From: a virus
Taxonomy: Duplodnaviria; Caudoviricetes
Reading direction: 5' to 3' (one strand)
DNA length: 64,000 nt
Virus record (IMG/VR): IMGVR_UViG_3300028549_000365
Span: 1 to 64,000 of that record
Part shown: in pieces, positions 1 to 64,000 of the stretch
Layout of the letters: every line of letters starts with the position of its first letter
Position numbering within the stretch: position 1 is the stretch's first letter
The notes under the pieces: generated by a model
Seen by the model: only the letters and a program-made list of their open reading frames with translations
Database searches by the model: none
What the model was told of the DNA's origin: nothing
Translations under genes and position numbers: made by a program

Positions 1-660
1 AGATGGTACTACTGTATCTAAATCTACACCTGTAACTGTAAGTGGTATGTCTAACTGTGTTGGTATAGAGGCTGGTGCAGATCACACAGTGTTCCTACTA
101 GCAGATGGTACTGTTCAAGCAGTTGGTTATAATGACTTTGGTCAACTATCAGATGGTACTACTGTTAGTAAACCTATACCTGTAGCTGTAAGTGGTATAA
201 CTAACTGTATAGGTATAGAAGCTGGTTATGTTCATACAGTATTTCTACTATCAGACGGTACTGTTAAGTCAGTTGGTCGTAATAACTTTGGTCAACTAGG
301 AGATGGTACTACTGATAATAAATCTATACCTGTTACAGTAACTGGTATAACTAACTGTGTAGGTATAGCAGCTGGTTATTATCATACAGTATTCTTATTA
401 GAAGATGGTACTGTTCAAGCAGTTGGTTATAATGACTTTGGTCAACTAGGAGATGGTACTACTGTTGGTAAATCTACACCTGTACCTGTATCTGGTATAA
501 CTAACTGTGTAGGTATATCAGCTGGTTCATCCCACACAGTATTCCTACTATCAGACGGTACTGTTAAGTCAGTTGGTAATAATAACTTTGGTCAACTAGG
601 AGATGGTACTACTGTTGATAAATCTACACCTGTATTAGTAAGCGGTATAACTAACATAAA
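1..660 (+). repeat. 150-nt coding tandem repeat (RCC1 blades)
   Basis: His codon of HTVFLL at 83, 233, 383, 533 (exact 150-nt period). Confidence 0.95.
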
Positions 661-676
661 ACAATATAAATTATAA
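2..676 (+). CDS. RCC1/BLIP-II repeat beta-propeller protein (5'-truncated; probable receptor-binding protein)
   Basis: Frame is open from position 2 (DGTTVSKSTPVTVSGMSN...), so the true start lies upstream of the window. 50-aa repeats HTVFLLxDGTVxxVGxNxxGQLGDGTT...SGITNCIGIxAG are the RCC1 signature. Confidence 0.9.
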   Translation, partial: DGTTVSKSTPVTVSGMSNCVGIEAGADHTVFLLADGTVQAVGYNDFGQLSDGTTVSKPIPVAVSGITNCIGIEAGYVHTVFLLSDGTVKSVGRNNFGQLGDGTTDNKSIPVTVTGITNCVGIAAGYYHTVFLLEDGTVQAVGYNDFGQLGDGTTVGKSTPVPVSGITNCVGISAGSSHTVFLLSDGTVKSVGNNNFGQLGDGTTVDKSTPVLVSGITNIKQYKL

Positions 677-692
677 AAGAAAAGGATAAATT

Positions 693-902
693 ATGATATT
701 AAAAATATTTTACACAAATGAAGAAAACATAGGTGAACACAGAATGCCTATTAACAAAGAGTTGGTTCTTAGTAAAGAATCTGAAGATGATACAATGGAA
801 GAAGGTTTTGTTGTCGTTTCTAAATGGGATCTAGAAGAATGGAAACAAATAGAAATAAGAAACGCAGCTGCGTTAGCTGAACAAGCTAAAACTCAAGAAT
901 AG
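693..902 (+). CDS. small acidic hypothetical protein between the RCC1 genes (possible fibre assembly factor)
   Basis: AAGGA RBS, followed by a terminator hairpin; function inferred from position only. Confidence 0.6.
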   Translation: MILKIFYTNEENIGEHRMPINKELVLSKESEDDTMEEGFVVVSKWDLEEWKQIEIRNAAALAEQAKTQE

Positions 903-907
903 TTATC

Positions 908-935
908 CTAAGATAGAGGTAATTCTCTATCTTAG
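908..935 (+). terminator. hairpin terminator
   Basis: CTAAGATAGAG-gtaatt-CTCTATCTTAG, 11-bp stem directly after the stop at 902. Confidence 0.65.
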
Positions 936-971
936 TTGATTGATTATTTGAATAAATTATAAGGAAATAGT

Positions 972-2717
972 ATGACTAATATAATAGAACAGGAATTAAG
1001 AGCTAGTACAGAAGATCACGCTAGTCTAGTTTTACCAGAAGGTGTAATAACTATTAACAGTGATACAAACGCAGCTGTTGTCCACGATAATACAACACTT
1101 GGTGGTAACATAGTACCGACAGCTAATATGTTACAAGAAGTAGCTGATTCAGTTAGTGATGTTATAACTAATCTAGGTGGAAGTAAAATAGAACTAATAG
1201 GTAATGTATTAAGGTTTACAGATGAATTTGGTATAATTAATGATATAGACTTATCAATATATTTAAATACAGTTAACCCAGTTAAGATTATAAGTTCAAC
1301 AGTGACTGAACAAGGTGTAATAACATTTAACAAAGATGATGATAGTAGTTTTATAATAGATGTAACTGATATAATGAATATAAGAAAAGACTTAACTAAA
1401 GTTGATCTTATTAATATGGGCATAAGTGTAAATGACTTTACTAATATAAATGAAATACCTGAGACACTAGCTTTAAGTTTAAAGGGTGGTGTTGGTTCAA
1501 ATGGTGCTGATGGTTCATTTACTAACAATAGTAAGTTTAAACAAGTATCACTATCTACAGTTGATATAACACCTAATAATAGTATATACACTAACAATAA
1601 CGGAGTTAGTTACTTACTGACTGATGATGGTTGGTACAGATTAGGTAAGTTGGTAATTCCACCTAGGGTTAATAACATATCAGCTGGTAATTCTCACACA
1701 GTATTCCTACTATCAGATGGTACTGTTCAAGCAGTTGGTTATAATGACTATGGTCAACTAGGAGATGGTACTACTACTAATAGATCTACACCTGTACCTG
1801 TAAGTGGTATATCTAACTGTATAGGTATAGAAGCTGGTTATGTTCATACAGTATTTCTACTATCAGATGGTACTTGTAAAGCAGTTGGTCGTAATAACTA
1901 TGGTGAACTAGGAGATGGTACTACTACTAATAGATCTATAGCAGTTACAGTAAGTGGTATAACTAACTGTATAGGTATAGACGCTAGTGAAGATCATACA
2001 GTATTCCTACTATCAGACGGTACTGTTAAAGCAGTTGGTAGTAATGGTTCTGGACGACTAGGTGATGGTACTACTACTAATAGATCTATAGCAGTTACAG
2101 TAAGTGGTATAACTAACTGTATAGGTATAGCAACTGGTCAGCAACATACAGTATTCCTACTATCAAATGGTACTGTCAAAGCAGTTGGTACTAATATAGC
2201 TGGTAATCTAGGAGATGGTACTACCACACAAAGAACTACACCTGTAGCTGTAAGTGGTGTAACTAACTGTATATCTGTAACAGCTGGTAACATTCACACA
2301 GTATTTCTACTATCAGATGGTACTTGTAAGGCAGTTGGTAATAATGGTAATGGTATTAATGCATCTACACCTATATCTGTATCTGGTGTAACTAACTGTA
2401 TAGGTATAGAATCTGGTGGTGATCATACAGTATTCCTACTAGCAGATAAGACTGTTAAAACAGTTGGTAGTAATAATGAAGGTCAACTAGGAGATGGTAC
2501 TGCTACTAGTAAATCTACACCTATAACAGTACCTGGTATAACTAACTGTATAGGTATAACAGCTGATTACTATCACACAGTATTCCTACTATCAGATGGT
2601 ACTTGTAAAGCAGTTGGTCATAATTACTATGGTCAACTAGGAGATGGTACTAATGTTAGTAAACGTACACCTGTAAGTTGTAACGTTGTCGAACTTACCA
2701 AGTCTATGCTTTCTTAA
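972..2717 (+). CDS. putative tail/receptor-binding protein: Mtd_N-like N-terminus plus 7-bladed RCC1 propeller
   Basis: N-terminal RASTEDHASLVLPEGVITINSDTNAAVVHDNTTLGG resembles the major tropism determinant N-terminal domain; seven HTVFLL RCC1 blades in the C-terminal half. Confidence 0.85.
   Translation: MTNIIEQELRASTEDHASLVLPEGVITINSDTNAAVVHDNTTLGGNIVPTANMLQEVADSVSDVITNLGGSKIELIGNVLRFTDEFGIINDIDLSIYLNTVNPVKIISSTVTEQGVITFNKDDDSSFIIDVTDIMNIRKDLTKVDLINMGISVNDFTNINEIPETLALSLKGGVGSNGADGSFTNNSKFKQVSLSTVDITPNNSIYTNNNGVSYLLTDDGWYRLGKLVIPPRVNNISAGNSHTVFLLSDGTVQAVGYNDYGQLGDGTTTNRSTPVPVSGISNCIGIEAGYVHTVFLLSDGTCKAVGRNNYGELGDGTTTNRSIAVTVSGITNCIGIDASEDHTVFLLSDGTVKAVGSNGSGRLGDGTTTNRSIAVTVSGITNCIGIATGQQHTVFLLSNGTVKAVGTNIAGNLGDGTTTQRTTPVAVSGVTNCISVTAGNIHTVFLLSDGTCKAVGNNGNGINASTPISVSGVTNCIGIESGGDHTVFLLADKTVKTVGSNNEGQLGDGTATSKSTPITVPGITNCIGITADYYHTVFLLSDGTCKAVGHNYYGQLGDGTNVSKRTPVSCNVVELTKSMLS
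1695..2690 (+). repeat. 150-nt coding tandem repeat, 7 RCC1 blades
   Basis: His codons at 1695, 1845, 1995, 2145, 2295, 2424, 2574; the fifth unit is 129 nt (21-nt in-frame deletion). Confidence 0.95.
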
Positions 2718-2737
2718 ATTTAATATAAAGGTAAAAT

Positions 2738-3010
2738 ATGATATCTATAAAAGAAGATGAAACGTTACACGGAGTCACAATGACTGACCCAGAACCAGAT
2801 GTTGTACATGAATTAATGTTCAACCCTAGAGAATTCGATTTAGAAATACCTACAGAAATTCTATTTATTTCTATAAATAACATTATAGTTAAAATAGAAT
2901 TTCCTATAGAATATCTAAATGATGAATTCATCGTGGAGGTTAATGAGAAACAGTTTAAAGGTAATTTCATAATCAATTATGATTTTAAATCGCCTACTGT
3001 TTTGAGTTAA
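2738..3010 (+). CDS. hypothetical protein
   Basis: ORF with AAGG RBS in the fibre cluster; no recognisable motif. Confidence 0.65.
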   Translation: MISIKEDETLHGVTMTDPEPDVVHELMFNPREFDLEIPTEILFISINNIIVKIEFPIEYLNDEFIVEVNEKQFKGNFIINYDFKSPTVLS

Positions 3011-3016
3011 TATATT

Positions 3017-3241
3017 ATGGCTGAGATAGTAGCACAACAAAGGGCTACGACAGAAGTCATAGCTGAGTACGTAGGTCCAGAAGGTCAACTTGTAGTAGAT
3101 ATAACGTTAAAGACTGTATCGGTACAAGATGGTGTCACACCTGGCGGTAGTTACTTAGTAACTAAAAAAGAATTTGAAGAAGTTACTAATATAGACACAG
3201 ATTTAGTAGCTTATTTCCAAGAAGAATTAATTAAGCAATAA
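3017..3241 (+). CDS. stand-alone Mtd_N-like (tropism determinant N-terminal) mini-protein
   Basis: QQRATTEVIAEYVGPEGQLVVDITLKTVSVQDGVTPGG fits the RxGT...GxxGExxVDxxxKTxxVxDGxTxGG pattern. Confidence 0.7.
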   Translation: MAEIVAQQRATTEVIAEYVGPEGQLVVDITLKTVSVQDGVTPGGSYLVTKKEFEEVTNIDTDLVAYFQEELIKQ

Positions 3242-3384
3242 TATACACTATATCATTGCATAATGTTAATATCTTAATAAAGGAGAGTAATGTAATACAT
3301 AAGGATATAAATTTTAATATATTATTTAGTTACGGTACATGTTGCGCGGTAAGCACGTTATAAAATAAAAAAAAAGGATAAAAG

Positions 3385-4788
3385 ATGACTTTACATCAGA
3401 ACTTATTAAATTTAGTTGCTAATATAGCAACAGCTATGAAAGGTAGAATCTCTACTACAGAAAAAGGTACCGTTAATGGTGTTGCTACACTAGATGACGC
3501 GGGTAAACTTACAGTTTCTCAATTACCAGCTACAGTTGCTACATTAGAAAATGGTAGAATACCAGCGGCACAATTACCTGGGTTTGTTGATGACGTCGTA
3601 GAAGTAGCTAGTAGATCTATTTTGTTTCCAGCTGAACCTGGAGTTCCACCAATTGGGCTAGCGGGTACAATATATATCACACTTGATGATGATAGAGAAT
3701 ATAGATGGACAGGTACTGCGTATCGAGAACTATCTAAAAATGAAGTAACTACTAAACAATTAACAAATGTATCTGATGTTACTAAAGCTGCTTCTGGTCT
3801 CGCACCTACAGCGTATGAAACAAACAGAACTTATAGAATTGGTGAGGTAGCGTATTGGGCAGATACAAATGAAACATTACAAGCTGTTCAAGATAATGTT
3901 ACAGCGGCACCATATTCTGCACCTCATACATCAGCTACGTCTACAGTGTTGATACCAGATGATACTGAATTAATGGGAAGCGGTAGATTGAAAATGAATG
4001 GTGTGTTTGTAGTATCTGACACAGAGGATATGTCTTATGATCAATTCATTGGTGTTATAAATGCATTTGGTGGTGGTACAGTGTATACAGCTGTACTTGT
4101 TAATCAAAAGATTGTTATTACAAGAAAAGACGGTGGTGTGTTAGATCTATTTGTGGATGACGGTGATAATACATTATTTGAATTAAGTAATGGTAGCTTT
4201 AATAGCCTGTACTGGAAAGTAGTTAAGACAGTGGACGCTGTTAACACTATGTTAGAAAATACAACAGATATATCTAAAGCTTACGCTGGGTTACCAGTTA
4301 GAGAGTTTAATCCAGGTCGTGTATATAAATTAGGTGAAGTTGCTTATTCTGCTAACACTACTAAATCGTATCAAACCATAGTAGATAACGTTACAACCAC
4401 TCCTTTAACAGCTCTACCTAATACTGTAATTACGGCATCTGTGTTGGTACCGGACGATACTGAATTAATGGACACTGGAAGTTTAAAACTAAATGGTGTT
4501 TTGGTTATTAGCGATACTAGATTCATGTCTTACAATCAATTCATTAGCGAAATAAATGCATTCGGTGGTGGTACAGTGTATACAGCTAGTATAGTTGATG
4601 GTGTTATATCTATCAAACGATTAGATAATGGTGTGTTAACTGAATTTGCTGAAGTAGGTTCTAATTTTGGATTTACTTTAAGCACTGGTACTATTGATGG
4701 TGCTAAATGGAAAGAAATTACACCTATTGGTGTTGTTGAAGACGACACTGATTTCGCGGCTTTATTCGCTGAGGCTATGTTAGCTTAA
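3385..4788 (+). CDS. fibre-like virion protein with internal 165-aa duplication
   Basis: N-terminal GTVNGVATLDDAGKLTVSQLP...LPGFVDDVVE motif typical of phage fibre proteins; PDDTELM...INAFGGGTVYTA occurs twice, 495 nt apart. Confidence 0.75.
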   Translation: MTLHQNLLNLVANIATAMKGRISTTEKGTVNGVATLDDAGKLTVSQLPATVATLENGRIPAAQLPGFVDDVVEVASRSILFPAEPGVPPIGLAGTIYITLDDDREYRWTGTAYRELSKNEVTTKQLTNVSDVTKAASGLAPTAYETNRTYRIGEVAYWADTNETLQAVQDNVTAAPYSAPHTSATSTVLIPDDTELMGSGRLKMNGVFVVSDTEDMSYDQFIGVINAFGGGTVYTAVLVNQKIVITRKDGGVLDLFVDDGDNTLFELSNGSFNSLYWKVVKTVDAVNTMLENTTDISKAYAGLPVREFNPGRVYKLGEVAYSANTTKSYQTIVDNVTTTPLTALPNTVITASVLVPDDTELMDTGSLKLNGVLVISDTRFMSYNQFISEINAFGGGTVYTASIVDGVISIKRLDNGVLTEFAEVGSNFGFTLSTGTIDGAKWKEITPIGVVEDDTDFAALFAEAMLA

Positions 4789-4795
4789 TATAACG

Positions 4796-4823
4796 ATAAC
4801 CGGTAATATTCGTTACCGGTTAT
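4796..4823 (+). terminator. hairpin terminator
   Basis: ATAACCGGTAA-tattcg-TTACCGGTTAT just after the stop at 4788. Confidence 0.65.
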
Positions 4824-4886
4824 ATTTAATTAAATACTAGTATAGAGGTAATAGTACTATTTAATTAGATAAATAAAAGGATAAAA

Positions 4887-5861
4887 ATGACACACATAGA
4901 AAGATTAATAAACTTAGTTTCAAATATAGCTAACGAAATAAAAAACCGTATACATACAAACAAACTAGGTGTGGCGAATGGTGTTGCTACGTTAAATAAT
5001 TCTGGAAAGATACCTAACGCACAGCTAGATATAGTCGCACCAATAACTTTACCAGGTTATAGTTTAGGAGTTGAAGTATTGACAACAGAAAGATGGATAG
5101 ATGGTAAACCAATATATAGAAAAGTTGTTAGTGGTGTAATACCATCACCCGCAGCAGATATTACTATAGCATCTGGTTTAACTACTGAAGAATATTGTAC
5201 TATTGACGATTTCTATATGGAAACATCAACTGGAAGAACTGTTAGTGGAACATATAGTTATTATGCATCGACATCAGAAGAATTGCTAATTTACTATACA
5301 AAACCAACACATAATATTTCTGTATTTGTAAGTAATTCATACGCTCAGTACGCAGGTAGAACTATTTATATTATATTAAAATACACAAAAACAACTGATT
5401 CAGCTGCTTCACCAACGGCAGTAGTGGGATGTGGTGTGGTACAAACTGGAGATCATGCTAATAATATAGGTTTTACTAGTTCAGCAGGACTACAAGCTAC
5501 AACTGTAACAGGTGCTTTAGATGAATTAAATTATAATATTAAACTAAGAACACCTGTTTGTATGTGTAAATATGAAAATTCAATTGATGTAATTTATAGT
5601 GTTTTTGGTTTTACTGGTGTAGTTAAAGTAGCTGCAGGCGTAACTTCATTTTATTTCGATACGTCCAAGTATAGTGACGTTAATAAAATAATAATAGAGT
5701 GTTGTATTAGTATGAGTGATTATACATCAGTAACATATAGTTGTGGTGTGGTGAACTCAACTACAATGGTAACAGACGGGTACGTAAGGATTATAACACA
5801 ATCATCAGCTGGTACAAACGTAGCTACAGTTGTTTACGTAACAATGTATTATTTAAATTGA
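4887..5861 (+). CDS. fibre-like virion protein
   Basis: N-terminus paralogous to 3385..4788 (LxNLVxNIA...GVANGVATLxxxGKIPxAQL); contains YSLGVEVLTTERWIDGKPIYRKVV, a common phage tail-fibre motif. Confidence 0.75.
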   Translation: MTHIERLINLVSNIANEIKNRIHTNKLGVANGVATLNNSGKIPNAQLDIVAPITLPGYSLGVEVLTTERWIDGKPIYRKVVSGVIPSPAADITIASGLTTEEYCTIDDFYMETSTGRTVSGTYSYYASTSEELLIYYTKPTHNISVFVSNSYAQYAGRTIYIILKYTKTTDSAASPTAVVGCGVVQTGDHANNIGFTSSAGLQATTVTGALDELNYNIKLRTPVCMCKYENSIDVIYSVFGFTGVVKVAAGVTSFYFDTSKYSDVNKIIIECCISMSDYTSVTYSCGVVNSTTMVTDGYVRIITQSSAGTNVATVVYVTMYYLN

Positions 5862-5870
5862 TGATTATAG

Positions 5871-5905
5871 TATACACACACCAATTGGTGTGTGTATATT
5901 TTTTT
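5871..5905 (+). terminator. intrinsic terminator
   Basis: TATACACACACC-aatt-GGTGTGTGTATA followed by a T tract. Confidence 0.85.
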
Positions 5906-5943
5906 ATGTTGACTATTAATATGAATAAATAAAAGGAAATATC

Positions 5944-7338
5944 ATGCTATTTAAAAACAGATACAGTTTTTTATCCAACATGTGTTCGTTAGGACAGACT
6001 GTTAAGATAGGAGATATAGTTGTTAGAACAACTGAGAATTATTATCAAGCGATGAAATCATCTAATCCAGCTATAAGAGATTTTATAGCTCAACTTAACC
6101 CATATGAAGCTAAACGTATAGCTAGAGAAACTAAACAAAAAGAAGATTTTAATAATAACAAACTAACTATAATGAAAGATGCTATAGAAGTTAAGTTTAA
6201 CTTACCTGTATTTAAATTTTTATTATTAGCTACAAACAACACTAAGATAGTAGAAGATAACTATTGGAACGATACATATTGGGGTGTTTGTGAAGGTGTT
6301 GGTGAAAATAACTTAGGTAAACTTATTATGGAAAAGAGAGATAGTTTAAAGACTATAGCTGAAGTAAAATCAAAAATAAAAATAGGTAATATGTATCATA
6401 AAGATGTTATTGAGTATTACGATTATATATGCTTCACTAGTAATTCCACTCTTAATAAAGATAATGAATTAATCATGGGTGCTGGCACGGCTAAAGTTAT
6501 AAAAGACATGTATAATACATTACCAGCTTATTTTGGTAAAGAAGTTATTAAAGGTAACAATAGTTTAATAGTTAATAATGAGTTTAACATTATAGCGTTT
6601 AGAACTAAAGACAACTGGAAAGAAGATAGTAAAATAGAACTTATACAAGAATCTTTAGATAAACTAAGAAAGTTTGCTTTGAAGAATAAAGATAAACGAA
6701 TAGCGTTACCTGTACCAGGTGTTACTAATGGTAATCTTACAGAAGATGTTATTCTACCATTGTTAGCTAATTTACCTAAGAATGTAGATGTATGGTCTTT
6801 ACCTAAAACTAACTGTTACACAGGTATAGGTAGTAGAACATTACCAGAAGAGTATGGTGTTATAATCGATGAGTTAGCAGAGTTAGCTTATAAGTCTAAT
6901 ATAAGATTAAGAGGTGGCGGAGCTGATGGTTCGGATAATCGCTTTGAGAACAAAGCTTATGGTTTAAAAGAGATATATTTACCTTGGAAAGGGTTTAACG
7001 GTAACAAATCTTTGTTATATACACAATCTAATACAGCTGAAACATTTGCTTACTTTTTACATCCTGCGTTTGATAGACTCTCGGACCCCGTAAAGAAGCT
7101 TATGGCTAGAAACGTGTATCAAGTTATAGGTGGTGACTTAAGGACTCCTAGCGACTTTGTAGCGTGTTATACTAAGGATGGTTGTAACTCGCATAAAACA
7201 AGGACTTCAGCTACAGGTGGTACAGGGCAAGCTATATCGTTAGCTAGTTTAATAGGTGTACCAGTTTATAATGTTTTTAATAAAGAAGATTATGAGATGT
7301 TAAAATTACAATTAAAAAGTTTAGTAAAGGATGAGTGA
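5944..7338 (+). CDS. NADAR (YbiA-like) + DarG-like macrodomain + DprA/SLOG-like triple fusion
   Basis: aa 1-135: YSFLSN...TTENYYQAMK...EDNYWNDTYWG...GENNLGKLIM (NADAR). aa 144-285: TSN...MGAGTAK...IAFRTKDNWK...IALPVPGVTNGNL (macrodomain). aa 291-455: YTGIGSR...GGGADGSD...LPWKGFN...ARNVYQVIG...GGTGQAI (SLOG). Confidence 0.85.
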   Translation: MLFKNRYSFLSNMCSLGQTVKIGDIVVRTTENYYQAMKSSNPAIRDFIAQLNPYEAKRIARETKQKEDFNNNKLTIMKDAIEVKFNLPVFKFLLLATNNTKIVEDNYWNDTYWGVCEGVGENNLGKLIMEKRDSLKTIAEVKSKIKIGNMYHKDVIEYYDYICFTSNSTLNKDNELIMGAGTAKVIKDMYNTLPAYFGKEVIKGNNSLIVNNEFNIIAFRTKDNWKEDSKIELIQESLDKLRKFALKNKDKRIALPVPGVTNGNLTEDVILPLLANLPKNVDVWSLPKTNCYTGIGSRTLPEEYGVIIDELAELAYKSNIRLRGGGADGSDNRFENKAYGLKEIYLPWKGFNGNKSLLYTQSNTAETFAYFLHPAFDRLSDPVKKLMARNVYQVIGGDLRTPSDFVACYTKDGCNSHKTRTSATGGTGQAISLASLIGVPVYNVFNKEDYEMLKLQLKSLVKDE

Positions 7339-8093
7339 TGGAACAATATATAGATTTACAAAGAATAGAGATGGAAAAGAAACCAGTAGAAATACTTATT
7401 AAAATAGATAAAGTAGCTCTTTTAATAAACAATGAAGCTATGGATATACCAGAAGTTATGTATATTAGAGATATACAGATTAAACAAGTATATCTTAACC
7501 TTATAAAAGAGTATCTTGATGCTGTCGACTTTCTAGAACCAGATATTGAAGCTAGAAAATATAGAAATATGTTTCTAGTGTTTGACTGTTTTGATTTACG
7601 TAAAGAGGTTGATGAACGTTATCGTAAGCATCAAATACCGTTTATACAAATGACAGATAATACTAATGATTGTACGTTAACACATTCTGAAGTTGAAGAA
7701 ACATTTGAAGATATTCACCCAGAGTATGTCAGTAGTAAACCTAACTTTAAACCACACACTATGGGGAGATGTTTTATAAACCCTACTATGGTGAAAGCTC
7801 ATACTGACGCAGAATGGGCTAAGCATAAATTAGAAGAAGCTAAAAATAGCACTGAAGATTTTATAATACAAAGTGAATACGAGAAAACCATACCTGATAA
7901 TGTAAAAGTTGTTACATTCGGAGACGAACAAAGAAGCTTTGCTTTTACAGGAACCACTTGTTGTAGTGAGGTCACTACAGAGGAACAGATTAAAAAAGTT
8001 AAGGAAACTAAGGTTTGTAAAAAAGCTAAAACTAAACCTGATAAAACACGTAAGAATAATATAGAATTAGGTGGGTTATGGTTATTCACTTAA
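7335..8093 (+). CDS. hypothetical protein
   Basis: Overlaps the upstream stop, AAGGA RBS; no motif recognised. Confidence 0.75.
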   Translation: MMEQYIDLQRIEMEKKPVEILIKIDKVALLINNEAMDIPEVMYIRDIQIKQVYLNLIKEYLDAVDFLEPDIEARKYRNMFLVFDCFDLRKEVDERYRKHQIPFIQMTDNTNDCTLTHSEVEETFEDIHPEYVSSKPNFKPHTMGRCFINPTMVKAHTDAEWAKHKLEEAKNSTEDFIIQSEYEKTIPDNVKVVTFGDEQRSFAFTGTTCCSEVTTEEQIKKVKETKVCKKAKTKPDKTRKNNIELGGLWLFT

Positions 8094-8376
8094 CAAGAAA
8101 GGATATACTTTGATAAGAATTAGAAAACCACCTAGTCTTAGAAAAAATGATAAATTTACAATTATGTACACTAGATGTAATAACTTTGCACAAGTGTATA
8201 TTTATTTTAAAGATTGTTATTATGACATAATGTTTATTATGCCTAGGTTGTATTATAATGAATTTGATACTAAACGTCAAGTAGGTGTTGACGTACCAAC
8301 TGCGTACAACAAATTCTTTAGTACTTTAAAAGAATTAAGTTACCATTTAAAAAGGAGATTTAAAAATGGAAAATAA
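8071..8376 (+). CDS. hypothetical protein
   Basis: Co-directional overlapping ORF in a packed run. Confidence 0.65.
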   Translation: MGYGYSLNKKGYTLIRIRKPPSLRKNDKFTIMYTRCNNFAQVYIYFKDCYYDIMFIMPRLYYNEFDTKRQVGVDVPTAYNKFFSTLKELSYHLKRRFKNGK

Positions 8377-8977
8377 ACCAAGTGTTTCAAAAACACTAAT
8401 GACTATGCTAAGTCAAGCGTTTAAAATATGTGTGATATGGGTTTTATTAGCGTTGATACCGTACTATACAGGAGTACTATTAAGTATTTGGTACCCACTT
8501 AACCAAGAACAAATTGATGTTAGTATACTAAGTCTATTTACAATAGAAAGTACTATAGAGAATACTATCGGAACAACATTATATAGATATGGCGTATTAG
8601 TAGATGCAGTTATTGCTTTACTTATAATTGCATTTATACTCTGGTATAAACACACTAGAGACTATCTTGAAGGTGAAGTTACATTAGATGAAACAGAAAC
8701 CGCTCAATCATACTCATATGTACCATATGTACTACGTGGGTGTAAAAATAACATAGTAACCAAGAGTCAGCTTAGAATAGATGAACTAAAACATTTATAT
8801 AAGTTAACAATTGATACTAATGATTATATGGGAGCCGGGTGTTTATATCTATACGAGAATAATAAGTTTGTTAAAAAGTTTTGGGATGTGTGGTTCGGAA
8901 AAGATATTATTCTTACTAAAGAAGAGAGTGTTAATATTCATATTCTGACAAACTATACATTATCAAAGGAGGAATAG
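8366..8977 (+). CDS. hypothetical membrane protein
   Basis: Two hydrophobic stretches (ICVIWVLLALIPYYTGVLLSIW; GVLVDAVIALLIIAFILWY); AAGGAG RBS. Confidence 0.75.
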   Translation: MENKPSVSKTLMTMLSQAFKICVIWVLLALIPYYTGVLLSIWYPLNQEQIDVSILSLFTIESTIENTIGTTLYRYGVLVDAVIALLIIAFILWYKHTRDYLEGEVTLDETETAQSYSYVPYVLRGCKNNIVTKSQLRIDELKHLYKLTIDTNDYMGAGCLYLYENNKFVKKFWDVWFGKDIILTKEESVNIHILTNYTLSKEE

Positions 8978-8978
8978 T

Positions 8979-9188
8979 ATGGAACAAGAACACGTACCAG
9001 TTGTTGGCGATACATATAAACATAAAGATGGCGATGACTATAGAGTAGTTCGTATTAATAACGATTATACTACTATCGCAGGTAAGCTAATCACAATAGT
9101 TGAATATACTAAATTAGACTACTATGAAATTTGTTTAAGACGATTAGAACATTTTAATAGAAGTTTTAAAAAGATAGATAACGTATAG
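8979..9188 (+). CDS. DUF1653-like small protein
   Basis: VGDTYKHKDGDDYRVV...IVEY...RRLEHFNRSF resembles the GxYxHxKG...VxY...R...F pattern. Confidence 0.5.
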   Translation: MEQEHVPVVGDTYKHKDGDDYRVVRINNDYTTIAGKLITIVEYTKLDYYEICLRRLEHFNRSFKKIDNV

Positions 9189-9205
9189 CACGTGCTATAC
9201 GTTAT
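9178..9205 (+). terminator. palindromic hairpin terminator
   Basis: ATAACGTATAGCACGTGCTATACGTTAT is a perfect 28-bp palindrome spanning the stop of the upstream gene. Confidence 0.75.
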
Positions 9206-9223
9206 ATTCTATTTTTTATTAAT

Positions 9224-9241
9224 CATATATTATTAATATAG
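9224..9241 (+). promoter_or_regulatory. putative phage early promoter
   Basis: CATATATTATTAATATAG; motif recurs at 21329, 25337, 56181, 62259, always intergenic upstream of an RBS; resembles the phiKZ early TATATTAC element. Confidence 0.7.
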
Positions 9242-9268
9242 AACAAATATTGATAAAAAGGATGTAAG

Positions 9269-9574
9269 ATGATAAATAATGATGAAATTAAAAAAGGTGA
9301 TTTATGTTGGTTTCAGTCCAGAGACAAATCTGTAGATAATGATAATAATAGAGCTGACGCTATTGTGTACCTAGCTCCGTTTTATTCAAAGGTTTTATTA
9401 CCAGACGGACGTATTAGTTATTTTGGTGTTACTTATGTAGATAAAAGTAAAGAGTCTGTTATGACTCCAGAGTTTAATATGTGTGAAAAATATGTTCCAG
9501 GGGTACTTCCATTCAGTTTAAATTCTGATAAAGAGAAGATATTGAAGATATTAGGAGAGATGGAAAATGAATGA
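9269..9574 (+). CDS. hypothetical protein
   Basis: First ORF after the promoter motif, AAGGA RBS. Confidence 0.75.
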   Translation: MINNDEIKKGDLCWFQSRDKSVDNDNNRADAIVYLAPFYSKVLLPDGRISYFGVTYVDKSKESVMTPEFNMCEKYVPGVLPFSLNSDKEKILKILGEMENE

Positions 9575-10280
9575 TTTAAATAAAGACGTTCCAAAAGAAC
9601 TAAAAGATAAAATAAACACAATACTTAAAGAGTACAGTAACTATGTGTATGATTTAGACAAAGTTTATTATGCAGTTTTATATAAGTTGCATACTAAGAC
9701 TAAAAAGATGATGTTTAAAATAAGACCTTTTTGTAAACCAGTACATGATTGGTCTGGTCACGAGTTCACAGTTTATTTAAGAGAATTGGATGGTAATTTT
9801 GTTTGCACCCCAATAGAGTTTGTAATAAATATAAATACGGAAGAAGTATTTGAAAGTAAGAAAGTTAAAGCTAAAATATTTACTAACTATTTAGAAGCTC
9901 TTAATAGTAAGAAGAAAGGTGTTAATAGATTGTTAAGACAAGAGCGCAATGATTTATACGAACACTGGTTAAATAGTTATAAAAAGTTTATTTATATACA
10001 TATTGATTTTAGAGATGGTACAGAGATAAGCTACGAAGAGGGTAAAAAATCTAAAGAAAGTTTTTCTACTAACTGTTTAGAATTTTTCAATTTCGACTTA
10101 CTAGATAATGGTGTACAAGATGTATACGTATTAAGTAAACACGGTAGAATATCTTTAAGAGATTTACTATATAATAAAGGTAAAGGTTATTGTGAAAAAG
10201 AAATACGGCTTTCGCATAATGTATATAAAATGCTAGTAGCTGGTTCATTTGAGTTTAAACCTTATAAGGAGAGTAACTAA
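9567..10280 (+). CDS. hypothetical protein
   Basis: Overlapping co-directional ORF with GGAG RBS. Confidence 0.75.
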   Translation: MNDLNKDVPKELKDKINTILKEYSNYVYDLDKVYYAVLYKLHTKTKKMMFKIRPFCKPVHDWSGHEFTVYLRELDGNFVCTPIEFVININTEEVFESKKVKAKIFTNYLEALNSKKKGVNRLLRQERNDLYEHWLNSYKKFIYIHIDFRDGTEISYEEGKKSKESFSTNCLEFFNFDLLDNGVQDVYVLSKHGRISLRDLLYNKGKGYCEKEIRLSHNVYKMLVAGSFEFKPYKESN

Positions 10281-10492
10281 TGGAATATTGGTTACAAGAG
10301 TTTGACGATAATCTTATGTTAGGTATGTTTAAATTTAGTGTAAAAAAACATTTCTTAAAAAAGATTATACCAAAATTAAAAAGAATAAAAACAGTTAAGG
10401 TTAGTAATAAAGCGGATAAGAAAGATCGAAGAGCTTTTGCTAGTGCTAGATTCTTCTTAAATAAGAAAATGCATAAATTCAGATTATGTTAA
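10280..10492 (+). CDS. small basic hypothetical protein
   Basis: TAATG stop/start coupling, AAGGAG RBS, Lys/Arg-rich. Confidence 0.7.
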   Translation: MEYWLQEFDDNLMLGMFKFSVKKHFLKKIIPKLKRIKTVKVSNKADKKDRRAFASARFFLNKKMHKFRLC

Positions 10493-10507
10493 AATAAAGG
10501 ATAACAA

Positions 10508-11023
10508 ATGAGTACAGCATATAGATGTAGGTTTAATCAATTAGTATTAGACCTAGCAGAAAGACCAGATATAGTTAGTTGGTTAGTAGCGTGTGAAGGC
10601 ATTAAAATAGCCGCAGATAACGGAAATTATGATCTAAATAATAATTATGCTCCAGAAGGCATAACAGCTGGCGGTAGGTGCGATCCTTTGTTCCATAATG
10701 AACATGATGATAATACGGAATTAGAGTTAAACATTACTGATGTTTCTAAAGTTTATATAGATTACTGTGTTGGTAATGCAAATAAAGCTAGAGAGATGGA
10801 AGAAGTTATTTATCTATTCGCTAAGTATTATATTTCAGGCACAGTCATAATGGACGAAGATGACGATATATATAGATTGTACAATATGCAAGTTATAAAA
10901 GATAATATAAACTTAATAAGTTTAGACGAATTTAAATCTTATTATCATCCGATGTTTAATAAACTACCACTGTTTACAATACATAGTTATGACGATGATA
11001 AAGTAGATAATTTTTATTATTAA
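10508..11023 (+). CDS. hypothetical protein
   Basis: AAGGA RBS, packed run. Confidence 0.75.
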   Translation: MSTAYRCRFNQLVLDLAERPDIVSWLVACEGIKIAADNGNYDLNNNYAPEGITAGGRCDPLFHNEHDDNTELELNITDVSKVYIDYCVGNANKAREMEEVIYLFAKYYISGTVIMDEDDDIYRLYNMQVIKDNINLISLDEFKSYYHPMFNKLPLFTIHSYDDDKVDNFYY

Positions 11024-11035
11024 GAAAGGAATAAT

Positions 11036-11605
11036 ATGACAGGTGAACGAATACAAATGTTGACAAAAGGTAATCTTGATGAGTATTGTACTCTTACTGA
11101 GTTCGTAGATAAAAAGAAGAATGTTGGTTTAGCTAGAAGATTAAAGTTAGCTAAGAAGAAAAAGTTGTCAAATATATTAACAGAACAACAATGTAAGTAT
11201 GTAGTTAATTGTTTTGAAACTAACAATAAGTATAACGATTTTGAATATGAAATGTTAAATATATTAACAAGTGTCCAGTTTAAGAAATATATGTCAGAGT
11301 TAAACGCTGAAGAGTTTAGTATGGTAGATTTCTTAGATCTAGCGCAACGAATATACTGTGAAGATTTAGCGTCTTATTTATACTTTAAATACAAAGCAGA
11401 AGTTATTAATCTTAATAACATGCATTTTATAGTTAAATATAAAAGTAAGTATTATGATTCTAAAACATTAGCTGGTGTTAAAAATATAGAAGATATTCCG
11501 TATGTTAATAGAATTGACATCCGAAATCTGAAACAACTACCGTGGACGGTAAGAGAATTACCAGAATACTATTTTAACGCAGCTAAAGCTGTTGGGTTAA
11601 TATAA
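11036..11605 (+). CDS. hypothetical protein (possible Cys-His-Asp papain/transglutaminase-like fold)
   Basis: YCEDLA...HFIVKYKSKYYD spacing; weak call. Confidence 0.55.
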   Translation: MTGERIQMLTKGNLDEYCTLTEFVDKKKNVGLARRLKLAKKKKLSNILTEQQCKYVVNCFETNNKYNDFEYEMLNILTSVQFKKYMSELNAEEFSMVDFLDLAQRIYCEDLASYLYFKYKAEVINLNNMHFIVKYKSKYYDSKTLAGVKNIEDIPYVNRIDIRNLKQLPWTVRELPEYYFNAAKAVGLI

Positions 11606-11624
11606 CAAAAATAAAGGAACAAAA

Positions 11625-12083
11625 GTGAATGATGTAAAAAAATCAAATGATGAATTATGCATTAAACCTAAACTAAAGTTTACATTAATAACTAAAATAG
11701 TTATTGTGTTAGTAGTATGGGTTATATCTATAGCAACTGTCATTGGTAGTATGGAATATTTGTTAAAAGAAAAGACGTTGGTTAAAGAGACTTATAAGTG
11801 GTATAACTTTCGCGCGTATAATGAAGTGTTTAAACATTGTGGTGACCAAGTAAACGTTACCATTGAATCTGATATTTATATCACGGAATCTACTGGAAAT
11901 AAATATAAACAACGAATAGAATACATATTACCTAAGGGTACATACAAAGGACCACAAATCGTTAATAGATATTATGATGGAGTGTATCCAAATGGTATTA
12001 TTCTAGTGGATGATATAAATGTTTATTATCCTGATGGTGACGACTGGTGTGAAATAAAAGTTAGTTATAAGGAGATATTATGA
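11625..12083 (+). CDS. hypothetical membrane-anchored protein
   Basis: Single hydrophobic helix IVIVLVVWVISIATVIG near the N-terminus. Confidence 0.7.
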   Translation: MNDVKKSNDELCIKPKLKFTLITKIVIVLVVWVISIATVIGSMEYLLKEKTLVKETYKWYNFRAYNEVFKHCGDQVNVTIESDIYITESTGNKYKQRIEYILPKGTYKGPQIVNRYYDGVYPNGIILVDDINVYYPDGDDWCEIKVSYKEIL

Positions 12084-12454
12084 GTTTTAAGAAAAAGAGC
12101 TTGTTTGGTCAATATGTTGATAAAGTATTGGAACTAAGTAAAATAGACGGCGGTCGTCCTGTAAGAAAAGGTAATTTAGTTAGAGCAGAATTTGCTATTA
12201 GAATAAGTCTACCTTATTGCATAGTTGTAGATAATTTAGGTAATGTTACACTTAAAAATAGAGAATATCAACAGTTAGGTAGTGTACTTAATGTTAGTAA
12301 AGAAGATACAGAGATTTTTATAGGTAAAACACACGAAGTTCATATTGGTACCCATTACTTATATTACGATGATGACAAACCGTGGGAATCTGTTAAAAAC
12401 TTTAAAGCATACAAACATAAACTATATGAAATTATAGATAATTGTTTTGAATAA
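12080..12454 (+). CDS. hypothetical protein (paralog of 12464..12844)
   Basis: SLFGQYVDKVLEL...KGNLVRAEFAIRI.LPY...PWExVKNFK shared with the next gene. Confidence 0.8.
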   Translation: MSFKKKSLFGQYVDKVLELSKIDGGRPVRKGNLVRAEFAIRISLPYCIVVDNLGNVTLKNREYQQLGSVLNVSKEDTEIFIGKTHEVHIGTHYLYYDDDKPWESVKNFKAYKHKLYEIIDNCFE

Positions 12455-12463
12455 GGAGAGATT

Positions 12464-12844
12464 ATGAAAAGAAGTATATTTGGACAACACGTCGATAAAG
12501 TCCTAGAACTAAACAGTATAGATAGCGAGAACAATTTTGTAAGTAAAGGCGATTTAGTTAAAGCAGAATTTGCTATTAGAATACTTTTACCTTATGCTAT
12601 AACAATAAATAAAGAAGGTATAATTAAATTACAAAATAGAGAAAATTTACCCTTAGGACATGTTGTTCCAGCGTGTGAAATAACTAAAGATGTTTTTGAT
12701 ATTAAGAAAGAATTAAATAGTGCTCACATACCTGGTGGTATTCGTTATTTATATACCGACGCTAATAACCCGTGGGAACATGTTAAGAACTTTAAAGAGT
12801 ATCTAAAACAACTAGACGGTATAATAGAATGTATTTACGAATAA
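12464..12844 (+). CDS. hypothetical protein (paralog of 12080..12454)
   Basis: SIFGQHVDKVLEL...KGDLVKAEFAIRILLPY...PWEHVKNFK. Confidence 0.8.
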   Translation: MKRSIFGQHVDKVLELNSIDSENNFVSKGDLVKAEFAIRILLPYAITINKEGIIKLQNRENLPLGHVVPACEITKDVFDIKKELNSAHIPGGIRYLYTDANNPWEHVKNFKEYLKQLDGIIECIYE

Positions 12845-12850
12845 TAAGGA

Positions 12851-13417
12851 GTGTTTATGTTAAGTAATTTAATTAAATATTGTAAAAAAATAATAGATGA
12901 CGCCTACGCAAATAATCTTTTTATAAAAGATGGTAGACCTTATCTTACAGATTTAGCAGCTGAACGAGTAGCTGTAGCAGAATATGTTGTTGATGAGTTA
13001 AGTAAGCTTAATTCATTAAGAGATGCGTTAGTATATTGCGGTGTGACAAATTATTACGGAAACGATTTGTGTGGTTTGTATGTCAGTACTGGTGAAAATG
13101 TTGAAGAAGTTAAGCAAATGTTATCTACTGACAATGAACAAGATCCTAACTATAATATAGCTTGGGGTGGTTCATATCTTGGTGGTAGACCAGTAAAGAC
13201 AGTTAAGTTAATCGTTAAACATTATATTGAAGTAACACCAGAAGTAACAAAGTACGTAGACGAGCAAGTTATTTATACTTTAATTATTAATAGATTTATT
13301 AATAAATTTAGCGAAGATGAAAATTTTAGAATAGCTATCACATCAATAGACTATTGTCTGCATGATTTTGTAAAAAGAGTTATTAATAAAAATATATTAG
13401 ACCTTACAAGAGATTAA
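12851..13417 (+). CDS. hypothetical protein
   Basis: AAGGAG RBS, packed run (start may be the ATG at 12857). Confidence 0.7.
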   Translation: MFMLSNLIKYCKKIIDDAYANNLFIKDGRPYLTDLAAERVAVAEYVVDELSKLNSLRDALVYCGVTNYYGNDLCGLYVSTGENVEEVKQMLSTDNEQDPNYNIAWGGSYLGGRPVKTVKLIVKHYIEVTPEVTKYVDEQVIYTLIINRFINKFSEDENFRIAITSIDYCLHDFVKRVINKNILDLTRD

Positions 13418-13439
13418 TAATAGTTAAGAAAGGTATATT

Positions 13440-13937
13440 ATGGATAATACTATTGATAAACAATTTAAAGAAGCAAAAAAGTTTCATGACTGTGTGGACG
13501 AGTTGGTTAATGTAATTTCTAACGAGTGGTCTATAAAACTTATTTTAACAATATACAAAATACATGGTTATACATACGTTGATGAAATAGTAACTGTTGA
13601 TGACATACTATATCGTATGAACGATAATGATCTAGAAGAATATTATAACTATGTAAAGTTTATAATCGACGGTAAATTAAAAGAAATACCAGTAGATGGT
13701 ATAGTGATGCAACGTGCGTTGTTTCCATATAATACTTTTAAGTTTATGCTAGATGAATTCAGAAAACAGTTTAAAAACATAAATAGTAGTATACTCGATA
13801 GAGTGTTATCCGAACACAATTATAGTAGTTGTTATATACGAGATATACCTACTTCGGGTAAACTCTTTTTAGCTAGAACGATAATACGTCACGATGAGGT
13901 TATGGTTAAAATTATAATAAATATGGTTAAAGGATAA
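13440..13937 (+). CDS. hypothetical protein
   Basis: AAGG RBS, packed run. Confidence 0.75.
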   Translation: MDNTIDKQFKEAKKFHDCVDELVNVISNEWSIKLILTIYKIHGYTYVDEIVTVDDILYRMNDNDLEEYYNYVKFIIDGKLKEIPVDGIVMQRALFPYNTFKFMLDEFRKQFKNINSSILDRVLSEHNYSSCYIRDIPTSGKLFLARTIIRHDEVMVKIIINMVKG

Positions 13938-13940
13938 AAA

Positions 13941-14135
13941 ATGATGAATGATTCTGACTATGGTTTTGTTAATCCTGTATTTCGTATTGTACGAATGGTG
14001 ATGGCTAACATTACAAGACAATGGATATCTAAGATGAAGAAGGATAAGTATTTCAAATATAGAAGTATAAAGATTAGAAGAGATATAATTAAACACATAA
14101 AGGATACATATGAACACACAAATAAAAGAAGATGA
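13941..14135 (+). CDS. basic microprotein, WxxxMKKDKxFKxR family (copy 1)
   Basis: RQWISKMKKDKYFKYR motif; AAGGA RBS. Confidence 0.75.
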   Translation: MMNDSDYGFVNPVFRIVRMVMANITRQWISKMKKDKYFKYRSIKIRRDIIKHIKDTYEHTNKRR

Positions 14136-14283
14136 TGAAATACTAGATATAGATACATTATGGATACTAACTAAAGTGCAAACTATAAGAAAGTGGCTTA
14201 AAGAGATGAAAAAAGATAAGTACTTTAAAGACAGGAGAGCTAAAGCTAGACGACATATATTTAAACAAATAATTAAAGGATAA
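14110..14283 (+). CDS. basic microprotein, WxxxMKKDKxFKxR family (copy 2; 57 aa, absent from the ORF track)
   Basis: Own translation: MNTQIKEDDEILDIDTLWILTKVQTIRKWLKEMKKDKYFKDRRAKARRHIFKQIIKG; AAGGA RBS upstream. Confidence 0.8.
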   Translation: MNTQIKEDDEILDIDTLWILTKVQTIRKWLKEMKKDKYFKDRRAKARRHIFKQIIKG

Positions 14284-14286
14284 AAT

Positions 14287-14607
14287 ATGAATAATACAGA
14301 TGGACTAATGTCATTTATAAGAAAGTCATTAAGGTTGTTAGATAATAAAAAAATATTAGAACACAACAACTCTAAAGTTGATGTAGCTAATGAGCTATTA
14401 GCTGGAGGAGAAATTATTACAGAAGGTGGTAAAATACTTTCTAAAGATGGTATTGAAAAAGAACTTGAGCTTATAGTTAAAGTAGCTTCAAGTACAAATC
14501 CAATAGAAACATTATGTGAAACTGTTACTTGGGATAATTTACAGTATTTAGATATTAATCTATACTTTACTTTAATAGGTTATGATATTGTTAAGAAAAT
14601 AGAATAA
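14287..14607 (+). CDS. hypothetical protein
   Basis: AAGGA RBS, packed run. Confidence 0.75.
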   Translation: MNNTDGLMSFIRKSLRLLDNKKILEHNNSKVDVANELLAGGEIITEGGKILSKDGIEKELELIVKVASSTNPIETLCETVTWDNLQYLDINLYFTLIGYDIVKKIE

Positions 14608-14616
14608 GGATAAATT

Positions 14617-14808
14617 ATGAATAGTAGTGGTCAATATTTCGACGAAGAGTTGTTAACAATAGCAATAGTTCAAACAACAAGAAAATGGTTAGTGCAAATG
14701 AAAAAGGATAAACGTTTCAAAGACAGAAACGCTAAATGTAGAAGACGAATATTTAAAAGAATGAAGGAGAGATCAGAATGGAATTTATTAATAAAAGAAT
14801 GGAAGTAA
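14617..14808 (+). CDS. basic microprotein, WxxxMKKDKxFKxR family (copy 3)
   Basis: RKWLVQMKKDKRFKDRNAKCRRRIFK. Confidence 0.8.
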   Translation: MNSSGQYFDEELLTIAIVQTTRKWLVQMKKDKRFKDRNAKCRRRIFKRMKERSEWNLLIKEWK

Positions 14809-15500
14809 CATTGTTACACCACACACCATTAGCAATAATGGAAACGACAATCAACACATGTTGGGATACACACGATAAATGTGTACCTGGTGAAGTTAAC
14901 GTAGTTAAGATAGATAGGGTTGTAAATAAGTTTAAACACGCTAGTACATCAGAATGTGTTAGTTATAACTTTTACATTAAAGGTGTGAGCAGAGCACTCT
15001 TACAAGAATTGGCTAGACATAGATTAGCAAGTCCAAGTGTTAAATCAACTAGATACACGCTCAAAGAGCTTAAAGAAGAACCATCGTTTGGTAGTGTGAG
15101 TAGAGTAACTGACTCAGAGTTTATAAAATATCTTAATACACAATCAGCTCCTTACGTTAGATGGTGTTCTGAGCCTGATATTATTAGAGCTCAAAAGTAT
15201 TTAGTGTTCACAGGTATATTCTCTGTTGATGTTGCGTCTGTTAAAGCTTTAGAAAACTTAAGAGAAATTATTGTTTCTGGTGTATCTAATGATAAAGCTA
15301 AATTCTGTTTACCAGAATCGTATCGTACGGAATTATCATGGACTATCAACGCTAGAAGTTTAAAGAACTTTATTAAGCTTAGAACTGATAAAGGTGCGTT
15401 GTGGGAAATTAGAGAACTAGCGTATCGTATTTACGATATTATTCCAGAAGAACATAAGTTCTTATATTCAGAGGAGGTTTACAGTGGGGGTGACGAATAA
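14778..15500 (+). CDS. thyX: FAD-dependent thymidylate synthase
   Basis: SRALLQELARHRLASPSVKSTRY (ThyX RHRx7SxR motif) and WTINARSLKNFIKLR...ALWEIRELA. Confidence 0.95.
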   Translation: MEFINKRMEVTLLHHTPLAIMETTINTCWDTHDKCVPGEVNVVKIDRVVNKFKHASTSECVSYNFYIKGVSRALLQELARHRLASPSVKSTRYTLKELKEEPSFGSVSRVTDSEFIKYLNTQSAPYVRWCSEPDIIRAQKYLVFTGIFSVDVASVKALENLREIIVSGVSNDKAKFCLPESYRTELSWTINARSLKNFIKLRTDKGALWEIRELAYRIYDIIPEEHKFLYSEEVYSGGDE

Positions 15501-17202
15501 CACCGTAACTAAATTAGATGATTTAGAACTCATGGATAAATACGATATAACCTATGAACAATTGGATAACGTTAAACAAAGATTGTCTATAGGTAAATTT
15601 ACAGATGAATATACTGAAGTACAATATAATAAACTTATAGAAGCTTTAGAATCGTTTCATTCTGAAATACAAATTGGTGATTATCTTATACTTAAGAACT
15701 GGCGTTCCAATAAAAAAGATAATGTGTATAAAGTAAAAAGATTCGATACAGTTATGAATATTAAAATGTATATGTCAAGTAACGCTACTACAGAAGCAGC
15801 TAAACACGAACAAACAGTTGGTGTAGCTGAAACACATATTTTATACGTTGGTGCTGTGATGTCAACAAGTTCTTTAGCTAAATGTTTAGAGTTAAAAGAA
15901 GATGATATTAAAGATGCTGTAAGAACAGCTGGGTTTAGTAATAGAGTTTTTAAAGATTTAACTCTAAGAGATTATGATCTAGTGTTAGATATTGTTAACA
16001 TGCTTGAAACTAAGAAATTTCTAAAAGATCCTAAAGACGAAAAATATATTTCAGTTAGGGATATGGCGTTAGATTTACATATATCAGAGTCTACTATTAA
16101 ACAGTATATAGTTAGCGAAAAGATAATATCTAAGTTTTATACTAAGGTACCTTATAGTAGCTATGAAGCGTTTAAAGAACGAAATGTATTTAGTAAAAAT
16201 AGACAAATGTGTGTTAGCTGTGAAAGAGAGTATCCAGGTACATATATTAATTTTGATACTAAAACATGTAGATCATGTACTAAAGGTAAAAAGAAACCAG
16301 TAACTAAATCTGTTAGTGTAGTAGACGATGAAATGGCTGAAACGCTTATTGACGACTTAAAAGGAATATTTGAAGAGTCTGACAACGTAGATACTTCATA
16401 TGATGACGCAGTTAATATGGCTGTTTTAATGTATCCTTGTCAAACAGAAACTATCACCGAGGAGATGCAAGATAAGATTAATACAGTATCTGAATCTGTA
16501 CTTACGGAACATTATGCTGTGTTAGCCGATTCAGCCGCTAAAACACTGTTTGGTACTAGATATTCTGAAACTGTAGACGACTCACAACAAACTATTGATC
16601 TAGATTTCAATCCAAAAGATCTAGCTGAATTAGACACTACGTTACGATCTTTTATACCAACAGACACGCCTGTAGGTAAGATAATAGATACCGCTAGTAA
16701 AATAGATAACGGAGCTACTAGTGTAGAGCTTACAGATGCTCAAATAGGTAGGTTAATAGGAATACCTAATTATACCGATGAAGATGTTAAGTTACCTAGC
16801 GGGTTATCATACGACCAAGTAGAAGAACATATAACTGTACCAAAACACGATAACTTATGCGGTGAAATAGATATACCACCGTTGGGTGATGGTACAGTTT
16901 GGATTCCTGACACAACCAATTCTTTAACTTCTAGGCACGGACATATTGGAATTGATTCTGATGTCTATACAAGTGATAGAGTAAATGAAGAAACTGGTTT
17001 ATATTATGTTATGTACGAGGACGCAATTAGTGAAGAACGAACTACGTTATTAATAGGTAATGTTACGTTAGCTGAAGCTACAGAACACTGTAATTTGTTA
17101 TACGATATAAACGCGCACGGTAATAGTATTAAAAATGTTACGTTACTAAAAGCTATTTCTAAATTCGAGTTAGTTACTAGTATTAAGAAAACAGATTTAT
17201 AA
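15484..17202 (+). CDS. large hypothetical protein with Zn-ribbon and possible HTH
   Basis: CVSC...CRSC motif; SVRDMALDLHISESTIKQY is HTH-like; start codon uncertain. Confidence 0.65.
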   Translation: MGVTNNTVTKLDDLELMDKYDITYEQLDNVKQRLSIGKFTDEYTEVQYNKLIEALESFHSEIQIGDYLILKNWRSNKKDNVYKVKRFDTVMNIKMYMSSNATTEAAKHEQTVGVAETHILYVGAVMSTSSLAKCLELKEDDIKDAVRTAGFSNRVFKDLTLRDYDLVLDIVNMLETKKFLKDPKDEKYISVRDMALDLHISESTIKQYIVSEKIISKFYTKVPYSSYEAFKERNVFSKNRQMCVSCEREYPGTYINFDTKTCRSCTKGKKKPVTKSVSVVDDEMAETLIDDLKGIFEESDNVDTSYDDAVNMAVLMYPCQTETITEEMQDKINTVSESVLTEHYAVLADSAAKTLFGTRYSETVDDSQQTIDLDFNPKDLAELDTTLRSFIPTDTPVGKIIDTASKIDNGATSVELTDAQIGRLIGIPNYTDEDVKLPSGLSYDQVEEHITVPKHDNLCGEIDIPPLGDGTVWIPDTTNSLTSRHGHIGIDSDVYTSDRVNEETGLYYVMYEDAISEERTTLLIGNVTLAEATEHCNLLYDINAHGNSIKNVTLLKAISKFELVTSIKKTDL

Positions 17203-17213
17203 AAGGTATTGAT

Positions 17214-17444
17214 ATGGTATGTATAAATGGAGTTGAGTTTAAGACACTAACTGTAAAAGAGATAGAGTGTGATAATTGTGAAAAGCCTAACAGCTCTAGA
17301 TATTTTGTTAGTTATTTTGACGATAATAAATATGAAAGTCCTGTTGGGATATCAAATGGTGATATGGTAAAAGGTTACATTATAGCTATGAAAACATTAG
17401 CATATAATATGGGTATAAAATTTTATTTAAAGGAGTTGGAATGA
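17214..17444 (+). CDS. hypothetical protein
   Basis: AAGG RBS, packed run. Confidence 0.7.
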   Translation: MVCINGVEFKTLTVKEIECDNCEKPNSSRYFVSYFDDNKYESPVGISNGDMVKGYIIAMKTLAYNMGIKFYLKELE

Positions 17445-17851
17445 ATGGTGACTATGTAAAGTTAATTCCAGATGATGATGGTTTTTACACTATACCTATG
17501 AACTTTGAGTTAGGTAAACCTAGTGTGAGTAATATAATGTATGACGTTGATACTGTCTTAGAAAAACTTAATAAATATAAAGACACCAAACCATTTATGT
17601 TTCAAGATCAATCATCAGTTAACACACTTGAAGGTGTAGCTGGTGAAATAGTTGGTATGGTACAAGATGGACCAGTGGTAAGCTTTAAAGTAAAAACGTT
17701 GTCTAGGTTTAAAGATTCTATATATGACCCTTGCTACTTCGGTGTAAGCGGTTATCTTAAAAAAGATGATGGTACCGGCATACGATATATGTCACATATA
17801 ACTGGTGTGTTTCTAACACCATTTAACCGTGTAAAAATAGAAGATAACTAA
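17441..17851 (+). CDS. hypothetical protein
   Basis: AAGGAG RBS, ATGA overlap with the upstream gene. Confidence 0.75.
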   Translation: MNGDYVKLIPDDDGFYTIPMNFELGKPSVSNIMYDVDTVLEKLNKYKDTKPFMFQDQSSVNTLEGVAGEIVGMVQDGPVVSFKVKTLSRFKDSIYDPCYFGVSGYLKKDDGTGIRYMSHITGVFLTPFNRVKIEDN

Positions 17852-17880
17852 CACACAATAGTGTGTTAGTTATTTTTTTT
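17844..17880 (+). terminator. intrinsic terminator
   Basis: ATAACTAACACAC-aata-GTGTGTTAGTTAT followed by a T tract. Confidence 0.9.
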
Positions 17881-17913
17881 GTACTCCACTATATTTCAAC
17901 CGTATATTATAAT
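17881..17913 (+). promoter_or_regulatory. putative promoter cassette (near-identical copy at 49021)
   Basis: GTACTCCACTATATTTCAACCGTATATTATAAT vs GTAATCCATTATATTTCAACCGTATATCATAAG, 4 mismatches in 33 nt; contains the TATATTAT core. Confidence 0.7.
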
Positions 17914-18053
17914 CGTAGTCTAGGATGCACCTCTAGGCGAATTGGTCTGTGTAGTGTTGTGTGCATGCGCTATTACAGAGAGCAGCGTGTATTATTTATA
18001 ATACAAAATACGAGTTATCAAAAGCGATTACTCGAACATATAAGGGGTTTAGT

Positions 18054-18179
18054 ATGGATGATCTTGATTTAAACGATCCTACCATAATTGGTGTTCCAGG
18101 TGTAGGTGAAACAATATATTTGATAATATCGTCATTATGTATTGGGTCGTTAGGTTTTTATGTGTTTTCTATATACTAA
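18054..18179 (+). CDS. small membrane protein (41 aa)
   Basis: AAGGGG RBS before the ATG at 18054; C-terminal hydrophobic helix. Confidence 0.55.
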   Translation: MDDLDLNDPTIIGVPGVGETIYLIISSLCIGSLGFYVFSIY

Positions 18180-18208
18180 ACTTAATATATTATAATAAGG
18201 AGACGGAA

Positions 18209-19462
18209 ATGTCTAAGAAAGAATTTGACGAAACTGAAGCTATGAATGAATGGCTTAAAATGAATACAGTTACTAAGTTACTACCTTCATTTGGTGTAGG
18301 TATTAGTGTGTTTGAAGATTATGAAGACGATTGTTCTGATATAGTTAATGGTGTGTATGCTAAACCGTCAGAAGCGTGTTACAAGTTGTCTAAAAAAGAA
18401 AGAAGTGAAAATAAAGCTAACTCGTTAGCTAAACGATTAGCGGAACGAACTTTAATAAAAGCAAATGGTCCAGTGTGTAAATGTTCAAATTGTGGTGTTG
18501 AATTCAAGTCTACAATTAAATACACACCTAGCGGTAAACCTATTATTCAAACACAATGTATCGATTGTGTTACTTATAAAGGTAAGTTTAAAAGTGTTGT
18601 AGCTAATGTAGGTTGGACTGAGTTTAGAAACATTAACAAAGATTTAGATAGAGATAACCTTCCTAACAATCACGATATTATTAATATGGAGTTAAACAAG
18701 TTAGAAGCTTATATAACTAAATATGAATACTATAATCGAGTATTTGATGGTAAAAAACCTATTGTTATAAAAACACTTGATAAACTTAAATCACAAAAAG
18801 AAAACGCAGTAGTGAGAGAAATAGCCGCTAAGAAGTTTATTAAAGATAAAGCACTTAAACAAGCATATGAACACATGGATGTTGAAGTAGTTAGTGTTAA
18901 CAGTGTAAACTTTTCTAATAGTAACTTGGTTCCAGACGAGAACGGGTATTTCGATGTTGTATTGGGTGTATTCAATAATCCATATGAAACATCTAATAAC
19001 CTAAGAATAGGTTATAGAGAGTTGCAAGTTGTAGTTAATAACAAATATAGTCCAACTGGTGTAGTTAAACTAGTTAGTAAACATCCAGATTTTTCTGTGG
19101 AAGGTATAACTACTGACGAGCTAGATTGGGGTATTAGAAACTGTAGAGCTGAGTATAGAATGTATCTAGAAATAAAAGAACCTACAGTAGTACCGTTAGA
19201 CGAAGTTAAGAGATATAGCTTTGATTCAAAGTTATATCCAACTATGGCTTTAACAGCTAAGGTTAAAGCAGTTGGGTATTTAAAAGATGCTATAACGGAA
19301 CAGTTAACTGGAAATGGATATGTTTTTAATATGGATGTTAGTATCGATACGTCTCCATATAAAACTGATAGTAGATGTGTAATTAGCAAAATAGTGCCTA
19401 CTGAGTATAGTGATAGATTTAAAATCAGAAACATAAACAAAATAGAATTAGAGGAAAGATAA
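18209..19462 (+). CDS. Zn-finger-containing hypothetical protein
   Basis: AAGGAG RBS before the ATG at 18209; CSNC...CIDC motif. Confidence 0.75.
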   Translation: MSKKEFDETEAMNEWLKMNTVTKLLPSFGVGISVFEDYEDDCSDIVNGVYAKPSEACYKLSKKERSENKANSLAKRLAERTLIKANGPVCKCSNCGVEFKSTIKYTPSGKPIIQTQCIDCVTYKGKFKSVVANVGWTEFRNINKDLDRDNLPNNHDIINMELNKLEAYITKYEYYNRVFDGKKPIVIKTLDKLKSQKENAVVREIAAKKFIKDKALKQAYEHMDVEVVSVNSVNFSNSNLVPDENGYFDVVLGVFNNPYETSNNLRIGYRELQVVVNNKYSPTGVVKLVSKHPDFSVEGITTDELDWGIRNCRAEYRMYLEIKEPTVVPLDEVKRYSFDSKLYPTMALTAKVKAVGYLKDAITEQLTGNGYVFNMDVSIDTSPYKTDSRCVISKIVPTEYSDRFKIRNINKIELEER

Positions 19463-19463
19463 T

Positions 19464-19604
19464 ATGAAGCACAAGAAAACAGAAGAGGAAATGATAGCTG
19501 AATGGAAAGCTAAAAATGACGCTACAATTATTAAACCAGTTTATTGTTCTGGAGATAGTTTTGAACTAGACGTCGGAGATTGTTACACTAAAAGTGAAGC
19601 GTAA
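19464..19604 (+). CDS. small hypothetical protein (46 aa, absent from the ORF track)
   Basis: MKHKKTEEEMIAEWKAKNDA...; GAGGA RBS; fills the gap between neighbours. Confidence 0.55.
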   Translation: MKHKKTEEEMIAEWKAKNDATIIKPVYCSGDSFELDVGDCYTKSEA

Positions 19605-19863
19605 AAAAGATGCTAAAATGTTCAGATGGTGTATACATAAAGTAGCACATGAATGTAAAGTATGGGCATATAATAAACACTCTCTTATTTTAAGCTCGGA
19701 ATTATTGTTTATTAAGGGTAAAGAAAATTGTTTTGTGTTTGTAAAGGATGAGAAAAAAGGACATGATGAAATATATAGAATATTCCCGTACGGTCACCCT
19801 GATATAGGTGAAGCTGAAGGTATTTTATGGGCGACGCAACGGATATATGTAAGTAAAAAATAA
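19594..19863 (+). CDS. hypothetical protein
   Basis: Packed co-directional ORF; start uncertain. Confidence 0.6.
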   Translation: MKRKKDAKMFRWCIHKVAHECKVWAYNKHSLILSSELLFIKGKENCFVFVKDEKKGHDEIYRIFPYGHPDIGEAEGILWATQRIYVSKK

Positions 19864-19878
19864 AATTAAGGAGTTGTC

Positions 19879-20274
19879 ATGAGTGATAATATAGGCATAG
19901 ACGAACCGTCTAAAAAAATAATAGTAAGTAATACACATTTAGGTAACGTATTTAATTATGGATATGTATTAAACGGCTGTGTTACTTATACTGGAGCTGG
20001 TACTAAAGATATGGCACGTCAGTCATGTTTAAGATCTATACAATCTACAGTTAAACTATCATTGTATGGTGATATTGACAAAAAGTTAAAGTCTTTGAAT
20101 AAAGAACTTATGTTAGTAGAGAATTTAAGAGAAAAAGTACCTGATTTAGAAAGATTGCTACAATCTTTAAAAGACTTATCAAATGAGATAAGTGAAATAG
20201 TAAATCAAGACATTAGTATGGTGGAGAAAATACCTACAGATTATGTTGATATTGTATGTGACAATAAGAGTTGA
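19879..20274 (+). CDS. hypothetical coiled-coil protein
   Basis: AAGGAG RBS. Confidence 0.7.
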   Translation: MSDNIGIDEPSKKIIVSNTHLGNVFNYGYVLNGCVTYTGAGTKDMARQSCLRSIQSTVKLSLYGDIDKKLKSLNKELMLVENLREKVPDLERLLQSLKDLSNEISEIVNQDISMVEKIPTDYVDIVCDNKS

Positions 20275-20284
20275 AAGGACAAAA

Positions 20285-20764
20285 ATGAAAAAAGAATTAT
20301 TAGTGTATTTACAAAATGAAGTGGATAAATGCAAAAAACAAATAGAGGAAGTCGTATCAGGAACATCAATAGCTACAGCTTTTGGTGTTATTCGCAAAGG
20401 GATTAAGTCCATTGAACAAAGTAGACTGGAAGCTCAGCTTATATGTCTTAAAAAGACAATAAACTTCATAAACAGTATAGATGTTGACAACACACATTTA
20501 TTAAAAAATGGTAAATCATATCCTGTGCTTACTACACCTGGAACTAATACACCTATTATTAGTATAGAAGATAAACTCTATATCGTAGAGTTAGACTTTG
20601 TTAAACTTGGTTTAGACTGTGATGGTGACACTGTGTATACATTTGTTACAAGTTTCTCGCCAATAGGCTTTAACGATACTAATGTGACGTTTGCTTGTAG
20701 ATTACCCATGCACACTGGGCGTGGTTTTGCACCTATTAAAGTATTGGGTTTATACAATGACTGA
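20285..20764 (+). CDS. hypothetical protein
   Basis: AAGGA RBS before the ATG at 20285. Confidence 0.7.
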   Translation: MKKELLVYLQNEVDKCKKQIEEVVSGTSIATAFGVIRKGIKSIEQSRLEAQLICLKKTINFINSIDVDNTHLLKNGKSYPVLTTPGTNTPIISIEDKLYIVELDFVKLGLDCDGDTVYTFVTSFSPIGFNDTNVTFACRLPMHTGRGFAPIKVLGLYND

Positions 20765-21011
20765 TTATATAGGAACGTTAGCAGCGTTCCTTACAACGAT
20801 AGCTGCTTTACCGCAAGTCATAAAGATACATAAAGAAAAGAAAGTACATGGACTTTCAATTCTTTATTATTTTTTATTGTTAACAGGTATCGTGTTGTGG
20901 TTAATTTACGGTATACTTATAGAATCTAACCCGTTGATATTCGCTAACATTTTTAGCGTAGTTATGATAGGTAGTATTTTATACGGGATAAAAAAGTACA
21001 GACATGTTTAA
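20757..21011 (+). CDS. SemiSWEET / PQ-loop sugar transporter
   Basis: MTDYIGTLAAFLTTIAALPQVIKIHK...GLS...GIVLWLIYGILI...PLIFAN: three TM helices with the PQ motif and conserved W and N; start at 20757 overlaps the upstream stop. Confidence 0.9.
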   Translation: MTDYIGTLAAFLTTIAALPQVIKIHKEKKVHGLSILYYFLLLTGIVLWLIYGILIESNPLIFANIFSVVMIGSILYGIKKYRHV

Positions 21012-21294
21012 CTGGTCTCAACTTGAAAATCTTAATATAAATAGATTAGTGCCGTTTTATTTAATGTCGTGTTTTCTGTATTATGAACTAGATGTAAATG
21101 TGTTGTCAGATAACGATTATAACATGGTGTGTAAAAGACTTTATAATGAATTTGACTCAATAACTCATATGCATAAGTACATGTTAGATAAAGACTCCCT
21201 AAAGGCGTCTACGGCGTTAGGAATAAAGTATACTGATATGATTAAAAAAGCTAGTGAAATATGGTATAAAGAGTATTTAAAATATACTAATTAG
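21004..21294 (+). CDS. stand-alone protein resembling the N-terminal (Ia) domain of NAD-dependent DNA ligase
   Basis: FLYYELDVNVLSDNDYNMVCKRL resembles YYxxDxPxxSDxEYDxLxxxL. Confidence 0.6.
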   Translation: MFNWSQLENLNINRLVPFYLMSCFLYYELDVNVLSDNDYNMVCKRLYNEFDSITHMHKYMLDKDSLKASTALGIKYTDMIKKASEIWYKEYLKYTN

Positions 21295-21300
21295 AATGTT

Positions 21301-21335
21301 ATATATGTTTATACCGATATGGTATAAACATATAT
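21301..21335 (+). terminator. hairpin whose 3' arm overlaps the next promoter motif
   Basis: ATATATGTTTATACC-gatat-GGTATAAACATATAT, 15-bp stem. Confidence 0.7.
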
Positions 21336-21346
21336 TATTAATATAG
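21329..21346 (+). promoter_or_regulatory. putative phage early promoter
   Basis: CATATATTATTAATATAG, identical to 9224. Confidence 0.7.
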
Positions 21347-21389
21347 AGTGTGTCTAGTTACACATTACTATGCAACTAAAGGATAACAA

Positions 21390-21677
21390 ATGGTTATTAT
21401 TAACTACGAGCCTGGTGATATAGTCAGTAAGGTTTTATTAGGTGTCATTGAGAAAGATGATAAAACATACGCAGTGTATGAATTAGAAATAGCTGTTAGG
21501 GATGAAGATGGTGTTGAGGTTGCTGTTAATAAATTAACTACACATGAGTTATTGGTAGTTACTTACAATAACGATATAAATGTGTGGTCTAGTCTTAAAA
21601 TGGTTAAACACACACAAAGAGTAGCAGTAGAATTATTGCGGACACATGGGTTTGTTAGAGAAATAAAAAGGAGTTAA
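21390..21677 (+). CDS. hypothetical protein
   Basis: First ORF after the promoter, AAGGA RBS. Confidence 0.75.
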   Translation: MVIINYEPGDIVSKVLLGVIEKDDKTYAVYELEIAVRDEDGVEVAVNKLTTHELLVVTYNNDINVWSSLKMVKHTQRVAVELLRTHGFVREIKRS

Positions 21678-21678
21678 G

Positions 21679-22191
21679 ATGAATATGTTATTGTGTGTTT
21701 CTGGTAATAGACAATCAGGAAAAACAACAAAATTGATAAGAGAGTTTAAAAAATGTTTGAGTTACATACGAAGAGTAGTTAATCCTGAAACAGAATACGG
21801 GTTAAGATGTCACTACATCATGTTTGTTCCATATGCTGCTGATAGTGAAATAGTATCTAAATTTATAGAAACAAACGGGTTAAAGGATTTAGGTAACTCA
21901 ACTGTGAGTCACTGTGGAGACTTTGTAGATGTTATAAATAAAGTGAAAGAGGTAGCTTCAATAAGTAACTGTAACATTTTTATAGATAGGTGTATACCAC
22001 TTTATGGTGTTGACGTAAATAACGCATTCCAAACAATGCTAGACGAGTTTAACAATAGTTCACCACGTTTTCGTGTTGAGATTATGTACACTAGATTAAT
22101 ACCTAACAACAGCAAGGTAGAACAAACTAGTTTAGACACAGAACCGGTTAACCAAATATGTAACGATACTGTCGATGAAGAGGAGAAATAA
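21679..22191 (+). CDS. small P-loop-containing protein
   Basis: LLCVSGNRQSGKTT Walker A at the N-terminus. Confidence 0.6.
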   Translation: MNMLLCVSGNRQSGKTTKLIREFKKCLSYIRRVVNPETEYGLRCHYIMFVPYAADSEIVSKFIETNGLKDLGNSTVSHCGDFVDVINKVKEVASISNCNIFIDRCIPLYGVDVNNAFQTMLDEFNNSSPRFRVEIMYTRLIPNNSKVEQTSLDTEPVNQICNDTVDEEEK

Positions 22192-22192
22192 A

Positions 22193-22531
22193 ATGTTTGA
22201 TTATAAAAACGAAGATGTACAGTTTGAGGCTGACAGGTTATACGATAGATTAACTTTATTAGAAGTTAAAGTTAAAAATTACTTACAGTATAAAAAAGAT
22301 GTTGAATTAACTTTTAAGTTAAGAGACAATGTAATTGATTTAGAGGAGCAAATAAATAAAATGAAACACATTTTAGAATCAGGTCTTTATATTAAAGGAT
22401 GGTATCAAGATAAGAATTTGTTCACAGTGTTAGATCATTTAGAAAGATTCTATAAACTTGTAGCTGAAGACTGTGATAGATTTTACCATGTTTATGAATA
22501 CATTATAAACAACTGGACAGAGGCAAGATAG
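22193..22531 (+). CDS. hypothetical protein
   Basis: AGGAG RBS before the ATG at 22193. Confidence 0.7.
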   Translation: MFDYKNEDVQFEADRLYDRLTLLEVKVKNYLQYKKDVELTFKLRDNVIDLEEQINKMKHILESGLYIKGWYQDKNLFTVLDHLERFYKLVAEDCDRFYHVYEYIINNWTEAR

Positions 22532-23161
22532 ATGGAAACTATATATTCTAAAAACTCTGTATTAAATTATAGTGAATCTTTAAACAAGTATACACTATGT
22601 ATATTGGATAGAATGGATTACGTAGACAAAGATGAAGGTATGCTAAAAATACTAAATGAGTTAATAGTAAATTCATGCTGTACTAGTAAGTTAGATATAA
22701 TATTAAGTTCGGAAGGTGGTAGTGTATATTTAGCAACTACGTTTTTTAACATACTTAAAAAATATGATGTTAATGTAGAAGTTATAACTATGTGTTGCTC
22801 TTCAGCTGCTGCGTTTATATCAATAGCTAAAGATAAAACAACTATGCATGAAGGTACATATATATTACTGCATCAAGGTAAAAGATATCCTTCTAAAATT
22901 TCTCACCAAGATTTTAAACTTAGTGTTGATGAATGGGTGATAGATAATGAGATACTATTCTTAAACTACTTTAGACCATTTCTAACTGAAGACGAGCTGT
23001 TAAAATTTGATTCAGGGTTAGATGTTGTTATATACGCTGATGATGCTTTTACAAGAGGTATTATAGGAAACTATGTAGATAAAAAAGGTGTTAAAAAAAC
23101 ACTAGCACAAATTCTTAGGATGGATACTGGTCCAGACGGAAGCTTAGTTAGAAAAGGATAA
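22532..23161 (+). CDS. ClpP/crotonase-like serine protease subunit
   Basis: IILSSEGGSVY...TMCCSSAAAFI...ILLHQG matches ClpP INSPGGSV...ASxA...MIHQP. Confidence 0.8.
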   Translation: METIYSKNSVLNYSESLNKYTLCILDRMDYVDKDEGMLKILNELIVNSCCTSKLDIILSSEGGSVYLATTFFNILKKYDVNVEVITMCCSSAAAFISIAKDKTTMHEGTYILLHQGKRYPSKISHQDFKLSVDEWVIDNEILFLNYFRPFLTEDELLKFDSGLDVVIYADDAFTRGIIGNYVDKKGVKKTLAQILRMDTGPDGSLVRKG

Positions 23162-23164
23162 AAA

Positions 23165-23320
23165 ATGAACGAAGGTTTTGATATAAAAACTCCGGTTAGT
23201 CATGTAGCTACTATTGTTATTATAGTTATACTAATAGCTGCTGGTATTTTAGTAGAATTAGGTAACATTGACTTAAGTAGTCACAATAAACAAGTTATAG
23301 AAAGGAATACGAATGAGTAA
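23165..23320 (+). CDS. small membrane protein (51 aa, absent from the ORF track)
   Basis: MNEGFDIKTPVSHVATIVIIVILIAAGILVELG...; AAGGA RBS. Confidence 0.6.
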   Translation: MNEGFDIKTPVSHVATIVIIVILIAAGILVELGNIDLSSHNKQVIERNTNE

Positions 23321-23534
23321 GATTTTTGAGACTATATTCTCTAAGAAAGATAAAGAGATTGATTTAGTTATAACTGCTAGTTCGGCTACTATAAAAACTG
23401 GACCAGATGGTAACGTGGTTGTTGTGCTAACTAATACTAAGAAAGTAGAAGTCTCGCGTTTAATGGATATGTTAGATTCATGTCCGAGTGCGTACGAGAT
23501 GATCGACTATCTTAAAATAAAATACAAAGGATAG
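23313..23534 (+). CDS. hypothetical protein
   Basis: AAGGA RBS, overlap coupling. Confidence 0.7.
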   Translation: MSKIFETIFSKKDKEIDLVITASSATIKTGPDGNVVVVLTNTKKVEVSRLMDMLDSCPSAYEMIDYLKIKYKG

Positions 23535-23535
23535 T

Positions 23536-24117
23536 TTGATGGATATATTAAAGTTTGAATACGAAGACAGAGTTCTTCTCGTAGAACATTTTCAAATGGA
23601 AAGAGAACGATTATGTACTTATTGCTGTACAGTTAAACGTAAGTTGAAACAACGTGTTTTTTTAGATAATGAGATATCTGTTTATATACCACCACATAAA
23701 AATGCTGAGCCAAGATGTTGGAATATACTTGGAACAATACTTGTTATTTTGGACAAAGATAATAATGTTAAGTATGTTAACAACACATATCATCTTCTCT
23801 TGACACAATTATTACCAACGTTTAGAGAGTTGTATCTTAAGAAATTTAATACAGAGTTACCTTTAAGTATTAATGCAGCTGAAGTAGAAATGACTAAATA
23901 TGGATTTACTTATAATTGTGATGTAACAGATGGTAATGGTAATTATGCTACGTTAAGACAATTATTACCGTACGGTGACGGATTCATACCAGAGTATGTA
24001 GACATTAGTTTTTATAATAATATCGATACGTTTGATTTTAATCAAATACCTTATCAAAATATGAAAGTAACAACTCATGTTTGGAAAGATAAAAAGAATA
24101 AGGATAGTCAATGTTAG
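23536..24117 (+). CDS. hypothetical protein
   Basis: Packed run; start probably the ATG at 23539. Confidence 0.7.
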   Translation: MMDILKFEYEDRVLLVEHFQMERERLCTYCCTVKRKLKQRVFLDNEISVYIPPHKNAEPRCWNILGTILVILDKDNNVKYVNNTYHLLLTQLLPTFRELYLKKFNTELPLSINAAEVEMTKYGFTYNCDVTDGNGNYATLRQLLPYGDGFIPEYVDISFYNNIDTFDFNQIPYQNMKVTTHVWKDKKNKDSQC

Positions 24118-24392
24118 AAGAAAAAGAAGTACAAAAATACATATCTGTTACGCCAAGATACTATAGATACGGTGGCGGGTTTACTAAATTAAATATGTGT
24201 GTTAGTTGCAAGCGTATTGGGTTAAAAGAAGATATGCATGAAATTGACGCATGTGTTGAATGCGGAGGTGAAGTACGTGCCGAAGCATTAGTTGGGTATT
24301 GGGTTAAACCGCGTATTGTTGTTGATAAAAGATTGTTCGGAATTCCAATTACTTTTAAAAAATTACCTGGATATTGGGAACTTAAAGAATAA
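24111..24392 (+). CDS. Zn-ribbon protein
   Basis: CVSC...CVEC motif. Confidence 0.7.
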   Translation: MLEEKEVQKYISVTPRYYRYGGGFTKLNMCVSCKRIGLKEDMHEIDACVECGGEVRAEALVGYWVKPRIVVDKRLFGIPITFKKLPGYWELKE

Positions 24393-24414
24393 ATATAAGA
24401 AGGAGAAAGAATAA

Positions 24415-25269
24415 ATGAATAAAATAAATAGTTTTAATGTCGCTATCAGTACACCAACAGGAGTTCCAGTTGGGTCTAGAGATATAGTTAAATACAATAA
24501 GATGGTAGAAATCTTAGAACACAATCATGAGTTAGCAAAAACATGGTTGAACCCAGAATTACCTTGGGTATTTACGTTTCTAATTAATCGAGCTTCTTTT
24601 AAAGGTTTGGATATTAACATAGCAATAACGTTTGGAGATTTAAAGATGTTACTGTCGCCTATCAGTTGTGTTATAGAAATAAACACAAATATGTACGGTT
24701 ATATTAAATTAGCGTTAAACAAAGACGATGAAGAGTTATCTATTGGAAAATTAGCGGAGAGGCTACTTACTGACAAAACTCTAGTTAATATATTTAGTAG
24801 GTACAATATATTTAAAGATGTGAAAGCGTGTTTTAAACCTGTGGAATATATACCAGTTAAAGAAAATGAGTATTTAGATAAACTTCCTGAAGATTTGAAA
24901 TTAGAAGTTGTTGAATATCATCTATTAGAATCGTACAGTATATGTTTAATACATGTATTGTTAGATGGGATAACAATAACTCTACCTATTGAAAAATACC
25001 AAAAGTTTTATGGTAGTATAAAATGGGACAGTATTTTTGGTACAAATTACACAAACGAAGAAAAAGAAAGGATTATTAAAGAAGTTTATAATAAATACAA
25101 AGGTATACTTATAAACGAAGACGAATTTATAAACGATTTTGAGCTTCTAATAAAAGATAACCCAGATAGCTATTCGTATTACCGTGACAAATATACTGAT
25201 AAAGTAGAACAGATAGTAAATGGTGGTTCATGGTTGAATCTACGAGATATGTTAAAGATAAAACATTAA
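24415..25269 (+). CDS. hypothetical protein
   Basis: AAGGAG RBS; no motif. Confidence 0.75.
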   Translation: MNKINSFNVAISTPTGVPVGSRDIVKYNKMVEILEHNHELAKTWLNPELPWVFTFLINRASFKGLDINIAITFGDLKMLLSPISCVIEINTNMYGYIKLALNKDDEELSIGKLAERLLTDKTLVNIFSRYNIFKDVKACFKPVEYIPVKENEYLDKLPEDLKLEVVEYHLLESYSICLIHVLLDGITITLPIEKYQKFYGSIKWDSIFGTNYTNEEKERIIKEVYNKYKGILINEDEFINDFELLIKDNPDSYSYYRDKYTDKVEQIVNGGSWLNLRDMLKIKH

Positions 25270-25277
25270 AAAAGAGT

Positions 25278-25311
25278 TATATAACTATAAGCACATGCTT
25301 ATAGTTATATA
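25278..25311 (+). terminator. hairpin terminator
   Basis: TATATAACTATAAGC-acat-GCTTATAGTTATATA, 15-bp stem. Confidence 0.75.
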
Positions 25312-25336
25312 TGTATTGTGTCCATTTTGTAACGGA

Positions 25337-25354
25337 CACATATTATTAATATAG
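25337..25354 (+). promoter_or_regulatory. putative phage early promoter
   Basis: CACATATTATTAATATAG, one mismatch to the 9224 and 21329 copies. Confidence 0.65.
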
Positions 25355-25404
25355 AGTGTGGTATTAGCTAAATACACTACTGTAAAAAAATAAAGGAGAC
25401 GGAA

Positions 25405-25653
25405 ATGTCTGTAGATTTAAGAGATGAAAAACTAAGTAAGTTTAAAAGAGTAAATGGTTATGTTGAAGTGCATATAGTTAAAGATATGATACCAGCTAAC
25501 CCTGGTATTATAGTTATACACGCAGACAGTGGTGTTATGATTCAAACTAAATTAGTTTGTATATTAGAAGAAACTTTTTTAAAGAATGTAACAGTTTGTT
25601 ATAAAGGTATAGCTACATTACCTGAATCACTATTAAAGGAGATAGAATGTTAG
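25405..25653 (+). CDS. hypothetical protein
   Basis: Leader AAGGAGACGGAAATGTCT identical to that of the gene starting at 18209. Confidence 0.75.
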   Translation: MSVDLRDEKLSKFKRVNGYVEVHIVKDMIPANPGIIVIHADSGVMIQTKLVCILEETFLKNVTVCYKGIATLPESLLKEIEC

Positions 25654-26171
25654 TATCAGTATTAAAAATGGAAGGTGATAATTTAGAAGAAAGATTATTA
25701 TATTCAATACCACAAGCAAAAGTTGTTCGTGTTAAAGATAACGTAGATAGACTATTAGTAGAGACGGAGTTAGAATCATTGTTCTCGTTCCAGTTAGCTA
25801 TTTTTAGACACTATCATCCTCACACAGCTATAATAAGTATTCTAGACAATCAGTTTAAAGAAACTTACGATAGTATGTATGTTGTGGATAAAAACAAAGA
25901 TGATAAATTGGTGATTGACGGAGAGACTTTTACAGGTGAGTGCTATATTACTTATGATAAAACAGGTGCAACAATATGGGCAAACAAACCGTCTCTTAAA
26001 GACGATAGATATGTTGGTGATGGTAGTCCTGATTTTTATCCAAGCACTATGTCGACATATCATGATGGTGCTACGATGCCTGTGTTAACTGGAGCTGGTG
26101 GTACAGATAAACCACTTATGGTTGATTTAAAAGGTATCTATAAATTAACAATGAGAAATATTAAGGAGTAG
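25647..26171 (+). CDS. hypothetical protein
   Basis: AAGGAG RBS, overlap coupling. Confidence 0.75.
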   Translation: MLVSVLKMEGDNLEERLLYSIPQAKVVRVKDNVDRLLVETELESLFSFQLAIFRHYHPHTAIISILDNQFKETYDSMYVVDKNKDDKLVIDGETFTGECYITYDKTGATIWANKPSLKDDRYVGDGSPDFYPSTMSTYHDGATMPVLTGAGGTDKPLMVDLKGIYKLTMRNIKE

Positions 26172-26231
26172 ATAAAATGAGTAAAGCTATAGTAAAAATA
26201 AATGACACTAAAATATGTTTAAGTAGAAAAC

Positions 26232-27908
26232 ATGGAAGATAATATGGAAAATAAATCAATATTCAACAACTGGGTACTTAACTTATCGTTAAAAGACCAG
26301 TCTATGTTGATGACAGTTATCAGAGGTACTGATAGCGAAAATTTTGAATGTAAAAAGGTAACTAAGATGCTTAGAAACATCATAGTGAAAACATACACTA
26401 CTAAAACTAAATTTAGTACAGAAACAGTATATCCTGACACAGATATAACTAATATACTTGCATTACATATGTACACTGAACCACATTGGTATTCACATAT
26501 AGTAAAGGCTATTAAGATTATTATTAAATCTTATCCTGATGTATACGCTGTAGCATACTGGAATAAAGTAATTAGTCAGGTAGAAGAACTATCACCTATT
26601 AGTATAAACGCTAAAAAGTTACTTGAACGTAAAGCTCTTTTAACTAGAGTACGACGCGATATAAAAGTTGGTCTACAGTTGGAACTTTTACCAAATAGTG
26701 ATGAAGTTAGTGACGCTAGATTAATGTGTACATACATTGAAAATGTCTTGCAACTAGTCAACAATAAAATAGTAGCTGAATTTAATATCGAAGCTCCTAT
26801 GTTTGAAGTTAAAGATGAACCACAGGTTGGTAACGACACAGTTAATATAGGTACAGAGTTATTAGCTAAACACGATGGTGTAGATATAAATGAGTGTTTA
26901 AAAGATACATACAATATTGAAGTGGTGTTTAATAATTTTGAATGGAGCGATACTAATCAAAATGTTATACCAAAAGGTATTACTAATGGTATTGTTGTCA
27001 ATAGTAACTTTTGGGTTGTACCAAAAAATAGTAATACAATGGACACAATTATAAGAGCTATAAAGGATAATTTTCCCAATGGTAACTACTTAACTTTTTC
27101 TGCAAAACGTGTGTTTATGGGTGATGAGGTCTTGGAAGTAAATAATGAAAATGAACCTATTAGTATAGATGATCTTAATAATGTTACTGACAACGTTGTT
27201 GCTACAACCGATAGTGTATGTGATGGGGCTTATTATTGGCCTGAACTACCAATAATAAAAGAACGTCTAAAATATTATTTTGTAGAAGGAGATAAAATTA
27301 CTGTATACGCATATAATAATAAAGTAGTTTTTACTCCTGACTCAGTTGGCGACGGTGTTCTTGATTTTGTAACTGTGTACCCTCATCGTTTTAATCCGAG
27401 TTTTACTAGATATGAACTGCCGTTAAAGCTATTCGATTTAGACAACGGACTAAACACAGACATAGATTTTCACTTTAAAAGAATTCGTAAGTTATTAGGA
27501 GATAATTTTCTAGATAAAATAGAACATAACGGTTTATGTGTCAACATGGATGTTATGAACAAAGCAGTTAGATTTCAAGAAGATAACCCAGTAGATGAAA
27601 ACGAACCTATTAGTAAAGATATGTTTATAAAGTCTAGATTAGAGCATTATAGTATTTCCGACAATGTTGTTACTGCTTACGCTGAAAAGGGAACACGAGT
27701 AGGACATGACGCTAAACTAATCGTATTAACACCTTTACCAGTGGTAGACAACAGACGGTATCTAAAATACAATATACCATTAGAGTTATTTACAGATGAA
27801 AACATTTACGACGCTAATGCGTTTAGAGAACTTAAAAATAATGAGTTGATTATAACTGATGATGCTATATCTGAAAAAATGATAGAATGTGAAACTAAGA
27901 GGGTTTAA
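26232..27908 (+). CDS. mosaic multidomain hypothetical protein
   Basis: N-terminal WVLNLSLKDQSMLMTVIRGTD...HWYSH domain; central module shared with 29002..29838; C-terminal internal repeat. Confidence 0.75.
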   Translation: MEDNMENKSIFNNWVLNLSLKDQSMLMTVIRGTDSENFECKKVTKMLRNIIVKTYTTKTKFSTETVYPDTDITNILALHMYTEPHWYSHIVKAIKIIIKSYPDVYAVAYWNKVISQVEELSPISINAKKLLERKALLTRVRRDIKVGLQLELLPNSDEVSDARLMCTYIENVLQLVNNKIVAEFNIEAPMFEVKDEPQVGNDTVNIGTELLAKHDGVDINECLKDTYNIEVVFNNFEWSDTNQNVIPKGITNGIVVNSNFWVVPKNSNTMDTIIRAIKDNFPNGNYLTFSAKRVFMGDEVLEVNNENEPISIDDLNNVTDNVVATTDSVCDGAYYWPELPIIKERLKYYFVEGDKITVYAYNNKVVFTPDSVGDGVLDFVTVYPHRFNPSFTRYELPLKLFDLDNGLNTDIDFHFKRIRKLLGDNFLDKIEHNGLCVNMDVMNKAVRFQEDNPVDENEPISKDMFIKSRLEHYSISDNVVTAYAEKGTRVGHDAKLIVLTPLPVVDNRRYLKYNIPLELFTDENIYDANAFRELKNNELIITDDAISEKMIECETKRV

Positions 27909-27910
27909 TA

Positions 27911-28225
27911 ATGAGTATGAAAGCATTACCACTTGATGTGGTGTTGGTAGAAGGTAAGTTGTGTGTAAAAGCATTAAAGGTTGAAACTATAGAAAACGAG
28001 CTTAAAGGTGAAAGTACTTGGGAAGCATTATTAAAAGAGCGTTCTATTGTTACAGATGTTAACAATAACATAGTTGGGTTTCAGAGCTTGCTTTATAATT
28101 ATTGTCATGATAAGAAAGTAAGTTTTAATCCTATACCAGAAGGTGAAGAGTTGTATAAGGATATGTTCAAAACATATCTTTGTACTATAAAATACAAAGT
28201 TTATATAATAGTCTACTTTTCGTAA
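27911..28225 (+). CDS. hypothetical protein
   Basis: Packed run. Confidence 0.7.
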   Translation: MSMKALPLDVVLVEGKLCVKALKVETIENELKGESTWEALLKERSIVTDVNNNIVGFQSLLYNYCHDKKVSFNPIPEGEELYKDMFKTYLCTIKYKVYIIVYFS

Positions 28226-28250
28226 GACTATTATATAATAAAAAGGAGTA

Positions 28251-28625
28251 ATGGTGTTTAGTAGTGTATTCGAATATAAAAATGGTAATATTTCGTTTTC
28301 AGAACTATTATTCGACAGTAAGCTTATTAGCGATTATAAAAAAGATAGACTTAATGATATAAATGAGTTATTACAACTTAAACAAAAGTTTAATGAGGTA
28401 GTTTTTATATGTAAGAATAAAAACTACATTATTAAAAAAGATGGAAACAGGTTAGGAAAAATAAAACATGCTTATTATTTAAATAAGTACTTTGACTATA
28501 TGCAGCTTATTAGCACACTTAATGTTAACGGATTTTACGGTTCTACTGGCTTTCCTACAAAGAATAAGTTTTCTAACCTAACATTAGTAACTAACACACT
28601 TGCTGAAAGAAGAGGTAAAAAATGA
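28251..28625 (+). CDS. hypothetical protein
   Basis: AAGGAG RBS. Confidence 0.7.
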   Translation: MVFSSVFEYKNGNISFSELLFDSKLISDYKKDRLNDINELLQLKQKFNEVVFICKNKNYIIKKDGNRLGKIKHAYYLNKYFDYMQLISTLNVNGFYGSTGFPTKNKFSNLTLVTNTLAERRGKK

Positions 28626-29005
28626 CAGAGAAAGAAGTATTAGAACTAATCATTATCTTTTGTATAGTGATACCTTTAGTAACGATAATTTGGTTTATAT
28701 TATTTAAGGACGACGGAGATGAGCATCACTATTGCGGTAACCTACCTAGTAAAAATAATGATGGTAATTTAGAAGGACCTAAAGTGATGACTAATAGATT
28801 CGGAGAAATCTGTGTAACTAGCGTTACTATTGAAGTACCGTGTCCTTTGTGTGGTTCCACTCGCGCTACTCTACTTCAACATAGTTCTGTAGCTAGTTGT
28901 CTTGGTCCAAATTATAGATTGAAATGTAATGTGTGTAGAATTGAGTTTAGAAAAACAGTTAAAGAAGTCGATGAATATAATAAAAATAATAAAGGAAGCA
29001 CATGA
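28622..29005 (+). CDS. membrane-anchored Zn-ribbon protein
   Basis: N-terminal TM (LIIIFCIVIPLVTIIWFILF) and CPLC...CNVC. Confidence 0.7.
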   Translation: MTEKEVLELIIIFCIVIPLVTIIWFILFKDDGDEHHYCGNLPSKNNDGNLEGPKVMTNRFGEICVTSVTIEVPCPLCGSTRATLLQHSSVASCLGPNYRLKCNVCRIEFRKTVKEVDEYNKNNKGST

Positions 29006-29838
29006 GAAAATATGTTGAAACAGAAGTTAACTATCAGATAGTAACTGATAGTGGAGAAACAGTTGGGATACCTATTATAACAGAAGATGTAGCTAGAAAC
29101 TTGCTGGTAAAGTTATTAAAAGATGATAACTATTTACAAGAGTTGTGTCCAGATACTGATATAAAAACTATAAAATATCTGACAATGATAGCTGTAAATA
29201 TCACTGAAAAAGAACAAAAAACAATCCACCACACAGTTGTTCATAACCATAGTGTAGGTAAAGTTAATGCAAAAATGCTACCAGGTATATGTAGTGAAAA
29301 GACTGTTGTGAATGGACTAAGTGTGGAGTTTACAGAACCAGAGTGTTTAAAACGCAACCCAAATATCAGAGTTGACTTTATAAACTTTGATTGGGGTGAT
29401 GAAGATTACAATAGTGTGTCAAAAGGTATTGTTAACGGAGTTGTTATAAACAATAATCTTTGGGAAATACCTGGAACATGCAATACATTAGAAAGTGTAA
29501 TAGAAGCAATTATGATTGACTTTGATGCACAATATATGATCGTGTCTTGTGAGCGTGATAGTGAAGATAATATTGTGTTGGTTATAACTTACGATTACAA
29601 GTTTGAATTAATTAAAACACAACAACCAGTCACTAGTAAAGGATTACAAGTAAAAATGTTTAAAGACACTAGAAATATATATAATGTAGAAAAAGAAGTA
29701 AACGATAGTCTAGCAAAAATACCGATGGACGATGTTGTGTCAGTAACATTTAACAACAATTTAGCTACGTCTGGAACAGAAGGTTATAATGTTTTATTTA
29801 CAGCTATGGTTACATATAAAAAAGATATAGGAGAATGA
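29002..29838 (+). CDS. mosaic hypothetical protein
   Basis: Shares the ECLK...NFDW...KGIxNGxVxNxNxW...NT module with 26232..27908. Confidence 0.75.
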   Translation: MRKYVETEVNYQIVTDSGETVGIPIITEDVARNLLVKLLKDDNYLQELCPDTDIKTIKYLTMIAVNITEKEQKTIHHTVVHNHSVGKVNAKMLPGICSEKTVVNGLSVEFTEPECLKRNPNIRVDFINFDWGDEDYNSVSKGIVNGVVINNNLWEIPGTCNTLESVIEAIMIDFDAQYMIVSCERDSEDNIVLVITYDYKFELIKTQQPVTSKGLQVKMFKDTRNIYNVEKEVNDSLAKIPMDDVVSVTFNNNLATSGTEGYNVLFTAMVTYKKDIGE

Positions 29839-29839
29839 T

Positions 29840-30547
29840 ATGAGTTTATTTGTATGTCAAAACCCAGACTGCCAAGCTATAGAGAATAGTAGTTGTATGT
29901 CGATAGGTAAAGATAGAGATAGCGATTACCCGAACATGTGTACTATGGATATGCATGGATATCATGAAGAACCTATTTATATAGGTAAGGTTATGAAACA
30001 AGAACAAGTGGTGTTAGATCACAATAACAGTCCTATAGATATGTCTTATAAACTACCGGGGACAGTACTTATGTTGTGTTCTGAATGTAATACAGGTAAA
30101 TGGCATGATGAGTTCCCTAAGGATAAAGCTAACGAAGAAGAGTTAAAGTTGGCTAAACTTAGTCCTTACTCATACATAACACCAGGTTTCCATATGGACA
30201 ATCAAATAGTTAAAGATGATTCTTGTAGACACGGATACAGAGCTCCAACTGAAGAAGAGTTATTTGCATACGGAAGACGAACGTCTAGAAGAGCTTCTCC
30301 CGCGACTATGGCTATAGCAGGAATTATATCAAGATATTTACCAAACTTTGGAAGTAAAACTATTAGAAATAGAACTACTAATAGACAGTCCGAAGAAGAT
30401 AAAACTAGAAATCTTAGACGTGCTGAACTCAAGCGTGAAATAAAGCAGATGAAAAAAGATAGTATAAAAACTAATCCAAAGCTAGTATATAATAGTTATA
30501 AAGCTAAATTACAAGCGTTGGAAGACGAATATAAAACATTAAAATAA
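29840..30547 (+). CDS. Zn-binding conserved phage protein
   Basis: MSLFVCQNPDCQAIENS...LCSECNTGKWHDEFPK. Confidence 0.7.
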   Translation: MSLFVCQNPDCQAIENSSCMSIGKDRDSDYPNMCTMDMHGYHEEPIYIGKVMKQEQVVLDHNNSPIDMSYKLPGTVLMLCSECNTGKWHDEFPKDKANEEELKLAKLSPYSYITPGFHMDNQIVKDDSCRHGYRAPTEEELFAYGRRTSRRASPATMAIAGIISRYLPNFGSKTIRNRTTNRQSEEDKTRNLRRAELKREIKQMKKDSIKTNPKLVYNSYKAKLQALEDEYKTLK

Positions 30548-30557
30548 AGGACATAAG

Positions 30558-31025
30558 ATGATAGTATTAAAAACAAATGAAGAAGAAATAGTTAAAAATT
30601 ACCATACAGAGTATGCAAGGTTATTAAACAAAACAATAAAAATAGAACAATACAATGGGTTCACTGGAAGTAGATTACCTGATATAGCGGAAGATAACGC
30701 TACTGAATATAGCGAGTATGGTGTTGTTATAATTAAAGATATATGTAATTTTGCAGTTGGTTTGGGTTCAAAGACTAAAACAACATGTGAAGTAATATTA
30801 GTTACAGCTTTACTAACATACGAAGGGGTGTGTTATGATAAAGTAAAGTTTGTTTGCGCTGAACCATGTACTACTTCTGATAGTGATGAAGTAGTTTCTA
30901 ACATTCCTTACGGTATAGAAGTGTATTGTAATGAACACGACAGTATGAATATGAATATTAAATACAACAATTTTAAAGATATGTCAATATATGAAATAGC
31001 TGAATTATTGTATTACACGAAGTAA
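30558..31025 (+). CDS. hypothetical protein
   Basis: AAGGA RBS; last gene before the terminator. Confidence 0.7.
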   Translation: MIVLKTNEEEIVKNYHTEYARLLNKTIKIEQYNGFTGSRLPDIAEDNATEYSEYGVVIIKDICNFAVGLGSKTKTTCEVILVTALLTYEGVCYDKVKFVCAEPCTTSDSDEVVSNIPYGIEVYCNEHDSMNMNIKYNNFKDMSIYEIAELLYYTK

Positions 31026-31030
31026 CTAGT

Positions 31031-31066
31031 AAAGGTAGGCAACTTAGGTTGCTTATCTTTTTTTTT
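31031..31066 (+). terminator. intrinsic terminator
   Basis: AAAGGTAGGCAAC-ttag-GTTGCTTATCTTT (G-U pairs valid on the + transcript) plus T tract. Confidence 0.85.
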
Positions 31067-31093
31067 CTTTGAATACAAATATAAGGAGATACT

Positions 31094-31588
31094 ATGGCTA
31101 GTAGAAAAATAGAGGATTTACATCCTACCGCACAAGTTAAGTTTAATGCTTGGTTAAAAGATTGTGATGATGCAGGTATTGACGTACTTGTTTATTGTAC
31201 GTTTAGATCAAGTGCTGAGCAAGATAATGAATATAAAATAGGCAGAACTGTTAAAGGGTTAGGTGTTACAAAAGTCAATCCAATGGGTAGAACTACAACT
31301 AATGCAAAAGGTGGTGAGTCATTTCATCAGTATAGAGTTGCTATAGACTGTGTACCATTACAGAATGGTAAAGCTCTTTGGAATGGTGATTTACCTTCAA
31401 CACCACATGACGATAAACTATATGAGCAAATGGCTAAGTTAGGAGCTAAACACGGAATAGAGTGGTCTGGTAACTGGAAAGGTAAACTAAAAGAAAAAGC
31501 TCACTTTCAATATACAGAAGGTTTAACTATAAAAGATTTCAAAGCAGGTAAAACTTTATCTATAACAAGAGACACTAGAAATATGTAA
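31094..31588 (+). CDS. M15 family L-alanyl-D-glutamate peptidase (endolysin, CwlK/Ply118-like)
   Basis: SRKIEDLHP...TFRSSAEQ...TTNAKGGESFHQYRVAID...EWSGNW...AHFQ. Confidence 0.9.
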   Translation: MASRKIEDLHPTAQVKFNAWLKDCDDAGIDVLVYCTFRSSAEQDNEYKIGRTVKGLGVTKVNPMGRTTTNAKGGESFHQYRVAIDCVPLQNGKALWNGDLPSTPHDDKLYEQMAKLGAKHGIEWSGNWKGKLKEKAHFQYTEGLTIKDFKAGKTLSITRDTRNM

Positions 31589-31617
31589 CTACATATCCCA
31601 ATAGGGATATGTAGTTA
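31586..31617. terminator. bidirectional terminator containing both stop codons
   Basis: TAACTACATATCCC-aata-GGGATATGTAGTTA; TAA of the + gene at 31586 and TAA of the - gene at 31615-31617 form the stem ends. Confidence 0.85.
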
Positions 31618-32076
31618 TGCTACTCTTGTATATGACTTACCATCGTTAGTTGTATAAAACTCGTTTCTAGCTTTAGCTTTAGTTTCAGCTACAGATATAT
31701 GTATCCATCTTCTACTACCTATTTTCTCGATAATACATTTATCCAACATACCATTAAACATAGAAGTGTTATCTTTTATAATTTTAAATAACTCATCTAC
31801 ACTAACAGTAGGACATTGTATATCAGCTGCTAACCCTTTAGGGTGCGCTCCCGTGCTACTACCACCAACAGCTTTATTAAGACTAGGACCTCTAAAACCG
31901 CTAGTTACTTTTATTTCACCTCCTATTTTTTCTCTTAGTGGTTGTAATATATTAACGGCTAGTGATGTTAAATTATTAACAAACACCATACCCTCTTTTC
32001 TATTAATAGGTACTAAATTCTTATGTCCGTCAGAATCTGTTAATTCTTCAAATGTAAAATTTTTACTTAAGTTCAT
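31615..32076 (-). CDS. peptidase M15A family Zn-peptidase (second endolysin-like protein)
   Basis: MNLSKNFTFEEL...ILQPLRE...VTSGFRGPSLNKAVGGSSTGAHPKGLAADI...WIHIS; AAGGAG RBS before the ATG at 32076. Confidence 0.9.
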   Translation of the reverse strand: MNLSKNFTFEELTDSDGHKNLVPINRKEGMVFVNNLTSLAVNILQPLREKIGGEIKVTSGFRGPSLNKAVGGSSTGAHPKGLAADIQCPTVSVDELFKIIKDNTSMFNGMLDKCIIEKIGSRRWIHISVAETKAKARNEFYTTNDGKSYTRVA

Positions 32077-32165
32077 GTATCTCCTTTTATATGTTTTCAA
32101 ATATATGCTATGTCACCTATTTTTTTTAGGATTACTTGAATTATTTTAATATTAAGAGGTGGACA

Positions 32166-32594
32166 ATGCAAAGCATGAAAGATAAATTGGACGCTTTAAA
32201 AGAGGCGTTGTATAATAGTACAGAAAACACAGTAGATAGCGATTTTACTCGTTTAATAAAAATAAAAGATATAGACGACGAGCTATTTGAGACGCTTATA
32301 TTGATACACTCTAATTATAAAAACGAAATGCAGTCTGTGAAAAGACTTAATAGTAATACAATTACTAAACTTATAGATTTACAAATAGATATGTTGACAC
32401 ATTATAAATTAGTTTTAGCGGATGTAGACAACTTAAAAAATGGTAGTGTTAAAAACCAGTTATTAACACCTAAAAATATAGTTATAGTATTAACAACGCT
32501 AGGAATATTCATATCTGGTATATGGGTGTTGTTCGCTATAAACCCAGCTGCTGGTGATGCAGTAGTTAAAGTAATAACAAGTATATTTAAATAA
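32166..32594 (+). CDS. membrane protein, coiled-coil N-terminus and C-terminal TM (holin/anti-holin candidate)
   Basis: GAGGTGG RBS; IVIVLTTLGIFISGIWVLFAI hydrophobic helix; next to two endolysins; holin role is inference. Confidence 0.6.
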   Translation: MQSMKDKLDALKEALYNSTENTVDSDFTRLIKIKDIDDELFETLILIHSNYKNEMQSVKRLNSNTITKLIDLQIDMLTHYKLVLADVDNLKNGSVKNQLLTPKNIVIVLTTLGIFISGIWVLFAINPAAGDAVVKVITSIFK

Positions 32595-32603
32595 GGACAT
32601 AAA

Positions 32604-33260
32604 ATGATATTAAAGATTATAAAATTATATAACAAGATTTTAAGTTGGTTTTCAAAGCCTGAACCACAGCATCCAGAGATAAATACTTACACTCCTCCTA
32701 CTAGAACAAGAGAAGCTATAATAGATAGTATAGATTATACTAACATAAAAGAACCTGACATATATAAAGTTAATGATACTAATAAGACTCTATTATTTAT
32801 GGACGATATAGCTGAAAGTGAAATTCTGTATAAAGTAGATATAAGTAGAATGTTGAAGACTTATAAGAAGTCAGTACTTAATGATTTCACACTAGTGCAT
32901 TGTTTTGATAACACAGCGGGTTATATGGTATATAAGTATATACTAGCTGGAAACAATATAGACTATGCTATATTAGATGTTAGTTTAGGTTATAAATTAC
33001 AAGTATCTCAAACTGAGTCAGTAACTCTTGATGGTATAGACGTAGCTTTATTGTTACTTAAACATAATCCAGATGTAAAGTTCTTGTTTTCTACTGTACA
33101 TACTATGAATGAAAGAAATCCAGAAATGTCTGTTTACTATAAGAAGTTTAGAGCGGCTACTGGTAAATCACTTATGGATCATTATTTAGATAAGAACAGT
33201 TATAGACATGATAAACTATATACCTTTTTATACGGTGACGAAAATGAAACTAACAGTTAA
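32604..33260 (+). CDS. receiver-domain (response regulator/CheY-like) protein without output domain
   Basis: LLFMDD (acidic pair), IDYAILDVSL (phosphoacceptor Asp), DGIDVA, FLFST (switch Thr/Ser), HYLDK (conserved Lys). Confidence 0.8.
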   Translation: MILKIIKLYNKILSWFSKPEPQHPEINTYTPPTRTREAIIDSIDYTNIKEPDIYKVNDTNKTLLFMDDIAESEILYKVDISRMLKTYKKSVLNDFTLVHCFDNTAGYMVYKYILAGNNIDYAILDVSLGYKLQVSQTESVTLDGIDVALLLLKHNPDVKFLFSTVHTMNERNPEMSVYYKKFRAATGKSLMDHYLDKNSYRHDKLYTFLYGDENETNS

Positions 33261-34662
33261 CGTAAAACTACAGATACTTTTTAGTAAGTATAACCTTATA
33301 AAATACTTTTCAATGTTAATATCGTTCTACTTATTTTTCTTAGTTATCTACGCGGTAACTTTGATAAGTTTATATAGTGATGTGACAAATGATTATAATA
33401 CACGTTTAGCCACTATTGATAAGACTGAGGGTACAGAATTTAACCTTATGTGTAATGTTGTTTCTTGTAAGAGATTAACTTATAAGTTAGACGATAAAGG
33501 TAATATGTTAACATACGTTAATGATAACAATATACTTAAGGTAAGTGAGAATAAATTTCCTAAAGATAATATATATTTTGGTTTTGTAAACCAGAATTTA
33601 GAAACTGTTATACACTACGGAGATCTTACTTTTTATATAGATGACTTTAAATACATATCATTAGTATTTACATTACTAGTGATAACTAACTTCTTATTCA
33701 CAATAATATTTACATTAGTGTTTATAAAAACAGTATTAGACAGGTATCATAATGAACTTATAGAAAAGAATGTATATAAGGCAGACTTAGAAACTAAATT
33801 ACAGAGAGATATAACAGAAAGTATACACCATGAGATGGGGATGCCTATAGCTATAATAGATACTTTAGTAACAGACCTTTATGCTAATCTTTATAAATGT
33901 AAATACACAGATGACGGTGTATGTGACTTTAACAACGAAACTGTTGATAAGTCGCTCTGTAAAGACTGTCCGCTACATAGTAGAAAGAGAGAGACTGACA
34001 CCTTGGCTATAGAGTATTACTCTAGAATAAAAGCGTCTATAGTTAAACTTAATACTATACTCAATCTTATAGCTGGATCTAAGCATATAAAATATGGTAA
34101 CGGTAGTTACAGTGCGTATATGATAATAGAGAATGTGTTAGCTGGTATAAATAACTTTAGAGTTAGTAAAATAAAAGCTACTTACATTAATCAAGAACTT
34201 ATGCATAAATGCGCAGTAGGTGCACCTATGAATAATGGTGAACTGATGTTGGTTATTAACAACATTATAACTAATAGTATTGAAGCTGATACGCCTGAAA
34301 TGATCTTTGAAGCAAGTATGAACCCAGATGGTAGATTAGATATAATAGTTACAGATAAGGGTAGAGGTATCAGAGATGGTTTCGATAACATAATAGCTGA
34401 TGATATTATATTTAAATATGGATATAGTACTAAAGATAGTAAAGGTATACATATGGTGTCAAGCAGTATTATTCAGAAGATATTGTATAAGTTAGGGTTT
34501 AGTGTAGCTACTACCTCATCAAGAGGTTCAGGTTTATCTACTAACAAGGGTATGTTATTAAACTCAGGAGGCGACTTAGTGTTACTTTCAACATCGTATT
34601 TAGGAACAAGTTTTAAAATAACCATACCAACCAAGGAAAGAAGAAATGAACAAAAAACTTAG
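33244..34662 (+). CDS. membrane sensor histidine kinase
   Basis: Two TM helices flanking a ~90-aa periplasmic loop; H-box IHHEMGMP; N-box INNIITNSIEA; G1 VTDKGRGI; F-box IFKYGYSTK; G2 RGSGLS; C-terminal GTSFKITIP. Confidence 0.92.
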   Translation: MKLTVNVKLQILFSKYNLIKYFSMLISFYLFFLVIYAVTLISLYSDVTNDYNTRLATIDKTEGTEFNLMCNVVSCKRLTYKLDDKGNMLTYVNDNNILKVSENKFPKDNIYFGFVNQNLETVIHYGDLTFYIDDFKYISLVFTLLVITNFLFTIIFTLVFIKTVLDRYHNELIEKNVYKADLETKLQRDITESIHHEMGMPIAIIDTLVTDLYANLYKCKYTDDGVCDFNNETVDKSLCKDCPLHSRKRETDTLAIEYYSRIKASIVKLNTILNLIAGSKHIKYGNGSYSAYMIIENVLAGINNFRVSKIKATYINQELMHKCAVGAPMNNGELMLVINNIITNSIEADTPEMIFEASMNPDGRLDIIVTDKGRGIRDGFDNIIADDIIFKYGYSTKDSKGIHMVSSSIIQKILYKLGFSVATTSSRGSGLSTNKGMLLNSGGDLVLLSTSYLGTSFKITIPTKERRNEQKT

Positions 34663-34927
34663 TGTAATAGTTATTGTCGTTTTACTTAATATTAACGTAC
34701 TAATCGCTGATACACCATGCGGCGATTGTGTTACTATAGTAAAACATTTTGATCTAGATGTTACTATAAAGAACACATCTGGATGGAAGCGCGTTTGTAA
34801 TAACGGAAAAATAAAATTGTACACAAGTAAGAAGCTCGTAGGATCTGATTTAACAGATTTATGCGAGTGTATAACTAAAGAACAATTTAGAAGCAGAGCG
34901 ATTGAATCAACAAGGGTTATAAAATGA
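34646..34927 (+). CDS. small secreted Cys-rich protein
   Basis: Signal peptide MNKKLSVIVIVVLLNINVLIA; mature part has 5 Cys including CGDC; overlaps both neighbours. Confidence 0.75.
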   Translation: MNKKLSVIVIVVLLNINVLIADTPCGDCVTIVKHFDLDVTIKNTSGWKRVCNNGKIKLYTSKKLVGSDLTDLCECITKEQFRSRAIESTRVIK

Positions 34928-36120
34928 AACAAATTTGTATATTAATTATAATGATATTATGTAGCTTAAACCTTTATGGTGAAATAGCTACCAATATATC
35001 AGGGAACATAGAATACAGTAATATTAATACTGAAACAACTTATAACAACGGAGACTCTAAACAATATAACATAAATAGATTAGATACCACTGTTAATGTG
35101 GATACATATTTTGATAGTAGTAAGTTTGTCGTTAGCATCGGATATCTAGGTACAGATAGTGATGTTTATAATAATGTAGTACAAAAGGATATAACACCAC
35201 TTAAGGTGTTATATATAAATGAATTTTATTACACCACTAATATTTCGGAACACCTAACTGTATCTATTGGAGAGTTTACATTCAGAAAGGGTACGTTCTA
35301 TGAGCATAGTTATACTGGTGATAAGGTAGGTAATGGACTTTACAATATAATAGATGTTAATCTACAAGGTGGGTTAGTTAGCTGTATAACAGAGAATCAT
35401 GTTATAAGTATAGGTCGTATGTACTTTGATAAGTACGGTAAATCATTTTACGATTATGGTGAAGTTAACCCTGAACTATCTTACGATAGTTATAAAGGTA
35501 CAAATGTTGATATGCTTATACATAAATACAACAAAGATGAATTATACATAGAAACTAACATTTATGATATGGAACAGGTTGTAAACGGTTCACCTATTAT
35601 AAATACAAAAGCTTTAGGTGTTGGGATATCTTATGACAATACAGATAACAGTGGTATATTATATTATAGTATATTAACTAAAACAAAATCTACTGGTGAC
35701 ACTACTTCTTTATCACCTATATTTGTACCATATAAATCAGATAAGATACATTTCGATAAGTTTAGATCAAATGGTTACAGTTATTTGTTAGGTGTAAAAA
35801 AAGAATTAGATAATGTAATCTACGGAAAAGACATGACAATAGGATTTACATATACAGATAGAAGTAAAGGTTATCATAGTTTATTAGCTGGTTCACCTAT
35901 GTCACCTATGTCATATAGTGATGTCGGTAAATTCTACAATGTAAATACAGGATTAAAACTTAATAAAGATACTGTTATTAACTTAATGTATAGTAGACAT
36001 GACACAACTGGTATAAATAATAAGCTAGGTCTAAGTACTTTAACCTATGAAACAGGTAATTTACCTAATGGCGTGTCGCACAATGACAGTCTGATTGTTC
36101 AATTTTATATGAATTTTTAA
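34924..36120 (+). CDS. putative outer-membrane beta-barrel (porin-like)
   Basis: Signal peptide, alternating Tyr/Gly-rich beta strands, C-terminal beta-signal LIVQFYMNF. Confidence 0.7.
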   Translation: MKQICILIIMILCSLNLYGEIATNISGNIEYSNINTETTYNNGDSKQYNINRLDTTVNVDTYFDSSKFVVSIGYLGTDSDVYNNVVQKDITPLKVLYINEFYYTTNISEHLTVSIGEFTFRKGTFYEHSYTGDKVGNGLYNIIDVNLQGGLVSCITENHVISIGRMYFDKYGKSFYDYGEVNPELSYDSYKGTNVDMLIHKYNKDELYIETNIYDMEQVVNGSPIINTKALGVGISYDNTDNSGILYYSILTKTKSTGDTTSLSPIFVPYKSDKIHFDKFRSNGYSYLLGVKKELDNVIYGKDMTIGFTYTDRSKGYHSLLAGSPMSPMSYSDVGKFYNVNTGLKLNKDTVINLMYSRHDTTGINNKLGLSTLTYETGNLPNGVSHNDSLIVQFYMNF

Positions 36121-36122
36121 TA

Positions 36123-36156
36123 GTATAACACATAAGGGTTACCTTATGTGTTATAC
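36123..36156 (+). terminator. hairpin terminator closing the signalling operon
   Basis: GTATAACACATAAGG-gtta-CCTTATGTGTTATAC, 15-bp stem. Confidence 0.75.
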
Positions 36157-36188
36157 CCTTATTTACTGATTAATCATAAAGGAAGAAT

Positions 36189-36689
36189 ATGGAAAATATA
36201 AAACATTACGAAATAGCTAATTGTGTTAGTGTACCTGTTACACTAGCGTTTCTAAAAGTAGATGCATCAAAGAGTGTGTATGGTAAACTTATAAGCTGGT
36301 GGACTAAGTCTGAGTTTGTACACGTAGAGATTATAATAGGGGATATGTGGATTAGTTCAGTAGAGGGAACTGGTGTGCATATTAAACAACTTAAGCCGTT
36401 GAAAGATACTTATGTGTATCATAAACTAAGAGACGCTGTTATGACAGAGTCACAATACTTGGATATAAAAGAATGGATATGCCAACAAGAGAACGCTAAA
36501 TACGACAATACAGGTATAGTGTTATCACAAATTATACCTATTAGATACGACAGTAGAACTAAATGGTTCTGCTCTGAAATAGTAACTAAAATATTACAGT
36601 TGCTGGGGTACAAAGAGGTATTTAATTTATTACCGCATTTAATAGATCCAGGTTTTTTAACAAGATTATTTAAAGTAGTAAAGGAGTAA
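36189..36689 (+). CDS. permuted papain-like amidase (YiiX/NlpC-P60 superfamily)
   Basis: KLISWWTKSEFVHVEI (His) ... AKYD ... KWFCSEIV (Cys after His, permuted order). Confidence 0.8.
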   Translation: MENIKHYEIANCVSVPVTLAFLKVDASKSVYGKLISWWTKSEFVHVEIIIGDMWISSVEGTGVHIKQLKPLKDTYVYHKLRDAVMTESQYLDIKEWICQQENAKYDNTGIVLSQIIPIRYDSRTKWFCSEIVTKILQLLGYKEVFNLLPHLIDPGFLTRLFKVVKE

Positions 36690-36693
36690 CACT

Positions 36694-37875
36694 ATGAACG
36701 AAGAACAAATGAATATAAAACTAGACAGTCTAATATTAACATTAGAAGATAAAGAAAATAAGTTATTAAATTTGAATAAAATAAACTTACTTATAGGGGA
36801 TAATACTAACTTACAATACGACGCTAGCGTAATTGATAATGTTGAATTAAGTAAAGAGCACTTAGTAGGTATATACGGAGAACTTAATAAGTTAGGGTAT
36901 AACTTAGAAGATGATACTCTATATCATATGTCTACTGAAAGTTATGATAGTATATCTGCTGAAGATCTAGACGGTGAGAGAAAGAGTCTTATAGCTAGAG
37001 TAGACAGGTATATACGAAACGTAATAGGCGATATTACATCTATAGGTGATGATTTAGACTCTATAATGAAACTTATGAAAACAGTTAAGACTGATAAGCT
37101 AACTAAATTACTTAATGATCTAAATAGTGGAGTTTATAAAGAATCTAAGGATAAGATAACTAACCCAGCTATAAATAGCGACTTAGCGTTCTATTTTGTA
37201 AACGGACACACTGATATAGAACTAAACTCTTTAAAAGAGCTGTGTTCTACAGCTAGTGACTTGTTACTTAAAGATAAGCTGTTTGATGTTATGACTAAAT
37301 ATGCTTATGATAATTTGATTGTTGGTACAGACGTAGAAGATGAGATACCTACACATCAAGCTTCTGTTAAACATTTAGATAAAATAACATTACCAGAAGT
37401 AAGAGATTGGTTAAATAAGAATACTAAATTTGGTATTTACAATAGATACATAGGTAACAAATTTAGAATACTTAGTGTGTATCAAGATGAAGATGGTGCT
37501 GATGTTAGATTTGACACATATAATATTCCTAAAAACTATTACTTCGGTAAGACATTATCTCCGTTAACACTAGAAGAGTGTAAGCAACTTGTTAAAGAAG
37601 GTATAGATTTAGCTAACGATAGTGCGACTATGGCTGCTGTTGGTAGAGTTAATGCATTTGATACGTTCTGGAAGAGTGTTAGAAGTAAAATAGGTACTAT
37701 GGTATCAACGCATTTATTTAATATGTTTGCAGTTAAGAGATGGTTTAGACAAATTAACATGGGTAATGTATATTCGACAGGTACATACACAGTTCTAATA
37801 GGGCTAAAGAAATCACATATTGATATGTTAGATATGATACACAACATAGTTATAGCTAGTACTAAAGGAAAGTAA
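36694..37875 (+). CDS. phiKZ-like virion head protein (proteolytically processed)
   Basis: Acidic N-terminal region with MSTESYDSISAEDL, containing S-x-E sites like those cut by phiKZ head protease; family inferred. Confidence 0.55.
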   Translation: MNEEQMNIKLDSLILTLEDKENKLLNLNKINLLIGDNTNLQYDASVIDNVELSKEHLVGIYGELNKLGYNLEDDTLYHMSTESYDSISAEDLDGERKSLIARVDRYIRNVIGDITSIGDDLDSIMKLMKTVKTDKLTKLLNDLNSGVYKESKDKITNPAINSDLAFYFVNGHTDIELNSLKELCSTASDLLLKDKLFDVMTKYAYDNLIVGTDVEDEIPTHQASVKHLDKITLPEVRDWLNKNTKFGIYNRYIGNKFRILSVYQDEDGADVRFDTYNIPKNYYFGKTLSPLTLEECKQLVKEGIDLANDSATMAAVGRVNAFDTFWKSVRSKIGTMVSTHLFNMFAVKRWFRQINMGNVYSTGTYTVLIGLKKSHIDMLDMIHNIVIASTKGK

Positions 37876-38609
37876 TGAAAACTATAATATTATTTGTGAT
37901 GGTATTAGCATTAAATGCTTTTGCTAATAAATTAGATAAACTTCAAGAGCGTAACGACATAATAAAAGCTAGTTATAAGTCTGTTAGTGATAACGCGGAA
38001 CACACAGATACTTGGTTAGGGTATGTTAGATATGGTAAAGATGTTATTATTAAAGATACTAAATTATTTATCATACCGACATTCGATGGTAAGTACGAGA
38101 AACGTAATAATGTTCAAGTCAATGACAAGTATGATATTAGTCTATTATTAGAATGCGATATACCTAATTCTATAACAGGCTACTATTTAAAAGGTAGTTA
38201 TATTGTGGACGAAGCTAATAAGATATACAGTAAAACAAAAACAGGTATAGGTATGTACCAGTATTTATATAGATCTGATAGAGTGTTGCTAAAGACACGT
38301 GAAGGCGTACAATATAGTGACACAAGTTACACTATCGATAAAGATAGTGTAAATGTAGCTTATATTAAGTTTGGTTTATTGTCTGGTTATTATTATGCTA
38401 ACAATATATTTATAAAGGCTAAAGCTGATTATGATTTAAGTGTTAAAAATAAAGATGACATAATAGATACCTTAGTTAGTGCGGAGTACTCCATTAACGA
38501 TAAAGTTAGTATAGAAACATCTTATAGTTACCTTTATACAAAAACACCTATAACTAATCTACAGCACACACAAAGAGTTTTTACAACATACTTAATATAC
38601 AAGTTTTAA
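37875..38609 (+). CDS. DUF481-like outer-membrane beta-barrel protein
   Basis: Signal peptide MKTIILFVMVLALNAFA; ~245 aa; C-terminal SIETSYSYLY...P...FTTYLIYKF beta-signal. Confidence 0.65.
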   Translation: MKTIILFVMVLALNAFANKLDKLQERNDIIKASYKSVSDNAEHTDTWLGYVRYGKDVIIKDTKLFIIPTFDGKYEKRNNVQVNDKYDISLLLECDIPNSITGYYLKGSYIVDEANKIYSKTKTGIGMYQYLYRSDRVLLKTREGVQYSDTSYTIDKDSVNVAYIKFGLLSGYYYANNIFIKAKADYDLSVKNKDDIIDTLVSAEYSINDKVSIETSYSYLYTKTPITNLQHTQRVFTTYLIYKF

Positions 38610-38628
38610 ATTAGTATAAGGATAACGC

Positions 38629-39129
38629 ATGGCACAGTCTTTTCTAACTGACGGTAAAAATATAGAAACAGTAAATACAATTAGTTCAACATCTAGTGCA
38701 ACAGACCCATATAATATATTTGCATTAAGGTTGTTAAAATCTACTAACAACTTTCCATTATGTATAGCTACAGGTACGTGTAGTGAAATAGCTTTACCTG
38801 AAACACCAAATGTACCACAGCCTCCAGTAGATCCTAATGAAGGAAATGGTGTTGATGGGTTCTCTTTAAGACAACAGTTATTTAAAGTAAACTTTAACAC
38901 AATATATAGTAACACTTCTAATTTACCAACACATACAGACACTAGTGATAAGAGATACTTAATACGTGAAGTGTATCTTCCAGATGGAAAGCAAATAGAT
39001 ATTACTATAGATATGAAAACTAAAGGTTTAATAGTTACTACTATAACAGGTGACACAGGCTTCGATAGACCTTTAATAAAAACTACTACTTATGAGAAAA
39101 ATAAATTTATAAAAACAGTTTATAGTTAA
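38629..39129 (+). CDS. hypothetical protein
   Basis: AAGGA RBS. Confidence 0.7.
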   Translation: MAQSFLTDGKNIETVNTISSTSSATDPYNIFALRLLKSTNNFPLCIATGTCSEIALPETPNVPQPPVDPNEGNGVDGFSLRQQLFKVNFNTIYSNTSNLPTHTDTSDKRYLIREVYLPDGKQIDITIDMKTKGLIVTTITGDTGFDRPLIKTTTYEKNKFIKTVYS

Positions 39130-39138
39130 GGATATAAC

Positions 39139-39477
39139 ATGTGTAAAACACCACAAGAAGAACTAGAAGAGTTCTCAGAAGAGATAGCTAAAATACTAGC
39201 TAAAGACCTTAGAAGAAAGAATACTATTTTAATGATTATCTTTGTTATACTATTTATTATGTCCATAATACTAACATACTTTATAAGTAACTTTTCTGTA
39301 AGAATAACACACTTAGAAGATAGTAAAAAAGAAGTAATAAATAATGACGGGATAAGATTAGAGCTAGATAAGTTTGAAGTAACTAAACTAGTTAAAGATA
39401 AAGGTGGTACTACTATATGGTATAGAAATATCACTATTGATAAATCAGAATATTATACAGTACGTATGAAAATATAA
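39139..39477 (+). CDS. single-pass membrane protein
   Basis: ILMIIFVILFIMSIILTYFI helix. Confidence 0.7.
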   Translation: MCKTPQEELEEFSEEIAKILAKDLRRKNTILMIIFVILFIMSIILTYFISNFSVRITHLEDSKKEVINNDGIRLELDKFEVTKLVKDKGGTTIWYRNITIDKSEYYTVRMKI

Positions 39478-39497
39478 ATAAAATATAAAGGCAAAAA

Positions 39498-40562
39498 ATG
39501 GCATATGTTACAAGTGAACAATTACAACTAGAGTTAGAAAACCTAGCCCACGAACTCGGTATAAGCGTACAGGAACTTTTACAAGCTTATACTACTAAAA
39601 CTTATGTAGACGGTGAATTAGCTGCTATTAAGTTAGACATTCAAAAGATTACTGAAGTAGGTGAACTTGATACAGAATCTTTAGCTGAAAAAATTATAGC
39701 TATTAACCAAACTATTGGTACTACTGCTGATGAAGTAGTTAAATCACTTTTTGAAAGAATAGCTGAAAACAAAGTTGCTGTACAAGCAGTTGCTTCTGAT
39801 TTAGCTGGATACAAAGTTCAAGTTGCTACTGAGCAAGCTGCTCAAGACCAAGCTATAAATAATGCAGTTATTACAGTTAATGCTTTAGGTAATACTGTAG
39901 TTGCAAACAAAACAGCTCAAGATGCTATTAACTCTGACATTGAAGGTAGAGTAGCTAGTAATGAGAGTTCTATTACTAAACTTAATGGTGACGACACTGT
40001 AGTTGGGTCAGTAGCTAAACAAGTTAAAGATGCTATAGGAGCTGAAGCACTAAGAGCTAAAACTGTTGAAGGTGACTTAGGTACATTAACAACTGATTCT
40101 AAAGTTAGTTTAGCTGCTGCTATTAACGAAGTAGACGCTAATGCTGATGCTGCTAAAGCTGCAGCTGACGCTGCTTTACTATTAGCACAAGAAGCTAGTT
40201 CTGCAAACTCTACTTTAGGTCAAAATATTACTGACTTAACTAGTAGAGTAGTTACTCTTGAAGCTGAGAAAGTTAGAGTATCTGATATCTTAGATAATAA
40301 AGTTGTTAATGGTGAAGTTGTTAAAGGTGCAGTTACTAGAATCGCTGATTTAGAAGCTGGCCTAATAGCTAACCAAGCAGACCAAGACGCTAAAGATTTA
40401 GCTACTAACGCTAAGATTGATGCTATCGCTGGTTCTGGATTAGTAACGGGTGTCATTTGTGGTAAGAAAGCCGCAAATAAATTCAGACTAGTATTTGGAC
40501 AAGCACTTATTGCTGAGTGTGACGCTGCACCTGTTGGCGGTGGAGATAATGGTGGTTTATAA
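39498..40562 (+). CDS. Ala-rich coiled-coil fibre-like virion protein
   Basis: GDLGTLTTDSKVSLAAAINEV motif typical of phage fibre proteins; heptad-rich; codon usage like the capsid gene. Confidence 0.65.
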   Translation: MAYVTSEQLQLELENLAHELGISVQELLQAYTTKTYVDGELAAIKLDIQKITEVGELDTESLAEKIIAINQTIGTTADEVVKSLFERIAENKVAVQAVASDLAGYKVQVATEQAAQDQAINNAVITVNALGNTVVANKTAQDAINSDIEGRVASNESSITKLNGDDTVVGSVAKQVKDAIGAEALRAKTVEGDLGTLTTDSKVSLAAAINEVDANADAAKAAADAALLLAQEASSANSTLGQNITDLTSRVVTLEAEKVRVSDILDNKVVNGEVVKGAVTRIADLEAGLIANQADQDAKDLATNAKIDAIAGSGLVTGVICGKKAANKFRLVFGQALIAECDAAPVGGGDNGGL

Positions 40563-40567
40563 CAACC

Positions 40568-40609
40568 TATAGATACAAGGGAATTCCCTTGTATCTATAA
40601 CCTTTTTTT
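40568..40609 (+). terminator. intrinsic terminator
   Basis: Perfect 32-bp palindrome TATAGATACAAGGGAATTCCCTTGTATCTATA followed by a T tract. Confidence 0.85.
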
Positions 40610-40665
40610 GTTATTTTCATTTATTTGATTAGTCAACAATATAACCGTTAATATAAGGAGAATGT

Positions 40666-41853
40666 ATGAGTATAGCAATAACAACTACTGATGTTACTAT
40701 TGATAATCAAACTGTTACATTCGAAGATATTTATCAGTATGCAGTTAGTATAAATAAGACGTCTTTAGTTAATAAACTGGGTAATGCTTATTTGTTAAAG
40801 ACGAATCTTAAACTACAAAATGGAGCTACAGTACAGGACATAAATAAGGCTATAACAATTGAGGGTAAACTTATACAGATACCAACTGGTTGTACATTAC
40901 GTCTAGGTGAACGTAGAACTGATCTTTCAACTCTTAATGGATGTACGTTATCTGCTCCTAATATAGAAAACGCTTATGGGTTTGGCGCTACCACTACAAC
41001 AGCTAGTGGTAATTTACTATTATATAATTCAACTATAAATATATTCGGTTTTTGGTCCTTCTTTAAAGGTGATAACTTAGTAGAGATTATAGACTGTTTT
41101 ATAGACGGATTCGGTAGGATATCGGGAGTTAACAGTATACTTAAAAATATTATATTTAAGAAAGCTCATGGTAAATATGGTGGTTTAGCAACTATGGGTA
41201 ACATATTACTTATGAAAGACATATATAGTTATGATGTATTACCTTATTATGACTCATATGAAAAAGCAACTGTTAAATGCGCGTTATATCATAATCCACA
41301 GTTTGCTCCAAATGTAACTATGTACTATGGTGAGTTTTCTAATTATGAGAGTTTATTGTATGTAGAATCTATGTCATCTGGATCATATACTTTTGAACTT
41401 AGAGGAACTAAAGTTACTAATGGATATTCTATGTATAAAGAAGTAGGTAGTAAAACTGACTTCAAACATAGTTTTAGATTTAAACCAAAGATATTAGATA
41501 GTAATGGTGCTACATTAATGGATGTTAATGTTGTTATAAAAGATAAAACAGGTGCAATTGTATTAAATGCTAATACAGATAATAATGGAAATATAGATAC
41601 GTGGTTAACATACTGTAAACAATTACAGACAGAGAACACTGTAACTATTATGACTCCGCACACTATAACTTTAACTTCTGGAGATATAACATCAGAGTTG
41701 AAATTATATGTTAATGATAACTTTGAGGACTTCCCTATGTATTTACAACAAAGTGGTGGTGTGAGTTGTTCTGAATTAGATGACAAATTAAATAGTATAA
41801 TAAGTAAGGTTGACTCGCTTATAGAGGAAAATAACTACGCTATAGTAGTATAA
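40666..41853 (+). CDS. putative virion structural protein (beta-helix-like N-terminus)
   Basis: AAGGAG RBS; Gly/Thr/Asn-rich beta composition; short coiled-coil tail ending EENNYAIVV. Confidence 0.6.
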   Translation: MSIAITTTDVTIDNQTVTFEDIYQYAVSINKTSLVNKLGNAYLLKTNLKLQNGATVQDINKAITIEGKLIQIPTGCTLRLGERRTDLSTLNGCTLSAPNIENAYGFGATTTTASGNLLLYNSTINIFGFWSFFKGDNLVEIIDCFIDGFGRISGVNSILKNIIFKKAHGKYGGLATMGNILLMKDIYSYDVLPYYDSYEKATVKCALYHNPQFAPNVTMYYGEFSNYESLLYVESMSSGSYTFELRGTKVTNGYSMYKEVGSKTDFKHSFRFKPKILDSNGATLMDVNVVIKDKTGAIVLNANTDNNGNIDTWLTYCKQLQTENTVTIMTPHTITLTSGDITSELKLYVNDNFEDFPMYLQQSGGVSCSELDDKLNSIISKVDSLIEENNYAIVV

Positions 41854-41873
41854 AAAATATATAGGAATATAAA

Positions 41874-43253
41874 ATGGGTTTAAATGTAAGTTTTAAAGGT
41901 TTCGCTAAAGACGAGAACGATGTAGCTATAGACTGTAAGTTCCAGATACATTTTGTAAGACAAAATAAATGGAATAATGCTAGAAACACTACTGAAAGTT
42001 ATTATAGTTTCAACGCAGGAAGTGAGGATGGGTTAACTCAAGATGGTGATATGAAGAGCGGTGATGTTATATTATTAACTTTTTGGCACGGTAACGGTAG
42101 TGGTGATGGTGATGATAGTTTATTGTTAAACACACCAGCTAATAGAGACGATGTATTTGATAGGTTCTGTGTATTTGCAATAACACACGATGGTACAACA
42201 CAAGATTATGTTGTTAATGTACAACTTAAACCTAAGCTTGTTCCTAACATAGTTTGGACATTACCGACAACTGGAACTATTAATAGAACAATAACGGCTT
42301 TAAATACTTCTAATGATGAAACTAACTGGGTTTATGGAACTAAAACATTTTATCATCGTAACAGTTATTATGGTAGAGTTGTGTTCCCTAAGGTTGGGTT
42401 ATTAACTAGTACTTATGATTGGGTTGATCCTAATGACGCAGTTATTGATTATGAATCGTCTAACACACATAGTTATACACAAATAGGTGATTATGTTGTT
42501 AAACTTAAGGTAGTAAATTACTGGGAATTAGTTAGTAATAGTACTAAACCTATTAGATTAAAATATAATGTACCAATAGGTGGATTGAGTTTTAATCCTG
42601 ACGGAGTAACTGTTAAAGTGCATACTACTGAAAATAGTACATCTACAGCAAGTATAACTGATGAAGATAATAGAATATCATCTATTAACCATAACTGGGT
42701 TATTAAGAATAGAAATACTTTAGCATTAATAAGTGACACACTAGTTGATACAAATACTAATAAAGCCTACTCTTATAATAAAGTAATTAGTGTGTTACAA
42801 AAACATTATAGTAAACAAGTTATATCTTGGAACGATGGTTGGGAGAATTTAGTTGTAACATTTGAGAAAGAGTTAGTTATTACTAACTGGTTACCGTTAG
42901 TTAACTTTAACTTTATATTCCTTAATGATACAAGAGTTAGATTTACTCCTGTTTGTAGTGATATAGACGGATTCGTAGATAGATACACATGGAATTTATA
43001 TGCGTTAGTTCCTTTCCAAACTGGTACATATGCGTTATCTAAAACAGATGTGTTTACAGATGACCGTAATGTTGTAATAAACTTTGACTCAGCTGGTCAT
43101 TATAAGATGGTGTTAACTGCTAGAGATGATTATGGTGAAAGTGCAAGTGTTAGTAGAGAATTCGATGTAACATTAAGTGGTGATTGTGAATTAAGTGGTG
43201 GTATGACAAGTACTGATGTATTCTTCATTATACCAGATGAATATGAAAATTAA
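41874..43253 (+). CDS. PKD/Ig-like domain virion protein
   Basis: HSYTQIGDYVVKLKV and FDSAGHYKMVLTARDDYG are PKD-type motifs. Confidence 0.65.
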   Translation: MGLNVSFKGFAKDENDVAIDCKFQIHFVRQNKWNNARNTTESYYSFNAGSEDGLTQDGDMKSGDVILLTFWHGNGSGDGDDSLLLNTPANRDDVFDRFCVFAITHDGTTQDYVVNVQLKPKLVPNIVWTLPTTGTINRTITALNTSNDETNWVYGTKTFYHRNSYYGRVVFPKVGLLTSTYDWVDPNDAVIDYESSNTHSYTQIGDYVVKLKVVNYWELVSNSTKPIRLKYNVPIGGLSFNPDGVTVKVHTTENSTSTASITDEDNRISSINHNWVIKNRNTLALISDTLVDTNTNKAYSYNKVISVLQKHYSKQVISWNDGWENLVVTFEKELVITNWLPLVNFNFIFLNDTRVRFTPVCSDIDGFVDRYTWNLYALVPFQTGTYALSKTDVFTDDRNVVINFDSAGHYKMVLTARDDYGESASVSREFDVTLSGDCELSGGMTSTDVFFIIPDEYEN

Positions 43254-43268
43254 TAATAAGGATTTTAA

Positions 43269-43844
43269 ATGGGTAAATTAATATTTAATGGTATAAGTAA
43301 GAAGATATTCTTATCGGCTTGTAACTATTACGGAGCTAGTTTAAGGGTATCTGTATTAGATGACGACGCTAATGAATTTTTAGCAGAAAACGTACCTATG
43401 ACTGAAATAGTGGAACCTGTAACTGCGTTTGATACAACTGTAACAACTGTAGCTAATAAAGGTGAAAAAGTAGTAACAGTTAATAAAGTTACTGGTTTAT
43501 CTAAGAGTGATAGGATACGTGTAGTTAACGAAGTATATAGAGTTGTTGATATTGACATAGTCGGTAAAAACATAACACTACACACAGGTTTATTAGAAGA
43601 TATTCCTGTAGACGGAGTTATAGAACGTGTAGGTAACATGGGTATCTTTAAGATACAACTAGCTGTTACTAGGAATGGTTATTTTGTAATACAAGCTAAG
43701 GATACGAAGTTTGGATTACAACATAGTGAAAGTTTAACTGTTAAAGAGAATAGCATAGAGACGCTATTAGAGTACACTAATGTGGAGATCAACGAAAATG
43801 AAAGAGTCATTAGAGAAACTAGCAGTTATACTATTATTATTTAG
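43269..43844 (+). CDS. putative virion structural protein
   Basis: Beta-rich; ends RETSSYTIII. Confidence 0.6.
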   Translation: MGKLIFNGISKKIFLSACNYYGASLRVSVLDDDANEFLAENVPMTEIVEPVTAFDTTVTTVANKGEKVVTVNKVTGLSKSDRIRVVNEVYRVVDIDIVGKNITLHTGLLEDIPVDGVIERVGNMGIFKIQLAVTRNGYFVIQAKDTKFGLQHSESLTVKENSIETLLEYTNVEINENERVIRETSSYTIII

Positions 43845-43915
43845 TATAGACCTTATAGGTAGAGCACTATTTATGTTTTGTTTTGTTAAATAAAAAAGAA
43901 AAAAAAGGATTTAAA

Positions 43916-45742
43916 ATGGCTGGAACAATTAAAGCGGGTATACCGCACGTAATTAAAGTTAACACAAAAGCTGATAAAATGGGTCAAGAAGCTGGGTTCG
44001 ATTTAAAATACTACAATGATGCTACTAGAGAAATGGTTTCTGTTGCTGGTGCATTTTTTGAATTTGAAAATACTATAGTTCCTGCGAGTACAACTGTTGT
44101 TGGAAATCACGCTGCTGGTATTAAAGAGCTTACTCTTGATAGTGCTACGTCTTTCCCAAGAGGTTCTGTACTTAAAATAGGTGATAACTACTCTAGAGTA
44201 GTATCTGTTGCTGGTAACGTAGTTACTTTAAAACACGGACTTGCTGTTGCTGTTGTTGGTGGAGCTACTGTTGATCTTTCTGGTAGAACTGGTACATATG
44301 GTTTACCTGTAACATTCCCTGCGAAAGGAAAATATACAGTACATATGTCTAACCCATCTATTGGTATGGATAATGAGGCTGCACCTGTAAGTGTTGAGAA
44401 TGCAGATATTGACGATGTTAAATTGTTAATAGATACATTACAAGCTGACATGAGCGCTGTTAAATCACAAGTTGATGCATTAGACGAAGATGAAGTTAAT
44501 AATATTTCTGAGAAAGTTACTGAATTAACAACTACTTTGAACACTGTACATAAACTTATTCTTAACACTGATGGTTCTGGAAGCGCAGTACCTAGTATTG
44601 TTGTAGCTGGAGAGTTATTGAGTCCTACATTAAATATAGTTGCTGGTGATACTTTAACAGGTAATACTTCTGGAGCTACTGGTATTGTTGCTAATATAGC
44701 TTTTGACGGTACAAATACTACTATTGAGTTAAGTAATGTATCTGGAGTTTTCCAAACTGGTGAGACTTTAACTTTAACAAGTACTATTCCTGTAGGTTGG
44801 GAAGTTGCAGATCAGATATCGTCAAATGGATTAACATCAGTAGATAATGGAAATGGTACATATACAGTTACAGTTGATACAACTGGATTTACACCTGTAA
44901 ATAGTGTTGCTATGATATCTGACGTATCTGGTGATTACACTCCATCAATAAGTGATGTGGTTATAGACAATGCTAATCACACAGTTACATTCATAACTAT
45001 AAATAACTTATCTTCAATGCCTGACGATATATATGCTTCAGGAGCTTATACTGATTATAATGGTGTACAAATTGAAAATGTAACAGTTAACTCTACAGGT
45101 AACAATGCTATAGATTCTGTTATTGAGTTTGTAGAAGAGATTAACAGATTGTTAAACGCAGAAAATGGATTAGCTGTACTTAAAGGTCTTAATAAAGATA
45201 TCGAAAATCTTATTAACGGTTCAGCTACATTAGAAGATGGTAGTGTTAACCCTACCGCAGGTAAAGGTCTTGTTAAAATATTCGATGAAATAGTAGCTAG
45301 TCATAGCGAAATTACAGAAATTAAAACATTAGTTAACGATACTACTGTTGGACTTGCTGCTATCAAAACTGCTGTAGATGCTGGTAAAACTGCTATCGAA
45401 GCTAAATTAGACGCTATGTTAAATGGTGCTGATGAAAACAGTTTAACTGCTAAAATCAACGCTGTTAAGTTAGCTGTGGAAGCTAACAGATCTATATTAG
45501 AAAACAGTACATTCGGATTAGAAGCTGTTAAAACTAACTTAGATACATTAGCTGCGTTGTTTGTTGACGGTGGATCTGTTGAAGTTAGATTTGATGTTAT
45601 TAACGAAGCACTTGCTACGTTAAGTTCTGCTATACTTACAGCTATTGAACAACAAACTGCTCATTTAGATTCTAAGTTCGCTGAATTAGAAGCTAAGTTA
45701 ACTGCTAACGCAGAAGCTACAACTTACTCAGTATTTGCATAA
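43916..45742 (+). CDS. putative virion fibre/structural protein with C-terminal coiled coil
   Basis: AAGGA RBS before the ATG at 43916; beta-rich middle, heptad C-terminus ending AEATTYSVFA. Confidence 0.65.
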   Translation: MAGTIKAGIPHVIKVNTKADKMGQEAGFDLKYYNDATREMVSVAGAFFEFENTIVPASTTVVGNHAAGIKELTLDSATSFPRGSVLKIGDNYSRVVSVAGNVVTLKHGLAVAVVGGATVDLSGRTGTYGLPVTFPAKGKYTVHMSNPSIGMDNEAAPVSVENADIDDVKLLIDTLQADMSAVKSQVDALDEDEVNNISEKVTELTTTLNTVHKLILNTDGSGSAVPSIVVAGELLSPTLNIVAGDTLTGNTSGATGIVANIAFDGTNTTIELSNVSGVFQTGETLTLTSTIPVGWEVADQISSNGLTSVDNGNGTYTVTVDTTGFTPVNSVAMISDVSGDYTPSISDVVIDNANHTVTFITINNLSSMPDDIYASGAYTDYNGVQIENVTVNSTGNNAIDSVIEFVEEINRLLNAENGLAVLKGLNKDIENLINGSATLEDGSVNPTAGKGLVKIFDEIVASHSEITEIKTLVNDTTVGLAAIKTAVDAGKTAIEAKLDAMLNGADENSLTAKINAVKLAVEANRSILENSTFGLEAVKTNLDTLAALFVDGGSVEVRFDVINEALATLSSAILTAIEQQTAHLDSKFAELEAKLTANAEATTYSVFA

Positions 45743-45812
45743 TAACAAATCTGTGTACACTAGAGGGCTGTTTACAGCTCTCGTGTGTCTACAAAATAAT
45801 AAAGGAATAACA

Positions 45813-46640
45813 ATGGAAAGATATGAACTAGTAGAAAAAGGACAATCTAATATTAAAGTAACTACTAATAAGGTGACTGGTACCACGACGTTAAAAGTGT
45901 ATAAGATAACAGGAACTGGTGCTACTCCTATATTGACAGATATATCACCAGCTAACCCAACTATAACTTCTATAGCATCAGGTGCTTTTAAGCAATATAA
46001 TTTAACCGCTCCTAATGAGGATTGTTATGTGTTAGTTTTATTCAATGGTATACCACAGTTTTTTAGAGTCGGTGTACCAACTTTAAGAATATTTACATAC
46101 AATGGTAAGACTACACCTGTTGTTACATATAAGCTATTAACGTTCGCTGGTGTTGTTTCAATGCAAGGTAACATGACGCATCTAGGTATAGGCATTTGGT
46201 ACGTTACACCTAACACTACAGGTGATTTCATATTTAGCTGTTCTGTAGGCGCACCTATACCTGTTCATACGCCTTATGTAGTTGATACTGTTGGTATGTC
46301 TGGAAAGATAGTGTTCCAAAAAGATAAATGGATGATGCTTGCTGTTCCTAAAGAGAACGCTAAGATATCTGATCTGTGTGCAGCTATGGAAACTAAATAC
46401 GGTGTATCAGCTAGTACAATATTTAGAATATTCAATGCTTACCCAGCTACAGCTACACAAAGTGATGAGATGTTAGATTATAAACCTAACGTTACACCTA
46501 ACAACACTAAATATAACTTTAGTTTAGTTTATTCTGACGGTACTAGCAAAGAAATAACTGGTTTTTGGTGTAGAACGTTAAACTACACTGTTAATAATAA
46601 TGCTAGTGAATTAGCTACTTATGAGTGGAGTTCTAATTAG
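45813..46640 (+). CDS. putative virion structural protein
   Basis: AAGGA RBS before the ATG at 45813; Thr/Gly-rich beta composition. Confidence 0.6.
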   Translation: MERYELVEKGQSNIKVTTNKVTGTTTLKVYKITGTGATPILTDISPANPTITSIASGAFKQYNLTAPNEDCYVLVLFNGIPQFFRVGVPTLRIFTYNGKTTPVVTYKLLTFAGVVSMQGNMTHLGIGIWYVTPNTTGDFIFSCSVGAPIPVHTPYVVDTVGMSGKIVFQKDKWMMLAVPKENAKISDLCAAMETKYGVSASTIFRIFNAYPATATQSDEMLDYKPNVTPNNTKYNFSLVYSDGTSKEITGFWCRTLNYTVNNNASELATYEWSSN

Positions 46641-46643
46641 ACG

Positions 46644-46671
46644 ACTATATAGAGGAATTCCTCTATATAGT
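46644..46671 (+). terminator. palindromic hairpin terminator
   Basis: Perfect 28-bp palindrome ACTATATAGAGGAATTCCTCTATATAGT. Confidence 0.75.
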
Positions 46672-46707
46672 TAGTGTTTTAATGAATATTATAAATTAGG
46701 AAAATGT

Positions 46708-46899
46708 ATGTTAATAGAAACAAAAGATTATGGGTTGATAGCGTATTGTATATTATTTCACAATGGTACAAAAGAAGAAAATGGTGTTAGAATACATACT
46801 GATCATCAGCATGTAAAACCTATAGATATTACCAAAGAGTATGAAAAAAGCGACTATAGTGTTTTTAATAAAATACTTAAAGCAGTAATAAAGGGCTAA
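46708..46899 (+). CDS. hypothetical protein
   Basis: AGGA RBS. Confidence 0.6.
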   Translation: MLIETKDYGLIAYCILFHNGTKEENGVRIHTDHQHVKPIDITKEYEKSDYSVFNKILKAVIKG

Positions 46900-46900
46900 T

Positions 46901-47503
46901 ATGATAGTTAACTATTCAATAAACGGAGGAGTTACCGTTAACGGTGTTAATGTAGCTAGTAAGTTTATTGTTAAGAATTTAACTAATGACTTTACTAGTA
47001 AAGAATATATAAGTGAGATTGGTTACTATAACACTAATCTAGGTAACTTTAAAGATACTATTTTTAATAACGGTGATTTAATAACTATAACATTCTTTAT
47101 ACGGCATAATGGTATAGACTATAGTTATATAGCGTATACGTTTATAGATATTACTAAAGATGTCACAACAATGAATATACAATTACAACCTAACTGGAAT
47201 TATACATCTAATATATTACTCACCAAGAGTAATACTAATGTTAATATTAAGTTCGTTACAAATATTTATCAATCTATAGTGTATATATTGTATATAAAAT
47301 ATGATGGTGTTTATAAAGAAGTTTCTAAGAAAAATATATTATCTCAGAATGTTAATATAAAAGTATCTAGTAACGGTGAGTATAAAGTGGTTGGTTACGT
47401 ATTAGATAATAATAGATTGTTGTCATACACTAGTAAAGAATTTGATATAGAAAATGTTGTTATAGAAGACTGTCAACAAACGACATATTACGATTGGGAA
47501 TAA
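46901..47503 (+). CDS. hypothetical (probable structural) protein
   Basis: Packed run, beta-rich. Confidence 0.65.
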   Translation: MIVNYSINGGVTVNGVNVASKFIVKNLTNDFTSKEYISEIGYYNTNLGNFKDTIFNNGDLITITFFIRHNGIDYSYIAYTFIDITKDVTTMNIQLQPNWNYTSNILLTKSNTNVNIKFVTNIYQSIVYILYIKYDGVYKEVSKKNILSQNVNIKVSSNGEYKVVGYVLDNNRLLSYTSKEFDIENVVIEDCQQTTYYDWE

Positions 47504-47507
47504 TATT

Positions 47508-47873
47508 ATGAGATATAGTAAAACAGAAATAACTACTTTAGTTGGTAACTTTAAACCAAACTCTATAGTAACTATAAAGTTAATAGATAGTAATACAGAC
47601 ACACTAGTAAATTTAACTAGTTCTACTTGTACAGAGAGTAGACATATACCTGGTGTATATTTATGGAAGACAGATAAGATAAGTGACAGTAACTTAAAGA
47701 ATGTTTTTCATAATTTAGTTTACGAGATGAGTAGTAACGACGGTAAGAAATTCTACGGTAAATTTATTTACAGTGGATATGTTGATAAGAATGTTGTTGT
47801 TGATTTTGACGATATTAAAGTCAATCTAAATGATTTACAAGATGGAATAGATTTAATAAACGGAAGGATATAA
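47508..47873 (+). CDS. hypothetical (probable structural) protein
   Basis: Packed run. Confidence 0.65.
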   Translation: MRYSKTEITTLVGNFKPNSIVTIKLIDSNTDTLVNLTSSTCTESRHIPGVYLWKTDKISDSNLKNVFHNLVYEMSSNDGKKFYGKFIYSGYVDKNVVVDFDDIKVNLNDLQDGIDLINGRI

Positions 47874-47877
47874 TATT

Positions 47878-48750
47878 ATGGTTACAGTTAGATTAAGCGA
47901 GTTAGATATAGATGTTGATGTTACACATATTTCAACAGACTATCAAGTAGCTACAGATAGGTTATTCAGTATAGATAGTATAGTTTGTGAATCCATAGAC
48001 GATACTGTTAATAAGACGTTTATAACGTTTAACGAAGTGTTAGACCCAACTATTAAATACTATGGTAGAGCTAGGGTGAGATTATCTACTGGTTGTGCTA
48101 TATGGGGTGATGTAAGTATGTTTATACCTAAAGATATAAACGACGTAGAGTTAGATGGTGATTTACCTACTAGGGTTGGCATACCGCAAATAGCTAGCTC
48201 TAGTAGTTTTGAAGCACACACAACTACATTATTCACATTATATGCAACTGGTTTTGGTGTTATAGGTAACGCTGGACACACTATGACTTCGTGGATTATA
48301 GAAGATGTAAATGGTAATATAGTATGGAGTTCTGTTAATGATTATCTTAACAAAACAAAGATAAGTATAAATTCAATTTTACTTAAAGAAAATAACATAT
48401 ATAGATTTAAAGTTATATTTCACACTACTAGTAATGACGCTAGTCAGATAGCTACAAAGACTGTTAGAACATATAAATCAGAATTTATAAACTTACAGAA
48501 TAATATAACACATATAGATGGTTCTGTTGATAACGAGATATCGATATTCCAACAAACTGATTTAACATCTGTTAACTGGAAGATATTTACTATGGGTGAA
48601 AATAAGGAACAATTGACTTGGGAATATAGTAGTAATACAAATGTAGCTAACATACCAGCTAATACACTCAAGAATGTAAACAGTTATTTATTAGCGATAA
48701 CTACTAACTTATCTGTTAATCCACGTTACATAGCTTTTACGACATATTAA
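47878..48750 (+). CDS. Ig/FN3-like virion structural protein
   Basis: Repeated THxSTDYQV / GHTMTSWII / SVNWKI strand motifs typical of jumbo phage Ig-like structural proteins. Confidence 0.55.
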   Translation: MVTVRLSELDIDVDVTHISTDYQVATDRLFSIDSIVCESIDDTVNKTFITFNEVLDPTIKYYGRARVRLSTGCAIWGDVSMFIPKDINDVELDGDLPTRVGIPQIASSSSFEAHTTTLFTLYATGFGVIGNAGHTMTSWIIEDVNGNIVWSSVNDYLNKTKISINSILLKENNIYRFKVIFHTTSNDASQIATKTVRTYKSEFINLQNNITHIDGSVDNEISIFQQTDLTSVNWKIFTMGENKEQLTWEYSSNTNVANIPANTLKNVNSYLLAITTNLSVNPRYIAFTTY

Positions 48751-48768
48751 CTATAAAAGGTAATAACT

Positions 48769-48984
48769 ATGAGGGAAAACATTAGAACCCTTTATAGGGT
48801 ATTTAAATTGCGTTTAAATGATATAGAATTTACAATGGATACAGACATCACTTCCTTAAGTGAAAATAACGAATTAATCAAGATGGAAATAGATCTCGAA
48901 GTGATGTTATTGTATCCTATGTTAGATATACATGTTATAGAAGAATGCAGAACACTTAGAGACTATTGTAAAATAGTTATATAG
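48769..48984 (+). CDS. hypothetical protein
   Basis: AAGG RBS; ends at the terminator. Confidence 0.6.
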   Translation: MRENIRTLYRVFKLRLNDIEFTMDTDITSLSENNELIKMEIDLEVMLLYPMLDIHVIEECRTLRDYCKIVI

Positions 48985-49020
48985 ACTACTACACATATGT
49001 GTAGTAGTCTATTATCTTTT
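48981..49020 (+). terminator. intrinsic terminator
   Basis: Perfect 32-bp palindrome ATAGACTACTACACATATGTGTAGTAGTCTAT followed by TATCTTTT. Confidence 0.8.
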
Positions 49021-49053
49021 GTAATCCATTATATTTCAACCGTATATCATAAG
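49021..49053 (+). promoter_or_regulatory. putative promoter cassette (copy of 17881)
   Basis: GTAATCCATTATATTTCAACCGTATATCATAAG. Confidence 0.65.
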
Positions 49054-49106
49054 TATAGAAATGTGTGGTAATTAGATACATTTACTTTTGTAATAAAGGA
49101 TTCAGA

Positions 49107-49352
49107 ATGTTAGACAAAAAAATGATAGTAACTGTCAACTTTGATGTTCGTAAAGGTGGTATCGATAGCGAGACTAAAACAAGTGGTGCGTGCGTTATTA
49201 TTATACAGAACGGTGAAATAGTAAACTCGTTAGGTAAAACTATTGATACGTGTAGCAATGAGTTGAATGAAAAAATACTTAGATACGTAAAATGGGAGTA
49301 TAGATTAGATTCAAGTACTTGTGTTGTGTTAACATCTATAACTAAACTTTAA
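49107..49352 (+). CDS. hypothetical protein
   Basis: AAGGA RBS before the ATG at 49107. Confidence 0.7.
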   Translation: MLDKKMIVTVNFDVRKGGIDSETKTSGACVIIIQNGEIVNSLGKTIDTCSNELNEKILRYVKWEYRLDSSTCVVLTSITKL

Positions 49353-49363
49353 GGAGCGCAAAA

Positions 49364-49780
49364 ATGAATGAACAGAAGTTTCTTAAAACGGTTTGTGATG
49401 ATGAAAGGGTTACTATTTCTGCTGGTAACTTAAAGAACTTGATTAAATGCAGAAATAGATTGCGGGACATAGATCATACACAACATCATGTTGTCGGAGA
49501 TCTGTTTAGCACTATGCCGTTTAAGACGGCTAAATACATGTCAGGAGAGTTGTTTAGAAAACAAATTAATACATGTTCAGGAGATGTTCTTGTTAATGCT
49601 AAAGAGTTAAAACTGGTATTGGATAACAAATCATATCTTGAAGATAGAGTATATAAGCTAGAGGAACAAGTAAAGTTACTTAAGAGTCAAAATAAAGAAC
49701 TCTATGAGTTATCGCTTAGAAATAAGCAAGAGATAAATATGTTTAACGGTATCACTAAGGTATCGTCTATACACGCATAA
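49364..49780 (+). CDS. hypothetical protein
   Basis: AAGGAG RBS; C-terminal coiled coil. Confidence 0.75.
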   Translation: MNEQKFLKTVCDDERVTISAGNLKNLIKCRNRLRDIDHTQHHVVGDLFSTMPFKTAKYMSGELFRKQINTCSGDVLVNAKELKLVLDNKSYLEDRVYKLEEQVKLLKSQNKELYELSLRNKQEINMFNGITKVSSIHA

Positions 49781-49793
49781 AGAAAGGTAAACA

Positions 49794-50177
49794 ATGATTG
49801 AAAAAATTAATACAGCAAATAACTTAATGACCGCCATGAAGATTAAAGCAATAAAATTGGAAACTATTAATATTGATAATTTAATTTTCTCTCTTAATAA
49901 TGTTGACAAACATTATGTAACAACGAACAAACTTACTACTTGGTATTGTGCTAACGTATATAGACATGGTCTACCAAAAAATGAATCTGAAATAAAAGAA
50001 TATTGTTCAAGAACTAACCTTTTCAGAAGTTTACACGACAATGACTATGAGAGACGAGTTAGATTAGTGTGTGGAACAGAAGAGTCTATTGATAAATTAC
50101 TAAATTATCTTACAGATAATAACACGGAAAGGGGTAAAAATGAAAGAATTAAAAGTACTAATATCAAAATGGGATAG
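49794..50177 (+). CDS. hypothetical protein
   Basis: AAGG RBS. Confidence 0.7.
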   Translation: MIEKINTANNLMTAMKIKAIKLETINIDNLIFSLNNVDKHYVTTNKLTTWYCANVYRHGLPKNESEIKEYCSRTNLFRSLHDNDYERRVRLVCGTEESIDKLLNYLTDNNTERGKNERIKSTNIKMG

Positions 50178-50595
50178 CAACACTATACGTGTGACAAGTA
50201 AACGTACAAATGAAGTAAAGTTATTTAGTACAAATATACCTTATAGCACGTATGATTTAGAGTGTATATTTGATTTCCGCGATATTACATCAGACGAAAT
50301 TAATGAACAGTTTGGACAGATATGTTTGAATTCAGGTATAGTTGTTCTTGTAGTGCACGTTAGGATTTGTAACTTTACACAATATGTATTTTTACCGTTA
50401 AGTAACACATACGACCTATTAGTACCTGAAGATGAAATAAAACATTACATTGGTAAAGGTGGCAGCGGAATAGAATATCTAAGGAAAAGAATACTTAGAG
50501 TATTCGATATAGCCGAACGACAAAGTGAAGGTACATTTAAGCCGTTAAGAGATTTTAAAATAAGAGTATTTAACGAACAAGGGGTAAGAAAATGA
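50140..50595 (+). CDS. KH-domain-like RNA-binding protein
   Basis: LLVPEDEIKHYIGKGGSGIEYLRK contains the KH IGxxGxxI loop, resembling KhpA. Confidence 0.6.
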   Translation: MKELKVLISKWDSNTIRVTSKRTNEVKLFSTNIPYSTYDLECIFDFRDITSDEINEQFGQICLNSGIVVLVVHVRICNFTQYVFLPLSNTYDLLVPEDEIKHYIGKGGSGIEYLRKRILRVFDIAERQSEGTFKPLRDFKIRVFNEQGVRK

Positions 50596-50801
50596 AATCA
50601 AAGATTAAAAGAAACAAGCATAAAATGTTGGCTGTTGGTTATCACTGTTTACGTAGTTTAGTTGTAAGACAAATAATCGTAGAGAAAAAGTATTGTAACA
50701 CTAAACATGGTGATGAAGCTATGAGTGGTATATTTATAGAAATACATCATGTTTTTAATAGAATTAAAAATATTAGAAAGAGTGTATTAAAATTGAAATA
50801 A
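50592..50801 (+). CDS. small basic protein (paralog of next)
   Basis: MKSKIKRNKHKML...RIKNIRKSVLKLK. Confidence 0.7.
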   Translation: MKSKIKRNKHKMLAVGYHCLRSLVVRQIIVEKKYCNTKHGDEAMSGIFIEIHHVFNRIKNIRKSVLKLK

Positions 50802-50811
50802 AAGGTATGAA

Positions 50812-51042
50812 ATGAAATGTAAGCTTAAAAGAAGTAAGCACAAGCTGCTTACAATATACAAACAGTGTATGTATAAAGACTGTATACATGAGATTTACAC
50901 GCAACAATTACTTAGCTGTAAGCATATGGAACACAGTGAGCGGCGTGTGAAAGAACTTCGGGCTATTTATAATTATAAAATAGCACGAAACAAGAATCTT
51001 AAAAAGAAGATATTTAAATTAAAGGGGTGTAAAAGATGTTAG
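50812..51042 (+). CDS. small basic protein (paralog of previous)
   Basis: MKCKLKRSKHKLL...RNKNLKKKIFKLK. Confidence 0.7.
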   Translation: MKCKLKRSKHKLLTIYKQCMYKDCIHEIYTQQLLSCKHMEHSERRVKELRAIYNYKIARNKNLKKKIFKLKGCKRC

Positions 51043-51284
51043 AATCTATAGTAATGGGGTTTTTAGTTGTACTGCTTGCGGTTATGTTTGTTGTTATCAT
51101 TATGGATAGTGATACAGATGAATTAAAATATAAGTTTCTTAACTTGATTACATATTTATTATTAGTAAATCAAGTAGTAGATACTATGTACCAAGACAAA
51201 TGGTATATTATATTAGGTGCACTATGTTTAGTGTTAATATTTAAATGTGTTTATAAACACTTAGAAAGGGAACGAAATGTGTAA
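51036..51284 (+). CDS. small multi-pass membrane protein
   Basis: Three hydrophobic segments. Confidence 0.7.
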   Translation: MLESIVMGFLVVLLAVMFVVIIMDSDTDELKYKFLNLITYLLLVNQVVDTMYQDKWYIILGALCLVLIFKCVYKHLERERNV

Positions 51285-51666
51285 ATATAGTTCGTTAAAA
51301 GGTATAAAAAGAAATCTAGTTGTCGATAACACTTGCTTTCTAATGAAAAGTTTATTAGATAGTGAGTTAGTTATATACTACCCACCTGATAAGAATTATC
51401 AGGTGGGTGATCTAACAAGGTTTGCAGACAACACGCCTGTCTATTCCACGGTATTAAAACACTGTGAAATAAGAAAAAACTACAAAGACTTTATTCTTAA
51501 TCATAATAGTTCTTTTGGTGATAATAAACCATTTAAAGAATATATGATGGCATTAGCAAATAAATTAGAACGCTTGCAATTAGCCATAACAAAAGCTAAA
51601 CAAGGTGAAGTAATAGACGCGAGTTTAATACCGTGTAATTTACGCGTGCTGAATACAAATAAATAA
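51277..51666 (+). CDS. hypothetical protein
   Basis: Overlap coupling; ends at the bidirectional hairpin. Confidence 0.7.
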   Translation: MCKYSSLKGIKRNLVVDNTCFLMKSLLDSELVIYYPPDKNYQVGDLTRFADNTPVYSTVLKHCEIRKNYKDFILNHNSSFGDNKPFKEYMMALANKLERLQLAITKAKQGEVIDASLIPCNLRVLNTNK

Positions 51667-51696
51667 TTATAACAACAGGGATTCCTGTTGTTATAA
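51667..51696. terminator. bidirectional terminator between convergent genes
   Basis: TTATAACAACAGG-gatt-CCTGTTGTTATAA. Confidence 0.8.
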
Positions 51697-51948
51697 GCTA
51701 TTACTTTTATAATTTATATCTATATTTTTTTCTTTTAGATAAGCTTCTATTCCATCTAAAGAAGTTAAACGATCCATATCAGAGTTATCTATTAAGATAT
51801 CATAATGGTTCTCTATTATTATAGAGAGCTCCACTAAATCTAAAGAATCAGCCTCTAGTCCATCAACATCTAAGAAAGGCTTATCCTTAGGTAAGTTAAA
51901 ATTTATTATATGAAAATGTTCATATACTAACTTTTCTAACATAGACAT
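51691..51948 (-). CDS. acpP: acyl carrier protein
   Basis: GLEADSLDLVELSIIIENHYDILI: phosphopantetheine attachment motif DSLDxVE; 85 aa, acidic. Confidence 0.85.
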   Translation of the reverse strand: MSMLEKLVYEHFHIINFNLPKDKPFLDVDGLEADSLDLVELSIIIENHYDILIDNSDMDRLTSLDGIEAYLKEKNIDINYKSNSL

Positions 51949-51950
51949 AA

Positions 51951-52736
51951 TTAATCTTTCTTACAAATTTCAGTAACTTTATATCTACTTAACCCAGTTA
52001 GTTTAGCTATAGCGTTAAATGACAGACCACCAGCTCTTTTCTTTTTTATATCAGCTATAATTTCTTCAGAAGGTTCAGAATTATCTACACCACCTTTTAC
52101 AGCATCAACTGTAGTATTAGATAGTTCTGATATCGTGTTATCTCTTTCTTCTATAACTTTTAATAGTTCAGCTATTTTTGTTTCATGTTCTTTATTTTTA
52201 ACCGCTATAGATACATCTTTATTGTTTAGTTCTACGTTAACAGCATCAAGTTTAGCGTTTAACCCCTCTAGTTCTAAAGACTTTTTCTCTAGTTCAACTT
52301 TGTATCTATTTACATCACTAGCACTAACATCTAACAACTTAGTGTAATTACCTTCTACTGTAGTTAATTTTTTACTTGCTTCATTAAGTCTTTTCATTGC
52401 ATCTTCGTATCTAGTTGATATCTCACTGTTCTTAAGTCTAAGTGTGTAAATTTCATCAGAATCTGTTACATTCCTAGCCTCTAGTTTAGCTACAATACCA
52501 GTGTAGTTATCGCAAGACTCTTTAAGTAAAGCATTGTCTTTTAAAGCAGCATCTTTAAGTTTGTTACTAGTTTTTAACATACCATTCACTTCGTTTAATT
52601 CAGCTTCTAAACATTTTAATTCAGTTCCTAAACCATTTACTCTATTTACAGCTTTTAAAACCTCACTCTCAGGATATATTCTCTTATTAAACACTCTTTC
52701 CATAAACCCAATTGTATTAAAATCACTTATCAACAT
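51951..52736 (-). CDS. coiled-coil protein with C-terminal HTH
   Basis: Long heptad region; IKKKRAGGLSFNAIAKLTGLSRYKVTEIC is HTH-like. Confidence 0.7.
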   Translation of the reverse strand: MLISDFNTIGFMERVFNKRIYPESEVLKAVNRVNGLGTELKCLEAELNEVNGMLKTSNKLKDAALKDNALLKESCDNYTGIVAKLEARNVTDSDEIYTLRLKNSEISTRYEDAMKRLNEASKKLTTVEGNYTKLLDVSASDVNRYKVELEKKSLELEGLNAKLDAVNVELNNKDVSIAVKNKEHETKIAELLKVIEERDNTISELSNTTVDAVKGGVDNSEPSEEIIADIKKKRAGGLSFNAIAKLTGLSRYKVTEICKKD

Positions 52737-52746
52737 CTTTATTTCC

Positions 52747-53229
52747 TTATTTTAAAATATTATTTTGTCTAATATACTCTAGTAATGAATTACATTCTAA
52801 ACTATGTATATAACCTTTTGTCTTATTGCGTAGATAATTAATAACGTACTTTGTTTTATGTGGAAGAAAGCAATTTGTACAATCGCAATGTACTTTAACA
52901 ACATTATTAATATCTGGATTCTCGTAGTATATATCTTTAAATTTAGAATTTATACCACATACGCTAGCTATACCGATTTTCTTATCAATAATAATATCAT
53001 TATTAATAATAAAGTGCGGGCATGCACAAAGTAAACAATTTAAATCATCTACATTATGACATTTTATATTGTCTTTGTATAAAGGACAGAAACTAGTTTC
53101 GTTAGTCTTCATATTTTCATAATCAAAATAACTAGCTATTTCTTCTGGTGTAGTAAACTTACTACCTAGTTTAGATAGTATACTGTTTACTTTCTCGTCA
53201 TGATCTTTTATCCACTCATCATATGTCAT
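52747..53229 (-). CDS. cysteine-rich small domain (zf-like) protein
   Basis: FCPLYKDNIKCHNVDDLNCLLCACPHF...CGINS...DCTNCFLPH; ATGA-coupled to nrdJ. Confidence 0.7.
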   Translation of the reverse strand: MTYDEWIKDHDEKVNSILSKLGSKFTTPEEIASYFDYENMKTNETSFCPLYKDNIKCHNVDDLNCLLCACPHFIINNDIIIDKKIGIASVCGINSKFKDIYYENPDINNVVKVHCDCTNCFLPHKTKYVINYLRNKTKGYIHSLECNSLLEYIRQNNILK

Positions 53230-56108
53230 ATTACAGGACAGCTACCACCGGTACACTCTAGTGATTCCATAACATTATCTTTACTATCTTTAATATTTGT
53301 TAACTTAACTGGTTTTACATTCTTAGCATAAGCTTCAAACACCTCTTTAGTAACAACTTCTTGCGGTAAGTACAAGTATCCTAAATCAGCTGCTGTTTTA
53401 GAAGGATCTGCTCTATATAAAAATGACACACCAACATAGTGTTCCCAGTTAGCTAATAACCAATCTACTATATCATCTACTTCATCTGGACTATAACTTA
53501 TAGTGTTAGATACGTTCTGTTGACACCAATGTACTTGGTACTTCTTATAACGTTCTAATTGTGTAATAGCAGACTCTAAGTTAACCTCTACAACATCTCC
53601 ATTATCTTTTACTACTTTATCAAACTCTACGTGTTCCCATTTGATAGGAAATTTAACAAGTGTGCCTTCATTAGGTTGCATAGGATTAGGAGTTACCTCA
53701 TATCCTGACGCTCTAAGAATAGGCAATATAGGATCATTTACACCAAAGTTAATGTTGTTGAATATGTATTTACCTAATGGTTTATGTACACCTTCTGTTG
53801 TCATCATTACTTTACTTAATGTACCAGACGGTTTTATTGTTGTTACATTCTTAGGTCTTTGTAAGCCTAACTCATCAGCCATACCGTAAGCACTATGAAT
53901 AGCAACACGTTTCATACTATCAAGATCGTATTCTGTTAAATCTTCTCTTTGAACAACACCAGTTATACCAACACCGCATAATCTTAAGAACTCATTATTA
54001 AGATGCCACGCTTCTTGTAACACACCATCTTTAAGATTAACACAAGTTTGTCTATAGTTAGCTCTAGCAGAAAGTTCTATTGCTCTATGCAGTCCTGTTG
54101 TATCCCCTCTAAACTTAGCTACATCAACTTCTACAAGATTACAGAAACCTTTATTAGGTAATAAGATTTCAACGCATGGGTTATTTGTTTTAAACCAAGG
54201 TGCTCTTTTCTTAGCTGTTTCACCATTAATAAAACCTGGTTCACTACCGCCAGCTTCTTCCATAATAGTAAATATCTTTCTAAGCTCTTCTCTAGAAGGT
54301 TTACTTTCAAATACTAAACTATTGTTACTTTGTGCTCGCTGTGGATTACCATTCCAATATTCTCTTTTAGCGGTACTAAACTCTTTCCATTCTGGTTGTC
54401 CGTATTCGAATAAAGCAATCTGTGCCGATCTTCTAGAAGACAGAATAGTTCCTAACCAATTCACTATATCTAATATATCCATTCTTGTAAGTAATTCACC
54501 AGCTCGTTTATTCATTATAGTAGCTATTGCAACATACGCAATACTTATAGCTTCATCACCAGATGATATCCAACCATATCCAGTTAATCTACTACCAGCT
54601 GGTCGTAACTCCGAGAAATCGAATACTAACTTTTCTGCATCGTATTTACCAGCTAATAACTTACCTATACTTTTAGACCAAGCTTCAGCTGAGTCACCTA
54701 CTTTAATAGTCCATACACCATCTACAAATGTTTCTACGTTATTAGGATTACCTCCTTTAGTAGTTCGTTTAGTTCGTATTACTTCTATGTCCTTGATAGG
54801 TTTAAAGAATCCGTTTAGTGTACCTATAACAGGTCTAAACCCTACTCCGCAACCTTGCATCAATAACCAAAGAACATCAACTACGTCATACACAGTTTCT
54901 ACATCTGTTCCAGAACAGTTTCCTGTTACTAAACCATTAGGTAATATAAAACTATGATCGTCTTCAACAGTAAGACACCAACATTCTTCTTTAGGTGTGT
55001 TCTTATTTATATCATTAATTCTAAATAAACTACCTCCGGTATTCTCCTGAAATGTTGTAAACCGAATAGTAAAACCGTCAAATACCCCGTAATTTGTTTC
55101 AGCTATTCTTCTTTCATATCTATTTATATATACACCAAAAACTGGCATCCATTTAACTATGTAATCAGCTGCTTGTTTACTGGTAGTATCAATTCCAATA
55201 ACTACATTAACTCCCTTTCTATGGGTCTTAGTTCCGTCCGCTGATAGATAACCTCTTAAAAAAGCTCTGTTGAGATTAATATTATCAGTTTCAGGTAAAG
55301 TTTTTAAATATTTACCTGTATATACAAATGGGTCTTCATTACAACTAGGTGGAAATGAATATTTAAACCCGCATGATATAAATTTATCTAAATGTTGTTT
55401 TTTATTACCACATAATCTAACACGCGAAGTTACACTTTCACCGCTCACAGCTATAGCACCATCACCATACACAAACCCATAACACCACCAATATTGTTCC
55501 TCAGTTGTCATACCATAGAAATCATAATGATTGAAATCATCAGAAGGTGGTCTATGCATTTTCATATCTAGCTTTATGTCTTTAGCTAAAACTTTATTAC
55601 CGTTAGACTCTATCCAGGTGTGATCTAAACAACTATTAACGCTGTACTGTGTAATACCTCTAGTTAAACCTAATTTAACCATATTTCTATTTCCTGCATA
55701 CATGACCTTAGCTTTTTTCCAGTTACCTAAATGTGTTCTTACTATACATTCATCACCATCTTCAAAGTCTTCAAATGACATAACGCCTTTATTAGTTATA
55801 AACTTAGTATCTCTTTGTAATGGATTAAATTGTGAAGCTTCTCTTGTTTTAGCGATATCAGTACCACCTAGCCAAAGTGTTCTTCCTGAAGTAGAAACTT
55901 TCTTATCCACCATAAGTTGTTTAAATTCATTAAGCTCTTCTACCATATCAACAGTACAATGTTCTATTTTAGCAGCTCTTAACCATAACCATTCTTGATG
56001 GGTTCTTACTCTTTCACATATCTCTTCCCAAGTCTCAAAACTAGTCTCGTTTATATCTTTAGGTCTTGAGTATGTTCTTCTTATTACTACTTCACTTCGT
56101 GTATTCAT
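53226..56108 (-). CDS. nrdJ: class II (adenosylcobalamin-dependent) ribonucleoside-triphosphate reductase, intein-containing
   Basis: SGRTLWLGG...SQFN|CS, GCGVGF, TNNPCVEILL...CNLVE (thiyl-radical Cys), TTIKPSGT, C-terminal CTGGSCPV. Confidence 0.93.
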   Translation of the reverse strand: MNTRSEVVIRRTYSRPKDINETSFETWEEICERVRTHQEWLWLRAAKIEHCTVDMVEELNEFKQLMVDKKVSTSGRTLWLGGTDIAKTREASQFNPLQRDTKFITNKGVMSFEDFEDGDECIVRTHLGNWKKAKVMYAGNRNMVKLGLTRGITQYSVNSCLDHTWIESNGNKVLAKDIKLDMKMHRPPSDDFNHYDFYGMTTEEQYWWCYGFVYGDGAIAVSGESVTSRVRLCGNKKQHLDKFISCGFKYSFPPSCNEDPFVYTGKYLKTLPETDNINLNRAFLRGYLSADGTKTHRKGVNVVIGIDTTSKQAADYIVKWMPVFGVYINRYERRIAETNYGVFDGFTIRFTTFQENTGGSLFRINDINKNTPKEECWCLTVEDDHSFILPNGLVTGNCSGTDVETVYDVVDVLWLLMQGCGVGFRPVIGTLNGFFKPIKDIEVIRTKRTTKGGNPNNVETFVDGVWTIKVGDSAEAWSKSIGKLLAGKYDAEKLVFDFSELRPAGSRLTGYGWISSGDEAISIAYVAIATIMNKRAGELLTRMDILDIVNWLGTILSSRRSAQIALFEYGQPEWKEFSTAKREYWNGNPQRAQSNNSLVFESKPSREELRKIFTIMEEAGGSEPGFINGETAKKRAPWFKTNNPCVEILLPNKGFCNLVEVDVAKFRGDTTGLHRAIELSARANYRQTCVNLKDGVLQEAWHLNNEFLRLCGVGITGVVQREDLTEYDLDSMKRVAIHSAYGMADELGLQRPKNVTTIKPSGTLSKVMMTTEGVHKPLGKYIFNNINFGVNDPILPILRASGYEVTPNPMQPNEGTLVKFPIKWEHVEFDKVVKDNGDVVEVNLESAITQLERYKKYQVHWCQQNVSNTISYSPDEVDDIVDWLLANWEHYVGVSFLYRADPSKTAADLGYLYLPQEVVTKEVFEAYAKNVKPVKLTNIKDSKDNVMESLECTGGSCPVI
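54918..55823 (-). mobile_element. 302-aa intein with LAGLIDADG homing endonuclease (class 3 signature)
   Basis: Interrupts SQFN|CSG; begins PLQRDTKFIT, ends WCLTVEDDHSFILPNGLVTGN; LAGLIDADG blocks YGFVYGDG and LRGYLSADG. Confidence 0.9.
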
Positions 56109-56180
56109 AGCTATTCCTTTTATTTGTTATTATCAAATATTATGCACGGTTTAAATAAATTTAGTACACATATTTATAAC

Positions 56181-56198
56181 CATATATTATTAAAATAG
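56181..56198 (+). promoter_or_regulatory. putative phage early promoter
   Basis: CATATATTATTAAAATAG upstream of the AAA ATPase RBS. Confidence 0.65.
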
Positions 56199-56242
56199 TG
56201 TATAGAATAGCTAACTATATACAAAAAAATTAAGGAGGGTAT

Positions 56243-57226
56243 ATGTATATACAGCCAAATAGACAACTACCAGCTGGGGTCTATAGACTTAAACAAGATG
56301 AAAAGAAATATTACTATTTAGAAAGAGTCTCAGATTGTTTCGAAATAGAAGGTAAAAACTACGGTGACGTTATTGAACAACGTGATATAGTATGGGAACG
56401 ATACAGTAAAATGTTAGGCTCTATGGGAGCTATGTTTACAGGTGGTAAAGGTATGGGTAAAAGTAGGCTAGCTGAACTTATATCTAACTTAGCTATATCA
56501 TATGGTATACCTGTAGTGTTAGTTACTGAGATTAACGCTGACATAGTTACTGTGCAATACATAGCTATGATATCTAATGTAGTAATATTTTACGATGAGT
56601 TTGGTAAGAACTTTAATAGACCACTTCAAGATAAGATGTTGACTATGTTATCAGGAGTAGCTTCAGGTAAAAAACTGTTTCTAATAACAGAAAATAACAC
56701 TAATATGTTATCAGAACTTATAGTAGATAGACCTGGTAGAGTTCTTTATCATTACGAATACGATAGACTGGATGAGCTTGTTATACAACAGTATTGTGCT
56801 GACCATGCAGTTAGTCAATATATTTACGATAACATCATAGACAAGTGGAAACAAACTCCTGGATTCTCTAACGACCACCTTAAAGCGTTAGTAGAAGAAC
56901 ATGAGTTCAGACCTCAGGATACTTTTGAAATGCTATTGAAACGTCTTAATGTGTCATCACTTACTAAACCTAAAATGTTAGACATAGAAGAAGTCTACAC
57001 ATATGTAGATGACCCTAAATCTGATATTAAAATTAAGAAAGTTGTTAAGTATAACTATAGTGAAGATGTTACTATGAAAGATTTTAATAACAATAGAGCG
57101 TTATGGATGAGACTAATAGATGAAGCTACGCACGGTATAAGAATAGATAAAAATAGTGTTATTAATATCGAAGATAAAATTATAACATGTAAAGTAGGGG
57201 AGTATTACGTAGTTCTTAAACAATAG
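56243..57226 (+). CDS. AAA+ ATPase
   Basis: Walker A GGKGMGKS, Walker B VIFYDE, sensor/arginine finger LITEN...DRPGR. Confidence 0.9.
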   Translation: MYIQPNRQLPAGVYRLKQDEKKYYYLERVSDCFEIEGKNYGDVIEQRDIVWERYSKMLGSMGAMFTGGKGMGKSRLAELISNLAISYGIPVVLVTEINADIVTVQYIAMISNVVIFYDEFGKNFNRPLQDKMLTMLSGVASGKKLFLITENNTNMLSELIVDRPGRVLYHYEYDRLDELVIQQYCADHAVSQYIYDNIIDKWKQTPGFSNDHLKALVEEHEFRPQDTFEMLLKRLNVSSLTKPKMLDIEEVYTYVDDPKSDIKIKKVVKYNYSEDVTMKDFNNNRALWMRLIDEATHGIRIDKNSVINIEDKIITCKVGEYYVVLKQ

Positions 57227-57252
57227 TTAGTTGATAAATATAAGGAGAACGC

Positions 57253-57645
57253 ATGAACTTTGAACTTAGAAAAGTGTATACATTTACAACTTTAGCACCA
57301 GCGATATTAGGTAATACGTATGATAATATGAAAGTTAAATCTATATTATCTGCTGATGAAGCAGTTATATATAGAGATATACACACACTTCATACTAACC
57401 TTAAAACAATTATACCTACACTACCTACTGTAGACGACTGTACATTCATACTGTTTGAAAAACAAGATGAATCTAAAACTACTATACTATTAGCGTTAGA
57501 GTATATAGACACATTCTCCATACAGAACACTGTAACTGTTAACATAAATATAACCATACTAGATACTAGTACTGAGATGGTTTCTGTTATAAGTACAAGG
57601 TTACGTGAGTTAGGTGTAAATAATTTCACGATCAATTTAGCATAA
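57253..57645 (+). CDS. conserved hypothetical protein of phiKZ-like phages
   Basis: KVYTFTTLAPAILGNTYDNMKVKSIL resembles a family seen beside DnaB in this phage group (recognition only). Confidence 0.6.
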   Translation: MNFELRKVYTFTTLAPAILGNTYDNMKVKSILSADEAVIYRDIHTLHTNLKTIIPTLPTVDDCTFILFEKQDESKTTILLALEYIDTFSIQNTVTVNINITILDTSTEMVSVISTRLRELGVNNFTINLA

Positions 57646-57680
57646 GATAACAACCAATAGGTTGTTATCTTATTTTTTTT
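57642..57680. terminator. bidirectional terminator
   Basis: ATAAGATAACAACC-aata-GGTTGTTATCTTAT plus T tract, between convergent genes. Confidence 0.85.
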
Positions 57681-57681
57681 A

Positions 57682-59226
57682 TTAAAAATCAAAATCTTTA
57701 GCTATTTTACTACCTATGTCATCTAACGCTTCTTGTGTTTCGCCAGCTTTAGGATTGTTACCCCCTACATAATCTTCTAATATAGGAGCACTAGGTGGGA
57801 ATGGTAACACACATCTTTTATCTTCTTCAGATATAATCTTAGGATTACGATGTTTACCTCTACCTACAAACAGATTCCATTTTCTATTTATAGTTCCTTT
57901 AAATAAATATATCTCACCATCAACAACTTGTGGTATTTGTTTAGAACCCTCATAATAGTTATTGTTAGATATCTCATCCAAGAACTCTTTATTTTTTATT
58001 CCAGACCTAGTTAACCCTACAGCTTCTGTAGATAACTGGTGTGGTGTCAATGTTAAGAAGCGATGACTCGAACCAAAGTTTCTAAGCTTATTAAACAAGT
58101 CTCTTATATCAGTACCCATAGCTCCAGTTTTAATACATCCAGTAGTAGGCATTTTACTTAGGTAATCTACAACTAACGCATGTATTTCGAAACCATCTGC
58201 TTCGTATTCTAACAGCTTGTTAAATAAATGTTTATAACTCCATTCATCAGGGTTAACTCTTAGTATTTTAACATGGTATCCAGTCTTAGTAAGTCTACTA
58301 GTAATATACTCACCTATCTCTTTACCTGTCAATAACGTTAAATCTGGTAATACATGATTTTCGTTATAGTACAAATACTTATAGATAAATCCTGTCATAA
58401 TATGCATATCATCTTCGAATGATAATAATATGTTAAGAGGTTTCTTAGTAGGATCGTCCATGATAGGTTTATTAAGAGTAGATATCTGTGTAAACATACT
58501 TTGTACGAACCCTGATTTAAAACTATGTTGTAAAGCAGTTATTACCCATTCTTCACCTCTAATGAAACCACCACCTGTCATAGTGTTAACACCAGTCCAA
58601 CCTGTTATCAATCTACCGTTATCAGTCCCTAACTTCTTAACCTCATCCATAGCGTCAGCTACACCATCTGGGTTATTCATATCAAGTTCATTCATAATAC
58701 CAGGATCTTTAGACTTAGCAACTATACTTAATGCTTCTAGGTTAACAACTAAAGCATTTGTAAAATCACTTAGACTCATGTCACCTAGTTGGTTTTGATT
58801 AAGTTTATAAGAAGCACTACCTACTATCTTTTTTAGTTGTTGTAATCTAAAATAGTTATTAAGTGTATTTCTTAAACTAACTATAGTTCTCTTAAGATCT
58901 TTAGTTTGCAATTCTATATTTATAGCTTTATCCACTGTTCTTATTAACGATTCTCTATCTTTTAATATAACCTCTAAACTTTGTATTAAAGTTAACTTAT
59001 CATAGTTCTCATGGTTTTGCACCATGTCCCTAATAAGTTGTATAAGATCTTTTACTAACTCACTATCTCCACCAAATAACGCGTTATCTTTTTCTCCTTC
59101 AATACCATCTAGTATTGTCTTTACTAAATCTTTACTCGTATCACTAGTAGTGTTAGTCATTAATTCTAGTTCTGTTTCTCTGTGTAATAATGTTATAATC
59201 TTTAATATTATATCTAGTTTTGACAT
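57682..59226 (-). CDS. dnaB: DnaB-like replicative helicase (phiKZ gp118-like)
   Basis: ITGWTGVNTMTGGGFIRGE, degenerate Walker A ALQHSFKS, LSFED, VVDYL, TPHQLS, GRGKHR. Confidence 0.85.
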   Translation of the reverse strand: MSKLDIILKIITLLHRETELELMTNTTSDTSKDLVKTILDGIEGEKDNALFGGDSELVKDLIQLIRDMVQNHENYDKLTLIQSLEVILKDRESLIRTVDKAINIELQTKDLKRTIVSLRNTLNNYFRLQQLKKIVGSASYKLNQNQLGDMSLSDFTNALVVNLEALSIVAKSKDPGIMNELDMNNPDGVADAMDEVKKLGTDNGRLITGWTGVNTMTGGGFIRGEEWVITALQHSFKSGFVQSMFTQISTLNKPIMDDPTKKPLNILLSFEDDMHIMTGFIYKYLYYNENHVLPDLTLLTGKEIGEYITSRLTKTGYHVKILRVNPDEWSYKHLFNKLLEYEADGFEIHALVVDYLSKMPTTGCIKTGAMGTDIRDLFNKLRNFGSSHRFLTLTPHQLSTEAVGLTRSGIKNKEFLDEISNNNYYEGSKQIPQVVDGEIYLFKGTINRKWNLFVGRGKHRNPKIISEEDKRCVLPFPPSAPILEDYVGGNNPKAGETQEALDDIGSKIAKDFDF

Positions 59227-59310
59227 CTTAGTTCTCCTGTTTTTTTAGCATAGAATATATGTTATTAAAATAAAAGTATAAATTGAATGATATAACAATA
59301 AGGAAAAATA

Positions 59311-59970
59311 ATGAATATGGGATTTAATAATAATGAGTTAGAGACATCAGGTTTAATTTTTATACCTGACTACGCATTAAACGGACTAAAAAGATGTGGA
59401 ATTACATTAGAAACATTATCTATGTATGGATATGGTACAGAGCGAACAGTTGGTGAAGAGATTGTTGATGCGTGTATTAATAAGTTAGTTAATGGTATGT
59501 CGCATAAAGACTTAAAGGATATAGTAGCTTTAGATGTATTACTACAAGGTTTCTATTTCGGAGCAGCTAGGTATTATTCGCATACAAATGAATATAACAG
59601 TACTAGTAGAGTAGTTAACAACATATTACGTGAAGCCAATTACAAAGCTAATGGTTGGGGTGCTACGCACGATGGAGAATACGCAGTAATGAATATATAC
59701 ACGAACATTAATATTGATCACAATAGTATATTAATGAGTGGAAATATCAAAAATGAGTTGTTTACGTTAGAAACATATAACAACACAGTTTACTGTATTA
59801 TTCATGACGGGTTTATTAATCCTCTAGTTAGAAATGACTTAGAGTTTAAAAAACAATTTTCTATTTTATTAATGGATTATATGTTTAAGAGATTAGGAGA
59901 TAAGGTCGTGCTTAAAAGCAGACTTTTTCGTAAGTTTATGCGATTAGAAACAATAGAAAAAAATAAATAA
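59311..59970 (+). CDS. hypothetical protein between DnaB and capsid (phiKZ gp119 position)
   Basis: Synteny only. Confidence 0.65.
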   Translation: MNMGFNNNELETSGLIFIPDYALNGLKRCGITLETLSMYGYGTERTVGEEIVDACINKLVNGMSHKDLKDIVALDVLLQGFYFGAARYYSHTNEYNSTSRVVNNILREANYKANGWGATHDGEYAVMNIYTNINIDHNSILMSGNIKNELFTLETYNNTVYCIIHDGFINPLVRNDLEFKKQFSILLMDYMFKRLGDKVVLKSRLFRKFMRLETIEKNK

Positions 59971-59982
59971 AAGGAGCCACCC

Positions 59983-62148
59983 ATGGCAGGACAAAAAAAA
60001 TTAATTGGTTCGCTATTATCTAGCTTACAATCAAACATTGGTAAAGATGGTCTAAACAATAGACAAGAGATAACAGCGTACACTATGTCGTCAGAATCAT
60101 TGGATCAAATTTCTAAAGATTCAGCTGTTGCATCTAGAGATCTTTTAGAAGCAACTATCGATAGAACTATCGGACTTTTAATAGGTACTGAAGAATTCAA
60201 AGGTGTTAAATTCTCTGTTGCACAATTAACTGCTGCTAAATCAATTGCTGCTTTAGCTATAGACCCACAAACAGGATTAAACTCGTTAAAAGCATTGAAA
60301 GACCCTAGTGTATCAGGTGATTCAATTAGCGTCAGCGCTGAGCAATTTGTAGGTGATACAATTATTGACGCATCTACACTTTCTGTTGAAACTTTTGATG
60401 GGCAAGCTGCATCTAATGCACTATACCTTTCAATTGCTACAACATTGCTATCTACTACTCAAGATACATTCGGAGAAGCATTCTGGCCAACAATGGTTAT
60501 TGACCCTATGGTTAGTGGTATTGCTATTGAAACTGAATTCACATCGTTGTTTACAACTTTCGAAAGAAGTAGATCAGGTACTCAAGATAAAAAGAAATTT
60601 AACAAACAATCACTTGTAAAAGTTATTTACGATAATGATCTTTTTACAGCTGATAGAAATAAAGTTGTTGTAGTTAAAGCTCCTGAAAATGAAAATTCAT
60701 TAATGGCTGGTTATACATATATTGATAAAACTGCTGGTGTCGAAATTGAAACTGCTCCATTACTATTCGGTAAAAATGTTTCTCTTTTAGGTCTTTCTCA
60801 AACTGATGCATTATTAGCTAAAGGTGTTATGGACGAAACTGATACATTAGATAGAACTATTAACCTTGACAGAGTATTCTATACATTATCACATGTAGAT
60901 AACGGTAACACTGTTAACGAAATATTTAGTTTTGATGCATCGTTGTTCCCATATAGTAACTTTACTTCTTCTGTACAACAACATGCGAAAGATTTCACAT
61001 TATCATTTGAAACTGAATCAGTTATCATTAACACATCTGCTACTAAAACTGTTTTAGGTGAAGTTTCTGGTGCTTTAGATGGTCTTGCTGATAACCATTC
61101 TATTAGATTAGAGTTCAAATTATCTGGTAAAGCTAACGCTGCATATGGTGATGTTGAAGTATTCGGAAATGCAATTAACTTAGTAGAAGTTATTGATGCT
61201 GCTGGTAATAAATTAGCTACTACAAGTGCTACTTATATCGCAATCAAAGCTGTTATTGATACTATTAAATTCGGTGGTTATACACTTGAAGCTTATAGAA
61301 CTAACAGTAACTTAAGAACTGCTGGAGATATGATTACATCTGATAGATACTCACAAGTTTATGCTGTACCACTTAGAACTGGTGTAACTGTTACTACTCC
61401 TATTAACAATGTTTTAGGAACAGATAACGATAGTAAATTAACTTCACAAATCCAAATGATTGGTATGAGAGTTAGTAAACACGCTGTTCAAGAACTTGTT
61501 AAAACTGCTGAAGTACTTAAAAGTGTTACAATCAGTGGAGTAAGCAATGTAGAACTTATGGGAATCGGAAGATTCTTCGTAGATACATTCTATCAAGAAT
61601 CATCAATTGATCTTGCTAACTATGTTGATAGTATCTCTTCTAACCAAAGAGCGGAAGATATTAAAGCAGCTCTAGTTAACAAAGTTAAAGATGAAGTTCT
61701 TAAAATGTACTTGCTTTCTAACTATGGTATTGCATTCGAAGCACTTAACCAAGGTTTAGGTAAAAAGATTACAGTTGTTATCGGTACTAACCCAAGATTA
61801 AGACAATACTTAACTGCAGGTGATGGTATCATCAACATCGGTGATGATTTTGAAGTTAAAGTAGTTAGTACACCTAACAAACTTATCTCTGATAAAATGT
61901 ATATCACTTTCTGTATCTTCGACGAAGATAGAAATGTTAAACCAAACCCACTTAACTTCGGTCAATGTGTATGGGCTCCAACAATTACTTATGATGTAAA
62001 CAGAACAGTTAACAACTCAACAGTAAGAGCTATTCATACTATGCCAAGATATGCACATATTCTTAACTTGCCAATTATGTCAGTTATCAATGTAAGCGAC
62101 ATCGAAGGTGTATTAGGAAAAGTAAAAGTTTATACTCACGAAGCATAA
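59983..62148 (+). CDS. major capsid protein (phiKZ gp120-like)
   Basis: 721 aa, highly biased codon usage, propeptide with S-x-E sites (MSSESL, LSVETFDG), FGEAFWPTMVIDP, C-terminal PRYAHILNLPI; syntenic with DnaB and nvRNAP. Confidence 0.85.
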   Translation: MAGQKKLIGSLLSSLQSNIGKDGLNNRQEITAYTMSSESLDQISKDSAVASRDLLEATIDRTIGLLIGTEEFKGVKFSVAQLTAAKSIAALAIDPQTGLNSLKALKDPSVSGDSISVSAEQFVGDTIIDASTLSVETFDGQAASNALYLSIATTLLSTTQDTFGEAFWPTMVIDPMVSGIAIETEFTSLFTTFERSRSGTQDKKKFNKQSLVKVIYDNDLFTADRNKVVVVKAPENENSLMAGYTYIDKTAGVEIETAPLLFGKNVSLLGLSQTDALLAKGVMDETDTLDRTINLDRVFYTLSHVDNGNTVNEIFSFDASLFPYSNFTSSVQQHAKDFTLSFETESVIINTSATKTVLGEVSGALDGLADNHSIRLEFKLSGKANAAYGDVEVFGNAINLVEVIDAAGNKLATTSATYIAIKAVIDTIKFGGYTLEAYRTNSNLRTAGDMITSDRYSQVYAVPLRTGVTVTTPINNVLGTDNDSKLTSQIQMIGMRVSKHAVQELVKTAEVLKSVTISGVSNVELMGIGRFFVDTFYQESSIDLANYVDSISSNQRAEDIKAALVNKVKDEVLKMYLLSNYGIAFEALNQGLGKKITVVIGTNPRLRQYLTAGDGIINIGDDFEVKVVSTPNKLISDKMYITFCIFDEDRNVKPNPLNFGQCVWAPTITYDVNRTVNNSTVRAIHTMPRYAHILNLPIMSVINVSDIEGVLGKVKVYTHEA

Positions 62149-62177
62149 TCAAGATATCAACACATACGTTAAATAAG

Positions 62178-62214
62178 ATATACAGTACGCCACATGGCGT
62201 GCTGTATATTTTTA
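62178..62214 (+). terminator. intrinsic terminator after the capsid gene
   Basis: ATATACAGTACGCC-acat-GGCGTGCTGTATAT plus T tract. Confidence 0.85.
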
Positions 62215-62258
62215 CTTGTTACGTTATACTGACTATTTTATATCTAATGTTATATAAG

Positions 62259-62276
62259 CATATATTATTAATGTAG
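62259..62276 (+). promoter_or_regulatory. putative phage early promoter
   Basis: CATATATTATTAATGTAG, upstream of the operon leading to the nvRNAP subunit, consistent with early transcription. Confidence 0.7.
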
Positions 62277-62323
62277 TGAACTAAATGCGCAATAGTTCAT
62301 ATATAAATAATAAGGAATAAAAT

Positions 62324-63619
62324 ATGTACGCGATAATGAAGTATATTCTCAGCTCAGCTTCAGCTTTAGTACAAGAGAATACTAATAGTGATATAGTGTT
62401 TGAGGATAACACAGTTGGAGTAAGTTATAATGGAACACATATATCTAACTCTGTCATATACAATAACCCAGACTATAAGAAGTATATACTATCTAACATA
62501 GGCTTTGATGTTTGTACTATACATACATCTGGTATTGTTACTCCTGTAAGAGTGGCACCTAACTTACAGGGTTATAATGGTATGCAGAAGTTACTTAGTA
62601 TATTCAAAGGTAGAGCTAACGGAGTAGATGTTACTAAAGGTGTTCTAATAGTAGAACAGTACAGTATAGCTGGATCAACACATGATCAAAGTAAAAGTCT
62701 TATAGAGTACTACTTAGACAGTACTAATATCGATTACAATATAGACGTAGTAAATGATATAAGACAAGTTATTAAACAAAATGTGTCTAGAAAATCTAGT
62801 ATAAGTAAATGTAGTATTAGGATATGTCATTTCGTTCCAGAGTCAGAACTTAAAGAACATCATTGTGTTTACCACGAAGAATCAGATACTATGTTGCTAT
62901 ACGGTTTAATGGATAACAGTTATGTACATCCAAACAGTAGATTGTTTAAAGATAATAAAGAGAAACAACGTTTAGCTTCAGAAACCAATAACAACATAAT
63001 CGCTGTAGATATAGTTACTGATGATATAACTCAACCTTACTTTATTAAGTTTGGTAATGAAGTTATTAAATTATTACCTAGTAAAAATAGTAATATTGAT
63101 AATGGTGTTAATGTTAAACTTAAACGTAATGGAGTTATAGTTAGTGACACTCATACTGATATTAAAAGTATAGAAAACTTAGGTATTTATAAAAGTGTTG
63201 AACAATGTGAGACAGAGGGAGATGTTAAACTTAAACTTGAAAATGATAAGTTAGAACATGAGAAAGAAAAGTTAGAGTATTCTAAGCTTAAATTAGAAAG
63301 TGACATACAAAGTATTAAAGTTGAAAACGAATTAATACTTAAGAAGTATGAACATGAAATCTATATGTATGATATAAAAGTGCAGTTAGGTAATATGGAT
63401 CTAAATAAGAAATTACTAGATCACGAGTTAGATATATCTACTAAGCTGTTAGGTATTAAAATAGATACACATAAAGCTATTGCTGACATAAATATTAGAC
63501 TACAAAAACATAGTTTAGATATGGAGAAAGCTGATGCTGATAACTATAGAGACCGAGCTGATTTCGTTATGAAAATGACAAGCAATGCGCTTACGTTAGG
63601 CAAACAAATTTTTAAATAA
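62324..63619 (+). CDS. conserved phiKZ-like hypothetical protein with C-terminal coiled coil
   Basis: Position between capsid and nvRNAP genes; KLEHEKEKLEYSKLKLE heptads. Confidence 0.7.
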   Translation: MYAIMKYILSSASALVQENTNSDIVFEDNTVGVSYNGTHISNSVIYNNPDYKKYILSNIGFDVCTIHTSGIVTPVRVAPNLQGYNGMQKLLSIFKGRANGVDVTKGVLIVEQYSIAGSTHDQSKSLIEYYLDSTNIDYNIDVVNDIRQVIKQNVSRKSSISKCSIRICHFVPESELKEHHCVYHEESDTMLLYGLMDNSYVHPNSRLFKDNKEKQRLASETNNNIIAVDIVTDDITQPYFIKFGNEVIKLLPSKNSNIDNGVNVKLKRNGVIVSDTHTDIKSIENLGIYKSVEQCETEGDVKLKLENDKLEHEKEKLEYSKLKLESDIQSIKVENELILKKYEHEIYMYDIKVQLGNMDLNKKLLDHELDISTKLLGIKIDTHKAIADINIRLQKHSLDMEKADADNYRDRADFVMKMTSNALTLGKQIFK

Positions 63620-63628
63620 GGATAAATA

Positions 63629-64000
63629 ATGAATAATACACTATACCAAATAATGGTAAACAACACACCAAAGTTCAATAAGGATGTAACAGAGGGTACA
63701 GCTAAAGGTATATTCGAGACAGTTCCTGAGTATATAAACGACAGAATAATATCTGGTATGTTGGCGTTATCACCTAGTGTTGATATGAAATACTTAGGTC
63801 TTAGATATGTAACTCCTAAAGAGGAAGTTACTAAGATAGTGTTTAATAACATCAATAGTGTTCTATACGATATAGCTAAGAATGATATCTATCTAGTTGA
63901 ATTAAAATTCACTTACCAAGGTAAACCGTTCTCTAGATATTTATATTTACCTTACTCTGAACCAGGTAACTTAATAACATTCTCAGATACATTGTATCAT
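63629..64000 (+). CDS. non-virion RNA polymerase beta-like subunit, N-terminal part (phiKZ gp123-like; 3'-truncated, absent from the ORF track)
   Basis: Own translation MNNTLYQIMVNNTPKFNKDVTEG...EYIN...YLGLRYVTPKEE...YDIAKNDIYLVELKFTYQG...RYLYLPY; open to the window end; matches gp123-family motifs and synteny. Confidence 0.75.
   Translation, partial: MNNTLYQIMVNNTPKFNKDVTEGTAKGIFETVPEYINDRIISGMLALSPSVDMKYLGLRYVTPKEEVTKIVFNNINSVLYDIAKNDIYLVELKFTYQGKPFSRYLYLPYSEPGNLITFSDTLYH

What the first reader, a model, noticed from the sequence alone, without database searches (positions are those of the whole stretch)
5944..7338. NADAR + DarG-like macrodomain + SLOG in one polypeptide: candidate broad anti-ADP-ribosylation counter-defence
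Seen: three consecutive domains with catalytic-looking motifs intact (NADAR TENYYQAMK and WNDTYWG; macrodomain IAFRTKDNW, equivalent to DarG NFPTKxHW with its catalytic Lys; SLOG TGIGSR, GGADGSD, ARN, GGTGQA). Known: NADARs remove guanine ADP-ribose added by DarT1, DarG macrodomains remove thymidine ADP-ribose added by DarT2, and SLOG and macro domains are the signal sensors of Thoeris ThsA effectors. Inference: one early protein that could reverse both DarTG1 and DarTG2 marks on phage DNA and perhaps bind or degrade NAD-derived immune signals. It is the first gene of the early region. I do not recall this three-domain fusion being characterised.
Basis: partly seen in the sequence, partly recalled or inferred. 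Interest (0 to 1): 0.8.

Follow-up and report, generated by a model that had tools for sequence, protein, structure and literature searches.

The report
Three-domain ADP-ribose eraser, jumbo phage
A nucleus-forming jumbo phage from a microbial mat encodes one protein that joins two enzymes known to strip ADP-ribose from DNA (a NADAR and a DarG-like macrodomain) to a DprA-like DNA-binding module, most likely to undo bacterial DarT-type attacks on its DNA; the parts are known and the combination has been noted in computational surveys, but it has not been tested.

Summary
ORF 5944-7338 (+) encodes 464 aa with three confidently modelled domains (pLDDT 92, pTM 0.89). These are a NADAR (Pfam, above cut-off), a macrodomain whose closest solved relatives by sequence and fold are DarG antitoxins followed by TARG1, and a SLOG domain closest to the DprA Rossmann fold. 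All quoted motifs are present, and the catalytic equivalents are invariant or nearly invariant across the 17 aligned full-length sequences.

New context: the genome is a PhiKZ-like chimallivirus, with chimallin and a PhiKZ-type capsid protein. The macrodomain is homologous to PhiKZ AdfM, an experimentally shown anti-DarT2 enzyme. Diverse phage NADARs (AdfN) are experimentally shown to be anti-DarT1. The phage has no DarT, so the protein is an orphan antitoxin-like enzyme.

The SLOG carries both published DprA ssDNA-binding signature motifs and lacks the LOG catalytic Glu. I therefore read it as an ssDNA-docking module rather than a Thoeris-type sensor; this is inference.

SLOG/Macro/NADAR fusions in DNA viruses were already described computationally (Iyer et al. 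2022), with a small-molecule reading. Verdict: a real, plausible dual anti-DarT counter-defence enzyme and a new variant of a known kind. Interest is moderate and function is untested.

The parts
5869..5900 (+). Terminator-like hairpin (14 bp stem) followed by a T-run. It separates the upstream tail-fibre-like gene (4887-5861) from the target gene.
   Evidence: 8 terminator-like sites in the region against 0.9 expected; sequence
5933..5937 (+). AAGGA Shine-Dalgarno-like sequence 6 nt upstream of the ATG
   Evidence: read directly
5944..7338 (+). CDS, 464 aa plus stop: NADAR, DarG/AdfM-like macrodomain and DprA-like SLOG in one polypeptide
   Evidence: AF2 model pLDDT 92, pTM 0.89
5944..6372 (+). 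NADAR domain (aa 1-143), YbiA-type. E31, K38, E104, D110 and W113 correspond to P. nicotianae NADAR E43, K50, E125, D130 and W133.
   Evidence: Pfam; YbiA 2b3w alignment; Foldseek 2b3w TMt 0.69 and 8bau; residue roles from PMC11543638; conservation
6373..6807 (+). DarG/TARG1-type macrodomain (aa 144-288). K222 corresponds to TaqDarG K80 (catalytic), T221 to T79, W225 to W83, and N262/G263 to N120/G121.
   Evidence: family profile against DarG, E 4.8e-9 and 6.6e-8; TARG1 1.6e-3; AdfM homology; residue roles from PMC5179494
6808..7335 (+). SLOG domain of the DprA-like clade (aa 289-464). G296-S297-R298 and L386-x-x-R389-N390 match the two DprA ssDNA-binding signature motifs. There is no LOG-type Glu (S432 at that position).
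   Evidence: PHROG 768; VIA Z 13.6/13.0/12.5 to DprA structures; motif census; motif definition PMC3950713
7335..8093 (+). Downstream ORF (252 aa, GTG start overlapping the stop codon by 4 nt). No family match; possibly co-transcribed; function unknown.

Best explanation
The gene encodes an orphan, antitoxin-like DNA de-ADP-ribosylating enzyme of a PhiKZ-like nucleus-forming jumbo phage. Bacterial DarT-type toxins attach ADP-ribose to guanine (DarT1) or thymine (DarT2) in single-stranded DNA and so block phage replication and packaging. Here the N-terminal NADAR would hydrolyse guanine-linked ADP-ribose, as AdfN and DarG1 do. The central macrodomain would hydrolyse thymine-linked ADP-ribose using Lys222, as DarG2 and PhiKZ AdfM do. 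The C-terminal DprA-like SLOG would dock the enzyme on ssDNA through the conserved GSR loop and LxxRN helix, which in DprA form a base-accepting pocket, concentrating both erasers on the only substrate DarT enzymes modify. Shown here: domain identities, intact catalytic and binding motifs, a compact three-domain model, orphan status, the chimallivirus setting, and recurrent fusion of the three domains in every order. Inferred: actual substrates, the ssDNA-docking role of the SLOG, early expression, and import into the phage nucleus.
For: Domain identities. NADAR: the catalytic set E31/K38/E104 and the ADPr-binding D110/W113 are conserved (E31, K38, D110 invariant; E104 in at least 90%) across the 17 aligned full-length sequences (roles from PMC11543638). 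Every NADAR subtype tested hydrolyses G-ADPr DNA (PMC11125620), and divergent phage NADARs rescue phage from DarTG1 (PMC11825919). Macrodomain: the best sequence and fold matches among solved structures are DarG, then TARG1. K222 (= K80) is invariant. It is homologous to PhiKZ AdfM (BLASTP 3e-9; hhalign 97.9%), which removes DarT2 marks and protects a chimallivirus (PMC13309987). Genome: it is a chimallivirus, with a chimallin homologue and PhiKZ_MCP at E 3e-124. A second contig carrying the same fusion also has chimallin. Orphan status: no DarT in the 222-kb record. SLOG: DprA is the top fold match. Both DprA ssDNA-binding motifs are present in 196 and 201 of 208 related SLOG domains, and the LOG Glu is absent. 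The alignment ranges place the motifs on HpDprA residues 50-52 and 140-144 (PMC3950713). The same SLOG is fused elsewhere to AlkB-like dioxygenase, PolB exonuclease, DHH/DHHA1 and a PIF1-like helicase, all nucleic-acid enzymes. Rosetta-stone linkage: the three domains occur in all pairwise and several triple orders.
Against: There is no biochemical or genetic test of this protein or of any SLOG of this clade. The host is unknown (microbial-mat metagenome), so it is unknown whether it carries DarT systems. NADAR rescue in vivo is toxin-specific even when in vitro activity is shared (PMC11125620). The NADAR is YbiA-type (Glu), the subfamily that also contains housekeeping riboflavin-intermediate N-glycosidases. 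TaqDarG G119 is replaced by Thr261, and the equivalent of N22 could not be placed with certainty. The SLOG also keeps invariant or near-invariant D331, E335, E343, H373, Q393, D412 and N443, more polar conservation than simple DNA docking needs. Its net charge is not consistently basic across the family (pI 5.3-9.3). HpDprA needs a dimer to bind ssDNA well. Iyer et al. 2022 interpret the same fusions as processing small ADPr-derived signals.
Confidence: 0.5

Rival explanations
1. Small-molecule reading (Iyer, Burroughs, Anantharaman, Aravind 2022). The three domains divide the labour of destroying or sequestering diffusible NAD-derived immune signals or toxins, such as cADPR isomers from Thoeris TIR proteins, ADPr-1''P and ADPr>P. 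The SLOG acts as a sensor or N-glycosidase, the macrodomain acts on ribose-linked moieties, and the NADAR acts on N-glycosidic bonds.
For: The published comparative-genomic argument (PMC9503650). SLOG domains bind 3'cADPR in ThsA, and ThsA SLOG is a detectable fold neighbour (Z 9.2). Related fusions include DUF4326 and canonical Macro domains, which are predicted phosphate and ADPr processors. The SLOG pocket has many conserved polar residues.
Against: The macrodomain belongs to the DarG/TARG1 Lys-type clade and is homologous to AdfM, whose shown substrate is DNA. All NADARs tested act on G-ADPr DNA. The SLOG carries the DprA ssDNA motifs and not the LOG catalytic Glu. It is also fused to AlkB, helicase and exonuclease domains.
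Confidence: 0.22
2. The protein reverses ADP-ribosylation of RNA or of other nucleobases (mRNA, tRNA or rRNA adducts, cytidine- or uracil-linked ADPr) rather than DarT marks on DNA, countering RNA-targeting ART defences.
For: NADARs also reverse cytidine ADP-ribosylation, and macrodomains reverse RNA ADP-ribosylation; this rests only on the titles and abstracts listed (PMC12945103, PMC11833690, PMC13036486), which were not read in full. DprA-type pockets accept single-stranded nucleic acid without sequence specificity (PMC3950713).
Against: The closest characterised relatives of the macrodomain (DarG, AdfM) are DNA-thymidine specific. A chimallivirus keeps its DNA in a nucleus where AdfM acts, whereas RNA defences would act in the cytoplasm. 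No RNA-repair genes (ligase RtcB, KptA, 2H) were seen next to the gene.
Confidence: 0.12
3. Phage-internal or housekeeping use. The protein reverses ADP-ribosylation written by the phage's own transferases, or clears reactive riboflavin or NAD breakdown intermediates (the YbiA-type N-glycosidase role).
For: The NADAR has the YbiA-subfamily Glu (E104). Some phage homologues are annotated next to NUDIX or 'GTP cyclohydrolase II' genes.
Against: No Nudix, canonical Macro or DarT gene is present in this genome. Fusion to a DarG-type macrodomain and a DprA-like domain has no rationale in riboflavin metabolism. No cellular protein with the three-domain arrangement appeared in AFDB clusters. Phage ART genes were not searched for here.
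Confidence: 0.06

Closest known systems
AdfM (PhiKZ gp104), the chimallivirus DarG2-like macrodomain anti-DarT factor (Morgan et al., Cell Rep 2026, PMC13309987)
   Same: DarG-type macrodomain with the FxTKDNW Lys motif and the P-x-G-x-x-N-G-x-L loop. Detectable homology (BLASTP 3e-9, 29% identity over 104 aa; hhalign 97.9%). Encoded by a nucleus-forming jumbo phage, with no DarT partner.
   Different: AdfM is a stand-alone 162-aa protein. Here the domain sits between a NADAR and a DprA-like SLOG in a 464-aa protein. Activity and nuclear import are untested here.
AdfN (T4 gp30.3 and the divergent AdfN of Bas32 and Bas60), phage orphan NADAR anti-DarTG1 enzymes (PMC11825919)
   Same: Orphan phage NADAR domain with conserved Glu and Lys catalytic residues. 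The predicted activity is removal of guanine-linked ADP-ribose from DNA.
   Different: T4-type phage NADARs have His at the subfamily-defining position, whereas this one has Glu (YbiA-type). It is also fused rather than free-standing.
DarG antitoxins of DarTG2 (T. aquaticus and M. tuberculosis; PDB 5M31, 5M3E, 5M3I)
   Same: Best sequence and fold match of the middle domain. The equivalents of catalytic K80 and of T79, W83, N120 and G121 are conserved.
   Different: There is no DarT-binding C-terminal domain and no adjacent DarT. G119 is Thr here. It scores far below the NCBIfam equivalog cut-off (42 against 250 bits).
DprA/Smf DNA_processg_A Rossmann domain (HpDprA 4LJK/4LJR; PMC3950713)
   Same: Top fold match (Z 13.6, 139 aligned residues). 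Both ssDNA-binding signature motifs (G-S/T/A-R and F/L/Y-x-x-R-N/D) are present and near-invariant. It lacks the LOG PGGxGTxxE Glu.
   Different: No Pfam PF02481 hit for this protein; only weak sub-threshold hits in relatives. No SAM or winged-helix partner domains and no known RecA-loading role. Dimerisation is unknown. It has extra conserved His, Asp and Glu residues.
Viral SLOG-Macro-NADAR(-DUF4326) ADPr-processing architectures catalogued by Iyer et al. 2022 (PMC9503650, section 3.7.4, Fig. 5h)
   Same: The same three superfamilies, fused or neighbouring, in large DNA phages, and enriched in jumbo phages.
   Different: That work predicts small-molecule ADPr-derivative processing and does not report experiments. 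The figure itself is not held here, so I could not check whether this exact NADAR, DarG-type macro, DprA-like SLOG order is drawn.

Membership tests
NADAR superfamily (PF08719) | Match to the family HMM above the curated cut-off | tested here: met
   62.8 bits against a 35.1 cut-off, aa 6-136
NADAR superfamily (PF08719) | YbiA fold | tested here: met
   Foldseek: 2b3w YbiA TMt 0.69, rmsd 2.4; 8bau NADAR-ADPr
NADAR superfamily (PF08719) | Catalytic Glu and Lys (PnNADAR E43, K50), the subfamily-defining acidic or His residue (E125), and ADPr-binding D130 and W133 | tested here: met
   E31, K38, E104 (Glu, so YbiA-type), D110 and W113, by alignment to YbiA and the spacing given in PMC11543638. 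E31, K38 and D110 are invariant and E104 is at least 90% conserved across the 17 aligned full-length sequences.
NADAR superfamily (PF08719) | Hydrolysis of guanine-linked ADP-ribose on DNA | not testable with these tools
   Needs an enzyme assay
DarG/TARG1-type macrodomain (AdfM-like) | Macrodomain fold closest to DarG/TARG1 | tested here: met
   Foldseek ranks 2-5 are DarG (TMt 0.73-0.75) and ranks 6-11 are TARG1. The family profile hits DarG at 4.8e-9 and 6.6e-8 and TARG1 at 1.6e-3.
DarG/TARG1-type macrodomain (AdfM-like) | Catalytic lysine equivalent to TaqDarG K80 / TARG1 K84 | tested here: met
   K222 in FRTKDNW aligns to the FPTKKHW Lys. It is invariant across the 17 aligned full-length sequences. 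The role of K80 is from PMC5179494.
DarG/TARG1-type macrodomain (AdfM-like) | ADPr-binding loop G117-x-G119-N120-G121 and N22 | tested here: inconclusive
   G259, N262 and G263 are conserved, but G119 is Thr261. The N22 equivalent is ambiguous: N174 is not invariant, while N167 is invariant but offset.
DarG antitoxin proper (NF048014 equivalog) | Full-length DarG with a DarT-binding C-terminal domain and an adjacent darT | tested here: not met
   42 bits against a 250-bit cut-off, with only profile positions 57-133 of 338 matched. No DarT (PF14487) in the genome. It is therefore DarG-like, not a DarG.
SLOG superfamily, DprA-like clade | SLOG Rossmannoid fold | tested here: met
   VIA-align: DprA Z 13.6, 13.0 and 12.5; TM1055 12.5; MCP 11.9; ShosA 11.3; LOG 9.4-11.3; ThsA SLOG 9.2. 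PHROG 768 at E 1e-46.
SLOG superfamily, DprA-like clade | DprA ssDNA-binding signature motifs G-S/T/A-R and F/L/Y-x-x-R-N/D (Wang et al. 2014) | tested here: met
   G296-S297-R298 and L386-M-A-R389-N390. They are present in 196 and 201 of 208 related SLOG domains. The alignment ranges place them on HpDprA 50-52 and 140-144. No residue-level superposition was printed.
SLOG superfamily, DprA-like clade | Match to Pfam DNA_processg_A (PF02481) above cut-off | tested here: not met
   No Pfam hit for aa 286-464 even at E 10. Relatives give only sub-threshold or marginal hits. It is therefore DprA-like, not a DprA orthologue.
SLOG superfamily, DprA-like clade | ssDNA binding | not testable with these tools
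   Needs EMSA, MST or a structure
LOG-type nucleotide N-glycosidase | PGGxGTxxE motif with the catalytic Glu | tested here: not met
   The sequence is TGGTGQAIS, with Ser432 at the Glu position. Glu occurs at 431-433 in only 3 of 208 relatives.
ThsA-type SLOG signal sensor (Thoeris) | Closest fold and sequence relation to ThsA SLOG, with cADPR-binding residues | tested here: inconclusive
   ThsA SLOG is a fold neighbour (Z 9.2 and 8.5) but ranks below DprA, LOG, MCP and YpsA. Binding residues were not mapped.
Chimallivirus (nucleus-forming jumbo phage) gene | The genome encodes chimallin and a PhiKZ-type major capsid protein | tested here: met
   PhiKZ gp54 homologue within a 627-aa open frame that holds a 622-aa ORF, E 4.8e-9. 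PF25620 PhiKZ_MCP at E 3e-124.

The most novel reading that the evidence does not exclude
The very abundant phage 'DprA-like' SLOG family (PHROG 768; thousands of members) would be a portable ssDNA-docking, base-pocket module. Phages would fuse it to different base-adduct erasers and DNA-end processors: NADAR for G-ADPr, DarG-type macro for T-ADPr, AlkB-like dioxygenase for alkyl adducts, plus exonucleases and helicases. This protein would then be a single nucleus-imported enzyme that scans replicating ssDNA and removes both kinds of DarT mark. That would define a modular viral 'DNA adduct repair' toolkit, rather than the small-molecule signal-processing network currently proposed.
Probability: 0.3. 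Interest if true: 0.7.

Novelty: new variant of a known kind. Interest (0 to 1): 0.5.

Why it matters
DarTG systems are a widespread anti-phage defence. The two known enzymatic counter-measures, AdfN and AdfM, were each found as single-domain proteins. A natural fusion of both, conserved across 17 aligned full-length sequences spanning about ten 50%-identity clusters, argues that phages face G- and T-directed DNA ADP-ribosylation together. It also offers a compact broad-spectrum eraser for study.

The third domain is the more useful lead. The DprA-like SLOG is one of the commonest unexplained phage domains. The finding that it keeps both DprA ssDNA-binding signatures, and is repeatedly fused to nucleic-acid repair enzymes, turns a vague 'ADPr sensor' annotation into a directly testable hypothesis.

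In a chimallivirus it also bears on how DNA-repair-type counter-defences are delivered into the phage nucleus.

Tried and rejected
1. A near-identical DNA search in GenBank phages found no match. A protein search found no phage record covering at least 80% of the protein in one place.

2. Pfam on the isolated macro and SLOG segments gave nothing even at E 10. Identification rested on NCBIfam, PHROGs, PDB profiles and folds.

3. The SLOG family profile against PDB sequences gave only two spurious hits. Only fold comparison links it to DprA.

4. Promoter analysis led nowhere. Sigma-70-like sites are no more frequent than in shuffles. An AT-rich 9-mer enriched in intergenic regions is not above chance in the window and is absent upstream of the gene. 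The 'early gene' claim was left untested.

5. No RNA runs hold the sequence. The only holder is the source microbial-mat metagenome.

6. Domain pI as a proxy for DNA binding was uninformative (SLOG pI 5.3-9.3 across the family).

7. A toxin-antitoxin reading (phage-borne DarTG) was rejected, because there is no DarT in the genome.

8. A LOG-type N-glycosidase reading of the SLOG was rejected on the missing Glu.

9. The neighbours of three homologues showed no conserved partner gene, only nucleotide-metabolism genes (thymidylate kinase, NAD-dependent ligase) nearby.

10. Model coordinates are not exposed, so the relative placement of the three active sites could not be examined despite pTM 0.89.
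Full report
OBSERVATION

The window carries one uninterrupted ORF at 5944-7338 (+), 464 aa. A terminator-like hairpin with a T-run (5869-5900) and an AAGGA ribosome-binding site precede it.

Pfam recognises a NADAR domain at aa 6-136, above its curated cut-off (62.8 against 35.1 bits). PHROGs splits the protein into three families: phrog_1017 (aa 3-143), phrog_335 'phosphatase' (aa 175-308) and phrog_768 'DprA-like' (aa 289-462, E 1e-46). NCBIfam adds a partial hit to the DarG antitoxin model (aa 204-276, E 6e-11, far below the equivalog cut-off).

An AlphaFold2 model built on 17 full-length sequences is confident throughout (pLDDT 92, pTM 0.89). This suggests a compact arrangement of the three domains rather than beads on a string.

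WHAT THE DOMAINS ARE

(i) NADAR. The best PDB sequence and fold hit is E. coli YbiA (E 1e-10; TMt 0.69), and the P. nicotianae NADAR-ADPr complex is also matched. I used the residue roles given by Schuller et al. 2023 (PMC11543638) to map the active site:
- E31 and K38 correspond to the catalytic E43 and K50.
- E104 corresponds to the subfamily-defining E125. Glu at this position marks the YbiA type; DarT1-linked NADARs have Asp and T4-type phage NADARs have His.
- D110 and W113 correspond to the ADPr-binding D130 and W133.
E31, K38 and D110 are invariant and E104 is at least 90% conserved across the 17 aligned full-length sequences.

(ii) Macrodomain. A profile of the family's middle domain hits M. 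tuberculosis and T. aquaticus DarG macrodomains at 4.8e-9 and 6.6e-8, Thermosipho DarTG at 5.9e-6 and TARG1 at about 1.6e-3. Foldseek gives the same order. The FRTKDNW motif aligns with DarG FPTKKHW. This makes K222 the equivalent of the catalytic K80, T221 of T79 and W225 of W83; N262 and G263 match N120 and G121 (residue roles from PMC5179494). G119 is Thr261 here, and the N22 equivalent could not be fixed.

(iii) SLOG. A separate model of aa 286-464 (pLDDT 92) was aligned to 48,161 PDB representatives. DprA Rossmann domains come first (Z 13.6, 13.0, 12.5). Next come TM1055, the Moco carrier protein, ShosA, LOG proteins and YpsA. ThsA SLOG bound to 3'cADPR scores Z 9.2. The domain is a SLOG of the DprA-like clade.

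Wang et al. 2014 (PMC3950713) defined two signature motifs that form the ssDNA-binding, base-accepting pocket of DprA:
- G-S/T/A-R (HpDprA 50-52).
- F/L/Y-x-x-R-N/D (HpDprA 140-144).
They contrast these with the LOG signature PGGxGTxxE. Here the motifs are G296-S297-R298 and L386-M-A-R389-N390. The VIA alignment range (model 2-178 to chain 41-220) puts them exactly on HpDprA 50-52 and 140-144. Among 208 SLOG domains of the collected homologues the two motifs occur in 196 and 201, while a Glu at the LOG position occurs in 3.

GENOMIC SETTING

The window is bases 1-64000 of a 222-kb IMG/VR virus record, estimated 83% complete, from a microbial-mat metagenome.

An earlier first-stage note on this genome mentioned chmA, and I tested that lead. 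PhiKZ chimallin gp54 finds a homologue at 132 kb within a 627-aa open frame that holds a 622-aa ORF, E 4.8e-9. The window itself encodes a PhiKZ-type major capsid protein (PF25620, E 3e-124) next to a divergent DnaB, as in PhiKZ. The phage is therefore a chimallivirus.

PhiKZ gp104 (AdfM) is the experimentally shown anti-DarT2 macrodomain that is imported into the phage nucleus (PMC13309987). The middle domain here is homologous to it (BLASTP 3e-9, 29% identity; hhalign 97.9%).

The genome has no DarT, no canonical Macro and no Nudix gene, so the protein is orphan. A second, degenerate SLOG paralogue lies beside an RNA polymerase beta-subunit gene.

The only other IMG/VR contig with the full fusion also encodes chimallin (E 4.9e-86) and shares several genes with this phage.

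DISTRIBUTION AND FUSIONS

The word-index search recovered 17 full-length three-domain proteins, including this one (38-61% identity). The exhaustive representative search found about ten 50%-identity clusters with the architecture, among 14,969 hits that are mostly SLOG-only.

A census of 218 collected proteins with my three domain HMMs gave:
- 24 NADAR-macro-SLOG
- 23 NADAR-SLOG
- 9 SLOG-NADAR
- 5 macro-SLOG
- 4 SLOG-macro
- 4 NADAR-macro
- 3 macro-NADAR-SLOG
- 138 SLOG alone or with other partners

Other partners of the same SLOG are an AlkB-like 2OG-Fe(II) oxygenase, the PolB exonuclease domain, DHH/DHHA1, a PIF1-like helicase, DUF4326 and canonical Macro.

No GenBank phage has the three domains in one ORF. 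Neither AFDB fold clusters nor BFVD returned a protein with the same arrangement; two-domain macro-SLOG entries exist.

The neighbourhoods of three homologues show no conserved partner gene.

MECHANISM

Established knowledge is as follows. DarT1 and DarT2 ADP-ribosylate G and T in ssDNA. NADAR and DarG macrodomains reverse these marks, each being base-specific. Phage AdfN and AdfM do so as orphan antitoxins (PMC11543638, PMC5179494, PMC11825919, PMC13309987).

Given intact active sites of both types in one polypeptide of a chimallivirus, the most economical reading is a dual eraser of DNA ADP-ribosylation. I add the inference that the DprA-like SLOG docks the enzyme on ssDNA. This rests on the two DprA motifs, the fold ranking, the missing LOG Glu, and the company the domain keeps (AlkB, helicase and exonuclease fusions).

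Several points count against this inference. The SLOG pocket has further conserved His, Asp and Glu residues. Its charge is not consistently basic. DprA binds ssDNA as a dimer. The published interpretation of these fusions is small-molecule ADPr processing (PMC9503650). I give the overall explanation 0.5, with the catalytic part more secure than the SLOG part.

NOVELTY

Each catalytic module is a known kind of phage counter-defence. Combinations of SLOG, Macro and NADAR in DNA viruses were catalogued in 2022, and tandem NADAR-Macro proteins were noted there.

Three things appear not to be described. I found no characterised example of this architecture: a YbiA-type NADAR, an AdfM/DarG-type macrodomain and a DprA-signature SLOG. 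I found no report of its association with chimalliviruses. I found no DprA-motif argument for the SLOG. This is based on only three literature searches plus targeted reading.

I rate the finding a new variant of a known kind, with interest 0.5.

Noticed in passing
window 53226-56108 (-): A 960-aa class II (B12-dependent) ribonucleotide reductase interrupted by an insertion of about 300 aa carrying a LAGLIDADG domain (aa 279-336). tblastn to phage RNRs covers only 69% of it, in 2-3 pieces, so an intein is likely.
   Followed up: partly
window 59983-62148 (+) and 57682-59226 (-): A PhiKZ-type major capsid protein (PF25620, E 3e-124) lies beside a divergent DnaB-like helicase (PF20307, E 4.5e-89). 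This is the same neighbourhood as PhiKZ gp118-gp120 and marks the phage as PhiKZ-like.
   Followed up: yes
G000:C1:131173-133041 (outside the window; L008:565-2433): A 622-aa chimallin (ChmA) homologue, 24% identical to PhiKZ gp54 over aa 317-590 and 34% identical to the homologue in IMG/VR contig G001.
   Followed up: yes
G000:C1:145571-146293 (L003:1282-2004): A second, divergent SLOG paralogue (240 aa; PHROG 768 E 1e-16; hhalign 99.1% to the SLOG family). It lies directly after an RNA polymerase beta-subunit gene. It keeps LLARN but has lost the GGAxGxD and TGGTG glycine loops, so it may be a degenerate, binding-only copy.
   Followed up: partly
window 47-676, 972-2717, 3385-4788, 4887-5861 (+): A run of tail-fibre-like genes upstream of the target. 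Two carry RCC1-repeat regions (PHROG 16766/7220), and two share a similar N-terminal 'minor tail' segment, which suggests alternative receptor-binding proteins.
   Followed up: no
L006:12209-13594 (contig of homologue P0013): A 461-aa protein with a Pfam PF25187 'Acb3' hit lies about 5.6 kb from the three-domain homologue. It may be another counter-defence gene in the same phage region.
   Followed up: no
P0006-P0008, P0012, P0013 (metagenomic homologues): Some three-domain homologues carry an extra N-terminal domain of about 145 aa and/or a C-terminal extension of about 75 aa. Neither has a Pfam match and their function is unknown.
   Followed up: partly
window 15484-17202 (+): A 572-aa ORF with a NUMOD1 domain (homing-endonuclease-associated DNA-binding module), one of several signs of mobile endonucleases in this genome.
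   Followed up: no

Follow-up and report, generated by a model that had tools for sequence, protein, structure and literature searches.

A predicted two-component cassette with a conserved membrane partner in chimallin-encoding jumbo phages

Gene organisation of the locus

The DNA analysed here (the window, 64,000 nucleotides) belongs to a 222-kb phage genome of microbial mat origin that encodes chimallin and the phiKZ-type capsid protein PhiKZ_MCP. Positions 32166-36156 carry five co-directional, coupled open reading frames on the + strand, g1 to g5, followed by a terminator-like hairpin with a 15-bp stem and a 4-nt loop (36123..36156, + strand; folding z = -5.8 against shuffles). The gap between g1 and g2 is 9 nt, g2 and g3 overlap by 17 nt, as do g3 and g4, and g4 passes into g5 through an ATGA overlap, such that g4 is coupled translationally to both the kinase gene (g3) and the barrel gene (g5). 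The g3 start at 33244 is the one used for the database copy P0001 (472 aa). A strong hairpin equivalent to the terminator lies 3' of g5 in eight of the nine relatives that have all five genes, and directly 3' of the kinase gene in three of the four three-gene relatives tested. The start/stop overlaps and the conserved hairpin behind the last gene in relatives indicate that the five genes form one operon. The initial annotation had described five co-directional, mostly overlapping genes closed by a terminator, with the AT content of the phage; all of the ORFs, overlaps and the hairpin were found as described, and the GC content of the operon (28-30%) matches the remainder of the window. When sequencing runs were searched for the operon DNA the sole match was the probable source metagenome, and no RNA run matched.

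Two peptidoglycan peptidases of endolysin type are encoded upstream, in agreement with the earlier description of one divergent endolysin and another about 600 nt away. The M15_3 gene (31615..32100, - strand; Peptidase_M15_3 E = 6.7e-14, PHROG endolysin E = 1.8e-34) diverges from g1 across a 65-nt spacer, and the M15_4/VanY-type gene (31094..31588, + strand), assigned by profile matches, ends 578 nt upstream of g1. Just past the terminator lies g6 (36189..36689, + strand), which encodes a YaeF-like permuted papain-fold enzyme (PHROG 1128, E = 2.3e-27; NF008552, E = 5e-8, below its cut-off). No holin is recognisable near the endolysins of this phage, and its own spanins are encoded at 122 kb in the genome with no holin or endolysin adjoining.

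The receiver, the kinase and their partners

The g2 product (32604..33260, + strand, 218 aa) is predicted from conservation, PDB profile matches and modelling to be a stand-alone CheY-like receiver. Its AlphaFold model (pLDDT 93.6) has a (beta-alpha)5 CheY-like fold, the top Foldseek matches of the model in both the PDB and AFDB are all receiver domains, and the g2 profile matches solely CheY, Spo0F and response regulators in the PDB (E around 2e-4). In a 16-sequence alignment (A6), D67, D68, D125, H166 and K197 are invariant and T164 is conserved in at least 90% of sequences; in the broader 61-sequence alignment (A2), D68 alone is invariant, with D67, D125, H166 and K197 at 90% or above. The family comprises 182 representatives when clustered at 50% identity. 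An arm of about 55 residues precedes the fold, an extra beta-hairpin lies between beta3 and alpha3, after the strand bearing the phospho-acceptor Asp, and there is no output domain. Pfam Response_reg was not detected for the single g2 sequence at default thresholds. Together these features indicate a single-domain receiver with a complete D-D-D-T-K phospho-acceptor pocket, and the original claim that all phosphorylation residues are kept holds in A6 and, apart from T164, in A2.

The g3 product (33244..34662, + strand, 472 aa) has the layout of a membrane sensor histidine kinase, with a first transmembrane (TM) segment (residues 17-48), a periplasmic alpha/beta domain of about 85 residues, a second TM segment (135-166), a DHp domain and a CA domain. 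In the model the second TM segment is continuous with the long DHp helix bearing the H-box His196, and the tip of the DHp hairpin carries a four-Cys insert. The periplasmic domain contains two invariant cysteines, C70 and C75. The N, G1, F and G2 boxes are all present in the CA domain, which scores 28.5 bits against Pfam HATPase_c (cut-off 26.4). Residues H196, E197, P201, N344, D371, G373, G375, G428 and G430 do not vary among 26 homologues, and the F-box region is almost as constant. The g3 profile aligns box by box to FixL, H-box included, and the Foldseek matches of the model are sensor kinases without exception; Pfam HisKA was not detected at default thresholds. Hence g3 is predicted to be a dimer-type membrane histidine kinase whose periplasmic sensor domain is small and whose catalytic core is complete, as expected from the intact kinase with a periplasmic loop first proposed. 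Neither the kinase nor the receiver matched the PADLOC models, which include kinase-receiver defence systems such as Detocs.

The first gene of the cassette, g1 (32166..32594, + strand), is preceded by a strong ribosome-binding site, AAGAGGTGG, and encodes a tail-anchored membrane protein of 142 aa. TM prediction and a 17-sequence alignment (A3) divide the protein into an N-terminal cytoplasmic part of about 100 residues, helical or coiled-coil, a single C-terminal TM segment (around residues 103-127) and a short periplasmic tail in which an Ala-containing motif is conserved. The protein had been described as holin-like. The membrane assignment stands, with one TM segment; the holin label is the weak point, the best holin match being to Phage_holin_5_2 at E = 0.024 (15.3 bits, below the 29.2 cut-off); a PHROG search with g1 gave no match. 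The large cytoplasmic domain is atypical for holins. We also considered g1 as an HPt protein and rejected this, because the His of its LILLHSNYK motif is replaced by Tyr in one relative (L003) and by Glu in two others (L008 and L026). In every locus with enough DNA the cassette opens with g1, ahead of the receiver gene. The protein that the initial annotation treated as a side item is thus the universal third partner of the kinase and receiver, and we regard it as a candidate output or partner of the system, holin- or antiholin-like in character.

The last two genes encode exported proteins, as had been proposed. The g4 product (34646..34927, + strand, 93 aa) has a signal-like hydrophobic N-terminus, a mature part of about 70 residues and five cysteines, of which four are conserved. 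In alignment A4, C28 and C75 are present throughout; C51 and C73 are replaced jointly in one relative (L010) and the same pair is lost in another (L033), a pattern suggesting two disulfides, C28-C75 and C51-C73. Searches including Pfam and NCBIfam placed g4 in no known family. The g5 product (34924..36120, + strand, 398 aa) combines a signal-like hydrophobic N-terminus with an invariant C-terminal Phe, and its ESM Atlas entry scores 0.97 for porin features, with a model that matches the porin-like family DUF3373 at TM 0.79 and OprB and Porin_4 at 0.64-0.68. Of the 15 homologues found, several come from contigs 130-235 kb long; Pfam and NCBIfam give no family and prokaryote genomes no homologues. 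The modelling thus points to a porin-like outer-membrane barrel, and the family is phage-only. A second outer-membrane barrel, of the DUF481 type, is encoded 1.7 kb downstream.

Distribution of the cassette and its neighbours

The order g1-g2-g3 is kept in every related locus with enough DNA, in 20+ jumbo-phage loci in all, and persists where kinase identity ranges over 26-47%; P0196, the most distant receiver representative, also has a kinase of the same family behind it. The contigs of these relatives, up to 250 kb long, encode members of the phiKZ capsid, sheath and tube Pfam families. A search of 185,579 prokaryote genomes gave no relatives of the kinase, the receiver or the barrel, and cultured phages gave none of the cassette. 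The cassette is hosted by a clade of phiKZ-like jumbo phages that encode chimallin and are AT-rich and uncultured. Because the order recurs at kinase identities down to 26%, without relatives in the prokaryote genomes searched, the comparisons argue for a phage-built system, as first suggested, and against a recent bacterial insert. A recently captured bacterial operon (moron) that plays no part in infection, or a pseudo-system in decay, is accordingly very improbable. Single kinase or regulator genes of host origin have been reported on phages, for example agr in phiCDHM1 (PMC3901668) and phoR/phoB (PMC10987575), but in addition to the recurring gene order and the failure to find bacterial relatives, the composition matches the phage and the catalytic residues are conserved across a family as broad as the 182 receiver clusters.

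In contrast to the constant core, g4 and g5 follow the kinase, ahead of the same terminal hairpin, in only about half of the lineages, deep ones included. They are an old, frequently lost extension of the g1-g2-g3 transcription unit, and their absence from the other half marks them as accessory and not essential to core function. Hence the order that is constant among these jumbo phages spans three genes rather than five, and of the sensing chain originally drawn from barrel through periplasmic partner and kinase to receiver, the kinase-receiver pair remains while g4 and g5 drop out of the core.

The association with lysis genes extends beyond this phage, since lysis-type genes adjoin the cassette in six of about 15 lineages. 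In L031 an M15_3 gene lies directly upstream of g1, in L032 the second gene upstream of the g1-like gene encodes an M15_4 peptidase, and in L011 g1 is immediately preceded by the genes of an i-/o-spanin pair. An SLT hydrolase is encoded near the cassette in L008/L026, and these two relatives, which lack g4 and g5, have a g6 homologue (YaeF-like) directly behind the kinase; in L030 a YaeF-like gene is upstream of the cassette. The M15 genes of the window, L031 and L032 may share ancestry, and so possibly represent fewer than three independent associations. In about nine of the 15 lineages there is no recognisable lysis gene within a few genes, and in most of these the cassette comes after a 674-aa protein and helicase pair and an unknown protein of 140-180 aa.

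Possible outputs and relation to known systems

The model that we prefer, and to which we give about an even chance, is a two-component system specific to phages in which the receiver, having no output domain, acts on another protein, probably g1, and thereby tunes lysis. A periplasmic or envelope cue would alter the activity of the kinase, and in the five-gene versions g4 and g5 may deliver or modulate that cue. His196 of g3 would then phosphorylate Asp125 of g2, a transfer for which the strict adjacency of the two genes in every locus gives indirect support. Since the receiver carries no DNA-binding output and the genome of the phage lies inside a protein nucleus, it would be expected to work by contacting another protein at the membrane, the likeliest target being the cytoplasmic domain of g1. 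The recurrent hydrolase, spanin and YaeF-like neighbours, and the lack of a recognisable holin near the endolysins, suggest that the most likely output is control of membrane opening to the endolysin, that is, lysis timing or lysis inhibition by phosphorylation. In a more specific form, possible but on the doubtful side, the system would be a phosphorylation-gated lysis clock in which the phosphorylated receiver switches g1 between holin-blocking and holin-active states as the kinase reads a periplasmic cue. Such a cue might be superinfection, envelope damage, redox state sensed by the two invariant cysteines of the kinase, or a diffusible signal made by the phage, which would enter via the phage's own porin and bind g4.

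A fairly unlikely alternative is host takeover, in which the pair reads the state of the envelope and the free receiver hits host targets (motility, proteolysis adaptors, or host kinases for which it serves as a phosphate sink) instead of lysis, with g1 as a kinase accessory resembling SafA, MzrA or LiaF. Single-domain receivers such as CheY, DivK and CpdR do act on many types of protein target, most lineages have no lysis gene adjoining the cassette, and the conserved motif in the short periplasmic tail of g1 would suit a kinase co-sensor. However, unrelated lysis-type families recur beside the cassette in deep lineages, and the strict co-inheritance of g1 and the receiver fits a dedicated phage partner equally well. 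Less probable again is superinfection exclusion or envelope remodelling, with g5 and g4 blocking phage entry or altering uptake and the kinase and receiver regulating or reporting this. Both proteins are exported from the same operon, the phage encodes the further DUF481 barrel, and receptor-blocking outer-membrane proteins or lipoproteins are known from phages, T5 Llp being one example. Against this, the g1-g2-g3 core persists where g4 and g5 are missing, and the receiver offers no DNA-binding output that could control expression.

With its H-box His, GHKL kinase and D-D-D-T-K receiver without an output domain, the preferred two-component model resembles CheA-CheY, KinA-Spo0F, DivJ/PleC-DivK and CpdR, and as in those systems output via protein contact is expected. 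It differs from them in its carrier, a lytic jumbo phage that forms a nucleus, in having no counterpart in the prokaryote genomes searched, in the arm and extra hairpin of g2, in the constant link to a tail-anchored membrane protein, and in escaping Response_reg and HisKA at default thresholds. Two-component systems are regarded as devices by which cells sense; here a long-lived family is found only on phage-type contigs, the complete pair has its own membrane partner, and many members add their own periplasmic protein and outer-membrane channel.

Other viruses also carry a histidine kinase or receiver. phiCDHM1 has agrB/D/C (PMC3901668), soil phages have phoR/phoB auxiliary genes (PMC10987575), and hybrid kinases of phaeoviruses and giant viruses are among the BFVD matches. 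The phage examples are host-derived single genes and the others hybrids of eukaryotic viruses, whereas the present cassette is a complete pair with fixed partners in a phage-only family. The cREC receivers of jumbo phages are stated never to occur with histidine kinases and to be linked to NAD/ADP-ribose enzymes (PMC7824862); we rejected g2 as a cREC because a histidine kinase always lies behind it.

T4 lysis inhibition, by the RI antiholin and the T holin, senses the periplasm through protein binding, free of phosphorylation, and we know of no lysis system that uses a His-Asp phosphotransfer pair. If lysis is the output, these phages would time the burst of the cell via phosphorylation that reads the envelope, unlike T4 lysis inhibition and arbitrium; the lysis clock, if true, would be the first known His-Asp phosphorelay controlling phage lysis and a new route to sense the outside. 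Phages with their DNA enclosed in a protein nucleus would then still be able to react to their surroundings, by a switch between proteins at the membrane and not by a DNA-binding regulator. The cassette shares endolysin-type neighbours and a proposed signal-dependent delay or trigger of lysis with T4 RI/T and N4 gp62/gp63, to which its proteins have no homology. The N4 pinholin gp63 is N-in and C-out, with a single TM segment and a cytoplasmic regulatory region (PMC12642591), the same topology as g1.

Signalling in the Rcs envelope stress system extends to the outer membrane. A gene for a small exported protein beside that of a periplasmic-sensing membrane kinase recalls RcsF-IgaA-RcsCDB and CpxP-CpxA, as well as QseG-QseE (PMC6075780) and DbfQ-DbfS (PMC12714742), kinase systems with an exported accessory protein. 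In contrast to these, g4 and g5 are unrelated in sequence or fold, and the outer-membrane part is a porin-like barrel encoded within the operon.

The cassette as a two-component system

Five plus-strand genes, tightly coupled and with ribosome-binding sites, span positions 32166-36120 and end at a terminator-like hairpin (36123-36156, 15-bp stem, z = -5.8). They encode a tail-anchored membrane protein (g1, 32166-32594), a receiver (g2, 32604-33260), a histidine kinase (g3, 33244-34662), a small secreted protein (g4, 34646-34927) and a porin-like outer-membrane barrel (g5, 34924-36120). Nine nucleotides separate g1 from g2, the g2/g3 and g3/g4 junctions each overlap by 17 nt, g4 and g5 overlap in an ATGA, and every gene is single-copy in the phage genome. 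The gene for an M15_3 peptidase diverges from g1 across 65 nt, and that for an M15_4/VanY peptidase lies 578 nt upstream of g1. Two different M15 peptidoglycan peptidases adjoining in one phage are unusual; these two are convergent and share a hairpin (31586-31617) that is terminator-like on the minus strand. The ORF coordinates, overlaps, hairpin and M15_3/M15_4 matches thus bear out the initial annotation, which described five co-directional, coupled genes with a terminator beside endolysins.

The same annotation read g3 as an intact membrane histidine kinase with a periplasmic part, and this reading stands on a HATPase_c match (Pfam, 28.5 bits against a cut-off of 26.4), invariant boxes and sensor-kinase fold matches. 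Across an alignment of 26 homologues the H-box (H196, E197 and P201), the N-box (N344, E347 and A348), the G1 box (D371, G373 and G375) and the G2 box (G428 and G430) are invariant, as are two periplasmic cysteines, C70 and C75. Searched against the PDB, the alignment profile matched only histidine kinases, CheA and MutL-type GHKL proteins, and it aligns box for box with FixL. The AlphaFold model (pLDDT 80), for which every top fold match is a sensor kinase, runs from TM1 through a small alpha/beta periplasmic domain (about residues 49-134) to TM2, which enters the DHp helix directly without a HAMP domain; a loop (217-249) then leads to the second DHp helix, and the CA domain comes last. This loop forms the tip of the DHp hairpin and holds a four-cysteine insert, C219, C227, C239 and C242 (C-x7-C-x11-C-x2-C; residues 219-242, window 33898-33969), which is kept in most homologues, is missing in the most distant clades and could coordinate a metal or an Fe-S cluster. 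We know of no equivalent insert in described kinases.

As a single sequence g2 has no Pfam match, and an exhaustive search recovered a family of 182 representatives (50% clustering level). A 61-sequence alignment shows D68 without exception and D67, D125, H166 and K197 in at least 90% of members; the 16 locus-derived sequences keep these five residues throughout and T164 almost throughout. In the PDB, every hit of the g2 profile is a response regulator, CheY and Spo0F among them (E about 2e-4), and comparison of the structural model (pLDDT 93.6) with the PDB and AlphaFold DB gave receiver domains exclusively. The conserved D67, D68, D125, T164 and K197, together with the receiver-only PDB matches, confirm the proposed receiver with a full set of phosphorylation residues. 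The protein adds an N-terminal arm of about 55 residues and a beta-hairpin past the phospho-Asp strand, and it has no output domain. Only about one homologue in two has an N-terminal helix whose hydrophobic moment is above that of shuffled controls, and an amphipathic helix serving as a membrane tether is suggestive only. By every testable criterion the cassette (g1-g2-g3, with or without g4 and g5) is a two-component system.

In the first gene product, about 100 helical residues on the cytoplasmic side precede a single TM segment, and the short tail beyond it, in the periplasm, includes an Ala that is almost invariant. Searches of Pfam, PHROGs, NCBIfam, PADLOC, the ESM Atlas and PDB profiles returned nothing informative for g1 or g4. 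The earlier 'holin-like' label for g1 rests on a sub-threshold match (E = 0.024) and is the one element of that annotation not borne out. A phosphotransfer (HPt) function for g1 was ruled out, since three homologues have another residue in place of the conserved His. A single run of complex prediction for g2 with the cytoplasmic domain of g1 (residues 1-105) gave a score of 0.01 (mark 0.32), which speaks neither for nor against binding.

The N-terminus of g4 is signal-like, its C28 and C75 are invariant, and C51 and C73 are lost jointly in two related loci (L010 and L033), a pattern that fits a periplasmic protein with two disulfides. Porin-like character in g5 is indicated by a language-model feature score of 0.97 and a TM of 0.79 to the DUF3373 family; its C-terminal Phe is invariant, and of the 15 members of its family several come from contigs of 130-235 kb. 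The signal-like N-terminus and Cys pairs of g4 and the porin-like features and structure of g5 agree with their first description as a secreted Cys-rich protein and an outer-membrane barrel. A second phage outer-membrane barrel, of the DUF481 (YdiY-like) family (window 37875-38609, plus strand, 52.7 bits), has a signal-like N-terminus and a C-terminal Tyr-Lys-Phe; a pattern scan of prokaryote genomes found no bacterial relatives of it.

Distribution among jumbo phages

The virus record totals 222,081 bp (IMG/VR; linear, about 30% GC), the window being its first 64 kb. A phiKZ-type major capsid protein (window 59983-62148; PF25620, E = 6.8e-126) and a chimallin (genome 131173-133041; PF25677, 61.5 bits against a cut-off of 27) mark the virus as a phiKZ-like and probably nucleus-forming jumbo phage. 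The sole sequencing run containing the window stretch is a microbial-mat metagenome, which is probably the source sample; the sequencing-run search found no RNA run with the window DNA, and positions 30900-39500 hold no Rfam family. Elsewhere, the gene for the ribonucleotide reductase large subunit (window 53226-56108, minus strand) is split by a LAGLIDADG domain that looks like an intein or homing endonuclease, and a sigma-70 region 4 protein is encoded at genome 125178-125789.

Homologues of g3 number 46 (26-47% identity), many on contigs of 60-250 kb, and the neighbouring genes in relatives include phiKZ capsid, sheath and tube families. A single-sequence query of IMG/VR gave nothing; alignment queries gave six further viral contigs. 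The order g1-g2-g3 is kept in every related locus with sufficient upstream DNA (L002, L003, L005, L008-L011, L015, L016, L019, L020 and L025-L033), with one additional membrane protein inserted between receiver and kinase in L032, and the same kinase family comes directly after even the most distant receiver representative (P0196). Cultured phages (INPHARED, DNA and protein) held no match to the cassette, kinase or receiver. A collection covering 185,579 prokaryote species, with a single genome per species, yielded only generic ATPase-domain matches for the kinase and no relatives of the g5 barrel or the receiver, and hence no host clue. Two relatives, L025 (11497-13310) and L028 (7388-9796), carry parts of a diversity-generating retroelement (reverse transcriptase, bAvd and a DUF4376 target-type protein) within a few kb of the cassette.

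The five-gene order suggested for other jumbo phages held for g1-g2-g3 wherever there was enough DNA and failed for g4 and g5, both of which are missing from eight loci (L005, L008, L009, L019, L026, L028, L031 and L032). The pair follows the kinase in the window's own locus and in L002, L003, L010, L021, L025, L027, L029, L030 and L033, and g4 was found in L015 and L016, both cut contigs. Carriers are scattered over several deep lineages of the kinase tree (unrooted, with long branches), which suggests an old extension that has been repeatedly lost. Of nine five-gene loci, eight have a strong hairpin behind g5, and of four three-gene loci, three have one behind the kinase; with a hairpin after the last gene in both locus types, g4 and g5 are predicted to share the transcription unit of g1-g2-g3. 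The region before g1 is also alike in L010, L015, L016, L019, L025, L029 and others, passing from the previous gene's hairpin through a T-run to a TGATTAA-like motif about 25-35 nt ahead of the g1 start codon (window counterpart region, 32101-32165). We make no claim that this motif is a promoter, its non-coding enrichment in the phage genome being only about 2-fold.

Genes beside the cassette

The genomic place of the cassette varies, and in many relatives it comes after homologues of the genes at 194763-198308 of the phage genome. The window's M15 genes were in no relative within the first set of flanks compared. An M15_3 peptidase lies immediately upstream of g1 in L031 (E = 1.4e-10) and an M15_4 peptidase two genes upstream in L032 (29.4 bits). 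In L008 and L026 the gene diverging from g1 encodes an SLT transglycosylase (20.3 and 22.0 bits, respectively, against a cut-off of 21.3). Both also carry, straight after the kinase, a homologue of g6, the YaeF-like permuted papain-fold gene located behind the operon's hairpin in the window (36189-36689, plus strand); a g6-like gene is upstream of the cassette in L030, and g6 may belong functionally with the cassette.

An inner-membrane spanin and an overlapping lipoprotein spanin immediately precede g1 in L011. The window phage has its own homologous spanin pair, a coiled-coil inner-membrane protein and an overlapping lipoprotein gene, far from the cassette at genome 122374-123058 on the minus strand (2275-2959 of L037, a stretch outside the window), beside dUTPase and nuclease genes and away from any endolysin or holin. 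In L010 and L029 the gene immediately upstream encodes a small protein (about 95 aa) whose core is hydrophobic; eight relatives have, upstream of g1, a protein of 140-180 aa that gave no PDB or Pfam match and has no invariant catalytic-type residues. Three kilobases upstream of the window's endolysins, a 127-aa protein (28622-29005, plus strand) that has a TM segment at its N-terminus and is rich in cysteines, in CxxC pairs, over its C-terminal half could be another lysis membrane player.

Proposed function and comparison with known systems

The cassette is very probably a kinase-receiver pair specific to phages, with g1 as its constant membrane partner. For its full mechanism we put forward a model whose chances we judge to be even: a periplasmic cue would set the activity of the kinase, the phospho-receiver, with no DNA-binding output available, would act on g1 at the membrane, and the action of g1 would determine when endolysin reaches the wall. 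In about 6 of 15 lineages the cassette has a neighbour that is recognisably of lysis type, and four unrelated protein families supply these neighbours; the count is not phylogenetically corrected, and some of its M15 associations may share ancestry. Given that a jumbo phage has a handful of lysis-type genes among about 250-300, recurrence of such neighbours by chance is unlikely.

Signalling for host takeover, with g1 as an accessory of the kinase, would place the same pair and the same membrane partner in a different role, and we hold this to be possible and rather unlikely. An exclusion or envelope-remodelling module would instead be centred on g4 and g5, genes with envelope features that some relatives carry and others lack; it appears less probable still. 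A recent bacterial insert is excluded by the phage-type neighbours and phage-side distribution of the relatives, with none found in the cultured phages or prokaryote genomes searched, and by the single copies; that the genes are an inert captured operon we consider highly improbable. The preferred reading remains that of a signalling cassette acting on lysis timing.

Our literature search, of incomplete coverage, found no paper on chimallin phages with a dedicated operon for kinase and receiver, nor one on a lysis cassette that includes a receiver domain. The novelty lies in the carrier, the fixed partners and the outer-envelope extension, and likely also in the output. Phage phiCDHM1 carries host-derived agr genes (PMC3901668), soil phages carry phoR/phoB auxiliary genes (PMC10987575), and lysis inhibition in T4 and N4 works through unrelated proteins (PMC12642591). 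The divergent receiver cREC of jumbo phages has explicitly never been linked to kinases (PMC7824862), whereas g2 is paired with one.
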